From Tubulanus polymorphus (lineage: Eukaryota > Animalia > Nemertea), in contig NC_134030.1 in assembly GCF_964204645.1 (NCBI RefSeq), positions 9,327,222 to 9,391,221 of the forward strand: a stretch of DNA of 64,000 nt, read 5' to 3'. The position numbers and the translations under genes were made by a program. Below, piece after piece: positions 1-64,000 of this stretch; the stretch's first letter is position 1; each line of letters starts with the position of its first letter. The notes under the pieces are model-generated. The model made no database searches and was not told the origin of the DNA. It saw nothing but the letters and a program-made list of their open reading frames with translations.

Positions 1-59
1 ATTGAGGATTGAGTAACTTAGAAAATACCTGATAACGCGCGCTTGTTTTTCTCCTACAG

Positions 60-146
60 AATCGCCTCGGCGCTGCCGGAAAGAAACACCGTCCTTCGAT
101 TTCGATTCCGAAAAGACGTGGGCCGAAGCTGAAGAAATCGCATGTC
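60..146 (+). CDS. KMT2C: KMT2C/D exon (basic, NRLGAAGKKHRPSISIPKRRGPKLKKSHV)
   Basis: ctacag acceptor, gtgagt donor, 87 nt phase 0-0. Confidence 0.8.
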
Positions 147-3100
147 GTGAGTACTTTTCGAGATTTTGATGATATTGCAAGTTGATGTAAAATTGTGTTA
201 ATCTAAAAAAATTTTCCAATATATGTTCGATAGAGATTTCTCATCAACCGGATTCAGTTCAACAGTGCAAAGTCATCTGAATTAAGTCGTCTGCCTTAAT
301 CTATAATGTGAAAATATTCTTCATCCATGAATTGATTTACAATATTATAGCTCTCGGGTTATCGGCTCGAATTAACGAAGGCTTTAGTTAGACCTGACAT
401 GTATTTTCTGAGTAAATCGATTTTGTTTTCACGTGTGTGTGTGTGTGTGTGTGTGTTTATAGGGTACTAGTAAAGATAAAGACGATGATGACGACCATCA
501 TTCAACCGTCGTGCTTTGTAAAACAACGGATCAGTTCGTGTTGGAACAGGTATGCGAAGAAATATAAAGCCGTAATTAATCGCGAAAACACTAAACAATT
601 AGAATTATACCAGATTTGGCAGAAAACTTATAGATAGACATGAGAGGAGTTAATGTCGCCATTTTCGTTAAAAATTAAAACCATCACATTTGGTATTTCC
701 ATTTGCTCAGTAGGTAACCGCTAGTCCGACTGTGGCATGCTAGAGTTTACTAGTAGTAGTTCGTTGTTCGCGTTCTTCAATTTCTTCTACATTTCGATTT
801 AAAAATCAAATCAACTTTTCACATCGGTTGAATCAAAAGTTGATTGAAAATACTGCATTATTGTCATTTCGTTTTGTGCCGGGCTGATTTCTAGTTATAT
901 TCGTAGCTTTTTCTTCGTATATAAAGTAGTTGATGGAACCAGCATTTTTGATTAGTAATATGAATAATTCAGCTATACATTATGCAAAGAGCAATAGGGC
1001 TCGAACCGCGTGCACTTTACGAAAGTAATCCGTACTAGTTAAATGAGTTATTAGTTTTACGTTATGTCTAGGATATGTGTATGGCCTGCGGTGCGTACGG
1101 TCGAGATGAAGAATCGCGTTTGATCGTTTGCGTTCAATGCGGGCAATGTTATCATCCCTACTGCGCAAATATCAAAGTAAGTATCTCAAACCTGACTACG
1201 ACCACTGTCTCAGAGTAGTTTCTCTTCTTTTTAAGTGCTCAACTAATACTAAAGAGATCAAAATATTCTCAAAATCAGAATGATAATCTAGTTTATCTCA
1301 AATTAAAGCTATCCCAGTACTATTTTCGATGTCCGATTATGCTAGATTTTGGTGAAAACTATAACAATTACAGATATTATCAGGTTGTGTGGTCTGAAAA
1401 TTCATAACGTAATTCCTTTCTCAAGTTTCGAATTTACTACCGCTAGGTGACTAAAGTGATACTAGAGAAGGGATGGCGTTGTTTAGATTGTACGGTGTGC
1501 GAAGGTTGTGGTAAACCTCACGATGAAAGTCGTCTGCTGTTGTGCGACGAATGCGATATCAGTTATCACATTTACTGTCTCGATCCGCCCCTCGATCACG
1601 TTCCGAAGGGCACCTGGAAGTGTAAATGGTAAGTAGCGGAAGCTTTTCAGTCGTGATAATATTAAATCCTGCGCTAAGAATAATGAAACTTAAGAAAAAT
1701 GAACTTACCTGGAAATCAGGGAAAAGTCTGCGAAATCTGTTGTGACGGCTAGATCGTGTACAAAATCAAACCACGCTATATGTATTTGTCTCGTATATCC
1801 GAGTCGGGAAAATAAGATAAAAACACACCATGTAAAAATTAAATTTCAATTAAAGTTAATTAATTTTAAAATCGAGAATTTATTAATTCAAAAGATAAGT
1901 CAGGGTAAACAATGTGCATGTCAGGGAATAGTCAGGAAAAAGTCGAGGAAAAAGCAACTCATAGGCCACCCTGATCACCCCGTTTTACTCAATTGATAAT
2001 CTGTTATTTACGTGCGATTAGGTGCGCCATTTGCACGACTTGTGCGACCACAGATCCGGGATTCGCTTGCCAGTGGCAGAACAACTATTCGCAATGCGGC
2101 CCGTGTGCTAGTTATTATTCATGTCCAGCATGCTATAGGCAATACAGAGACGAGGAACTCATCATTCAGTGCATTCAATGCGACAGGTACGTTCAACTCC
2201 AGATGAATTATTTGTTTTGACTTTTCGCAATACATTTGATAATGTAGGTTTGATGGAGATACGTACGTATTAATTGGCTGCCTTGGCCCCCATTCTGATA
2301 TTCGATCCATTCTCACCATTAATCCAATTTATGATCGTCAAGGCTTAATATGGCAAAAATTAACTTAAGATCATAAAAGCATGCCAGACATTATAGATAT
2401 TTCATCATCGGTTCTTCCATGTAATGAGAAAGAAATTCCCTATTATTTTACGTACATAGATTCATTGAAAGTTATCGTCTAAAATGATTATCTTGACTCA
2501 AAAAACTTTCAGATGGTTACATGCTATATGCGATGGATTGAAAACAGAGGAAGATGCCGAAAAGGCGTCTGAATTCGGTTATCAGTGTTTGTTTTGTCGT
2601 CCGAAGACCGGTGCTATGGGACCATGTAAGTTCATACATACCAATATGTGCACTTTTCTGTCAATGATAATGGGTCTACAATAATATCAATCCACTATTA
2701 AATTGAGTTTCACAATTTAATTCATTTTTTTTAATCCTCCTGCAATATACTTAGAGTGAGAAATTGTAAGAAGTAAAATGACATGGTGGCCATTTACCTA
2801 CAAAACAGGGAAAAGTCAGGGAATAGTTGGGGAAATTTGTAGATAAGCTCAAAATCAGGGAAATTTGTTGAGATTGTTCGATCGTGTTTAAAATCTGTTT
2901 CCGTCTATGTATTGCATATTTGACTGTGTTAATTGATTGGATTCTTAGCCGATCAAGTCAGGGAAGACAATGTACATGTGTACAGTGGATCGGTTTGGCC
3001 GAGTGGTTAGAGCGTTCGGCTCTGGGAAGCCAGGTCGTGGGTTCGAACCCTGTACAATGCCGTAGTGTCCTCGGGCAAGACACTTATCTTCATTGCCTGT

Positions 3101-6100
3101 CTCCACCCAGGATTAAATGGGTACCTAGCCTGATAGATGACTCCTGAGCGCTTGTTAGCAGCTCGGTGTTACTTCTCCCGAGGGAGAGATGACTGATACA
3201 TGTTAGAGTATAATAAAATTGGCCGGGGTAATAATACCGAAAATGTAAAGCGCTCTGAGCAGCTTGGCTGGATTTTTGCGTTATATAAGATACATATTAT
3301 TATTGTTACATTCAGGGAAATAGCCAGTCAAATATAAGTGGCCACCCTGTTGAATCAATTTTTAGACACTTATGCCAAATGGGTAGAATTTTATGATCAG
3401 ATAATCATGTGAACTGTCTTATGTTATTTGATTAGTGCCCATGCCGTCACCTCTTCCGTCGCCGGAGCCGATAATGCCGTCTCCTCCGCTGATGCGAGAA
3501 CCTGAGCTGCCGCCGCGGCCGCATTTCATGATCGACGGCGTTCTGTTGTCGGAAGACGGTTTAGGAATGATGAAGGAGTTGATGATGGAATCGCCGAAAA
3601 AACGTCGCAAGCAACGCCGCACGGCCAGCACCGACATGTCGATTCAACAGCATCCGCAGATCAGCCGTCTGCTGTCAGTCAGCGACCGCGAAGGTTCATT
3701 CGAGATCGATGACACCGACGAGCTTCTTAAAACAGGTATGGTACTCATGACCTTTTTGTAATTTCATGATATACCAATGCCAGTTTGGATCGAGTTCCTC
3801 AGTTGTGAGTTCGAGTTAACTCTGAGTTAAGATTAGTTCATTTTCGATGTTTTAACTCGGAGTCAAATCTTAAATTACAACTGTGGAACTGGGTCCTGAT
3901 GGCTTAAGTTTGAGATTTTCCCTGAGGGCCATAGTTGTGGTTTGAAATTCGACTCAATAAATCAAAGTATTGGAAATGAAAAATTAGAGAGTCAAATCTA
4001 ACAACTGATGACTGGGTCCGGTCTTAATTATTCTGATTCAATAGGTTTCAGGTTGACCTTTTTTAACTGGTTTCGAAAGGCATATCCTTAATTAACTAGA
4101 AATTTCCTTATTTTGATTTGGTATGGATATTTCAATAGATATGGATGCTGAAGAAATGGCTAAAATTCCGGAAGAAGAGGCCAGTCTAATTGGTGTCGAT
4201 GGCGAACCTCTGGTGAAAACAACCGACGGGGCACCCGCGATAGAAGGCGGCGTTAAAAAACGACAAAAACGCCGCCCGATCAAACCAGGTATCGGGGGCT
4301 TCTTCGCGAGGTCGCGCGGAGCCGGTCGAAGCATGTTCCGTCGAAACATGATGTCGAAATTCCCGATAGCTTCGACGTCGACGGTCGGAGAATGCGACTT
4401 CTTCCCCGGGGAGGGCGAGAAAAAACGCAAAGGTCGACGACCGGTGAAGAAAAAAGAGAAAAAGACTCTGGAGGATAATTATCCGGTTTATTTGACAGTA
4501 AGATTTGCCCTTCCATTCGTTATATGTTGTTCACAACTTTCGCGTGCCTCTGAACATTTCTTTCGCTTTGAAAATGGGTTCCGCTTGTAAGCGGCATTAA
4601 AGAGCAGGCCCAGGGTGGTCACTGACCTGGGAAACCTGGAAGACTCAGGGAATCAGGAATATTTAGAAAAAAAATTGGGGCAAACTCAGGGAATTTGACA
4701 AATTTTACCAAATACCAGGAAAATGCAGGAAATTAGGATGATGCTATTGACCAGGTGTTTCTTTATCAGTAGTTGATTCAATGGAAAATGAATGAATTGT
4801 TACATTTGAAACCTACAGATTTCTCCGATTCACTCAGGGAATTTTATGTGATGACTTGGAAAACATCAGGGAAAATGACCCCCCTATGTGCTCTTTTCGA
4901 ATACAGCAATTATGTCATTTGTAGTCATATCGTCGACCTCTTTTGTAGGCAAAAAAGCGTCTACCGATGCTAATCATGCTTGAATTTAAATGAATGTAAA
5001 ATTGAGGTTTGGATCATTGTGGAAATATCCTGTTGACAAATTTTTTACAACCCACACCACAGGGTCATACCCTAGCAGACTTTACTGCACCTTGATAAAC
5101 TATTGGTTCATTGATCTTAAGATTAATTTTGTAAACGTTAAAATTTTCATTTTTAGGAGGCATTTTTCGGTAATGATTTGATGGATGAAAAAGCGGTGAC
5201 GAAGGATGCAGACGCGATCAGTATCGCGTCCGAAGACGATCAGGACGATTTGTCGCCGTTGAAAACCGATAAATCGGACACGTTCACGTTCATTCCGTCT
5301 CCTAAACGTCTGACGTCGCAACAAACGCAAGATCACCACGAGGACATGCATAATCTAGGTTCGTTTCTTGCGGTTCGAAGTTCCCGGAAATATTTCATTA
5401 CCTATCTGTGGAGCGGTGTGGCCGAGCGGTTAGAGCGTTCGATTCTGAGAAGCCAGGTCGTGGGTTCGAACCCCGTACATTGCCGTAGTGTCCTCGGGCA
5501 AGACACTTATCCTCATTGCCTCTCTCCACCCAGGAGTAAATGGGTACCTGGCCTGATAGATGACTCCTGAGCGTTTGATAGCAGCTCGGTGTTACTTCTC
5601 CCCAGGGAGAGATGACTGATACATGTTAGAGTATAAAATTGGCCGGGGTAATAATATCGAAAAATGTAAAGCGCTCTGAGCAGCCTGGCTGGATTTAGCG
5701 CTATATAAGACACATATTATTATCTTAGTTTTAGAACTACTAGAATCAGAGATTAAAAACGAAAAATTATTGAGCATTTGATAATTTCCAAAGGTCAATT
5801 TGTATACAGGCTGGTTTGAAAGGCTTACCTTTAAGCAGGAGGTTGTAAGTGATAATGTATTTCCTGCTTTTCCTCACTTATGCTTTTCCTTTTCCTCACA
5901 TTTCTATAGACGATGGTGACTTGAAGGACCTGTTGCCCAGTGATTTGTTGATGCCAAGTGATCTCCCTCACGATGACGAACTGTTGGGAATGCTCGGTGA
6001 TGAGCTATCTAAAGATGGCACAGGTAGTGAAGACGATTACTTATTGAAATACATTTCCAGTCATGGCGAATTTCATTTAAAAAGTCGGGAAATTTTTGTA

Positions 6101-9100
6101 AAATAGCTCGAAATCAGGGAAAAGTCAATGAAATTGATGAGATTGCTAGATCACAGTTTCCATGTCTATGTCTTACAAATTTGACTGTGTTAATTGATTA
6201 AGTTCTTAGAAGATCAGTAAGGGAAAACAACGCGCATGTCAGGGAATAGTCAGGGAATCAGCAAGTCAAATAAAAGCCACTCTGAAAATATGTTTTTAGG
6301 CCAGCTGTATGCTTAGCTTTTTTGCCATGATACAAATTTGTGAGAATTTAAATGCTATGGTTTCCAGATAGCTTTTGCACTGAGCATATGTCCACAAGAA
6401 ATGATTTCATCGTATTTCTTGGTGTAATTTTAGAAATGGATGAACCCGTACACGGCGATGAAAAGGAAGGACCGAAAGATACATTAGCCGAAACATTTGA
6501 ACAAATACTAAGTCCCAATATCGATGTCGATAAAAATCTGGACGTCGATAAAATGCTCACTGAAGGTAAGTTATCGTGCCTGTCAAGTTTTGAGTAGGTA
6601 GATTAAATTACGAATATATTTAACACATTCGTGCCGCTGATTGAATCTTATTAGTAGTCAGCCATTTGATTGCGGAGTGGGCTGGTACGGTTATAGCTCT
6701 GGTTTAAGTCGTCGAGTTCGTTGCTACTGCGATCCCTCTCATTTGCTACTTAGAGTTATCTAATATTTGGCAACAGCAGTTCTTCAGAATTCACTAATGT
6801 GTATATAACATTGACTTGAGGTACTGTGTCTTTCTGGGTGCTAAATGTGTCAATTCCATCAAATCAGAACAGCAAACAGCTGATAAAAACCTGCTAGTGG
6901 AGTACTGCCTAATGCCCGATCATGGGGTAGCCTTATTGAATGATTTTGATGACATTTGGAATGACTGGTTGACTAGAAGCTTGTCAATTCGGGTTGATCT
7001 AGTTAACGTATCTAATATGTTTCTCGGTTGTTTCGTCTTACCGGTAGGATAGTACGCATTCATCGTTGAATTATTGATCGTTTCAGGATTTCAAGGATTA
7101 ACTCAGATCGACAGCAAAACCGTCGAGGATATCATCGGCGTTTTGAGTAATAACGACCACCGCCATCAAACGCCGACTGGTGCCGAAACTTCGCAGCCGG
7201 CTCCTACGCCGCCTCCGCCGCCAGCGAGTTCGGGCTTTCATCTTCCGCATCCGCTACCATCGATGGCCGGACCGTCTTCGTCCGCGATGCCGGGCCCGTC
7301 GGGTCCTCCCGGTCCCGGTGGAATGCCAGGCCCGACGCGGCCGCAACCGCCTACCAGTTTGAGCCCCTACAACCTGCCACCGCCGTCGCCTTATCACACT
7401 CCGGCTGAACTATCGAGGTACGTGTATCCGAATTAAGCCTCTCAGTGCGTCCACACCGCTGTGCGGTGTATTAATGGGTAATGAACTTTACTAGCTATAT
7501 CCAATTTTCGCTCCCAGAAGTCTGAAGAATGTTTTTCGACGGAACCTGATTTTTCAAAAGTATCGAGGTAATGGAGCCTCAAACTCACTGCCTGGGGCTT
7601 TGTACATTCCGTCCTCCCTCATTTAACTGGCACATGAATCCGTTTGTTTACTGGACATCCGTTCTTAGCTACCAAAAATATAGATTAGTTCTCATGTTCT
7701 TTCTACATTCCGTCAAATCAAAACAGCAAACAGCTGGTAAAGAAACTGCTAGCGGAGTACTTCCTAATGCGTTAGCCTTATCCATTGATTTTGATGATAT
7801 TAGGAATGACTGGCACATGAATGCCTTTCTTTACTGGACATCCATTTTTATTGACCAAAAACATGAATTAGTACTCTTCTTTCCGCAGCCCGCAATTCAG
7901 CCCGAATTTCCCCGAACCGATGACTCCGCCGATGTGGCAACAAGTCGAGGAAACCGAAACGGAAACTCTGTCATACAACAAACGTAACATAATGAAGTGG
8001 GAGAAAGATGAGCCGTTCGGCGACCAGGCGACGATATCGCCCGTTCTGTACGCCAATATCAATCATCCCGAGCTGAAAATCGAATATCCCGAATGGAGCG
8101 AACGAGCGAAACAAATCGCGAAAATATGGAGACGAGTTCCGACTGAACAAAGAGCGCCGTATCTGGTGAGTGTGGAAGATATTCTCGTATTATTGGTTTT
8201 TGGACTTGCTTTGTGAGACCCTTATTTTCGTTCTGCCTGTGTCTCTGTGTATGTGTCTCCGCGTGTAATGTGACTTTCAGCAACTAAGCTTTGTTGATAG
8301 TGGATCGATCTTGATGAAACTTGGGTACGATGTTAGTATGGGGGTCTAGTTATGCAGTGCAAAGAACGGACCCAGGGCGCCACCTAGTGGCAGATGTAGG
8401 CATTAAAAACTCAGTTTTCTCAGTGACATGACCTTGCTGATGACTTCATTACTGAGGAACGGGGTCAAATTTCTAAAAGTTGTCTTGAAAAAATTTAGCT
8501 ATTGGTCCTAGATACAACGTATCAAAAATGCAAAGCAAACTAAGGAATAGTAATATCGGAGTTCCAGATTCGCGCCTGAGCCCGAGAACCATTGTTGCCT
8601 GTGGTTGTTTATATCTCGCCTCTTCATCATCTCCCTTGTCTTAGATTTCACCGAGGACATTGCCTCAAATGAGCATAAACTTCAACCCGTACTTTCGACA
8701 TGTTTTCTTAGGCTAAAGCTCGTGAGAACAGGGCTAGCAACCGCATGCAGAAATCGCAGAAAGCCGCATGCGTCCAGGTCATGCCGCCGCCTCCACCACC
8801 GCCGAGGCAGAAAATGTCCGCCGACGAGCGTTTTCAACGCGAACAGAAAATGTTACGCGAACAAGAGCAAGAACGACAATGGAAACATTTCCAGGCGTTA
8901 CGACAACAACAGTTACAAGTCCAAATGCCTCTCGGCGAGCGCCTCAACAGTCCAGGTATGTCGAGTTCAAATCCGGTTCGATCAATGAATAACAGTGAAG
9001 CTGTGTGTAAAGGTCTGGGGCCAGTTGCTCAAAAGCTAATTAAAGATAACCGGCAGATAGATACCATAGAAGCGATGAACTTATAAAGTGTCACTATGTC

Positions 9101-12063
9101 AACTATCCATTTGTTAACTCTTACCAACTTTTGAGCAACCTGATGTATACAACTGTGAGAAAATCTGATTTGCAAGCCTGTGAATGAAAATTACAAGATG
9201 AGGTAGAGCTCAATCTTGGTACCATATTTGTTGGCTTGTATCTCGACCTATTTAAGCCTGTTCGGTTCAATAGCCGGAATAAGGTAGCGTGATGAACGTC
9301 GGCAATAATACGAAAACTTAGGCCAGTTTCCAACTTGAAAAATTCCCACTTAGGGACAGAAAAATATTTGAAAATGGGACTCAACACTTACTAACTCAAG
9401 CATTTGTACATGTCATACATACTGTGTCTGTTCACTTCTTCTGAGACCACTTACCTTTGATGATACTGAGGGTTACTGCATATCTATGATAGCAGTTGGC
9501 TGTCGAGCTTGCAATGTCTTCTCAGATACTTGATTTCATAGAGTGAAGATTTGGCAGCCTGAATTGTGTGTTATTAAGACATTTCTTCTGTCTTGCATCT
9601 TCACGATGCCACTAGTTGTAGTTAATGTGTATTCATTTCAACGACTCCCCGTAGAGACACTGCTAAACATTGGTGTTATACAATAATCAGCTTTTGACTA
9701 TTTTCAAATCAGTGCGATCTTGTATTTTGATATTTGACTGCTGTAGAAAGTACAATTTGGTGTTAGTTGATTAATCAGGTTTTTTGGTGATTTACAGGAA
9801 GTGTTGGTGCTGAAAACACGGGTGCTATTACCCCTGATGGTCAAACACCGACTTCTATATGCGGGACTGTTACGACGAGCTCCAGTCCTCCCATGGGAAC
9901 TAGTCCGAGCACTTGGAGCGAAGGCGGAGATTCGTTTACGATGGGTCCACCTCCGGCTGGTTCTACGACGCCGCGTCCACCGACGACGCAATCTTATGAC
10001 CCGTACGCGCAGGCGCCGTCGACGCCCAGACCCGATCCGCAGGGGCAGTTGGCACAACCTCCGCCACCCGAGAACGGCATTCGCCCGTCGATGGTCGGTC
10101 CGCGTATGATGCACCGACCGGAAGGATTCCCCGGCGCGGGCATGCCGCGACCGCCTACGCCCCAGGATCCGTATGCACGGCCACCGGGAACGCCTAGACC
10201 CGAACCGATCGGTCAACCGCGACATCCCGAAGAATCATTCCAGCGACCGCCGCACGGCGAAATGGGCGTGCGGCCGCCATTCGGAATGCGTGTACCTCCC
10301 GGTATGGGTCAACGCCCGCCGGGAGATCCGTTCCGCAATCGCGCGATGTCTGTTCCCGGCGAGCCTAACGTGGGTAACCAGTTTCCACCGGGGCATCCGC
10401 GTACGCCAGAAGCGTTCATGCATGGATCGCGCGAACAGATCGGCCAGATACCCGGCGCGACGCGGCCACCGTTTCCTCCGCGACCGCGAATGATGGGACT
10501 GCAACGATCGATATCCGACCCATACGGCCAACAAGTACGAACGCCGAGACCGTCCGATCCGTATGCCCAACAACCGATGACTCCACGACCGAGCGACATG
10601 TTTCCGCGTCCGCCGGTTTCGGAGCCGTGCAGCCCGGGCGGTCGCGCGCCTGGTGAACATTACGGTCCGCCACACGTTCATCAACAGTTTAACCAGCCCG
10701 GCGCCCCGCCGCCATTCCAAGACAATTTCAATCAGTCGCCGTCGACGCCGCATCCAGTGCCACCGGCGACGCCGACCGACCCGTACGCGAAACAACCTCA
10801 AACGCCGCGACCACCGCCGGATCACTTTAGTCCCACCGACCCGTACGCGCAACCTCCGCAAACGCCGCGTAGCGTCGACAGCTATTCGCAACCGGCGACG
10901 CCGCGTCCGACCGATCCGTACGCGCAGGCGCCACCGACCCCGCATTCTGATCCATTTTCCGGCGGTGGTTCCGAACAGGCCGGTGGATACAACGCCAATC
11001 TGCAGCATATAATCACAACGGAAAAACAACGTTTCATGGAAGAGGAAACGCCTCAAATGGTGAGTAGATTCTTCAGTCGTCGGTATAACAATGAAATATT
11101 ATCCAGTATTCAGGGTTACTTTAATCGATTAGTTTTTAGCTTAAGCTTAGTCAGGCTTGAGGGGTAAACTCAGCGTGCGCCATAAGCTGGAATTTTATAG
11201 GGGCTGCATTAACACATCGTGGCTGCTGAAGTTACTAAGCTTTCGATCCCCTTAAAAAGGTACAAAACAATTAAGCTTAATATTGGTGTAATCTTCTAGT
11301 TTTCACTATGTAACTCAATAGGCCTATATTTCAAAGCAATAGTCTCAGCAGAGAGTTCTTGCAAAAAGAAAATATACTAAGAAGAGGCTCATTAATGGGT
11401 GCTGAGTGAAATAGTAGATATAGTCTATTAAGAGTTATGGGGGGGACTTTTCAGAGGCTGGGGTGTCCCTATCACCTTGCCATTTAAAGAAAACATCTAT
11501 CACAATATTTTATATTTTCATACTTTCCTGGCTGATCTCTTCTCGGTATAGATATAAGCCGCAATCACGCAGAGACGAGTTGGCCCGGGCCAAATTGGCT
11601 CAGATCAGGCCCAAATAAAATTTGGCCCGCCTATTTAGGGAGAGCGTTCACACGCAAATCAATCTCTCAATACTAAACAATGCGTAAAGTAATCACTTCC
11701 GGAACCAGTTGCAATTTACATGCAAGAATTCGTCCTTGAATAAGAATTTGACCGGTGCTGAAATTTGGCATGGACCTGGTCAGTCATTTTAGGCACGAAC
11801 CAAAAACGCTCTCGGGTGAACGCGGCTACCATTTCATTCCTTTCAGTCATTGCCGGATTCAGAAATTGTTTCATTCGTCGTTTATGATTTTATTTCGGTG
11901 TATATCGCTTATAATCTTTTAAATTTGAGATATCGATTGTGTTTGCAGGATTCGCATTCCCGCGTGTTATCGCGGGTAAGTTTTATCATTGATTACTTTT
12001 TTGTTTTGTTTCGATGCATCGTGGCAGATTTTTAGAATGTTTGTTATCTTCCTTCGCGGGGTT

Positions 12064-12148
<85 letters not shown>

Positions 12149-15100
12149 CCTAAGTCTTGTTAGCGTGTATGCGGGTGCTTACTCCGTGTCTGTGAAGTTT
12201 GGTACCTAGGTGTTTATTCTGAATTCCGGATGCCGGCCGCAGCGTTCATACAGGCAGAGTCAATACCTAGCTTAACTCCCCTTAAAGTTTTCAATTGTGT
12301 CTGGTTTCCATTTTCCCAGGGTTTCAATTAATTGCACAAAATTCATGTTTTTTGGATGTAAAATTGTACAAAAAAAACCTCTAGAAATAAAGTTCCGTTT
12401 TCGATAACACATGGACAAATTTGGTATCATTCGAAAGCTATCTGCCTTATACTCAGCTGCTGTAGTTGTTTTGAACCCTAGCCATGTCTTATCAGATGTT
12501 AGGCAAACGAAATGACATGGAAGACGTTCGAAACCCTCAGGTGATGGGTGTTGACATGAACGTTTGTACGTCTAAAACCCAAAGAGAATGGCCGCATTAG
12601 ACGTAAACATGTGCCCGAAACCTTTAAGGGGTTGATAAGAATTTAAGAACAATTGATTAAGATGTGGGGCCATGAACAACAAACAGTTGCTTGATCACCT
12701 TGTGAATATCATCAACATATTCATATTCATATGACACTAAATACTTCATCTAAATTCTGTATTTTGCACAATACTAAGATAAAAAACCCACTAGGCTCAT
12801 AGTAGGTTTTTATCTTATTATCCATTCACTATAACCTTAGAGTGTGGTTATTGTACTATTTCGGTACTGTATCTAAAATTGGGCGATTTAGATTTAAAAT
12901 ACGCAAATTAACAGAGATTAAAGAAAAACCCAGTGCTATTAAGAAAAACTAACAGAATGTAGTGACGCTTCAACTCAATTCAATGAGCCATTTCCAAAAC
13001 TGTCACTAGTTTCTCTTCATAATTGCGGGTCTTTCTTGAATCTTTCATGAATTTTTTTTATCTTAAAATAGGGATTTTCCCTGTTATTTATTTGGCTGGT
13101 AAATTTCGTTTGATTTTTTGATTGAGTGTCCCTTACAGACCCACCACACCTGTCGGGAGCGAAACGAATAATTGGCAGTCACTTGTGTTTAGAAACGGAA
13201 CCCTATGATATATTAAGATGCTTATTTGCTGGCAATGTCTTTTGGTTTTATGTCAGGCATAGGCCTATATATTTAGATTTAAATCCACGCTACTTTCAGC
13301 CTAACATGGTGTCGGGTATTTCGCAAGAGGTCGGACCCCGTTTAGGGAAGATCGTTTGTTGTTTCGTCTATGTTGTTTTTTGTTTTTCCTGCCGAACTGG
13401 TAATCACTAAAAACTGCCCCGAAAGTCTTAATCGTTTAAAATACCAAACGTCAATATCCCGTGTCTTAAAATATTTAACTGGCTTCGTTGAAATTTGTGA
13501 TTATTGTTTCCGACCATTTGTGAATAACGCCTAGATTCGTTTACTTGTCGTTTTCTATCGTCTTTTCGGTTTAATATCCTTTTCTCGTTTCATTTCGATG
13601 CATGCCGTATTAATTAGCTACGTTCGTAAATGATCAAAATCAAGAATTTTTTGTTATATTTCATTTTCATATTTGATTTTATGCGAATTTTTAGTAGTGT
13701 TTTCTATATATATCTATATACGTTAAACCCCGCACTGAATTTAAAAAACTAGATAGACTGGTCGCTCATTAGCCCATTAGAGCTCAGGAAATTCGCTATG
13801 TAGTGTCTATTACTCCTCAGAGAATTCAAGGGAAAATCCACATTTATCCACATTTATCACGATACAGAATCAGCTCATTTCCAGTTGATTTTCATATGTA
13901 ACAAGTTCGTGTTATTTTGTATTAAACACATGCTTTCATATGAAACTAAGATTTGATAAGGTGGGCCACCAAAATCATTACCTTTGGCCCCTTATCCAGA
14001 GTAACTTATGAGCATTCGTACTCAAAATACTCAACAATTTCAAATAATAGGAAGATGTCGATTTCCGTACGGAATTTTGACGTCTTGGGTGTCTAGTTTA
14101 TCATAAGCTATTGGTTTGAATCGCATTATTTACCGTTTCTGTCTAGCAGATGAAAGATATTGATTTCTGTACGGAATTTTGATGTCGTGGGTACCTCGTT
14201 CATTCTGCGATATTGGATTCGAATCTCACCGTAACTGCTATTGTGTAGCAGACAAAAAAGGGTCAGGGCCGAGTCAGGGTGGTCGAGGAGTAATAGGCAG
14301 GGCGGATGTGGTTGCCTTGAGGGCTAATAATAGGTTTTAAGTGAATCAACTATCATCTTAAGTAACAACTCGTGTTAAAATCTTTCCGAGAAAACTCCGA
14401 AATCCCTCCCGTATCGCGTGTACTACCATTTTGCGATGATCGTTTCTAAACTTCTTTTTCTCTTATGTTTTTTCATTCGCCGCTGTCACATCCTCCATTT
14501 GCCAAACATTCCCACCGCACACCGCGTCTTTACATATTACAAAAACGTATAAACCACGTACGTAGCTTGAGCATATATTCAGTCGGCGCCTGTCGTTCCT
14601 GGGTCTGAAGGCGACCCAGACGCCGACACCGCCGCCAACGACCCCGGCAGCCTCTACCACCACTGCTGACCTTGCTCGGGTAAGTGTGGCATGCGACGAC
14701 TAGTGCGATCTAGGCAGATTATCCATCCATGTCCGTCGTCTTCGTGTTTTTATAGGGGACGCGCCACGGCGTTTAGTTCTTGCGGGGTGGCCAATGACCT
14801 GGGAAAACTCGGGGAATCAGAAAATTCGAGAAAAAATCAGGGAAAACTCGTGGAAATTAACAGATTTCACCAAAAACAAGAAAATTCAGGGAATTTGGAC
14901 GATGCTCTTGGCCACGTGTGTCTCTATCAGTATGTGATTCTATGAAAAATGAATGCATTATAAAATTCAAACATAGAAATCTCTGATTCACGCGGGGAAT
15001 TTTGTGTACAACACATGGAAAAATCAGGAAAAACTCGAGGGATTTGTTAACGGGTAGTAAGTGGCCACCCTGTCCGATAGATACAATTCGCCAGCATTTC

Positions 15101-18100
15101 CTCATCTCAATTTGCGGATTCACTAAACACCGCGCCTTATCATCTGCGCCGATCTTTGGTAATCGTAGTCTTCGAAATTACCGATTACCAGATTACTGGG
15201 CGGACTCGACATGGATGGAAATAGTAAGCATGCCACCGTCACTCTCTGTTAGGTTATTCAGTTGCTTGTTTCCCACGTGTCATTATTCATAACAATATAC
15301 GTGTACGCTTGCTCTCTCTCTCCCGAGCTGTCCGTTCATCATTTATACTAGGTTGAACCAAAAGATCGAGTAACTTCACCGGTCTTCGATCTGTTGCGTA
15401 GATCGTACTGATATCCTTACAGCACATTAGTGTTCGTTAGTTCTGTAAGCTGAATTTCGAACTCGATCTCGAGACCCTTCCAGAAGAGAGCGTCGCATCT
15501 CTTGTCGAACAAAACCACACGTGATTATTGTCTTTGTCGGTATCATCGGAGGAGATGCCAGGTTCCGTAAACCGCGCTGTATTAGGCCCTCGAAGATACA
15601 ACTATACTATTTCATTATTTCGAATTTAGTTCATGTTTTAACGGAAACTGTGACATTTCTTCTGATGATATCGTCGTTATCCGAATAACACATTCGCTGT
15701 CGACTGGAAATCTCGTACTTTCCGGTCCTGCCATCGTCGCCTGTACGAGTCATCTTCTGATCCGTCTGTTTCGTAGCTCAGATTTACTCATGCTGACTAG
15801 AATGACACAGCGTTCCGGATTGGCTGAAAATTTCGAACAAACCGTGCTTCATTCCCGTTGCTCATTGGTCGAATATTGAACGATGGCTGAGTATGTTTTA
15901 GCTCTTGTCGCAAACTACGAGATAACCCCCAGTAGCGACTAGGCATTGTAGAACTAAGGTGACAGCGAAGGTTTTAAATTGCAAAGGGCAAATTTCAGTT
16001 TTCGTAGCTAGTCGGAACTAATCGAATGCACTCGGTTTGGTCATAACATATTTCACAGTGTTCGGCATCTTGGAATTAGGTCCGAACTACAGCGACCGGT
16101 TCTCAATCCCGTGGTTGACTATTTCGGGACTATAGTTCCGACTAACTGACATTCGATTTCATTTAGTCCGACTAACTCCCAATAACTGAAGTTCGCCTAG
16201 GCGATTTGATGATGTCGTAGGGAGATTTTTACGAAGGGAGCCGTCTTTTCTGGAAGAGTCTACGAAGAAGAACTTTACAAAGCTTTTACGTTAAGATATC
16301 ATTTCTAGTCAGGATAGATATGTACTTGTTATTCAAAACGATATAGTGCATGTCATTCGATCAATACTGCCACGTAGTTGAAAACAAATTAGGTGCGTAG
16401 TTCATATGTAATTAGACTGTGCTTGCAATGTAACATGCTTGATGAGACCCGAGAAACAACTGCGGAAAATCATAGTCTCGCAAGTTAAAACGCCCGATGA
16501 TACTAAATGCATGCTGGAGAAATTACCTGCACGAATAGACAGTTTTACTAGTGATGCGACGCATCTGACCATAAAAAAGGTCAAATTGCTTGAAGGTCCT
16601 AGCTCAATACGCAGGAATCATTCTTGCCTATTCTGTATGGTTAATAGCGAGAATAGTTTTTGCACCACAAACCCGAGCTTTGATTATTTATTTATTCAAG
16701 ATATGGCGTTGACTGGTTATCTTTCCGATCGGGTTCGAATGCAAATGGAATTTCACTGCTTTCTCAGGAAGATTGCCGAATATTTTAACTATTCTGAGAT
16801 AACAAACAACTAACTGCATGATTGTTCAATTACACCATATACAACTACGATATGACTTTTTCAACTATCGATTTCACGCGCGTGCGTCTTGCTAGAACAA
16901 TCGTTAAACATATTTTTTTCGTAACCAGGGGGCGATGTCTTCCGATCCCGAGGCGCAGAAGCAGGAAATTCAACGGCAACAGCTGCGCGAGTTGCTCGCC
17001 AAACAGACGAAGCAACGCCAGAAGCACAAACAAGAGGAACAGGAGCGAATGTTGCGCGAACAACAGTCTCAGATGCCGCTTCGTCATTGGTCCGGACAAG
17101 ACGACATTCCTCAACAAGGTAAATGACAATGCCGTGCTATCGAAATTGGTTTATACAAAACTATAGCTACTTTATGATTGTTATTTGGGATTCCTTGACC
17201 CCTAGAACATACGTAGGTTTAGACACCTTGATCAAACCCCAATTTACCTAATAACGTATATATTTTAACATGTCAACATCCCTTCTGAGTATATCTAATT
17301 CTATTACATATATATTCATACAATAATTGGGGGGTCTTTCATAGGGATGATGGTAGAAACATTTCCATTTGAATATATTTCGGGTTGTGAATCATAGTGA
17401 ACTAAATCTACTAGCCTACAATATGTTATGTATTGCCTTTCATTGCAGGGGTACCTCAGCCGGCTTTTACACCTCCTGGATCTGAAGCCGGACAGCAAGG
17501 ATTCCCGGCACCACCACATGGTCAGTATGGCGGACCGAGGCCGCCAACATCGGAACGTTGGCATGACCAACAAATGGTACGAATGCCTCATCCTCAAATG
17601 AGACCAGGTCAGTACATATGGATCACTGAGTTTCCAGTTTTGCCGTAAGTCGGCTTCAGAGCCCAGTTTCACAAAAAAGTGATGAATCCAGTAAATTTCT
17701 TCATTAATCTAAAAATCCAGTTGATCATTTCTGTGTGACCGGGGTCTGGCATGAATAGACTTCCATTGATTTTGTCTGTATCTCATTTTAGATATGCAAG
17801 GATTTCCTCCGCGTGGCCCGCACCCCGACTCCATGAGGCCTGGTATGCCGGGCAGTGAATGGCGACCACCTAGACCACCATTCCCAGGTTCACCCCGAGC
17901 ACCAGGACAGTACATTGAACTTCGCCATCAACAAGTGAGTTTATCAATCGACAGAATTTTTAGCTTTGACTGTGCTTCGTACCAATTTTTCGTGTAAAAA
18001 AAAAAAATTCAAATCTTTTTTCTAGCAAATGTTCCATGAAAGAATACGACATGCGGCTCCCAGTGGACCGCAACAACGTTCACCCAGCCAAACACCAGGC

Positions 18101-21100
18101 GGCGTAAGGATGGCGCATCAAAGTTCTCCGCGGCATCCGTTTTCACCTCAACCGCAAAGTGTGGCGCCCCCATTTCAACAACAACAACAAGCGTCGAATC
18201 CTCCAACTCCGACCAGTGAGGCGCGTTTACCGAGTCAAACTCCGACAACCGGAACAGTTACCACAACGGCTTCAACACCGACGTAAGTTTCGTCTATGCT
18301 GGCTTTCAATTTACACTTTCAGCGCTTCTACACCGTGGTGCGGTGTACAAATTGGTGATTGACTTATCTAGTACACTGACTGCATCGTGTTGTATCGACA
18401 TATGAATTATTAGTTATCATCTGAATTGAAAGATTGCAGCATCTGTTTAACTAAGAGATAGTGAAATATAAGTAACTAGTGATATATCGCAACACATTAT
18501 AGCGGTATGCCCATTATTCAACAGACTTAGGTAGAATTTTTTTTTAATTTTCAAATTACCTCCAGCACTTCTGGGCAAGTTTGAATTGTTGTCCTCATTG
18601 AATGTATGAAGTAACCAATGTCAATCAAAATTTAAGTTGTGAAACTTGGCCCTGGGAATTAATAAGTTACTGAAAGGGTTAAAGAAACATTTCTTTATAT
18701 CCATCTTTATCAGCAGAAATATTTCCCCTTTCGTAAAATGAAATGGGATGTTGCGTCAGATTTTCGCTCCCCGAATTTTAACGGTTGATTTTTTTTGGTT
18801 TCTATACAGTCACCCGCCGGCGAAAGCGGACGATCACGACCATCACAAAGAACCCGACTTGGACGATCTTCTCGGCGCCGACGGTTCGTTCAACTTGTTG
18901 GAATACGCCGACCCTGACCTCGACGAGGAGCACGACAAATCGATGTTCGACGAACACCTCGGCATCATGAACGACCAGAAACCCGGCGAAGACGATAAAC
19001 TCGATAAGATCGACAAGAAAGACCTGCTACCGGCGAGCGATGAGAAGAAAGCGAAAAAGGAAACCGGCGAAACGACCAATCGGGATGAAGCTGGTGGCTC
19101 AAAAGCCTTACCCGAACCAAAAGACACTGCCAATAACGATAAGAAAACGATCGATTGTAAAAAAGAAGAAGTCGCCGAACCCGGTCCGGATAGCGTCGGA
19201 TCGGCGAAATCCAAGGAGATGCAAAGCCCGATCGGCGGAATGAAATCCGTTTCGTCGACGAGAACGAGCCCGGACATGAAGTCGCCACTCACCGTTCGGT
19301 CGCCACTCGGCGTCGTCACGACGTCGCACAGTCCGCTCGCGAGTCCGATCGGCAGTTTGATGCAGATGTCTCCGCGACCCGGTTCGCAGACGTCGTCGCC
19401 GTATCACCACTCGCAGCAGATGTCACCGCGCGTCGTCAGCGCGCCGCCGTCACCGTACGCCGGTGGCGCGCCATATGCCGATACTGCGTCGACGCCGGGC
19501 ACGCCGACGAACACGTCGCCGATGATGTCGCCGGATCGGACTGGCGCCGCGCACCGGTCGGTCACCGATCCGTTGCATGTTCAAACGTCGCAGACCGGTC
19601 CAACCGTTCTTTCGCAGGCGCTCAACTCTCCGTTGAAAGTATCGACTGCCTCGGATCACGTTGTGCGCATGCAGATGATGCAACAGCGCATGGCGTCGGG
19701 TGGCATGCACCCGTTCAAACCCCCGCTGCCGGTGTCGTCCAGCAGTCAGCAGCAGTCGCCGCTCGGCAGTCCCGGCGCTCAGCGGCAACTGTCTCCGCAC
19801 ATGATGATGGGGCCGCAGCAGCAGCACCCGATGCACGGGCACCCGCACGGGCAGCAGCCGCCGCCGGGTATGTACCCGCGAGGAATGCCGCCGGCGACGC
19901 AGGCGTTGCAGGCGCGGTTGCCGAACCAACAACAGCAGCAGCCGAGAATGATGGCGCCGATGAGTCACCCGAGAATGATGCAAGGCCCGCCGCCGCACAT
20001 GATGCAAGGACAACGACCCCCGATGATGGGTAAACCTTCACCGACTTCGAGCGGTAAGCTGAAAAAATGAAATTCCGTACTCCTCATTGAATGCGATCGT
20101 CATCGACTAAGCATTACACGTATAGGACAAGCTGTATAACCACTGACCAAGTGGACTAGTTCTCTTGGTCTACTGGTTAACACAGCTGGAAAACATAGGG
20201 AACTTGTGCTTATTCCCTTCCGACATATGTTCTCCACTATTGTCATCAGAACATTACAACTTTAAAATATTCGTTTCACGTGGTTAAGCTTAAATTCCTA
20301 AATAGAAATAGAAATATATTAGCTGAAAGTTGAAATGTTTACTATTGGGCTAGCTTACTGGATCTATTAAGATAACAACATATGATTCTCCAGTGAGTGC
20401 CTGGAAATTCACTGTCACTTCCCTTATTACATTTGTGGAGAATGTAACAATAAAGAAGTGACAGTGAAATAACACGCACTCACCGGGGATCGAACCCAGG
20501 TCTTGTATATAGCAACCCTGCTTACCAGTAGACCAATCGAACTAGTCCATTTGGCTTGTCGTTTTACAGCTTGTCGTAAATGCATATTGTTTATTAATAA
20601 TGTTTTTTTTTTTTGTGGAAATTTTTCGTTGAATCCAGGATCGCCGGGTTTGAGTCCAGGCGGAAGCATGTCACCGCATCATACAACGACGCCGCGTGGT
20701 CCTTCGCCGTCGCCAGGGGGCGGCATGGGTAAAGATCGCACGCTGCTTTTACAGGAGCAGCCCCTGCTACTGGAAGATTTGGTGGCCCAGGTAAAAGTGG
20801 TAATTATACGGCACACATTTACTATCTATGCATGTAGTATCGTCACTTTCTGTAACTGTAGTAGTCTAATTCCGATTCGAAATCTGAAATGAACATATTA
20901 AGGTATTTGGAGGTGTTTGTCCAACCCTTTTCTTCTTGGTTCTGTCTAATGGTAACACTAATAGAAATCTCTTAGCATTTTCATTTCATAGATAATTTAT
21001 AATTTCATAGGAAATGTATTAGTAATTTTATGGACCAAAAACCAGGTTCTGAGTTTGCTGTGCAAATCACTTAACTTGTTTGTAGTGTCATGAGTGGGTT

Positions 21101-24100
21101 TTGTTGCACAATTTCATTATATACGAAAATCATGGATTTGAACCAGTTCTACGCTGGTCAGATGAAATTTTAGAGTTATATGGTTTATTCGATGATTTCA
21201 ACAAAGGCAGATATGAATTGCAGTCTGCATCAGCTTCCGTATTATACGTACTTTCATCACCTATTCTGACTTGACGTTTGTTCGTACTTTCAAACTAAAC
21301 AAATCAACTTAAAAAACCAGACATTAGTTTATTGCGGGTGACCACAATTCAGGAAAACACAGGGAAAACACAGGGAAACAGGAAATTTGATGAAATTTGG
21401 TAAATCTCTGGAAAACACAGGACATTCTTATTCGCCTGAAATATGTTCTCCACACTTTGTCATCCGAACTTTTCAACTTCAAAATCTTGGTTTCATATGG
21501 TTAAGCTTAGTTTCCTGTAGAAATAAATTAGCTGAAAGTTGAAATATTTACTGGGCTAGCTTACTACTAGATCTGTGACGATAACAACGCTGCTCTTTCC
21601 AACCAACGTTCATCGGAACACGGGGAAAGTTCAGCTTTTATAAGAAAAACACATGGAAAACCAATAGAATTTGGAAGTGGACGGATTGTGGTCACCCTGT
21701 TAGTTCATTGTCAAATTTTCAAAAAGTAGCCGCTAACATTAAATCATGAGTGAATATCTAAAGGGTTCTGGGCTACAGATTGATAGTTGCGCCATGTTGA
21801 ATTACCCACATCATTGCAGCTGAATCCCAGGCCGAGTGAATCTGAAGTTGAAATAATTCGATGTTCGTTAAGTATTTTACGTATCTAGGTGTCGATCGTG
21901 TTTAGTTCATTGTTTTTAATTGTTGGCGTTTTGTCGTCGTACAGGAAAAAATGGAACAACAGCGTCAGGCAGAACAACAGGCTATGATGCAGAGACAGGA
22001 ATGCGGCGAAGGCGGTATGATGATGGACGGACGTCAACCTAAACCAGGTACAGAAAACGTCGAGAACATCAGTCGTTATTGATCATCAGTCATTTCCAAA
22101 TAAGCGAAATATTTGAAATGTATTATCAAATCTGATGTCCCCATGAGCTGTTGTAAGCATGATACAGCCTGCAATACTTACAGGATTTCCTTGAAACTTG
22201 GTGTGAGGATTGGAGCAAGTGAGATGTCTAATCCATTTCAAAATGGAGGTTATCAGCCATCCAGTATGGCTGCTAAATGTGGCCATCTTGAATTTCTTAT
22301 TAGCTCAATACAGCCTGCATTTCTTGATGGGTTTCCATGAAACTTGGTGCGAGGGTTGAGACATGTTAACCCATTAGCACTCAGGAATTTCACTATGTAG
22401 TGTCAATAACTCCTCAAAATATTCAAGGGAAAATTTAAGTTTATCACAATACCAAATAGCTCATTCGCTGTTTGTTTCCATGAATTACAAGTTAGTGTTA
22501 TCTTGTAGTAAATAGTCAGATGTGTCATGTTCAAACTCGAAATACTCGAGAAATTGAAATAGGAGGATGTTGATTTCTGTACTGTTTTTCAAGGACCTAG
22601 GTGTCTAGTTTATCATCAGCTATTGGGTTCGAATCCCGCTATAATCGTTTTCGTGCTGCATACGAAAAAAGTGCCTGGGAAGATACGGGTGGCTTTAGTG
22701 CTAATGGGTTAATCTATTCCAATCTTTAACCAACAATTCTTACATTAAGGTTATTGAACAATTCTGCTGATTTCTATGAAGTGTGCAGTATGTTGGCTGC
22801 CTTCAATTTCTTACCCCATTAATATCTGCTTACCCAGCTGATACATACATGGTATTGCCACATTCGATTTCATTATATTTAATTGTTAAATGTATATTTT
22901 TGTCCCTTCTTTTTACTTCAAGGAATGCCACCATTTACCGGATCTCATCCCGGGCCACATATGATGGGTCAGATGCCTAGGATGGAACGTCCCCAAAGGT
23001 AGATTTTCAACTGTGAACCTTTGAACCAACGGCAAATTTGTTCAGAAAGCTGAATCTCTTAGACTGTATTTGTGTTCATTTGAAATTTTACGCCAGTTCT
23101 TTTCCTACTGATAGGATGCCACATCCGTCGCAGCCCGGAATGATGCCTCACGATCCAGCGGCTATTGGATTTCCACCTCGAGGACCTCCGCCCGCATACC
23201 CGGGGACACCTCAAATGAGCCCGAGGACGTCGTCGCCTTATTCACCGGGTCCATACCCCCCAAGTCAGAGCCCGGGCATTCCATCACAGCCACCTCAAAT
23301 GCCACAAGGTAGTTATGATTAAATTATTGTATCATAAGGCTATCCAGAGGACATATTTTCATTGGGATGAGGTGCCATACCATTCCTATGAGGCCTGTGA
23401 AATTCAACGCTTAAATTTGCTTAATTCATATCACTTATGAATCTACATCAGTCAAATGTAATGTGGATGATGATAGATAAATTTCATAGAATCCAATTTT
23501 AGATCTCAACCTTTCCGTGAACTGAGTTTTATTGGTCCAAACGCATCCGATTGAACTCAACTTCAGATGGAATCCAAAGCGATAGAGTTTTACCGTCTTT
23601 TGTTGCGTTTATTTAGTGAACCCCGGCGAACCGGTCACCGATCAGGAACGTAACCAATGGCGCCAATACGAAGAGTGGCTTATGCACCAGATGCAGTTGT
23701 TGACGCTGCAAGTGAAATTCCTGGAGCAGCAAGTAGCCAAGCAGCGAAAAGCGAAGAAAACGTTGACGACAAAACAGCGAACCGTGAGTTGAATATATCA
23801 TCGTTTTAACCCTTTCAGTGCGTCTATATCATATGGTGGTGTATGAAACGATGATGGACTTAGCTAGTACACAGCATCACCGTGTATTGATGTTATTAGC
23901 AATTAGTTTTTATCTATTGAAAGATGGCAGCACCTGTCAAACATGGTGAAATATTAGAAACTAACCGTACACCGCACCATGGCATCGACACGCTTATGCA
24001 GTGTGCCCTTTATTCGACACACCGTGGAGGGAATTTTTCAAATCATCTCCAGTGCTTTCGGGTGTTAGTAAGTTAGCACCACTGAAAGGGTTAAGCAAGT

Positions 24101-27100
24101 CATGATATGCTTTGATGTATGTCGGGTATAAGTCAAGAAGATTCAGTACATCTGATGATGGCCAATAGTATTTGGTCGAAACAATGCTGAAATGTACATA
24201 TTCTCGTCTACTATGGACCTTTTTCATCTTTGGCTGTGGGATTCATGTCGTACATGTCACTGTTTGTTTTGATTTTTTAAGGCTCGTAAGAATGGCGGTG
24301 AATTGAACGAGCTGGATCTAGCCGAGCTCGAACGCATCACGCACGACCAACAGGGGCTGCAGAAACAACTCGACCAAGTTCGCAAACAACAACGCCAACA
24401 CCAGCTGCTCATCCAGGAGTTCCGATCGAAACAGCAAGAACGATTCGGCCCGCTTCATCCGGGAATGCCTCAACCGCCGCCGTTGCGCGCACCCGGACAG
24501 GGCACTGCCCGCTTGCCGGCGAACGTGCGACAGGAGTACGAGGCGTACATGCACCAACGCATCCGCATGATGAACCAACAGCAGGGCGCGCCGCGCGGAC
24601 CCACGATTCCGTTGGTTACTCCCGGGGTATGTAGAGATCCCAGGTTTCTCTACTCAAACAGACCTATGCAGGTATTACTGTAAATCGGCCAAAGAATGTA
24701 ATTATCATCTGTGGGTAAAAACTACCGAACTACCGAACGATCTCGCCTGTGACACTGAACTTACTAGCAAACGAAGTTTACTAAATTAATTGATGATAGC
24801 CTTATGAAAAAATCCGATTAACCTGACTTGCAAGCAGTGGTACATTGTCGGTTTATATTTACATGACCGGGGTCTGGTGTCATGAATAAGTTGAACTTGT
24901 TAACGTCGATTTTGATTTAAGTTTTGAACTTTTTGAATTTTATATATAGCCAGGCCCTGACCTATCGGTGTTACCCCCTCTGTAGTTAAAATTAGTCGAA
25001 GTCGTATAATTGCCCACAGTTTGGTATACATGTAGTCCAGTGTTCGTCGCTTGCTGTATAATTCATTATTAAACATATCGTTTCATGGTCACGTACAGTA
25101 AATACCTGTATGAAATACATATATCACATTTCGCGCCACGTTTCATTTCATCCCCGATGTCCGATTTCATTTCAAATGCTCGCACGCTTTTGTGGGCCTC
25201 AACTCTCGTGCGCATTTTTGGAGCATAAACCTGGAATAAACTGATGGTATGTACCTGTGTAAGTGAATTTGAAATGAAATAGACATCAGACTTACTTCAG
25301 CGACCTTACCGTTTTGTAGTAAGCCTTTCATCGAATCATCGGGCTGAATGAAAGTGATTTTTTTTTAGTTTTACATTCTTTATCTTTCTAATCTTCTTTC
25401 TAATTGAATCGCCATTCAATCTAATTATGAATTGGAGTGGAACGTTCCGCTTTGCATTTTTCAAATCGTTCGCGTATATTATATACAGTTGCATGTGGAT
25501 AATGATTATGAAACCCTGCTCGATGAATGCTCTGCGTTGTTGTTGTTGTGTTGCTATATCGTTTATCGGTGGTGGTCGAACGAAATGTCGTAATGAGCGT
25601 AAACGACGCGTGCAATCATATGATTCCGTTCTCTTCTATTTTCTAGGATAACAATCCGTTCAGCGAATCGTACATAGATCAAGAGAAACTTCAACAGCGA
25701 GTTCCGCCTCCGTCACCTGCACCAGGTACGCGATTAAACTTTTTGTGTAGTGAATTAAGACAACTTCATTAACCCTTCCAGTGCGATGTATAGATCGGTG
25801 TTTGACTCTGCTACTACATCGTATCATGGGGTATTAGTGTTGTTACGAATGTAGTTACTTAATAAGTCGGCACTGAAAGAGGGTTTTAACCTGTTCACTA
25901 CCGGTACTTTTTTCTAATTGCCAAATAATGTATGCCCTGCCATGACTGTTCCATGTACATCGGTGGTGGCATTTTTTAACCCAAACTACAGTTTACTCTT
26001 AAGATAGCGGACAGGTTACTTCTCTTAAGTATGTTTGCTTGTAAATAATCGAATGGACTAAAAACTGAAATGTTTCGGATTCCAGAATCGGACCATCCAA
26101 TTGGAGCTGGTTTTCACGGCGAAGAGGGAATGCCATCGTTTGGCCGACCTACGCCAGAAGGTCACTCCATGTTCGGTCCGCGGCCCATGTATCCACCGCG
26201 AATGGCAGGTACGTGTTATTCGATCTTACCGTTCACTAGTTTAGACTATCAATATGAAAATATTTACAAACACATTACGGTCATTGATGGTGGGTCCGCT
26301 ATGCTTAGAGAAATATGTGGTGAATATTCTCGGATATACGTATATTTTATGTTTGTACGTCTTCGCTTATGGAGCAGGAATCATCGCTTTTCTTGCCACT
26401 GTGTCAACACAATTCGCGCACAATGATAACATTGTTTCTTGTTTTTATCGAAACATGAACATTATTATGTACGTATATATGTCAACATCTGTGCAAAGCT
26501 AAAGAAGCAGACTTTCGCCGTCATAAAACTTCCGATTGATGGATTTCCACGTATACACGGGTGTCAGACACTTCAGATCAGTAGCGGACGCTTTGACCAT
26601 GAATAAAGCAATTTTGCTGCATAGAACCAATTGGGCCGATTTTGATATTGTACGCTGTGTTCAACCCTATCATAGGTGATTGAGTTGTGACAAACCCCAG
26701 TGCAGCCCCTAGTGAGCAAGCTGCTCCAAAATGTTTCCTTCAGATATTCAACGTTTCGACTATATCTTTAGAGTCGACTTCAGAATTGAAGATGACTATT
26801 ACGATAAGGGATTGTATGATATTATTTTTACTTAGACTGCGTGTTACTTCAATGGTTAACTCGGAGATATCTTATATGAATTAGTCTTTCTTCGATCTTC
26901 CCTGCAACCTGATATCAAAATAAACCCACCACTGCTGTGTGGCTTGTAAGCGACCAATGATACAGCACATCTCTGCAGTGTTAACTAACTGACTGAAAAA
27001 TCTCTAAAAGAATTGCAATTCCCCTAGCAAAATGGGGTGGGAAGGTGTCGGCACTGGAATGGTTAATGTTAGCAACAAGAGCTAGCGTATTCATGATCGT

Positions 27101-30100
27101 GATCTGAAGATACTGATGTTTTCTTACATGTATATGTTTGTTTCGTATGATACGCACATGTGTGTGTTGTTATTGTATGTATGTAGGTCCGCGATACATG
27201 ATCCGTCCGCATTTAGACGGGATGGCGGCGCCTAACGCCCCGCGGTTACTCGGTCCGTTCCATCCACCAGGTAGGATGCCAGTATACAATGCATATGCAA
27301 AACCACCACCTTTTATGTGTTTATATATTATGTATCTATGTTTTCGGTACACTGTTTCGTTATGTACTTCACATTCTTTCGATAATTTCATCGTGCAAGG
27401 TTGTACTTCCTAATTATTTTAAAATCTCTTATGCTCTTTGTTGCGTAATTTATGATTTTTCCCATCTACGCCAGCCCCGCTGCATTGGCAATACGGTTTA
27501 TCCCTGAAAAAAACTCGCATTGGGTTTGTTATATAGCTGTTTATGCCTTGCACACATCAAGTTCTTGTATTGATTAAAGGTTTGCCCGCAATCGAGGGTT
27601 TCGTTAGCCACGACGCAGCAGGCTTTACGGTTCCCGAGAAAAAACCTAAGAAAAAACGTAAACGCAAAAAGAAAGAACTGATAGGTTCGTCGCCGTGATT
27701 GCCCTCTAGTGCTAGATTTTAGAACTAACGAACAGTCCTGTACGCGTATAGAGCACGTGTGCTACTTGTGACTTATGAATTTCGGTAGATGTACGTTTTT
27801 ACTAACGGATAGATTTTGATTTAATACGGCTGTTGCTGCTGCTACTGCTGCTGTGATAACTAACCTGGATGATTGTCATTAAATTCATAAACATGCTAGT
27901 TGAATACATCGAAAATCTTCTTTTCATCGGATAAACAATCCTTCGTGTGTATTTCTAATCTTCGTTTGTAGTTCTTCTATTTGCTTGCTCTCCGATCTTT
28001 ATCATAAGAAATCTTTTTCTTCGGATCCCCTGTATTACGTATTACATTTTTATCATGTCGGCATGACGCATGTTTTGTTTGAAAGCTGACCTGTTTTACA
28101 TCGTTTAACTCACATTATCAAACTAATGCATGCGTCCAGGGTGGCCACTTACCTGGAAAACCTGGAAAGCTCAGGGAATCATGAAAAATGTAGAAAAAAT
28201 TCAGGGAAAACTCAGGAAATATGACAAATTTTTCCAAAGACATGGGGAATTTGGATATGTTGTTGACCAGTCATTTCTTCACCAATACGTGATTCATAAA
28301 AAAAATGAATAAATTGTAACATTTCAAATTGAGAAATTCCTGGCAAAGAATTTCATCAAAGAATTCTGAGTTACAACCAGGAAAAAATCGGTTGGATTAA
28401 AAATTGGCTGAACGTGGCGACCCTGGCATTGCTAATAAATAACACATGCCACTTACCTTAATCTGTCAATTGATTTTCGTAAATTATGTACACTGATATT
28501 AGTTTGGTTGAATGATATGCTGTTTCTGCCATGAAGATGTCGTAAAATGTAATTCATAACGTTGTTTGCCCGTTTCAGGATTGTCACCGAGTTCCCAACC
28601 ACCATCGACGCCATCACCGCACAGTTCTGACGGCCAGCGCTCGCAACATAACCAACCGATGATGTCTCCCTTACCATCTCCGACCAGTTTGGCTGCGAAA
28701 GGCCATCAGCTCGGTTCGCATATGGTCGACGTTCCATCCACTGGACAATCCGTTCCTTTGCAAATGATACCTCGTCCGCCGTTGGAAGGATCCGAAAGTG
28801 TCGAGTCGGTAATGGTGCGACCGATGTCGGTTCACACGTCGACTTCGAGTCCGGCGTCAGTACACGGCGGAAAGTCGATCGAGGATAGTCACTCGCAAGG
28901 TTCTGGAAGTGAAACCTCGTCGACGCACGGTTCGCCTCGTATACATCATAGCGGAAAGACAGGGCCGCCATTCCCGCTCGAGGAAGACACTACCTCAGTG
29001 AAATCCAGTTCAGATGACACGCAGATTAACGATCCGGAACCGGATCAGATGGGTGATATTACTGATGGTAGCGGTGAAAGAAAGGTTGAAACTGTCGAAA
29101 AATCGGATACTGTAGGTGATTCCGGGAACTTGCCAGCACTTGCTGCTCAAGATCCTGCCGTGACGCATCCAGATAACAGTAGAGTAGCTGCAGCCTGTGA
29201 TTCCAAAGAAGATTCTGATACTCCCCTTGGCAGTAAGACACAAACACAAGGTGACTGTGGAACTCCACATGGTTGTGGTGAAACAACTGGCCAGCCAACC
29301 CAAGGGGATTGTGGAACTCCACATGGTTGTAGTGAAACAACTGGACAACCTTCACAAGGTGATTGTGGAACTCCACATGGCTGTGGTGAACCAACTGGTC
29401 AGCCAGCCCAAGGGGATTGTGGAACTCCACATGGATGTGGAGAGCCTACTGGACAAACTTCACAAGGTGACTGTGGAACTCCACATGGTTGTGGTGAACC
29501 AACTGGACAAACTTCACAAGGTGACTGTGGAACTCCACATGGTTGTGGTGAACCAACTGGCCAGCCGACACAAGGTGACTGTGGAACTCCACATGGTTGT
29601 GGTGAACCAACTGGTCAGCCAACTCAAGGTGACTGTGGAACTCCACATGGACGTGGTGAACCAACTGGTCAGCCGACACAAGGTGACTGTGGAACTCCAC
29701 ATGGATGTGGTGAACCAACTGGACAAATTTCACAAGGTGACTGTGGAACTCCACATGGTTGTGGTGAACCAACTGGACAAACTTCACAAGGTGACTGTGG
29801 AACTCCACATGGATGTGGTGAACCAACTGGACAAACTTCACAAGGTGACTGTGGAACTCCACATGGTTGTGGTGAACCAACTGGCCAGCCAACACAAGGT
29901 GACTGTGGAACTCCACATGGTTGTGGTGAACCAACTGGTCAGCCAACTCAAGGTGACTGTGGAACTCCACATGGCTGTGGTGAACCAACTGGTCAGCAAA
30001 CTCAAGGAGACTGTGGAACTCCACATGGATGTGGTGAACCAACTGGTCAGCCGACACAAGGTGACTGTGGAACTCCACATGGATGTGGTGAACCAACTGG

Positions 30101-33100
30101 ACAAACTTCACAAGGTGATTGTGGAACTCCACATGGTTGTGGTGAACCAACTGGTCAGCCAACTCAAGGTGACTGTGGAACTCCACATGGCTGTGGTGAA
30201 CCAACTGGTCAGCCAACTCAAGGAGACTGTGGAACTCCACATGGATGTGGTGAACCAACTGGTCAGCCGACACAAGGTGACTGTGGAACTCCACATGGAT
30301 GTGGTGAACCAACTGGTCAGCCAACTCAAGGTGACTGTGGAACTCCACATGGCTGCGGAGAGCCTACTGGACAACCTTCACAAGGTGATTGTGGAACTCC
30401 ACATGGCTGCGGAGAGCCTACTGGTCAGTCATCTCAAAGTGACTGTGGAACTCCACATGGATGTGGTGAACCCACTGGTCAGCAAACTCAAGGGGACTGT
30501 GGAACTCCGCATGGATGTGGAGAGCCTACTGGCCAAGAATCACATGAAAATGTTCCCTCAAGTAGTTGTGAACCGAATCCCATACAATCCCAAGACTTAG
30601 GTGAGTCAAGTGAAAAAAAGGGAGCTTCAGAAAGAACACCTTCAGCTAACCCCTCTACATCCAAGGCTTCTATGAGGCAGGATAAACTAATGGAAACAGA
30701 CGAGCCACATAAAACTGAAGGGATTTCCTCTATTTTAGATGTCGCTAGCAATGCAAGCCAACTACCCAGTAAGCAAGTTACGGAGGAAAGTCCTAACAGC
30801 GATAGTTCTCAGGCTACGCTTGTTGATCAGCCTATCAGCTCTGATGCGAATGATGTCCCATTGCCAACCGTGAAGACGGAGAAAGATGATTCGTTACTAG
30901 AAACTGGTGCTTGTAATATTAAACTTGAACCTGTTTCTACCACAGTCGCTGCGAGTTGTGGCCATTCGGTGCCAGTCATGCCAACTGGGAAAGTGATGTC
31001 TAACATCAAAGCAGAACCAGGGGAAGGTGGTAAGTATATTTTTACCCTATATCTTATTGTTTTCTGGTTATTTCAAACATCGGTTGTGATAGGCGTGCAT
31101 TGTATTTCAGGACAAACAACGCATGGACCATGTAGTGAAGAAGAAATGGAAGCTATTCGAAGTCAGAATGTCTTATTGAAACAATTATTAGCTATGCCTA
31201 ATCAAGAGATACCCGCAGGAATGCAATTACCACCAGGAGCTCTCCCGATGTCAACTACGACACCGCCACCACGCCCAAGTGGCACGCCGCCAGTTGCTAT
31301 GTCAATGGGTAATCTTGAAGGGCAGAATCTCCAACATTCGGTGCATATGCATCAACAAGTCCCGATATCTATGCCAGCTGGTATGCCGCCTGGAGGACCA
31401 GGAATGATGCCGCAGCATATGGGAATGCCACATCATCCCTCGAATATGCCTTTGCGACATCCGCAGATGCAGCCTATGCCACCGCCGTATCACGCGCACA
31501 TGGGTGGACAACCGCCGCAATCAATGGGCATGCCGCCAAGATCTCAGATGCAAATGAGCATGGGTCCGATGGGCCAGCACCCGGGTAATATGCCCCACCG
31601 TATGATGTACATGCATCAGTTACCTCCGCACATGCGTCATCCAAACCAAATGGAATTACGGCATCACATGGCGCAAATGGCGGCCCGACAGCCGATGCAC
31701 CATCCGGGGATGGGGCCTCCGCGTATGCACATGGGCATGCAAGGGCCGCCTCAGCAAATGATGCGCGGAATTCCGAGTCGGCCGAATCAACCGATGCCTC
31801 ACATGGGTCAAGTTCGAGCACCGACGAGTATTCCGCCGGTCGTATCGTCGAGCTCGCCGCAGCCTCAAGGGGCGATTAACTCGAACATGCCGCGTCGATC
31901 AACGCCTTCGCCGCACGCGATGGGTATGCAACACGGCTCGATGGGCCACATGATGATGTCTCCGACCGGACAGCCACCACGCGGAATGCCGCCCGGTTAC
32001 ATGCAAGGGCCGCCGACTAGTATGGCTCAACGACATTCACCGGTGAGCAGCGGTCAGAACCTTCCGCCGTCGACGTCTCACCCTCAGGCGGGGCCGCGAG
32101 GAATGCCTCGACCCATGAGGTACCCGCCGTCGAGTACACCGCCGGGAAACTCGCCGCCGGGGTTCCCGTTCATACGCGGGCAACCGCCAATCGCCCATGC
32201 GCACGCTCCTCGTCAGTCGTTGCCGCCGGGCCATCCGGGACATGGGCCTCCGTCGCGGCTACCGCCGTCTAGTCAATTCCAAACTCACATGGGCGACATG
32301 ATTCGTCTACCGCCTACAGGTCATCAGCCGATAAACCAAGGACATCCGCCGTCCAGTTCGCCTCAAATCGGAATCCCGCCGATCCGGATGCCCGAATCGA
32401 CATCACCTCAGAATCGAATGGGAATGATGCCCGCGGGCCTTACGTCGCCAATGGACCCGACCAAATCTCCGAGCGAACTGCATCCGGGGAAGATGTCGCC
32501 CATGCAGCAACAACAGCAGCAGCAACAACAACAACAACAACAGCAACAACAATCACCTCAAGGACTTCCTCGCGTGTCGATACCGATGGGTTTACCCGGG
32601 CAGACGACGCTGATGATGGTTCCGCGTCAGCCTAACCCGCAGCAACAAATCGGGCAACCGCAAACCGGTATGGGTATACCGAAAACGCCGCCGAACATGG
32701 GCGGTCTCAGTCCCGTGATATCGCCGCACGGAATGACGGCGATGATGCCACCCAGTCTACCGACACCGCCTAGTGGCGGACGCGTCGGTTTATCGCCTCA
32801 ACAGAGATTATCACGCCCGCCGTCACGAGTGGTATGTGTAAAAAACATTTCGGCAATTTTTTCTGGTTATAACTTGAAAATTAATAATGTAACGTTCACA
32901 TTTTTTTTTTACAGGAGGGAGAAGACGATCTGACGCCGGTTTCGTTGACGCCGGAACAACAGCGACAACTAGCGCTAATCGACAGCATGCCGCTGACGAT
33001 GGAGTTGGACATGTCGCCCGACGAATGGGCCGCGAAATCATCCGAGGAAAAGGAACGAATAATCGGTATGTGGAGACAGGGTAATGTTTAACTTTATCAT

Positions 33101-36100
33101 TCTCTGCATGTGCTGGTTAAGTATTATACACGAGCATATTCTACTATTCAACAGACACGCGCAAAGATTCGTGTCAAAGATACGTTGAACTGAAACGCAA
33201 ATCCATGTTTTTATTTGGAAATACTTAACAAAACAAAAACAAAATACTGAATACTTTAAGTTGAATACTTGACTGAATATATGTCAATCACGAATTACTT
33301 TGAATGTTTTTATTTTTATGAAAGATTAATTGAAAACTGCTCCTGCTCATTCTGATAGCGGTATTCATTGAAATTAGAAATAGTATCGTGCCAAATCTAG
33401 TTTTATTCTCAAATTCATGTTTTTATTCGGAAATACCTTTGAAATATTTAACGGAAAAAAAGAAAACAGTGGTTGAATACTCGACTGAATATGTGTACGT
33501 AATCATGCATTCCTTCGAATGTATTTTATGAAAGATGAAAACAGCTCCGGCTCATTCTGAAACCAGTATTGATTGAATTTAGAAAAGGTTTTATGCAAGT
33601 GTCAATATACAGCTTGATACTACGTATTTCTTCACTTTATTTGGTCAAATCTTGGCAATGTGATCTTACTAGTGTCATATTGTGAAATGTCTAATGTAAA
33701 TTGGGGGCGGCATCGTTTTATCAAGCTGACCGCAAATGTGTTAACTGAGTTACTGATCCCTGAGAGGTTTATGGAAGGTTGAGGAATGGGATTCCTGAGC
33801 GAATAAGTGCATACATTTTCAGAAATGAAGCGCCAAGAATTCGAACGTCGACGCAAAGAAGTCGAAGATGCCGCGCGCAAGGACAAAAAACCGAAGCAGA
33901 CTCGACGCAAGAAGAAGGACGCTGGCGGCGACAAGGACGGGCCGCCGAAAAAACGTTCGCGCAAGAAAAACGCGACGGAAGATTTTGACATGTACGTCGA
34001 CAACATGCTACAGCAGTTGCGACGCATGCCGATGGTTCCATTACAAGAGCCGATTATACAGATTAATTGGTCGTTGTGTCCGATTACTGGATCTGGTGAT
34101 TTTCACGGTGAGCGACTTCTTCTCATTGTCCGTGATGTGTTTTCTTATGCATTCCGCGAACATTGTCTGTTCAAGTAAATACTACAATTGAGTACAGACC
34201 TATTCACTTACCTGGAAAACCTGGAAAACTCAGGGAATCAAAAAATCTAGAAGAAAATCTGGGACAACTAAGGGGATTTTAATGAATAATACCGAAAACC
34301 TTAAAAAAAATTTAAAAATCTAATTTTACCAAAAAACTGGAAAACTCGGATAATGCTATTGATTACCTGCTTCCCAATCAATATGTGAGTCAATGGAAAA
34401 TGAATGATATGTAACATTTTAAACCTAGAAATTTCTCTGATTCACTCATGGAAAAATCAGGGAAAACTAAAGGGCTTTTCTAATAGGGTAGAAAGTAGCC
34501 GCAGGATTCTTATGGTTCGTTTGAAATAAATACACCTGGTGTGAAAGTTAAGAAAAGAATTTTTAAGATCTGCTCATTCAAAGGAAAAATCTGTTAATGT
34601 TACGAACTAAAATGTTGATTCATCGAAGATGAAGTTGGGATCGCATAGCGTGTAGACCATCGTACTCATTGAACATGAACGTATTTGCTTATCTATGCAG
34701 AGGCGAGCCCGCTACGAGGACAGTTTGGTGTAGCTGAGGCAGAAACGCATGCACCGATCTACAACGTACCGCCATTCGGACCGAAACCAGCGACACCAAT
34801 ACCTCCTCCACCACCTCCTCCTCCACCTCCACCTCCGATGATGAGAGCGACGCCGCCTCCACCGTACCCTGGACTCACTGCAACAGGTATATTTCATTGC
34901 TTCTAATGTTTTCGTTGAAAAGTCTATTGGCTGAATTAGTCGTTTGAAATCGGGCTGCGGTCTCGATTTCAGTAAAAAATTGGTGTTACGATTAGTTATG
35001 GAATTATAAGACTTGTCTAAGCCTTGATTGCACGACTGGCCTCTGGGCTCATGTACTAGTTCATACCTGAGGTTGAGTTCATCGTTTAAGCTGGACTGGG
35101 TCAAATACATCAATCTTAAGCCTGGTTTCATATGCTCGATGTCGGTATTTTTTGTACGATGTAAAATCATTTTTTCAGGTGATCCGCCAATACAGCAACC
35201 AATCCCCATTCAGCCGAGCGCTTCAACTGCTGTCATACCGCCATCACCTGAAATAGAGCCAGCTACCGTCGCTATGGCAGACGGTAAACCGCCCGAGTTA
35301 TCGGCGCAGCAAAGAATACTGTTAGGAGTCCAACGACCGAAAACACCTCAGCTACCTCCGCCGCCTCTTATTGAGCCGAGGACTATGAACTCGAGGTTTG
35401 TCTCGTTCTCAGTAGTCGATACTGAATAGAATACTTCATAATTCGCAATCGAATTCTTAAGATATAATGTTGAAATTTTCAATGAATTTTGTGTGTCTAT
35501 CGCTGAGAAGATACCTTTATAGCAGTCCTTGAAGGTCTACAAAAGTTTTGAAATCGGAATGGGTCAATTCAAGGCCTTGAGTATCATGGAATGGGCTTTA
35601 GAATTCCTAGATAATTGTCGTGGTCCTTGAATGGCATCAGTCATTAGTAATCATCTGCAAATCCAAGTTCACAGTTACAGCTCTTAAAATCTACTGAGTA
35701 GATAAAAATGCCTTAAGAATGTAGATTTCAGGATTACTGGGCTTAAGTATGATGATTGTATTTAAGTCATGGAATTGGAGTCGAAAAAGTCATTAAATGA
35801 GATCGGTCGTGGACACTATGATGAACCCTGCACCCGATATGTAAATTGATAGTTTTTCGTTTGTTTCGACAGATTGAGTATGACGAGCACACCGGACAGC
35901 ATCGTATCGTCGTCGAGTCCCGAGTGTATGTTCGGCGAGAAACCGACGACGACGAAATACCCGGCGCTGATGAAGGTCATAAAAGAGGAACCGAATGGCG
36001 ACGAGGGTGACGCGACGACTGAGGACGATCGAGTGTCGCCGGCTGTGCCGATTCTAGCTCCGATTCCGATCAGACGTAAGTAATAATGGGAACAATGTCG

Positions 36101-39100
36101 ATAATAGCGCCCTGAAATGGGATGCCAAATACCTTCTTCTCGATATTGTGATTAGTTGTCCGGGTTGCGACTTAACCTGGAAATCAGGGAAGTCAGGGAA
36201 TTTCTTTTCTTTAAGTGAAACTCAGGGAATGGTCAAAGAATTTTGTAAAAAAGTTTATAATGTCAGGGAAATTTGTTGAGATTGCTAAATCGCGCGTAAA
36301 ATCAAACAGTTTCCGTCTGTCTTATGTCTGCGGCTGTTTCCATCTATGTCTTTTATCTTTGACTGTGTCCCATGTCTTACGTCTTATGACTTTGTGAATT
36401 GATTGAATTTTGATCAGATCGGTCAAATCAGATCGAAACAACGTACATGTCGGGGAATAGTCTGGGAAAAAGCAAATCAGATAAAATAGCCACCCTGATG
36501 GACGTTTTTCTTGTGTTTTTTCGATAGCAAAACCTGTCAAACTGGAAGAAAAGAAAAAAGATGAGACATCCGAATTGGAACAACTTCTCATCAAGGTATA
36601 TATAGTAGTATACCGTTAAAACTGGCGTATAAGTCTACGCGACGTATAAGTCGAGGTTGATTTTTAGACCTACATTTCATGATTTTAGCATATATCCGGC
36701 TTATAAGTCGAGTCCCTTCTCTTAGAAGAATAATTACTGTATTGAATAGTTTGTTTTGATAACGATGTGCGCCTTCACGCATGCGGCCGCGCGTCAGCCT
36801 GATTGCTGCTGTGTGTTAATCAATAGACTGTTACACACACACTCAGGTATAATACACTACCATACAGTGATAGAGTAGTGTGAGTCACACGCTATATAGA
36901 GCCTAATGTATTAAGCGCTGCTATGAGCGCGCATATATGAATACATCGTTTTAAATGAAGCTATGTCAAAATGAAAGAAGTTTTTTTCATTAAATAACTT
37001 TATTTATCATGAATAATTATTCAAACTGTTATAGCAGTAAGAAGATGAACACTGTCTTTTTTGTCTGGTAGAATCAATATTTCTTGTGACCTGAAAATAC
37101 TTAGTAGAAAACTGTACTCGGCGTATAAGTCGAGGTCAATAATTTAGTGGTAAAATCAAGGGTTAAAAACTCGACTTATACGCCAGTTTTTACGGTAGTT
37201 GACTAACCGGTATTTGTTTTGTGGCACATTACATTTAGATAATTACCTGTGGGTCGAAATGAATTATTGAGCTCACGATTACTACTTTTTCTTCCTCAGG
37301 AAAAGGAGAACCTTGGCGCGGGTATTCTCGGCGACGAACTCGCCACGACGAAGAAGATCTCGCCGCTTATCTCGGCGTTCAGCAAGCCGCTTAAAGATAC
37401 GTCGTATCTCGAAAATCAGGTGTCGGTAACGTTGACGCTTTCGTCCGGCGCCGCCGAGGATATCAACGGTGTCCTGTCGGCCATTGCGAACTTGCTGAAA
37501 ATCACGATCCCGACGTCGTACGAAATCGATCGCAGCCCGACGCCGGATCCGATGAGCGATCCGTCGTCATTCATCATGGGACAAACGCCCAAACGTAGAT
37601 GTGAGTTTTCACCATGTTACCCGAATGATATGAAATCAAACCGTCGTTTGATAATGTACAGTTTTCATATGCCCTCTCCTATTCTGGAATAACCAGAATG
37701 CGCTCACTCAGTCGAGATTACCATTACTATGTCACCAGACACATCCGCTGTTTACTATGCCCACAAGTTGTCAGACCTTCGTTAGGTACCGACACTGGCC
37801 ACTGAGCGACTCTTACAACAGCAAAAATCAGAAGTTTCACAATTAGCTTATCGAAACAACAGCGCACACCTTATTGAGGTGTCTCACAAGCCCAGATTTG
37901 GTATTTCCGTCGAGTACTGTACCCTTTCCTATGGTTTTTGCCAATATTTTCTAAATTTGGATTTATCGCCAATGGTTTTTCTATACGACCCGGCCCTGCG
38001 GTATTGCATTTAGCCACCGGCGAAATCCGCCATCTTTTTTCTTGGCGTTCTCGCAGTAGAACGCGTTGGATTTTTTCGCCGTAAAAATCTGGGAATTAGG
38101 ATATTAGGGAGTTTTCACTCTCGTAACGGTGAGCCTGATTTCTTTTTTTCCGTAAGAATTTTATTTACAAATATAATTTGATTGAATTGAATTGAATTGT
38201 TTTGATTTGTAACAGGATAATTATGCCACCCCCTCCTAAGGGTCAGCATCGTGGCGGGGAGGGATGCGGGCATTTGTTTGGCGCCTGGGACAACCACGAT
38301 TCATGTGCGTCGTGCAGGCGCAAATCCGGTCAAATATGTGCAAGGAGCAATCCTTGTAATATTTGCGTCGTGTGGTCCGAGGACCTTTGGCTTCGGGCCG
38401 ATAAGGCTCTTAAACTAAGAGATCGTCGTCGAGTTAGCAGGGATTCGTCGGTTTCGGCCGATGTGCCAACCGACGTTTCTAATCCTGTTTCTTATCGTAA
38501 AGCGGAGCGGTCGCCGGTCGTTCAGGTACGATCGGCTTCCCAACTCCGTTCACCGGGGAGGAACGCTGGTTCACCGGCACCGGTCTCCGGTCATTCACCG
38601 GTCTCTGGTCGTTCACCGGTTCGGCCGGTTCGGCCGGTTCAGACTACATGTTCAGAACCGAGCGCGCGCCGCGGTAGTCGCGAACGGCCCGCACCGGTTC
38701 GGTCGGTACCGGTCCGGTCCGGGTCGGGCATCGGTCCGGTTCGGCCACCGGTCCGGTCCAGACGTCGTCCGGTTCAAACCATCCGGTACGGTCATCGTCT
38801 GATTCTGATCGTCGCTCCGGGGATAGAGCTCGCTCTCCCACTAGATTTAGACGCCGTGAGCGTAATAAACGAGCAAGATCTCCTTCTCGCAGATCAAGGT
38901 TTGATCGCGAGAGGGACTACGATCGTTATTGTCGGAAGTTTCGCCGTCGGTCTTCTCATCGTTCGTCGACGTCGGTTAGCGATGAAAGCAATTCTTCTAG
39001 TAGGTCGCGATCCCTTTCGAGGGACCGTCACCGAAATCGGCATGATCGTCGGGATACTGGAAAATACCTGACTCAGAAGGATTTCCATGTATTTGAGGAA

Positions 39101-42100
39101 AAAATTTTATCAACTTGTTATCTTCGTCGCAACAAGTCGCTGCAACTTCTACAACAGGTAAGCCTATTCCTGATTGTCCGGTTAGAAGTTCGCCAGCCCA
39201 CTCAGTTTTTCGGAATTCTGACTCTGAATTCCTGGATGCTGCGGTAGGGTCTGATTTCAATGAGGATCCGGTCCCAGAGGCGGCAATTCCTTCTGGGGTC
39301 GTTCCTGTCGCAAGCAATTGTGGGTTGCCCCAGACGATGGGGGCTTCCCTGGCTCGCAATGTATCTCCGTCCCGTTCAGTATTATACGAACCAGCGGGGG
39401 ACATGCCATTTAGAGCGATGATAAGTGAGTTCTTTGTCAAGCACGAGGCAACTCGCGCTAAGCCCACAGCAGCTCCTCTGGTCGGTGAGTCAATGGAAGC
39501 TTATCGCCCTCCGGACTCCGATCTTAACGTTTTACGGGAATCGTCAGCGGTTTCGAGAGAATGGGCTCGATTGGATACGCAATTATGGGGTGAATGTCGG
39601 CCTGGAACTTTTTCATTTCCCCCTCCAGAACGGGGTATGAAATCTGGGAAATATTTTAGTTCAACCGATCCACCTATAGGCGCATTTCGCTCGGCGTATT
39701 ACGCAACTCCAGGTGCTGTGGATCACAGTCATAACTGCCTGGATGCTGATTATACTTTGATCAGCCCGGATACTGTTACAGCACAGTCGGGTATTCGTTT
39801 GCCTAAGTCCGGTTTGGTGGCCATGACGTCAATCCTGGACAATCTTACCAGGGTTGGTTCGTTTCAAGATATGGCACTTAAGGTGTTGACGGGTGAGCTT
39901 CGCGAGACTCACGCCGCCGTTCATGCGGGCTCCGACCCAGAGTCAGTTGCCCTAAAACTGGAGGGAATGGACCGGATTATCCAATCTTTGGCTCGGTCTG
40001 TTTCGCATGTAATTCCGTTGTCGGTTCGGGGTCAGGCTAATCTGGTGTTAGCCTCCCGTCAGTCAGTGATGGACTCCAGTGCCAAAACTCGTCTACCGGA
40101 TATGGTGTCCAATGCTTTGCTGAGAGCCCCATTGGGGACGTCTTCACGTCTCTACTCCGGTTGGTGCGCTCCGGTTTCCGCAGAGCTGAGGAAGATTCGG
40201 GAGGTTCAGGCCAAGTCCAACCCCCGAACTCCGTGGAAAAAGCGTTCTGGTCCGACGCCGGCGGCGCAAGGTTCGGCACGGACGCAAACAGGACCATCTC
40301 AAACTTCAGCGCTTTCTCAGGCGGCTTCGGATGCCGGTTGGAGAACTAGCGCGCAACTTCAACAATCGTGTCAAGCCTCGTCCGGTCGTAACAGTTCCGG
40401 TTCGTATCGAGGCAAGGGGAAGGCTCCAAAAAGGGGCTCTTCCTTTCGGAAAAACTCGAAATGAATTCTTGGGACCAGTGGGAGGTTGTCTGCAGCAGGC
40501 AGCAACCCACTGGTCCGACCTCTTTGGAGACGGTTGGCCCTCCCGGGTCGTCTCTCGGGGCTACCGTCTCCGTTTCCTAAGGCGACCGCGCCTGATGAGG
40601 TCACCTCCCGACATGCGGCCAAAACCAGGTCAGGAGGCCTTAATCTCTCCGGCTCTCAAGGAACTGGCAGAGAAGGGAGCGATAGAACCAGTTTGCAACG
40701 AAACTTCTCCCGGCTGGTTTTCTCGAATATTCATGGTACCAAAGGCCACAGGGGGTCAACGGACAGTGATAGATCTGTCATCCCTCAATCGGCACCTAGA
40801 CATTCCAAGGTTCCGGATGACCAAGCCCAAGGACGTGATTCAAGGGCTCTGTCCGGGTCAATGGGCGGCTTCATTGGACCTGAAAGACGCTTACTTTCAG
40901 GTTCCAATTCACCCAAAATCTCGGCGATTTCTCAGGATAAAGTGGAAAGGCTGCCAGTTCCAATTCAGGTCTCTTCCATTTGGCCTCAGTACGGCCCCGT
41001 GGGTTTTCACCAAGTTGGTCAAGTCAGTTCAGAAGGTACTTCAGTCAAGGGGTGTTCGACTGTTCGTTTACCTCGACGACTGGTTAATAGTCGCGAATTC
41101 GGCTCAGGAATGTCGGGAGGCAATGACCTCAGTCTTGGACTTAGTCCATCAGCTAGGGTTCCGCGTAAACAGGGAAAAATCTCAGTTGACGCCGGCCCAA
41201 CAGTTCACTTATCTCGGCATGGACTTCGATCTCCGAATCGGCAAAGTCTTTCCGTCTATGGTTCGAGTGGCCAAACTTCAAGAAGCTGTAGCGGGAGTGT
41301 CCACAACCCCGAGAACAGCTCGTTACTGGTCACGGCTTCTAGGCTCCATCAGCTCCATGGGTATGGTGGTGCCCTTAGGCCGCCTCAGAAGCAGGCGCTT
41401 GCAACAATATTGGAAGGTCTTCTGGTCTCAGTCGAAGGGCAACTGGGAGGCCTTGATTCCCGTACCTCCAACCGATCTAAGTCCGGATCTTCAGTGGTGG
41501 GCGGCCACTACGAATCTTCGGCTCGGGGTGTCACTAGCCCCGTTAGAGGCTCCAGTTCGTGTATTCACGGATGCCAGTCACCAAGGTTGGGGGGCACATC
41601 TGGAGAACCGAGTCAAAGCCGGGAAATGGTCTCGCTACGAGGCCACCAACCACATAAATTTCCTAGAAATGCTGGCCGTGTGGAAGGCCCTGAAGTTCTT
41701 TCACAGGAGAGTGGAGGGCCACCACGTTTGGTTAGCCACAGACAATTCAACAGTGAGGGCTTACCTTCAGAACCAAGGGGGCACTCACTCAGAAACCCTC
41801 ACAGGTCTGTCGGCCAAAATTCTTCTTTGGTGCCAGACAAAGGGCGTGTCCCTGACTGTGGCACATTTAGCAGGGAAAAGGAACGTGATGGCCGATGCTC
41901 TGTCTCGTCGAGGTCAGGCTATTGCGACAGAATGGGTTCTCCACCAAGAAGTAGCCGATCGGGTTCGGGGCATTTTTGGCAATCCGCTGCTGGATCTGTT
42001 TGCCACCCGGTTCAATCGGAGGTGTCCTCTGTTTGTGTCCCCGTTTCCAGACGCGGAAGCGTGGGGGGTCGATGCCTTCTCTCTGGACTGGTCGGGGATG

Positions 42101-45100
42101 CATGCGTATGCGTTCCCGCCCACACCAGTCCTGCCGCGCTTACTGGATCAAATAGAGAGATCAGTCAATTGCAACATAGTTCTGGTAGCACCATGTTGGC
42201 CGGCTCAGAAATGGTTCCTACCACTTCTCAACCTACTGTGCGACAACCCCAGGATTCTTCCGAATTTCCCATCGCTTCTGTCTCAGGGGATCTTTCGGCA
42301 TCATCCAAACAGCCAGTGGTTAAATCTGCTCGCCTGGCCATTGTCCAGCGATCCTTGTCAGCTTCAGGCTTTTCAGAACAGGCTGCCTCCTTTATCGCAG
42401 GATCTAAGCGGCCATCAACAAGTACCATTTACGATGCCAAATGGAGTCATTTTGCGGATTGGTGTGCTGCAGGGGAAATTGATCCATGCTCACCCTCTGT
42501 AGCTCAATTGGCAGATTTTTTACTGCACCTATTTGTAGCAAAAGGTTTACAGGTCATAAGTATTAAAGGTTACCGCTCCGCGATTTCTCATACATTGCGT
42601 GCTTCTGGATGGCCAAATGTAGCAGGGGATCATCGGATATCCCAGCTGGTTGCTGGGTTTTCTATTTCCCGGCCTCGGGTAACAAGGACAGTTCCACCAT
42701 GGGATCTGTCTGTAATTTTGAAGAAGTTAATGGAGGCTCCATTTGAACCTCTTTCGGCAGCGTCTTTTGCAAATTTGTCAAAAAAGACTGTATTTTTGCT
42801 GTTCTTGGCTTGCTCGGCCCGTCGCTCTGAGATTCATGCGCTTTCAGTCCGACAAGGTCACATTGTCTTTGGGCCAGCGAATGAATTTGTTTCGCTGCGG
42901 CCTGCTTTGGAATTTTTGGCAAAGAACCAACGACCAGGCTCGGTTGGGCGTCAATGGCGAATTGAAGCCCTAAAACATCGAGTGGAACCGGGCATCCCGG
43001 ACAGGACTTTATGTCCTGTGCGGGCCTTGTGTTTCTATTTAGATCGCTCTGCTTCACGGAGGGGTTCACGGGAGCGGTTATTTATTCCGCTGCTGGATCA
43101 CCTAAAGGGTGATATTTCGCGGGACACAGTAGCCCGATGGGTCTTTTCAATGATCAAGGACATTTTATTGAAGGAGAATCTTTCCTCGGAGGTAGTCGTT
43201 TCTCATCAAGTGAGGTCTATGGCTACTTCCTGCGCAGCCTTTTCGGGTGCTCCGTTGGAGGAAGTCTGTCGGGCCGCCTTTTGGAATTCACCGTCGACAT
43301 TCACGTCATTTTATTTACGGGATGTTTAAGGCCAGTTAGGCTCATTAGCTTCACTTGGTCCTGTTGTCATGGCTCAAGGTGTCCGTTCTTTCCGATCGGA
43401 CCCTTTAGTGTAGAATATTTATGTAGCATTATCAGGATCACAGGGGGTGTATCCTTGTACATAGTTTGGGCTCATATCTGCAAGTATTAATTTCGCAAAA
43501 TTCTGGGGGGGGGCCCCTGAGCTGGACGGACTCACTGTGGCCAACCGGTCTTCCCTGTGCTACAGTGCTCCATTCCGTGCTTGGGTAAGTGCTCTCTTTT
43601 TCCCTCTTACCTTGCATTTGAGCGGTGGTTTTTCTATCTACCTTTCCCACCATCCTTGTGCTAGGCTAGTCTAGCAAAAACCATAGGAAAGGGTACAGTA
43701 CTCGACGGAAATATTACAATTTTTGGAACTAAAATTTGTATTTCCGAGTAGTACTTACCCTTTCCTATGGTGGGAATCCCGCCCACCTGCCCCGCATAGC
43801 TGTTTTTTTTGGTCTGCTATGACGAAAAAAGATGGCGGATTTCGCCGGTGGCTAAATGCAATACCGCAGGGCCGGGTCGTATAGAAAAACCATTGGCGAT
43901 AAATCCAAATTTAGAAAATATTGGCAAAAACCATAGGAAAGGGTAAGTACTACTCGGAAATACAAATTTTAGTTCCAAAAATTGTAATTTTTCTGTGCAA
44001 GGGAGTCGGGTCGTAATGCCTGCCAGAGAGAAGAAGTGTTAAGCTTTCCAAGCATTTAACCCCTTAATGATTTTTGGCTGATACCTACAATACGTCTATT
44101 CTCTTAGGGTTTTGGACGTATATGTGTTCATGTCAACACCCATCACCCGAGGGTTGCGAGCATAACTTGTAGTTGCACGTCCTCATTGGTTGTTTCGTTT
44201 GCCTGACATCTGATAGATATGTTGCTAGGGTCTTCATTCAAAACAACCATGGTACTACCGGGTGGGCAGAACTTTTACAAGTGAAAAAAATTTGAAATTT
44301 TGTGCAATTAATTGAAACAATGGAATCAAGAAACGATCGAAACCTTTGAGGGGTTATACGAACCACTTTTTCCCGTTATTTCAGACAAAGAGGAAGCGAT
44401 CAACATTCACAACCTGATCAAAGCGAAGCACAAGTCGTGTCTGAACTGCGAGGTCATCGTTTTGAACGCGGGCATTCGTCGAAAGATCGCCGAGATGGTG
44501 TTCCTCACACGCGAAGAGCAGCTCGAGTTCGACGAGGACGAAGTCGTGTTTTGCAGCACGAATTGCTACAATCTCTACGCGATGGCTCGCATCGCGAAAC
44601 GCGAACCTCCCAAGGTGCGTAATCGTCGACGTCTGACCGACCGTTTTTATTTAAAGGGAAAAACCGAAATGAAAGTATTTCGAAATAACGAATGAAAGTA
44701 TGAATGAGCAGGGACAGGTCTAGGATTCTTAGGAGGAGGTGCACCTGAAAATTGGAATAGGCACTTAATTTGAAAAGGGCATATATGACAATGTGAGGGC
44801 TGCTTTTAAAATTGGTGTGGGCTTCTGGTGGCCCTCCCACGGAAATGTTGAACAAAAGGCTTTTCTAGCCTTCATCACAACCCATTTGGATTTATTTTTT
44901 GTCATTTTGAAAATTGTCTTTGCACAAAAAGGTTTTCATACTTTTGGAGGGCACATTCGAATTTTGAAGGGCGTGGACTAGTTTACCCGGTCCACCCCTG
45001 AATCCACCCTTGAAGAGAGAGCAAGCTGTATACAAATTTGGGTCCCGGTTTATGTTTTATGTATCCATCTTGTCAATCGGGGATTATAGGTGCAAGTTCG

Positions 45101-48100
45101 ATTGTCTGATCATTTCTGCCGTATATGCCTGCACAGGTGCCAAGCCGGTTGAAGCCGGTTGACAATATCAAATTGATAATTGAAAAGAAAGCTTTGATTA
45201 AGTGATGAATAATCCTTCGTACTGATTGGTAAACGCCTTGATGAAAATGATAATATGTAACAATAATATATGATATCAATAACGATGATAATATTCTGTT
45301 AAAAGATTTTCTATTTATGTAGATAGGACGTTATACCGCTAGTAGTGCTTCTTGCATTTTCTAATCTAAGATTGATTGATTGATTGATCGTCTTTTGGTG
45401 TGGTGACCTTCTTCATAACTTAATCATTTCATCTATAATCAAAAAAGCGTTTTAATCGTCGAACAGTTTTCGCGATCATTCGAATTTTTCCAATCATGTC
45501 TGACCGATAATCGGGAAAATTCTAATTCGACGTCGAAAGCAATAGATATAACAGTTATCTAAAATTTCTGTCTGCCCGATCTGCGGTAATCTGCGGTGAA
45601 CTGAAAAACTCCTCAATTTGATGATTTTCGACTAATAATGATTTGTCGGATGTGTCCTATTTCAGAATGAAGCTTCGAACCTAATCGATAAAACCTCGTC
45701 GGAAATGGGCTCCACCTGTTCTCCGCTCAATACTAATTCATCGCTTACCTCGCATCCTAAACTGTCACCGATCAAGATTTCGATACCAACTGGCAAACTG
45801 GAGCTCTCGTCATCCCAGCCAGGCACGCCGAACAAAATGGCGTCGCCGAGCAAAATGTCCGGCTCGCAACCGCACACCCCGCAGTTAACCCCGCTTCCTT
45901 CACCGGCGACGCCTAGCGGCAAGAAATTAGACGCTAAGAAAGGACTACGCCGACGAAGCAGTAGCATGGATTCCATTAAGGTATAAGCCGCGAACTCTGA
46001 TTGACCCGAGCGGAAAAGATGACTGCCACTACTAAATCGCCTAGAACCAGATTATTTTATGATCGCCTAGGTTTTCCGGTTTTGCCGGGTAATTCGATGA
46101 TTTCGTTTTTGATACCTAAGTCGTGAGGCAATTATAGATGCATTCATCTTTTCTAATGAGGTTCTAGATTATTATAATCAAGCTTTATTACTGATTATCC
46201 TAATCCATAAACATGTATGTAGTATTGTATTTAGTTCGGTTAATATCTAATGCAATATCATACGCTAGTATTTAACTGACGATTGACTGCTATTTGCTGT
46301 CCAATATGATTATCAGCTTGGCCACTTACCTGGGAATCAGGGGAAAGTCAGGGCAGGGTGAATTGGTGAATTTTATAAAAAAGCTGAAAATTAGGGAAAA
46401 GTCCGTAAAAATTTGTGTTGAGATGGATAGATCGCGGCTGAGAACAAACATTTTCCATCTATGTCTTACGTATTTGACTATATTATTTGATTGCATTCTT
46501 AAAAGATCGAGTCGGGGAAAACAATGTACATATCAGGGAAAAAGCAAGTCAAATAAAAGTGGCCAAGTTGATGATACATGTGACGTGCGTGTATTGTAAT
46601 TATCTTGTCAGCTGTAATTATCCGAGCTCCTATTGGTCGGTTTGCTGAAATTCCTTATGTATCGTATATATCGACTAATCGGACTCGTGCAACAGCTGGT
46701 TCTTCGGCCCAAATCAGATATTCCGATACTACGAATAATTTGATGTATAACTATAACTAGCATCCCCATCGGTAGAGGTTACTGTTAATTGTGAGACTGC
46801 CACATTATGAAACACTTCCTCTGAATAATTTTTACACAGTAGCAAACTCATATAGAGGTGTTGCACGCGACATCATACCCGATAGTTTGCTTGCCGTACA
46901 TAACAACTCAAGATAATCGGGCAATTAACCAATTTCTAGTGACTGTCATGTACCATATTATCCGGCTGATAAACCGACTCACCCTGAGGCTAGAAAATCG
47001 GCTTATTCACCGGAAAATATGATAGATCACTTATTGTGGTTGCCGAATAATTTGGCATGGTTAAGCACATGGCTGCTAGCCTGTTAGTCAGTTAAATAGG
47101 GATGGGGTTCGTACCGTGGCAGTCTCAATGTTGCCAGATAATTCCTGCCGAGGTAACCGGACTGGTTTATAGTGACATCTTAGCTTGATTACACCGTCAA
47201 CGAAGCCTGATATATTTACATCGATACGTAGTTAGTTTCGCGTTAAATGCTGTAGTCGGTTCGTATTCAATTTCGGTGTTTTTCGCGTAGACGATGGTGA
47301 AGAAATGGAAAGGTGTGAAATGGCGTCGATGGGAAATAACGTTCACGCCGCCGAATCAAAACTACGTCGCGTTAACGGAAAAAGAATTGTGGGATGTAAG
47401 TATACATTCTTTTCAAGTCTCAGCGCGCTATCGAGGTATATACTCATACTTTAGTCCTGTAGATAAGTCGGATATTTCATGTCCGATGTTTTTACTTGAC
47501 TGATATCTCTATACGTATATCAGCTGCCTATAGGTAGACCTTTCTACCGTCAGCTTACCATTGACCTGCCTGGGTTTTCCCAGCATGGAAAACGGGGTCT
47601 TGTACATTAGTTTCGATCACAATAACCCACTGAGAATGAATATAATTAATTAATGCCTGGTACATGTAGCAAGAAACCTGATATTGTTTTCAAAAGTTGG
47701 ATTCCACTCATCACGTATAGATATCATTGTCCCCCTGAGATTTGACTTTAGTGTCCAGCCTCGACTGCTGTATTAGATTTTAGCAGCCACGATGATTTTG
47801 GTTAACGAAACGATTGTCTTTTGAGCAGATTTTAGAAAGACTCAATCACCCGATATCGAATGTGCAGGGAGTGCTCGATTCCAGAGAATGTTGGCTGTGT
47901 CACGAAGTTGGCGATGGCGACACGGATGGACCTGGAAGGTAAATAGTAATTTTCTGAAATAACGAGCTAGGCTCGCAAAGAGACATTTTTTTTCAATGTC
48001 TATTGTCCGCGACTTTCCAAGTTTCACTACAACTTATAGATTCTTTGGACGACTGCTATTTTTCACTGTCAATGTCTGCAACTATTTGACTTATATTCAC

Positions 48101-51100
48101 CACAACTTTCTGACTATACAGCGACCATACTTCGTAAGGACGAAAGCTAAAACCGTATGATCTTAATTTCCAGACTTCTCAACATCGACATCGATAAATG
48201 GGTGCATTTAAATTGCGTGTTGTGGTCGTACGAGGTTTACGAGACTCTGAACGGCGCGTTGATGAACACCGAAACATCGTTCAAGGCGGCGCCGTCGATA
48301 ATCTGCACGGTCTGCGGTAAAAACGGCGCGACGTTAAACTGCTTCAAGCTGCGCTGTCCGAACATGTATCACGTCATGTGCGCGAAGAAAGTCAGCTGCG
48401 TTTTCTATAAAGATAAGGTGATTACCGCTGCAAGACGTGTTTAATGCCATTCTCGTTTGAATCTCACCGGTCCATGTTGGGCAGGATTAATAAATGAATG
48501 ACTATTAAGATTGCACGTGTAATATAGTTAGAAATTGTTTGTACTGCTTTGTTAAGAATCAAGTTAAATTTGAATTGCACAATTTTAATCTTCAATTTAT
48601 TTTCAATTTTAATTCTTACCCCATTCATCTAATTTCTCGTGAATCATTTCACTGTATTTAATCGCGACGTTTCAGACGCTATTCTGCCCAGTGCACGCGC
48701 TGAAGACCAGCATGGACGGCGAGCTGCCCGATCTGAAGGTCTTCCGCAAAGTCTATGTGAATCGCGACGAAAACAAACAGCTCGCCAGCGTCATTCATCA
48801 GGAGGATAAGAACTACATCATTCGAATCGGCGCGCTGGTCTTCCACTCGATCGGGCAACTGCTTCCGCACCAACTCATGACGGGACGTTATCACAACAAG
48901 TGGTTCATATATCCAGTAAGTGCTGCCATCTATTTCCGCTTACACTTTTAAACGATAAAGATGATTAGACCATATGTTCCTGAAAAGAGTTGCTCTTGCA
49001 GTCTAAAAGGTTTCAAAGATAGGCTGTATCTGGTTATTGATTAAATGAGTTACAGGTCTTGGGCCTGTTTTGAAGACATGTTTTAACTTTAACCTCAGTG
49101 AAATAGTCTATAATAAGTTGAAGTCCATAGTCATGTTTGATTCAGGACCCAGTTTGGTTTGTTATCTAGGATTGGAATTTAAATGTAGTTTATTTCCAGT
49201 TATTTCCAATTAGTTGCACAGTCATGGCACCAGTCAAAGACCATCTTAGGTCTATAGCCAATCTAGGTAACAACTTAAGACCAGATTTAAGATCATTTTG
49301 GCTCTTGTAAGCCATGACTGTGCAACTGGCCGCAGCAAATTAAAATCCCTTGTTGATATATTTTGGCGGCTCTGTTTCTTGCTCGATTATCAATGATCAT
49401 TACCTGTACAATTGACATAATATGTTCGTTCTATTAACAGATCGGCTACAAGACGTCGCGTTTCTACTGGAGCATGCGTTACTTGCACAAACGATGTCGC
49501 TACATTTGCCGCATCGAGGAGTTCGACGCGCGGCCGAAATTCTTCGTCGTCGTCGCCGAGGACGGCCACGACGACCTGGAGCTCAGCGATGACACGCCGA
49601 AGGGCGTGTGGAGCTCGATACTGGAAGCGATCGAGCGTAAACGTCGCGAGGCGTTGATGGTTCGAATGTTCCCGCATTTTTTGTCCGGCGAGGATCTATT
49701 CGGATTAACAGAACCGGCCATTCTCAGGGTCATTGAATCGGTGAGTGAACTTTTTTTCATTTATTTCGCTATTATAAGTTTCGATGTGGCTCCGGTTACA
49801 GAGTGCGATACCTCCAGTCATGTAGTACAGTTAGCGCATGCGCAATACAGTAGAATTCTGACTTGCAATGTTGGGATTCGAAACCAAACGAAAAAGTAGT
49901 AGAATGCTTTACCCACTGAGCCACAGCACACAACTGGAAGCTGGATGAGTTAATTTGTATAAAGCCTCACCTAACCCTAACCCTATTCCTTCGCGCATGC
50001 ACGTATGTAGATATAGTGCAGATTCCTCCGTAACCGTAGCCAGTTTGTATAAGTTTATCTCTTAACTAAAAAGTACAATACAAGAAAACAATCATCAGAT
50101 ACAATAGAAAAAGTTAAATAAAGTACTTCTACATTGTAAGCGTAGTAAAGAAATGGGACCCCAAGGGGGTATACTTTTTATAGAAAGCCTAATGCCTTTT
50201 TCGCACTTGTTGCCTGGTTTTTGGTTTGCGATCTGTACCTGATTTAGGACTCAGCAATGCTACTGCAGCTATATGGGATTCCGCTTGTGGCCGGCAAGTG
50301 CAGTTACTTCAATTGTTTCAAAATTTTGATAGAAATCGAACAGACTTTACTCTTCGAGTAGATCAGTTGTCGATGAAAATTAAGAATAAACTTAAAAGGC
50401 TTTTGATATAAACAAATAAAAACCCACAGTAGATGTGTAGAAAAGTAAATTTTTATTTGTCAACTCTACACTGAGATTCATATCAGTTCACTATAATCAG
50501 GCTTTTGATGGTTGTTTGATTTAATACATTTGATTAAGTCATGATTTAGTCGTGATTTACTACGTATTCATATTATATTCAGCAAAAACTAGTTAATTAT
50601 GATTCATATGAGGGTAATGATTGATATTATCATTAATGATGGTGCCATTTCATAATAGAATTGGAGCTTAAATCGCTTTATTTTTTCAAATTGAAATAGA
50701 AAATAAAGACATAGGTCTAACCAATAAAGAAGTTACCAATAGCGAATTGCCAGGTAATTCAGAAAATACCGAACCCTCGAGAATATATAGATTGTAGCCA
50801 CTGATAAAGATATAGTTTTTCCGCCAATGCGATGAATGTTATTTTTGGTGAGATAGAAGGGTGCAATATACATACATCTCGTTTGCGCGCGGTAGGCTCG
50901 GTTCATGGTTCCTACCACACCGGTTGATAGGGGAAAACTTGGGAATTTCAATATTATATTGCCCGGTTTGAAAATTTTTGGAATTCGATACATTTTCCTC
51001 TTTTCTAGGAAATATTTACGGTTCATTTTAGCGTAGTTCTGAGACGTGAATTTTTACGAAGGCCTTATTTCCATTTTTGAATAATTGCGAAAATCACCTA

Positions 51101-52514
51101 TAAAAATCCTCCGGGGAAAAACGCAAATTCTAGCGGTAGTATTATAATAATAGTAATAATAATAATTATAATAATAATATATTTTCTCTTACATAGCGCA
51201 CCCCTACATGGTAATTGGTGCGCTTTACATAGATATAAATCATTTTAACCATATTAAAACATAATATTAAAACACAATTATTGATTTAAAAAAATTGATA
51301 ATATTATTACGCAAGTATTCATGTAATGCTTACTTATAGCAGTAATTCATGTAACTGTAGGAACAGCGGTTCTTACTACTTAAATACTATTCGATGATAA
51401 AATTCAGTGGCATGATTGCCATTTAAAAGATCGCGCGTAAGATCAACAATCGAAGATGATTATTGATCATCATCGTTGATGACAGCTTATTCGCCGGTAG
51501 TTAACGATGATAACCGGTCGTTAACGCGTCGGTTGATTATGATTTCGCTCGGCGATTAGCTGCTGATGACAACGGTTAGATTTCGATGGGCGGCTTAGCG
51601 GTCGAATAGTACTCGATACGTACATCAAACAATCGACGTATAATTAACCGAGTCTGTTGTTTAATTCGACGGGGTTAAGATGATGAAGAGTTTTTGATGG
51701 AGCTCGTTTTTCATCGTGTGCCAACTGGGCTAGACAAGAATCAGTGGTATCAAGTGGGGAGGGAGGGGGGCACTTTCACCTGGAAATCAGGGAAAATTCA
51801 GGGAATTTTCTTTATTCTTTAATAAAAAAACGTCAGAGAATTTTGTTTAAAAAAGAAAAGCTAAAAATCAGGGAAAAGTTGGTGAAATTTGTTGAGATTG
51901 CTAAGTCGCCCGTAAAATCAAACAGTTTCCGTCTATGTTTTGCATATTTGACTGTGTTAATTGATTGCATTCTTAGCAGATCTAGTCAGGGAATAGTTAG
52001 GTAAAGAGCAAGTGAAATAAAAGTCACCACCCCGTCTAGGAATAAATTTCTTAGATCTGCGCTATATAAGAAGAAATATATTATTATTATAAGAGCGAAG
52101 CTGTCAACTGTTCCTGATTTTCATCAGTACTTACTTTTTTTGTCAGGTGTGCTGATGTGATTTATTTGGCGTGTACGGATATGCTAAAGATGTAACTGAG
52201 GGTCTTACTGTTGATTACTGATTAGTTTGTTCATTTTCTTTCGTGTTTCGATCGAATGTTCAACTTGTTTCTGAAAGCACGTTTCAGAGTTTGGTTGCCC
52301 TACATAATAGCTTGGTTCAGACCAACGCGGCTGATTTGAAGAAAATCAAATTAATCGTTTTAACTAAAAAAAAATAAATTATCGATTATGACCCGAACTT
52401 GTAACTAGAAATAGGGTGAAGGATTGGTTGTTGCCTTTCCTCCATATTTAGTTCATCGCCCGTCCGAAGCTAACCCAACAATCCGGCGATATCTACAGCC
52501 ATGTGAGATATATA

Positions 52515-52603
<89 letters not shown>

Positions 52604-55600
52604 ATGCCTGTGGAATTCTAGCGTAAATAATGCGTGTTTACCCATGAATTCTTGTCGACGATGTCGCAACATAGGCGTGTTTGTAAGAATAATACATCCG
52701 TATTGATACTGCGTTATTAGAACGTACGAAGAATGACTAGTCCTCGGCGGGGTGTAACTGTCATTCCCAATATCGTTATGAAAAAAAAAAAAAAAAGCGT
52801 TCGCGCGTTTCTCCAAAAAACCGCAGCGAGATAAGGGACGAGGTTCTTTTGCGAGGCGTGATATCTTTTTAAATTTCACGTGAACGAGGGCGTTTGTATT
52901 TTACGGTTCCTTAAACGGTGAATATTTTTTCTTTAATAACAAGCTTCTGAGTTGAGCACCATGAATCTTCATGCGTGTGGCAAAAAACTGGCCATAGTTT
53001 TTTGTGTTGCTCATATGTCGCATCATCGAAGAAATAAATTTTTTTTTCAAAACTGAAAACTAAAGGTTCGCATGTTGCTGAAGCTGTCGAAACCGATCTA
53101 TTGACCAATGGAATATAACAAAACGCGCGTCACAATTGGTTTTAGAGAAAAGGGAAAAACGCTCCAACTATGCGGGACAAAAGTGTCTTAACAAAATGGC
53201 GGCTAGAAACTATAGAAGGGTTCACACTCTAAAATGGTTAACTAATAAAGTACTCTGAAATTCCGACTCCACCCAAGCTGAATGTTAAGGGAGTGCAGTT
53301 CGTTCTGTGAATATTGGTCGGAAAGAAATTGGCTCGAACTGAGCAATAACATACCGTGTTGTTTTTGGCATATCGTAATCTACGTATATGTCACCTAGAT
53401 TATGATTTCCATGTATTATCAGTGCGTGCGTGTACGTTAATTCATTGCGATTCTTTGCCACACTTTGTCACGAAGTTATGGGTTTAAAAGAAAATTGTCG
53501 ATTCTGGTGATCTTAATCTTAGATGACTTAATTTAAAGATCCAGTTTTAAAGATTATTGTCAATGTAAGGAAGATTTGAGTAACCGAATTAAGTAGAAAA
53601 CACTTATTTCTAGCTTCGACTCTGACGGTTGAGACTTTTTGATCGAAGACTTTTAAAAATTATTCGCTGATGTTTGCTCTATTTATGAACAACGATGGAA
53701 GGGAAATCTAGTGCCGTTGGGACCGTAACACTGCAGCGGCGATAATTTACTGAATGACGTTTCTTTTTCTTTCGATGCCATCTTTTTGACGAAACTGAAG
53801 TAAATTCGCCGCAATAGATTAGAACCTGTCAAAAATGGCTGTGGCAATCAAAAATTGCTTCGAACGTGTATGAAATCATTTTTTTTTTTTAAGAATAGAA
53901 AAAAGAATTGATTTTTGATTACCTGCGGAAATCGGATACCCGGGGATTCTGTCGAGTCCACAATTATTCGTTTAGATAGGAAAATATTCATACCTATTGT
54001 TCTGGCTAGTTTTGATTCGGCCACGGCGAGAAACTCAGATACGGCATTCCGTCGATCGGCCGCTTTCGTGGAGAACCTGTTTACGCAACAACAGCGTTTT
54101 TCCCCACAGCACGTTGCGCATGTGGCTTCGACTTACTAACGAATCTAATTAATCGAAAAATATTCGATGCAGAGCAAAACACGCGCGGGCGAGCGATTCT
54201 GTCGAAAAAATCGGCGCTGGCTTCGTTTTCGCGTTTTATTATTCGTAACTGTCTCGGTAAACACGGTAACTCGCGCCGGCGCGTTCACCTGCGATCGTTC
54301 ATGCCTCATTTGTTCGTCGTTCGGCGTGTTTATTCAGCGTTCGCGATCGGGGAAGAAGTTGTTTTTATCAGTTCGCGCGGCGCGTTGCAAATAGTCAGTT
54401 TCGGTTATTATTAATAATTCGACCCATACTTCAATAGCCGCTTTCCGCGCGTATTATTATATTCAATACTTCGTATCTTCACGATTCAGTTTTTCTTGAA
54501 ATAGAACTGGCCCTCAAAAAAGAGCTCGGCATATGGTCAAGCTTTCAAGGGGATCTTTTTGTAGAACTTATGAAGTAAAGAAGCTGATTTAGAAAATTAC
54601 CAACTGATTACATCGATGATCGTTTTATGTTTTGCAGCTACCCGGCGTCGAGACGTTGAAAGACTACAACTTCCGCTTCGGCCGTTCTCAACTGCTCGAG
54701 TTGCCGCCGGTGATCAACCCGTCGGGCTGCGTGCGCACGGAGCCGCGGTTCCGCACGTTGTTCCGACGGCCGCACATTCTGATGAGCACGCAGTGTCACC
54801 CGCACGCGAGTTCGATACCGGCGATCGTCACTGGCTTCACCGGCGACGTCTGCTCGCCATACATGAAACAGTTCGTGCACTCGAAGTCGCAGCAGTACCG
54901 ACGCCTGAAAACTGAGTGGAGAAACAACGTGTTCCTCGGACGATCACGAATTCAGGTAAATATAAATCGCTGCGGCGCTGAATCCACGGCCGAGTTCGGT
55001 TTTCGTATCTAGTCGATTAGGCGTTGGAACTAATAACCGAATTTGCTTAATTTCCGAAATACAGTAATTCGCTTAATTCGTATCGGTTTAATTCGGATTC
55101 TCACTCATTTCGTACTAAGATTCCTGTCCCTTCTAGATTATTCCTATTCGATTCGATTCGGTTTAATTCTGACAAAATTTTCCAGTCCCAGATGATCCCA
55201 ATAATAGCTACTGTATTTCTGGCATGTAGTTACGACTGACATTCGGTTTCACTTAGTTCGACTAACTCAGATAACTCAGTAGTTGGCCCAGGTTCGATCT
55301 AATGAATAAAAGCCAACGATTAGACATAAAAGATTAATTAAGAATAAGCTATGGTAAAAGGGTGTCATAAAAAAAGGTGTGATCTAGGAGCATCTAAGGA
55401 TGGACAAGAGAAATCCCACTATGATAAATTCAGCCAGTGGTATGTCATCTTCACCCATCAAGGGATTCGAACCCACTATGCTAAAGCTGTTCTCCGAACC
55501 CCGTGACCTCACGAGTCGTTGTAGTCGTTACTAACCGAATAGAATCCGGTCGTACCAATCACAGCGCTTGTAACAAACGACTTTAGGCTTCTATTGGTTT

Positions 55601-57569
55601 TCCCGTTAAATGGACCAATCAGCGAACGTTTTACTGAACAAGGAAGTATTATGCAAATCGATATATGACGTCACGCGCAACAGCGCCAGTAATGAAATCA
55701 CGCTTCGTGAGGCCAGGGGGCTGGTGGAAGCGAGTTTGGGAGTGATACCGGACCCCTGGCAAGCGAGGATGGTGGTATGCCTGATGATGGCTAATAGTAT
55801 TAAACCGAAACGTTCCGCCAAAATAATCTTTTTACCTCAGAACTTTTCATTTTTGGTGGGATTTCTCACGTTATTCATCTGACACGGATATTGTGTATAT
55901 TCTTGTCTCATCTAAGGAAGGACTAAGATGTTTTTGGTAAGCTAACTCATTCCAAAGAAATGGTGCCTAATAGGTAAAGGACTATGGCCAGCAGATACAA
56001 GTTTGGCTCTAGGTTGGACTGAAAGCAATTGGCTAGATAATTGAAGATTAGAACTTTTCATTTCCTCGATATAAGCTCAGGATCTATTTCATACTCAAAC
56101 TTTTCACCTCATATCGGGACATAATTCGTCTTCGGTGACATTCTAGTTGCATCGTAAATCTGGTAATGTGTTTATTCGTGTAGGGACTGGGTTTGTTCGC
56201 CGCTCGCGACCTCGAACGACACACGATGGTCATCGAATACATCGGAGAACTGATCCGAAACGAGTTGGCCGAAAAACGAGAACGAGATTTCGAAGCGCAG
56301 GTACGTACGTGGCCGCTGGTCTGGAAAACCTTGAAAACTTGGGGAATCACAAAAATCAGGGAAAACTTATCAGGCAATGTGACAAATTTTACCAAAAACC
56401 TAGAAAACTAAGGGAATGCGGATAATGCTATTGACCATCTGTTTCTTTATCAGTAGGTGATTCATGAAAATTCAATTAATTGTAACATTTGAAGCCTAGA
56501 AATTTCTTAAATTCGCACAAGGCATTTTTTTCGTAATCGCATGGAAAAATCAGGGAAAGCTCAGGGGCCGGTTTGATAGACTGGTATCAACTTGGGGGGT
56601 TAACTCGACTCAATAACTTCTTGAAAGCTTTCACCACACGTGTGTGCAACCTTTTTTTCATCGTAGAATCGAGGAGTCTACATGTTCCGTTTGAATTCTC
56701 ACCACGTCGTCGACGCGACCATGTGCGGCGGCCCCGCCCGCTACGTCAATCACTCGTGTATGCCGAACTGCGTCGCCGAAGTCGTTCCATTCGAGAAAGA
56801 AAGCAAGATAATCATCATCGCCAATCGACGTATCGCCCGCGGAGAGGAGGTAAGACCGAATCGATTTTGAACCATTTTTACGGGACTTCTGTCGGAAAAT
56901 CTTTTTTGCCGGAGGTTCGCCAATACAGTAGATTGTATAATATATACCCCTATAGTTATACCCCATATAGGGCAGATTTTAAGGGATGGACCAGGTGGAC
57001 CATAGTCCGCCCTTCAAAATTCGAATGTGCCCTCAAAAAAGTCTGGAAAGTTTTTTATGCAAACAAAATAATATAAGGGAAAAAATAAATCAAAATGATT
57101 TGTAATGAGGGCCCGAAGAGCCCCCTTTTGTCCTATATTTTCCATGCCAGGGTGCCAGCAGAAGTCCACGCCAATTTCCATGCTTGCAGTCCTCGTATTG
57201 CCAAATCTGCCCTTGTCAAAGTGCCCATTCCAGTTTTCAGACCCACCTCCTTTGAAGTGCGCATATGACTTCTATGGGCGCCAGGGCCATGTTTTATGGA
57301 TACAAGTTGTAACTTCTGGTGTCCATTGACTTGAATTGCATTATCTTTTTATCACCTTTGTAATTTTTTAATGTTATTCAATTCGTGAATAAAGAATACT
57401 ACTAATAATAACAATAATGATAAAGAATCCTGGATTCGCACAAAGGTATTACCGCCATTTTTTTCTAACTTTCCAGCTCGTTTACGATTACAAGTTCGAC
57501 TTCGAAGACGACCAACACAAGATTCCTTGTTTGTGTGGCGCGCCCAACTGTAAAAAGTGGATGAATTAA
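60..57569 (+). CDS. KMT2C: Histone-lysine N-methyltransferase 2C/2D ortholog (MLL3/4; trr+Lpt), multi-exon gene, 5' end outside window; 50 exons, ~15.2 kb CDS in window
   Basis: Spliced GT-AG exons join in consistent phase into PHD fingers (DMCMACGAYG...CYHPYC; KGWRCLDCTVCEGC), HMG box (KWEKDEPFGDQATISPVLYAN), QYEEWL coiled coil, ePHD, FYRN/FYRC, SET (GGPARYVNHSCMPNC) and post-SET (CLCGAPNCKKWMN*), matching the known KMT2C/D domain order. Confidence 0.97.
433..456. repeat. (GT)n microsatellite in the polypyrimidine-tract position
   Basis: Direct reading. Confidence 0.95.
463..549 (+). CDS. KMT2C: KMT2C/D exon preceding PHD cluster (HSTVVLCKTTDQFVLEQ)
   Basis: Resembles KMT2C HNTVVLFSSSDKFTLNQ; AG/GT, phase 0-0. 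Confidence 0.9.
1072..1176 (+). CDS. KMT2C: KMT2C/D exon, PHD finger (DMCMACGAYGRDEESRLIVCVQCGQCYHPYCANIK)
   Basis: PHD Cys/His pattern; AG/GT. Confidence 0.95.
1447..1628 (+). CDS. KMT2C: KMT2C/D exon, PHD finger
   Basis: GWRCLDCTVCEGCGKPHDESRLLLCDECDISYHIYCLDPPL. Confidence 0.96.
2022..2186 (+). CDS. KMT2C: KMT2C/D exon, PHD finger
   Basis: CAICTTCATTDPGFACQWQNNYSQCGPCAS...QCIQCDR. Confidence 0.95.
2513..2625 (+). CDS. KMT2C: KMT2C/D exon, end of PHD cluster
   Basis: WLHAICDGLKTEEDAEKASEFGYQCLFCRP. Confidence 0.95.
2783..3349 (+). mobile_element. CAGGGTGGCCAC-TIR MITE (subfamily A) interrupted by SINE
   Basis: TIR GTGGCCACCCTG at right, TCAGGGAA subterminal repeats; related copies ~1703-1973, 6060-6284, 36160-36497, 46318-46565, 51770-52033. 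Confidence 0.8.
2985..3304 (+). mobile_element. tRNA-derived SINE (CORE-like centre, L2-like tail), nested in a MITE
   Basis: A box TGGCCGAGTGG, B box GGTTCGAACCC, GTGTCCTCGGGCAAGACACTT, tail TGTAAAGCGCTCTGAG...TATATAAG...(TAT)n. Confidence 0.88.
3436..3735 (+). CDS. KMT2C: KMT2C/D exon
   Basis: IDGVLLSEDGLGMMKEL resembles KMT2C DGVCLTESGMTQL; phase 1-1. Confidence 0.9.
4139..4497 (+). CDS. KMT2C: KMT2C/D exon
   Basis: KPGIGGFFARSR and LEDNYPVYL conserved motifs. Confidence 0.92.
5157..5358 (+). CDS. KMT2C: KMT2C/D exon
   Basis: Starts EAFFGNDLMD (KMT2C EAFFGKDLLD). Confidence 0.9.
5408..5723 (+). mobile_element. Second copy of the same tRNA-derived SINE
   Basis: Highly similar to 2985-3304 along its length. 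Confidence 0.9.
5910..6023 (+). CDS. KMT2C: KMT2C/D exon (acidic)
   Basis: AG/GT, phase 1-1, open frame. Confidence 0.8.
6434..6565 (+). CDS. KMT2C: KMT2C/D exon
   Basis: ILSPNIDVDKNLDVDKMLTE; gtaagt donor; phase 1-1. Confidence 0.85.
7087..7417 (+). CDS. KMT2C: KMT2C/D exon (Pro-rich)
   Basis: LTQIDSKTVEDIIGVL motif; phase 1-2. Confidence 0.88.
7889..8165 (+). CDS. KMT2C: KMT2C/D exon, HMG box
   Basis: KWEKDEPFGDQATISPVLYANINHPELKIEYPEWSERAKQIAKIWRR. Confidence 0.96.
8712..8955 (+). CDS. KMT2C: KMT2C/D exon, HMG box end
   Basis: AKARENRA...EQEQERQWK. Confidence 0.93.
9798..11059 (+). CDS. KMT2C: KMT2C/D large exon with DPYAQxPxTPRP repeats
   Basis: Multiple DPY(A)xxPxTPRP motifs typical of KMT2C/D; phase 1-0. 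Confidence 0.92.
11949..11975 (+). CDS. Candidate 27-nt cassette microexon (DSHSRVLSR)
   Basis: tttgcag acceptor, CGG|gtaagt donor, symmetric phase 0-0, no stop. Confidence 0.45.
12067..12141. repeat. (AT)n microsatellite
   Basis: Direct reading. Confidence 0.97.
12272..12636. mobile_element. TTAA/CCCC-ended MITE; inverted relative copy at ~44056-44356
   Basis: Shared internal blocks (GGTGATGGGTGTTGACATGAAC; TTCAATTAATTGCACAAAA) in opposite orientation. Confidence 0.7.
14566..14679 (+). CDS. Candidate alternative exon (LEHIFSRRLSFLGLKATQTPTPPPTTPAASTTTADLAR)
   Basis: GC-rich coding-like island, CGG|gtaagt donor; acceptor weak or uncertain. Confidence 0.4.
16929..17118 (+). CDS. KMT2C: KMT2C/D exon (RQQLRELL, LxxLL)
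   Basis: Resembles KMT2C RQKLREIIL; phase 0-1. Confidence 0.9.
17449..17607 (+). CDS. KMT2C: KMT2C/D exon
   Basis: Pro/Gly-rich, phase 1-1. Confidence 0.82.
17792..17934 (+). CDS. KMT2C: KMT2C/D exon (YIELRH motif)
   Basis: Similar to the KMT2C/D FIELRH motif; phase 1-0. Confidence 0.87.
18026..18282 (+). CDS. KMT2C: KMT2C/D exon
   Basis: AG/GT, phase 0-2. Confidence 0.83.
18810..20053 (+). CDS. KMT2C: KMT2C/D large exon (LDDLLGADGSFNLLEYADPDL)
   Basis: Conserved LDDLL..FDllaYtDPEL motif; phase 2-1. Confidence 0.92.
20474..20555 (-). mobile_element. tRNA-like SINE head fragment
   Basis: Minus-strand B box GGTTCGATCCCC; partial inverted copy near 20146-20183. Confidence 0.5.
20639..20790 (+). 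CDS. KMT2C: KMT2C/D exon (LLLQEQPLLLEDL)
   Basis: Matches KMT2C LLLEEQPLLLQDLL. Confidence 0.92.
21335..21699 (+). mobile_element. Related MITE with GGGTGACCAC / GTGGTCACCCTG ends
   Basis: TIRs visible; internal part repeated at ~20186-20385. Confidence 0.75.
21945..22047 (+). CDS. KMT2C: KMT2C/D exon (EKMEQQRQAEQQAMMQRQ)
   Basis: AG/GT, phase 0-1. Confidence 0.85.
22370..22708. mobile_element. piggyBac-like MITE (TTAA-CCC...GGG-TTAA)
   Basis: TIR CCCATTAGCACT, TTAA on both sides; diverged copy ~13770-14340. Confidence 0.85.
22923..22998 (+). CDS. KMT2C: KMT2C/D exon
   Basis: AG/GT, phase 1-2. Confidence 0.78.
23115..23308 (+). CDS. KMT2C: KMT2C/D exon (PPPAYP)
   Basis: AG/GT, phase 2-1. 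Confidence 0.83.
23617..23783 (+). CDS. KMT2C: KMT2C/D exon, conserved coiled coil
   Basis: RQYEEWLMHQMQLLTLQVKFLEQQVAKQRKAKKTLTTKQRT. Confidence 0.94.
23810..24090. mobile_element. piggyBac-like MITE, second family
   Basis: TIR CCCTTTCAGTG with TTAA TSD; relics ~7433, 18315-18682, 25769-25888. Confidence 0.85.
24146..24197 (+). ncRNA. Hammerhead-ribozyme-like motif (type I topology, cleavage triplet mutated)
   Basis: GTACAT-CTGATGA-T-GGCCAA(TAGTAT)TTGGTC-GAAA-CA(ATGC)TG-AA-ATGTAC. Confidence 0.55.
24282..24626 (+). CDS. KMT2C: KMT2C/D exon, coiled coil
   Basis: QQGLQKQLDQVRKQQRQHQLLIQEFRSKQQ. Confidence 0.93.
25647..25725 (+). CDS. KMT2C: KMT2C/D exon (DNNPFSES)
   Basis: Matches KMT2C DDNNPFSES. 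Confidence 0.9.
26086..26208 (+). CDS. KMT2C: KMT2C/D exon
   Basis: AG/GT, phase 1-1. Confidence 0.75.
27187..27270 (+). CDS. KMT2C: KMT2C/D exon (possibly cassette)
   Basis: AG/GT, phase 1-1, 84 nt. Confidence 0.68.
27580..27684 (+). CDS. KMT2C: KMT2C/D exon with NLS-like EKKPKKKRKRKKKE
   Basis: AG/GT, phase 1-1, 105 nt. Confidence 0.72.
28137..28425 (+). mobile_element. CAGGGTGGCCAC-TIR MITE (subfamily B)
   Basis: Both TIRs visible; related copies ~4611-4880, 14782-15072, 34203-34500, 56309-56570. Confidence 0.8.
28579..31029 (+). CDS. KMT2C: KMT2C/D giant exon containing 24x 18-aa Cys/His repeat
   Basis: Continuous ORF; acceptor tttcag at 28578, donor gtaagt at 31030 (strong alternative donor at 30601). 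Confidence 0.78.
29244..30539 (+). repeat. Coding minisatellite: 24 x 54 nt encoding TQGDCGTPHGCGEPTGQx
   Basis: Counted 24 CGTPHG units in the ORF; variation mostly at third codon positions. Confidence 0.97.
31111..32831 (+). CDS. KMT2C: KMT2C/D large exon (QNVLLKQLL; Met/Pro/His/Gln-rich IDR, polyQ)
   Basis: NxLLKQLL LxxLL motif as in trr/KMT2C; phase 1-0. Confidence 0.9.
32915..33065 (+). CDS. KMT2C: KMT2C/D exon
   Basis: EGEDDLTPVSLTPEQQRQLALIDSMPL; phase 0-1. Confidence 0.88.
33200..33586 (+). repeat. Diverged ~210-bp intronic tandem duplication
   Basis: CATGTTTTTATT.GGAAATAC...GTTGAATACT.GACTGAATAT...GCTCATTCTGA occurs twice. Confidence 0.8.
33823..34107 (+). CDS. KMT2C: KMT2C/D exon
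   Basis: DFDMYVDNMLQQLRRMPMVPLQEP; phase 1-1. Confidence 0.9.
34701..34886 (+). CDS. KMT2C: KMT2C/D exon
   Basis: LRGQFG motif, polyPro; phase 1-1. Confidence 0.87.
35179..35395 (+). CDS. KMT2C: KMT2C/D exon
   Basis: AG/GT, phase 1-2. Confidence 0.83.
35873..36075 (+). CDS. KMT2C: KMT2C/D exon (TPDSIVSSSSPE)
   Basis: Conserved PDS.VpSSSPE and SP.iPI motifs. Confidence 0.92.
36528..36595 (+). CDS. KMT2C: KMT2C/D exon
   Basis: Needed to restore phase 1-0; KLEEKKKDETSELEQLLIK. Confidence 0.8.
36611..37197. mobile_element. Tc1/mariner-pogo-type MITE with TA TSD
   Basis: TA-CCGTTAAAACTGGCGTATAAGTC ... GACTTATACGCCAGTTTTTACGG-TA. Confidence 0.88.
37300..37600 (+). CDS. KMT2C: KMT2C/D exon (VSVTLTLSSGAAEDINGVLSAIANLLKI)
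   Basis: Conserved KMT2C/D block; gtgagt donor. Confidence 0.93.
37902..38041 (+). repeat. DIRS left inverted terminal repeat
   Basis: 37920-38041 is the exact reverse complement of 43824-43945. Confidence 0.95.
38223..40464 (+). pseudogene. DIRS ORF1 (gag-like), split over three frames
   Basis: N-terminal Cys/His cluster (CGH...DNHDSCASCRR...CARSNPCNICVVW), an SR-rich segment in a second frame, then the 449-aa ORF in a third. Confidence 0.75.
40331..42502 (+). CDS. DIRS pol: reverse transcriptase, RNase H, DNA adenine methyltransferase-like domain
   Basis: LDLKDAYFQ, LPFGLSTAP, YLDD, FTDAS, HINFLEM, TDN, NVMADALSR, DLFA...YAFPP. Confidence 0.95.
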   Translation: MPVGELARNFNNRVKPRPVVTVPVRIEARGRLQKGALPFGKTRNEFLGPVGGCLQQAATHWSDLFGDGWPSRVVSRGYRLRFLRRPRLMRSPPDMRPKPGQEALISPALKELAEKGAIEPVCNETSPGWFSRIFMVPKATGGQRTVIDLSSLNRHLDIPRFRMTKPKDVIQGLCPGQWAASLDLKDAYFQVPIHPKSRRFLRIKWKGCQFQFRSLPFGLSTAPWVFTKLVKSVQKVLQSRGVRLFVYLDDWLIVANSAQECREAMTSVLDLVHQLGFRVNREKSQLTPAQQFTYLGMDFDLRIGKVFPSMVRVAKLQEAVAGVSTTPRTARYWSRLLGSISSMGMVVPLGRLRSRRLQQYWKVFWSQSKGNWEALIPVPPTDLSPDLQWWAATTNLRLGVSLAPLEAPVRVFTDASHQGWGAHLENRVKAGKWSRYEATNHINFLEMLAVWKALKFFHRRVEGHHVWLATDNSTVRAYLQNQGGTHSETLTGLSAKILLWCQTKGVSLTVAHLAGKRNVMADALSRRGQAIATEWVLHQEVADRVRGIFGNPLLDLFATRFNRRCPLFVSPFPDAEAWGVDAFSLDWSGMHAYAFPPTPVLPRLLDQIERSVNCNIVLVAPCWPAQKWFLPLLNLLCDNPRILPNFPSLLSQGIFRHHPNSQWLNLLAWPLSSDPCQLQAFQNRLPPLSQDLSGHQQVPFTMPNGVILRIGVLQGKLIHAHPL
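40486..43329 (+). CDS. DIRS tyrosine recombinase ORF (catalytic part from ~42340; N-terminal extension overlaps pol)
   Basis: SARRSEI (R), LAKN (K), HQVR (HxxR), AAFW (H/W), FTSFYLRD (Y). Confidence 0.93.
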   Translation: MSAAGSNPLVRPLWRRLALPGRLSGLPSPFPKATAPDEVTSRHAAKTRSGGLNLSGSQGTGREGSDRTSLQRNFSRLVFSNIHGTKGHRGSTDSDRSVIPQSAPRHSKVPDDQAQGRDSRALSGSMGGFIGPERRLLSGSNSPKISAISQDKVERLPVPIQVSSIWPQYGPVGFHQVGQVSSEGTSVKGCSTVRLPRRLVNSREFGSGMSGGNDLSLGLSPSARVPRKQGKISVDAGPTVHLSRHGLRSPNRQSLSVYGSSGQTSRSCSGSVHNPENSSLLVTASRLHQLHGYGGALRPPQKQALATILEGLLVSVEGQLGGLDSRTSNRSKSGSSVVGGHYESSARGVTSPVRGSSSCIHGCQSPRLGGTSGEPSQSREMVSLRGHQPHKFPRNAGRVEGPEVLSQESGGPPRLVSHRQFNSEGLPSEPRGHSLRNPHRSVGQNSSLVPDKGRVPDCGTFSREKERDGRCSVSSRSGYCDRMGSPPRSSRSGSGHFWQSAAGSVCHPVQSEVSSVCVPVSRRGSVGGRCLLSGLVGDACVCVPAHTSPAALTGSNREISQLQHSSGSTMLAGSEMVPTTSQPTVRQPQDSSEFPIASVSGDLSASSKQPVVKSARLAIVQRSLSASGFSEQAASFIAGSKRPSTSTIYDAKWSHFADWCAAGEIDPCSPSVAQLADFLLHLFVAKGLQVISIKGYRSAISHTLRASGWPNVAGDHRISQLVAGFSISRPRVTRTVPPWDLSVILKKLMEAPFEPLSAASFANLSKKTVFLLFLACSARRSEIHALSVRQGHIVFGPANEFVSLRPALEFLAKNQRPGSVGRQWRIEALKHRVEPGIPDRTLCPVRALCFYLDRSASRRGSRERLFIPLLDHLKGDISRDTVARWVFSMIKDILLKENLSSEVVVSHQVRSMATSCAAFSGAPLEEVCRAAFWNSPSTFTSFYLRDV
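43674..43771 (+). repeat. DIRS internal complementary region (ICR)
   Basis: 43674-43713 complements 37902-37941; 43714-43771 complements 43930-43987. Confidence 0.95.
43824..43987 (+). repeat. DIRS right ITR with 3' extension
   Basis: Inverted copy of left ITR plus ICR-complementary tail. Confidence 0.95.
44385..44614 (+). CDS. KMT2C: KMT2C/D exon (CxxC...FCSxxC)
   Basis: CLNCEVIVLNAGIRRK...VVFCSTNC. Confidence 0.92.
44709..45012 (-). mobile_element. MITE; inverted relative copy at ~56968-57290
   Basis: AGGGCACATTCGAATTTTGAAGGGCG matches the reverse complement of CGCCCTTCAAAATTCGAATGTGCCCT near 57010-57035. Confidence 0.65.
45666..45980 (+). CDS. KMT2C: KMT2C/D exon (Ser/Pro-rich)
   Basis: AG/GT, phase 0-0. 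Confidence 0.83.
47291..47395 (+). CDS. KMT2C: KMT2C/D exon (KKWKGVKWRRW)
   Basis: Matches KMT2C/D KKWKGxRWKRW. Confidence 0.93.
47829..47938 (+). CDS. KMT2C: KMT2C/D exon, pre-PHD zinc knuckle
   Basis: DSRECWLCHEVGDGDTDGPGR. Confidence 0.94.
48174..48417 (+). CDS. KMT2C: KMT2C/D exon, extended PHD
   Basis: LLNIDIDKWVHLNCVLWSYEVYETLNGALMN. Confidence 0.96.
48676..48915 (+). CDS. KMT2C: KMT2C/D exon, FYRN
   Basis: VFRKVYVNRDE...RIGALVFHSIGQLLPHQL...IYP. Confidence 0.96.
49441..49740 (+). CDS. KMT2C: KMT2C/D exon, FYRN/FYRC
   Basis: GYKTSRFYWS...GEDLFGLTEPAILRVIES. Confidence 0.96.
52508..52600. repeat. (AT)n microsatellite
   Basis: Direct reading. Confidence 0.97.
54638..54955 (+). CDS. 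KMT2C: KMT2C/D exon, FYRC end, Win motif, SET start
   Basis: LPGVETL...INPSGCVRTEP...KQFVHSKSQQYRRLKTEWRNNVFLGRSRIQ. Confidence 0.97.
56184..56300 (+). CDS. KMT2C: KMT2C/D exon, SET
   Basis: GLGLFAARDLERHTMVIEYIGELIRNE. Confidence 0.97.
56667..56849 (+). CDS. KMT2C: KMT2C/D exon, SET
   Basis: NRGVYMFR...DATMCGGPARYVNHSCMPNC...GEE. Confidence 0.97.
57477..57569 (+). CDS. KMT2C: KMT2C/D last coding exon, SET end and post-SET
   Basis: LVYDYKFDFEDDQHKIPCLCGAPNCKKWMN*. Confidence 0.97.
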   Translation, partial: LVYDYKFDFEDDQHKIPCLCGAPNCKKWMN

Positions 57570-58908
57570 TGTTAGAAATTTAGTTAAACATGCGGAAACT
57601 GATGAACTCAACTGGCCGCTATATAGGTCTATTTCGATTTAAAAGCGTCGTATGAAGTTGAACTACCTGCCATGGTGCTCACAACTGCTGAATCACGTAT
57701 GCGTACAGTGAACTACACTCATATTGTTTAACCGGTCAAATACGGCTTTTTTTACCATCAATATGCATCCATCTTTTGTCGTTATCCGAAAACACGGGTT
57801 ACAGCGGTCAAGTCGGTTCGGTCTCTTTTCATGTCTGGATGACTCGCTACTCGGGAGGCATTTCCCTTATACACATATATTTATGTTGATGCCAATTTTT
57901 CAAAGTTTTATTTCCGCTACCAGCAGTGCAGTTAAGCGATAAATGACGATATATGTGTAGTTGACTGTATCGTAAGGTGTATATTGTTATTATTATTACG
58001 CTGTGTTATTAATCTGTGTTGACTCACTGTGATGATGATGATGTAAAATGATAATGCGTATTTGTGATTATAGTGCGTATAGTAGCTATGTATTCATGAT
58101 ACATGCTTTGAAGTCACCGATGAAAGTTTGATAACCAACCGCCTTGTGTAACATATATACATATTCATTGCCACCCCCTCCCGGACGACCGTCATCTTGT
58201 AAATATATCATACGTTTGTTACCGATTCGGTGTGTAAAAAGGTATTTATTTTCTACACGAACTTGAGATTGTCATTATTTATCATCCCCCTGGGCACAAG
58301 TTCCAGACTTGAAAGACGCGGAACGCGATATGATAGCTGATTTTAAGCGCTTTTTTTTTCGCTACTTAGTCTTGCTAATTAGCCAGCCAGAAGGGTTAAC
58401 TTAGAAATTGATGCTACACATGAAAATAGAATAGTTTGATTGATAATTTAAATGATATGGTATTCGTTCCTATTTGTAACTGAATAAATGAATGAAAATG
58501 AATTATATTTGTCTATGATATAAAGTATATATATTATGTATGTATGTATGTAAATATATGGAAGAGACTGTATGTAAAAATGCTGTTGTGTTTTAAGGTA
58601 TATGAATTTTGTCACTGCGGAAGTAAGTACGAGGTAGTCCATTAGAAATTGAATAATACTTTCGTTTGTCTATATAATCGTAAATCTATCGAACGTTCTC
58701 GCGTGTTAATTATCATTGTTTGTTAAAACCACTGCCATCTCGAACGTTTTGCATGTTCGTTCTTACAGAAAGTCTAGTAACTCGATCGAGCCTTGGTTGA
58801 ATTAGTTGGAACTGATAAATTTAGTGTTTTTTCCGAGGCAATAATGATATTGACTTCAGATTCTTACGCAATTTTGCTTTACTTTCCGGCGTATAAGCGA
58901 ACCTGGAT

Positions 58909-58982
58909 CCAGTTCCACGGTTGTGAGTTAGAGTTAAAATTAGTTCATTTTCAATGAGTTAACTCACAACTGTGGGAACTGA
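58909..58982. mobile_element. Short hairpin MITE (CAGTTCCAC.GTTGTGAGTT TIR); further copies ~3790-3895, 3929-4018, 59377-59476, 59656-59762
   Basis: Inverted termini visible in each copy. Confidence 0.7.
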
Positions 58983-60057
58983 GTCCTGTGGTTTGCTTAA
59001 TTTGTGCAATTTTGAAGGTATGTAATCCTCTAGTAAGGCATAGTGCCCCGGGTTCCATGTGGAATTCTGAGAAAGAATCAAACCTTTATATCCTTAATTT
59101 AACATGTTTTGTGTATTATAAAATCGATCAGATTGTCTTGTGAGAATTGGTTTGAAATTATTCATTTATTTATGTATCAATACCATCCTAACTGTACAGC
59201 GAACATCATATGAAAAATATAAAGTCGAATCTGTGACTATATGTATATGAATTTGTGTTCGTTTTGACTATTTTCGTTTGTTGGTTTCCGGGCGGTCTTG
59301 CACGTGATGTCATAGTTGTTGTTCGTCGACCAGCGCCGGAGACAGTGTTGGATAACAGCTAAAGATAATCTGGAGTCAGTTCCACTTGTGAATTAATATT
59401 TGACTCGTCAAAGAGTTAGTTTATCGAAAGTGAACTGATTTTAGCTCTGAGTTAACTCTAACTTGTGGCTGTGGAACGATGGTGGGGATTTACAAATTTC
59501 GAGGGTCTGTCTATACGGCATTAGCGATAGCCGCGATCACACGAGCGTTTTTGGTCTGTTCCAAAATAGGCGTGGAACAACTTCAATCTTTACAGCAATC
59601 ATTTCCAAGATGATTGCTCATAGGCGGAAATACGACATGAACTCTGATTCAGAAGGGTTCCACGGTTGTGAGTTAAGATTCGACACTGGAATTCATTGAA
59701 AAGACGGAACTGATTTTAGCCCGAGAGTATTGAGTTAACTCTTAACTCGCAGCTGAGGAACTTGATCCCAAGCAGATCCTGAACACCATATCATTCAACA
59801 TAACTTCACATATATAATATATCAATAATTTGATTATTAATATTTACAAATTCCGAACATATTATGCAAATAAATACATTATTTGTAATTTTCCTAATGA
59901 ATACATTTGGATGCGATAATTGCGTAAAAAAGTTGCGACCACCGTCCGCGTGTCCGAGGGTAGAAGGCAGACGCGGATAAACGAAGATAGAACGTGGCCC
60001 GGATGTAAACCTGCATCTCTGTCACTCGAGTGTAAAACGACTTAGAATAGCTCGTGG

Positions 60058-60225
60058 TCAATGGTTATCGATGTTGTCAGAAATAAGAGTCAAATCTGGG
60101 TCCCTGAACGCCGGATTACTTGAGGTTACTATCGGCTGCAATTTCCCCGTGACCTTGTCCTTCGCCAGCTGAGCGCCTTTCACTCGTTTCCATTTCATAC
60201 GGCGATTTTGAAACCATACTTTCAC
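60058..60225 (-). CDS. Meox: Meox/Mox last coding exon (helix 3 and C-terminus)
   Basis: VKVWFQNRRMKWKRVKGAQLAKDKVTGKLQP...DNH*; typical homeobox intron position Q|VK. Confidence 0.95.
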   Translation of the reverse strand: MKVWFQNRRMKWKRVKGAQLAKDKVTGKLQPIVTSSNPAFRDPDLTLISDNIDNH

Positions 60226-62338
60226 CTACAAATGAAAATTCATTCATTTTTGATTAATAACTAACTAATGTTATCGTTTAATGCCTGTTGTTATTTTGAC
60301 CCAATAACGCTGGAAAAACATCCTTTTTGTTCCGATTACGATGATACGAAATACATATATTTACAGTAATGAGTAACTCTTTATAGAAAATCAGATAATT
60401 TTCTACATTGTATATACACAGCAAGGAAGTCTTATTGTCAAACATGCAGAATGTCGTCTTAAGAATTAATTAACGTTTAATGTATGCTCATATACATAGC
60501 CTTAAGAATTATTCGACTTCTTCATACAGGCATACCATGCGCATTGACCCTTGTCGACGATATACACTGAATACGTCGAACTCGACGTTTAATTAATGTA
60601 CGTATAAATAAACTTTTCAAGTTCTTTATATAAGGCCTTCATACAAAAATACCCTGCACGCGCATTGGCCCTTGTAGATATAAACTGAACAAAAACGAAG
60701 AAATATTTATCGACATCGCCAACGTTTAGTTGAAGTACTCGAACGGGGCATTTTAGCTACAGTTTTGGCGTGAAAATGGCGTGAATTTATCAAACTAAGT
60801 CTTTCGATCGATAAAACTACCGATTGTGGCTTAGAGGAAAAGAAACGTGCTCCAGATGCGAATGAAAATGCGGACCTTTTGCGAACTTCCCTATCCCGGC
60901 GTACGCGCCTCAGCCGACCGGTAAAATCAATCGTTCCCAGAACAACCTTTCTTTCAATCCTATAACTTATTGTGGCGATTTGTTGCAGAGGCTCACGTGG
61001 CTTAAACCCGCGAATACATCGATCACCGCTTTCCACCTGTCCAAAACCTGGTTGGATTGGTCGATATTCGACGTGAAAGTTCATGCGTCTGATTACAATT
61101 GGTTATCGGTCATTAGAAACGCATCAATTTTAAACGATTGATTGTTCAACCTTTCTCCGATGATAGGTACAATGACTTCATTCACTTATTACTCCGCCAA
61201 CCCCTTACGTATTTATTTACAGTTCATCGCCGTAAAACATAATTAGAATATTGATTAAAGCCGTAAAACCTAATTAAAATACATATCACTTATCAGCTTC
61301 TGCAGGTCTGCAGGGCCGTCTGAGCGGGGCGGGGGTGTTTGCGCCCCAAGAATTTTGGAAAAGTGCTCATTTTGCAAATATGATTGTTATCCAATAGAGC
61401 CCTTTTTCGGGATTCCTCCCCCTCCCCCCCCCCCCCGAATCAAATGCTAGGTACAGCCCGGTTCAGAGCACAATTCAGGAAGCAATCATATTGAAACCGC
61501 ATTGAAAACGTATTTTAAGATTACATATAACCACAAGTTAATCAATTTTGGAGCTAAAGTTCATGTACTTTATCTTCTTTCGTGTATAAGTGGACAAAGC
61601 GATGAAAGCCAAAATAGGTGTGAGATTTTGGCAAGCTAACCAGTATACAACTCAAAATCATGGAAAGTCGGTTGGTAAAACGAAGAAATTAGTTATATAT
61701 GCCTTTGTAGGTAGTAAGCTATCAGTAAGGTTATCAGTTGTCATGTAAAACCCGCTGAACAGATGCACTGTTATACGATGCAATGCGAAAGGTTGCAGCG
61801 AGGAAGATTTGTCAAAATGCTAACAACAGTTTGAGTCACGCAAAGTACTGATATTCGCCGAATTTGTGTCGAATACCGGTCTGAGAAATCCGTTACGATA
61901 TCGTATACAATTATATTTAATTAACAAATGTTACAATATCAACAGCTTTTATGGCTTTGGATTTGCTTCGCATACCCGCAGGAAATTCCATTTTATCGAC
62001 GATTTAAAATCAATGTAGATATTAAACACAAGCGAATCGTCGTAAAATGGAACGCGCTTGTGACCATGAAATGATTATTGACCGTGAGGTCTATCAAAAT
62101 TTCAACTAATAAATTCCATTGTTAATATGTTAGGTTTTGGTGATTTAGCACTTGCTTTATTTTCAGAATACATTTCAAGACAAAGGCTAAAATTAAGTGT
62201 GTATAATATATCCAGAAATGACTGAATATTTCCCTAATTTTGGCCATAAGACCAGCCAATTCTTAGCTCCACGTAACTATGCCACCAAAAGCCCAACAGA
62301 TAAACGAGTCTTTTATTTTTCTTCGTTCATCTTTTTAC

Positions 62339-62517
62339 CTGTCGTTCAGTGAGATCCAACGCTACTGCGATCTCGTACCTCCGTAACCGCGTCAGGTAAT
62401 TGTGTATTGCGAATTCTTTTTCCAACTCCTTGATTTGATGCTTCGTAAAAGCGGTTCGTTCTTTCCGCGGCTTCGTCGCCAAGTCCATTTGGTACGACGA
62501 CTCCGAGCCGCTAGTTC
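62339..62517 (-). CDS. Meox: Meox/Mox homeobox gene, homeodomain exon (helices 1-2)
   Basis: [45 protein letters not shown], diagnostic of Meox; flanked by AG/GT on - strand. Confidence 0.95.
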
Positions 62518-64000
62518 CTGAAAGAAATTACATGACATACGTTATCCCGCAGTGGAGGGCGGAAGAAAAAACCAAATCAGTTTTCGCGATCTTCGTTAAG
62601 TTACGCGATGAAATTCAGAAAGTGGAATTAACCTGGGCCCGGTTCCGCAGGGCGTAGTTGTCCCTTAATTATGATTAAATCACTAATCATAATTAAATCA
62701 TTATAAGTTAGGTATTTCAGTAAACGTAATCAACTTCGATTATGATTAAGTCAATTTCAAAAATCAATTCTCTTCTAGAGCAAAATTAGATCATTCATTG
62801 CTATATCTATGCGATTAAGATATCAAGAATGGTAGGCGCCTATGCGTTGTTTAAGATTATAGGTAAAAAGTAATTGTATTCTTTTAACGAATCGAAGTAT
62901 CCCCGATATGAAGAGATGCCCGCGAAACTTTTCCGTAGCAACCGCCCTTAGGAAAGCAACAATAACAAAACGACATAGTAGCTACAGTATGTCTATTTGG
63001 CGTTAGCGTTATTGCGTCAGTTGTATTTATTTTACGGCCACGCATCTATTTTGTTTTAGGTATCTAACTCGGCTTCGATACAGTAAATGTCCCGCGGCGA
63101 AGTTATCCACGCTGACAGAATCATTTGGAAATTTGGAAATTACTTTTTTTACCTGACTGGTAGAATGATATTAATTTCAGTATTCAGAGTTGATAAGTAA
63201 ACATCCACGTTGACGATTGTAAAACCATTTTTTTATAGCAGTTTCGGGGTTTTGACTAAACTCCATCACCAGAGAAACCAAGATAACATAATAAATAACA
63301 TAGTACAGTTATCATTTTCAAAAGTAATTTTCAAATTATTGTTTATAATCATTATTTTGTTATTTTCGTTTCTCCGATCATGGAGTTAAGTCTAAACTGC
63401 GAAACTGGGAAACTCCGAAACTGGGATTAATCAACAACTCAGCGTTTTTACTAATCAACTTTGTGCTTATTCGGGTTCCTATTCAAAGTTTCTATATCGC
63501 ACGTATTGCGTTTTAAAAATCTAATTATTCTGTTTTCTTATTATATCGTTGAACATCGATGAGATTGTATTCGATTGGCCCTGGATCATTTTCTCGGTAC
63601 GTTTTAAATCGGTTTGCAAAAAACGCGTGTCTGGTGGTAAGGTTTTGACAGCCTTGTCACTCTTTCACTTGTCCGTGAAATTGAGTTTGTAAACCTCGCA
63701 GCCGAGGAGAACATAGCGCTTCCATTGCATCTGCATATATACGACGGGATATTTCCCGTTTTGCTCGTGTTTTACCATGAAAAGAAATGTTACACTTGGA
63801 TCTAGACGAATCCAAATGATTTTAACGGATGGTTACCTGGTGATGATCTTTGGTCGCTGTTATTCAACAGAATATTACCCTTTAACCCGTTGTCTATTAA
63901 ATTACTGAAATTCTGATGGGGATAATTCCCGTAAACGCCGCACGGCGAATAACCATTGTTCGTGACGTAATCGTTGCGCATCGTCTGCTGGTCACCGTTG

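Follow-up and report, generated by a model that had tools for sequence, protein, structure and literature searches.

The window, i.e. the whole stretch of 64,000 nucleotides that was analysed, carries on its plus strand a gene which, judged from its domain sequences, is the genome's single KMT2C/D (MLL3/4, Trr-type) H3K4 methyltransferase orthologue, and the middle of this gene contains an in-frame array of 24 near-identical units. Marking and activating enhancers is the role of KMT2C/D enzymes throughout the animals, and a multivalent, condensate-like mode of interaction has been proposed for their long disordered centres. The features of the locus, in window coordinates, are as follows.

7920-8216, plus strand: putative HMG-box exon, covering part of the box (PF00505, E 3.9e-4; 21.2 bits, below the curated 25.4-bit cut-off)
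27187-27270, plus strand: upstream exon joined to the array exon (loose end of an RNA contig maps to 27238-27267; donor CCACCAG/GTAGGA)
28579-30600, plus strand: array-carrying exon, 2022 nt, beginning and ending in phase 1 (RNA contigs: joined at 28579, GT..AG after 30600)
29244-30539, plus strand: array of 24 x 54 nt, i.e. 24 x 18 amino acids, consensus TQGDCGTPHGCGEPTGQP (Tandem Repeats Finder, translation)
30601-30738, plus strand: 138-nt in-frame stop-free intron (RNA joint GT..AG, depth 46; almost no depth inside)
30739-31029, plus strand: short exon 3' of the array (RNA contig)
31030-31110, plus strand: 81-nt in-frame stop-free intron (RNA joint GT..AG)
31111-32831, plus strand: low-complexity exon rich in Met/His/Pro/Gln (RNA contigs, composition)
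48157-48444, plus strand: extended PHD finger exon (PF13832, E 3.5e-12)
49441-49899, plus strand: adjacent FYRN (49441-49521, PF05964, E 4e-6) and FYRC (49474-49899, PF05965, E 1.4e-18)
56184-57569, plus strand: SET and post-SET exons with stop codon (PF00856 at 56184-56870; C-terminal end read to the stop at 57569)

The putative HMG box, extended PHD finger, FYRN/FYRC and SET domain all lie on the plus strand within the 64-kb window, the exons having been searched singly, without a joined spliced protein model. The extended PHD finger is placed upstream of the adjacent FYRN and FYRC, which is the KMT2C/D order, and among the sequences of solved structures (PDB) the SET domain matches best KMT2D (2.4e-25) and KMT2C (2.4e-22), with KMT2B reaching only 6e-15; the assignment of the host to KMT2C/D made in an earlier note on this DNA is thus borne out. 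By comparison with other KMT2C/D, the whole host protein probably has several thousand residues, and the N-terminal clusters of PHD fingers that also characterise the family would fall 5' of the window.

Tandem Repeats Finder reports a single array at 29243-30532 with a period of 54, 23.9 copies, 89% matches, no indels and a score of 1838. When cut from 29244, every one of the 24 units gives an 18-residue peptide of the above consensus, 13 different peptides being encoded by 21 different DNA units. The array is read in the frame of, and lies inside, a 1455-codon open frame (28566-32933), as the earlier note had it for the KMT2C/D frame. Its 432 amino acids contain 47 Cys (10.9%) and 24 His, and one T-P occurs in each unit (24/24), which agrees with the earlier counts on about 430 residues. 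Almost all Cys of the central region belongs to the array, as neighbouring exons have 1-2 each; the spacing is C-x5-C inside units and C-x11-C between units, with CxC, CxxC and CC absent. Residues 4-10 (D, C, G, T, P, H, G), which include the CGTPHG previously described as invariant, are identical in all 24 units. The differences between units were said to fall mostly on third positions, and this is so for 12 of the 19 variable columns among the 54, six others being at codon position 1 and one at position 2.

The pattern of variation among the units gives a view of how the array may have arisen. Three pairs of units are identical, and blocks of 2-3 units recur (5-7 with 10-13, 14-16 with 18-20). 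Units 4, 21, 22 and 24 form a subfamily with three linked changes, GGT GAA CCA to GGA GAG CCT, all of them silent. The borders are sharp, and no proto-unit or decayed unit was found in the flanks of the array. Two residues that stand out in the assembly, Ser in unit 2 and Ile in unit 9, are polymorphic, with the consensus-type residue in other runs. The array grew, and continues to be reshuffled, by unequal exchange of 1-3 units; its centre is homogenised, and the most diverged units stand at the edges.

To judge selection on the peptide, distinct variant states were counted in each plus frame. Frame 1 has 18 silent and 11 replacement states, i.e. 62% silent where 25-30% is expected (P = 2e-5 to 3e-4), and the silent:replacement counts in the other two plus frames are 5:24 and 3:26. 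Over all unit pairs, which are all taken within one genome and are not independent, the Nei-Gojobori method gives pS 0.365 and pN 0.045; pN/pS is 0.036 in the 16-residue core QGDCGTPHGCGEPTGQ, where pS is 0.33, and 0.56 in the two linker residues, while frame 2, the other open frame, has a dN/dS of 2.7. The silent excess is specific to one frame and dN/dS is far below 1 there only, so the protein-level constraint suggested earlier stands. Such purifying selection means that changes are harmful, and says nothing on what the peptide does.

These numbers bear directly on the notion of a neutral coding minisatellite, that is, a recent in-frame expansion merely tolerated in a disordered region and giving a functionless peptide. 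The identical pairs and recurring blocks do indicate recent unequal exchange, and the failure to find relatives, the predicted disorder and the sharp borders without decayed units would all suit it. However, under neutrality silent changes should make up about 25-30% of the total, well below the 62% seen (P <= 3e-4); the core pN/pS of 0.036 with a pS of 0.33, against a SNP density of roughly 0.4% in the flanks, means that the units are far from young, where age and conservation are read from unit-to-unit comparison within one genome; and the three linked silent changes mark an old unit subfamily. We therefore consider a neutral origin unlikely.

The presence of the array in mRNA was examined on short-read contigs of one public RNA run (X2), which collapse within the array and resolve its edges rather than one 24-unit molecule or minor isoforms. 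Contigs 28576-29272 and 30443-30596 reach into the array from opposite sides, an interior contig (29374-29477) has a depth of 62 with 28-46 on the flanks, and three exact GT..AG joints surround the array exon, to which the upstream exon 27187-27270 is linked. No splice joint skipping the array exists among the contigs of this run, so that the removal by splicing which the earlier note had considered does not appear in them, whereas the array edges and interior do. Another reading is that CAAG/GTGAY in each unit offers an alternative 5' splice site that keeps the frame and feeds an acceptor downstream, and the ladder of such donors dials the protein length or removes the array. In favour of it, CAAG/GTGAYTGTGG is present in 18 of 24 units, and the unit GT sites have phase 1 like the true donors (30600 and 31029), which would keep splicing from them in frame. 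Nevertheless, we find it quite improbable as the main use: contigs of the run, which drop rare forms, contain no such joint, the upstream-exon contig continues 22 nt beyond the first candidate donor, and RNA includes both the array interior and its last two units. Furthermore, position +5 is C, not G, and the donor itself is not conserved, since the T of its GT occupies a silent glycine third position and is replaced there as at other such positions (19 T, 3 G, 2 A).

Constraint could also reside in the nucleic acid, with the near-invariant dyad TGTGGA-AC-TCCACA of each unit serving as a protein-binding site or structure-forming motif and the peptide being a by-product. Columns 13-29 (TGTGGAACTCCACATGG) are indeed invariant except for one base in one unit, with five consecutive silent positions included, but invariant silent sites show only a weak departure from chance in their clustering (P = 0.04 to 0.25), and the 14-mer occurs only twice elsewhere in the 268 Mb genome, about the chance number and not enriched. 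Moreover, twelve other silent positions are free to vary, in contrast to replacement positions, and a hairpin closed by only 2 nt lacks stability; we therefore give an element at the DNA or RNA level very little probability.

As regards the genome itself, DNA contigs of another run (X1) cover the array, and raw Illumina reads from an independent sample (X5) give a depth of about 11x on the array and about 10x on its flanks, which with 150-nt reads fits roughly the same unit number as the assembly. An assembly artefact, raised as a concern in the earlier note, or an array not truly in the gene, is scarcely credible: tandem arrays are often misassembled and 150-nt reads do not span 1.3 kb, but the independent depth is nearly equal on array and flanks and the RNA contigs enter the array from both flanking exonic sequences. 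Given the frame-specific silent excess, the presence in mRNA and the independent DNA depth, the module is a real, expressed and selected peptide in the disordered centre of KMT2C/D, and we have high confidence that the array is genuine, transcribed and in frame there and is kept by selection at the peptide level.

The module has the make-up of a tandem peptide repeat, namely head-to-tail in-frame units in one exon, present in mRNA and with predicted disorder. AlphaFold2 on 12 units returned a pLDDT of 40 and no secondary structure, which predicts a disordered array; the model is metal-free, and metal-induced folding is compatible with it. Relatives were sought with phmmer among 1.84 billion representative proteins, and also in Pfam, PDB sequences and the genome itself, and none was detected. 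The phmmer search with 28578-31250 (array plus flanks) gave 50 matches at E <= 1e-3, the best at 4e-23; all matches inspected are unrelated low-complexity repeats, none touches the flanks, and the array has no sequence similarity to KMT2C/D proteins in the searched libraries. For the array there is no Pfam family at E <= 1 and no match among PDB sequences, the downstream exon (31113-32831) likewise gave no match in a word search, and features from the ESM Atlas were not usable (scores < 0.9, low recognition). In its own genome the array is single-copy, weaker matches being unrelated simple repeats. The literature search found no account of such a module in KMT2C/D, nor of this genome. The earlier statement that human and fly KMT2C/D have none is in line with its absence in all other searched proteins, the libraries probably including both.

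Several known systems may be compared with the array. Metallothioneins, in which Cys accounts for some 20-30% of residues and is arranged as CxC, CxxC or CC, are unstructured without metal and sometimes tandemly duplicated. The array is likewise Cys-containing, disordered by prediction and tandemly duplicated; on the other hand it is embedded in a nuclear protein, has 11% Cys (47 in 432 residues) only as C-x5-C and C-x11-C with none of those motifs, and matches no family profile at E <= 1, hence the metallothionein-like character proposed earlier has to be given up. A zinc finger or zinc knuckle was also rejected, with three Cys/His per unit where four are required, no Pfam or PDB match, and a pLDDT of 40 without secondary structure in the metal-free model. 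In the same enzyme family, the disordered regions of vertebrate KMT2D contain short Pro/Glu-rich tandem repeats and poly-Gln tracts, which are Cys-free; they resemble the array in being lineage-restricted, in-frame and in the non-catalytic disordered part, but the array unit is 18 residues long and includes two Cys and one His. The RNA polymerase II CTD, (YSPTSPS)n, consists of disordered near-identical units under purifying selection, is multivalent and is universal in eukaryotes. It is similar in outline, as a disordered many-unit stretch of a nuclear enzyme with Ser/Thr-Pro in each unit, whereas there is no homology, the composition differs, the CTD is without Cys or His, and the array is seen in one genome. 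In the octarepeat of the prion protein, (PHGGGWGQ)n, each unit binds Cu2+/Zn2+ through its His, the protein being extracellular and GPI-anchored. Both repeats are Gly-rich and disordered, with one P-H-G per unit and a G-Q end, and the octarepeat is the nearest analogue for a mechanism of one weak metal site per unit, although its unit has 8 residues with Trp and without Cys, against 18 in the array, and homology is not detectable. Finally, the Met-rich low-complexity domain of yeast Pbp1/ataxin-2 is a redox sensor whose sulfur oxidation changes self-association; it offers a possible working analogy, in which Pbp1 uses Met chemistry and the array would use Cys, and the exon adjoining the array is 12% Met.

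The explanation that we favour as a whole, with a probability of about 55%, is a genuine, selected peptide array in the disordered middle of KMT2C/D, for which a mechanism through weak metal or redox sites is the likeliest candidate. Each unit might provide a ligand set of Asp4, Cys5, His9, Cys11 and Glu13 on a flexible Gly/Pro/Thr/Gln backbone, so that 24 weak Cys2-His(+acid) sites would follow one another along a multivalent chain. If these sites bound Zn2+ or Cu+, or if their thiols were reversibly oxidised, the disordered region could be compacted or cross-linked, and this in turn could alter the self-association of the coactivator or its contact with partners; we put this mechanism forward as tentative and distinctly less likely to be right than wrong. 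Metal or redox sensing would be a reasonable reading of the composition, because Cys, His, Asp and Glu have known ligand behaviour. Against a metal mechanism, we know of no metal site with the three-ligand spacing C-x3-H-x-C; moreover, the nucleus is reducing, and disulfide switching would therefore need oxidative stress. Proline-directed kinases might exert further control through the invariant T-P of each unit, and this phospho-regulation, which the earlier note had also mentioned, is again suggested by composition. It is rather doubtful whether the array represents a novel type of module, responsive to metal or redox state, whose 24 Cys2-His(+Asp/Glu) sites tie the self-association, partner binding or stability of KMT2C/D to the availability of nuclear Zn/Cu or to the oxidative state.

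What makes the locus significant is that a KMT2C/D centre has here gained, and selection has kept, a large Cys/His peptide block found nowhere else among the searched proteins. To our knowledge, a direct chemical input to enhancer activation has not been described for any COMPASS-like complex; if metal binding or oxidation sensing is true, the array would show how a chemical signal can become wired into the control of enhancers in one lineage, and it would supply a simple 18-residue peptide open to testing. Even without either property, the array is a clean natural case of a coding tandem repeat in which selection on a peptide can be read from silent variation within the array alone.

Two minor observations concern the sequence downstream. 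The open frame at 28566-32933 is not one exon, being interrupted directly downstream of the array by the two in-frame introns (30601-30738 and 31030-31110), and the exon at 31111-32831 encodes 69 Met (12%) and 35 His in 573 amino acids, together with a run of 19 Gln.

With a probability of about 85%, the array of 54-nt units in KMT2C/D is real, expressed and selected. Tandem Repeats Finder delimits a single array at 29243-30532 (period 54, 23.9 copies, 89% matches, 0 indels), and the register from 29244 divides it into 24 units of 18 codons with the consensus TQGDCGTPHGCGEPTGQP. Its 432 residues include 47 Cys and 24 His; D-C-G-T-P-H-G is invariant in 24/24 units, one T-P occurs in each of the 24, and the second Cys is missing only from unit 8, which has Arg. 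The borders are sharp, with no decayed units found in either flank, and the 268-Mb assembly contains no second copy of the array; weaker protein-level matches elsewhere in the same genome proved to be simple repeats unrelated to it. Three unit pairs are identical, blocks of 2-3 units recur, the centre is homogenised and the edge units are the most diverged, a pattern typical of unequal exchange.

The in-register translation and the domains of the surrounding gene confirm the earlier note's description of a 24-copy Cys/His array within KMT2C/D:

7920-8216, + strand, HMG-box exon (Pfam match under the cut-off)
28579-30600, + strand, array exon (RNA contigs of X2, a public sequencing run)
48157-48444, + strand, extended PHD finger (domain match)
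49441-49899, + strand, adjacent FYRN and FYRC (domain matches)
56184-56870, + strand, SET exons (domain match)
57569, + strand, post-SET end and stop (C-terminal sequence)

Compared with solved chains, the SET exon matches KMT2D at E 2e-25 and KMT2C at 2e-22; KMT2B and KMT2A match less well, at 6e-15 and about 2e-14. The host gene is the single KMT2C/D orthologue of the genome, since the sole other FYRN+SET locus lies elsewhere on the same contig, on the opposite strand.

Among the runs holding the array stretch, X2 behaves as RNA: its contigs contain three exact GT..AG joints (30601-30738, 31030-31110 and 32832-32913), and one low-depth unspliced contig crosses the acceptor at 28579. A 2.4-kb X2 contig, the upstream part of which maps to 27238-27267 at the end of exon 27187-27270, joins that exon to 28579 and continues to 29272, 22 nt beyond the first candidate array-internal donor, where it breaks as repeated words interrupt contigs. 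A second runs from 30443 in unit 23 via unit 24 and the remaining exon into two further exons, and an interior contig (29374-29477) carries unit-specific variants at depth 62 versus 28-46 in the flanks. At the contig level the array is thus present in mRNA, being entered from both sides and covered inside, and no X2 contig shows splicing across the array or out of its interior, though these contigs collapse within the array and lose rare forms. This bears on the reading in which GT dinucleotides inside the units serve as alternative 5' splice sites, for which 18 units offer CAAG|GTGAY in the right phase; we consider it improbable as more than a minor use, as such a joint is absent from the RNA contigs (which drop rare forms), the GT has its T at a silent site that varies like any other, and position +5 is C. 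The introns of 138 nt (30601-30738) and 81 nt (31030-31110) are both multiples of three and stop-free, so that the 1455-codon open frame 28566-32933 resembles one exon; both are spliced out in the RNA contigs, and about 73 of the 1455 codons are noncoding.

Selection at the peptide level, which the earlier note had proposed from differences falling mostly on synonymous third positions, is borne out by the counts. In the KMT2C/D frame (frame 1), 12/19 variable columns fall at third codon positions, and variant states counted once give 18 silent and 11 replacement, where transition/transversion ratios between 1 and 5 predict a silent share of 25-30% (P = 2e-5 to 3e-4); the other plus frames give 5:24 and 3:26, and none of the open minus frames is better than frame 1 in silent excess. 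By Nei-Gojobori over all unit pairs, pS is 0.365, pN 0.045 and dN/dS 0.09, versus a dN/dS of 2.7 in the other open frame, and pN/pS is 0.036 in the 16-residue core QGDCGTPHGCGEPTGQ and 0.56 in the two linker residues; unit pairs being non-independent, these ratios are descriptive, whereas the once-per-state count is free of this problem and still clear. Units 4, 21, 22 and 24 share three linked silent changes (GGA GAG CCT for GGT GAA CCA). The odd assembly residues Ser (AGT, 29331, unit 2) and Ile (ATT, 29728, unit 9) lie at polymorphic sites where the other allele encodes the residue common to the array: 29331 is G (Gly) in contigs of X1, X2 and X3 and mixed in independent DNA reads of X5, and 29728 is C (Thr) in 7/12 X5 reads, the contig runs having no depth there.

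A constraint acting on DNA instead could be sought in the dyad TGTGGA-AC-TCCACA (6+6; 29256-29272 and the corresponding position of the other units), which is nearly invariant, including five consecutive silent sites; we regard it as very improbable, its invariance being only weakly unusual (P 0.04-0.25) and the 14-mer occurring just twice elsewhere in the genome, with no enrichment. The idea of a neutral young minisatellite conflicts with the silent/replacement pattern and with a pS of about 0.3-0.4.

An assembly artefact is likewise contradicted, by independent reads: X5, raw Illumina DNA of a different sample and study, supports the array at about 11x, with flanks at about 10x, which indicates that the unit number is about right. 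X1 also behaves as DNA, its contigs crossing introns. In X3, contigs have loose ends at 28875, 31540 and 31956 that run into a foreign sequence seen repeatedly (GGTTCGTCCATCGATC...), and in one contig 30737 is linked to the exon near 19.7 kb in reverse orientation; these junctions probably arose in library preparation and have no biological meaning.

The uniqueness claimed for the array stands in the databases searched. No Pfam family at E <= 1, no PDB sequence match and no ESM Atlas match above 0.9 was obtained, phmmer with the array and its flanks against 1.84 billion representatives returned solely unrelated low-complexity repeats, and a search with the downstream exon for relatives found nothing. 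AlphaFold2 models 12 units at pLDDT 40, without secondary structure. Neighbouring exons have 1-2 Cys each and are rich in Met, His, Pro and Gln, hence the array stands out as an island of Cys within low-complexity sequence of the usual coactivator type. Tandem peptide repeats kept by selection in disordered regions are a known kind, to which the array belongs; its particular Cys/His unit is without known precedent, and the enzyme that carries it is a central one in chromatin. Directly 3' of the array, exon 31111-32831 (+) encodes 69 Met (12%) and 35 His (6%) in 573 aa with a 19-Gln run, a sulfur-rich low-complexity domain adjoining the Cys array.

As for function, the metallothionein-like character suggested earlier does not hold, for the array lacks metallothionein Cys density, motifs and any profile match. 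A zinc finger fails on ligand number and on the missing fold, although the AlphaFold2 model was built metal-free. Our best guess, a tentative one that we think rather doubtful as a whole, is that each unit would present Asp4, Cys5, His9, Cys11 and Glu13 on a flexible backbone, so that 24 weak ligand sets of one kind follow each other along the array. Zn2+/Cu+ bound reversibly, or oxidation of the thiols, might then compact or cross-link the region and so alter self-association or partner access, and kinases might act in addition through the invariant T-P.

Two further features of the locus were observed. Retrotransposon-like ORFs lie at 38202-43329 (+) in a KMT2C/D intron, in the orientation of the gene, with reverse transcriptase (PF00078, E 5e-23) and RNase H; the overlap of their frames suggests a broken or frameshifted element. 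An upstream KMT2C/D exon (9893-11167, +) carries about eight degenerate DPYAQxPxTPRP copies, each with a T-P, a second and older-looking repeat of the disordered region.
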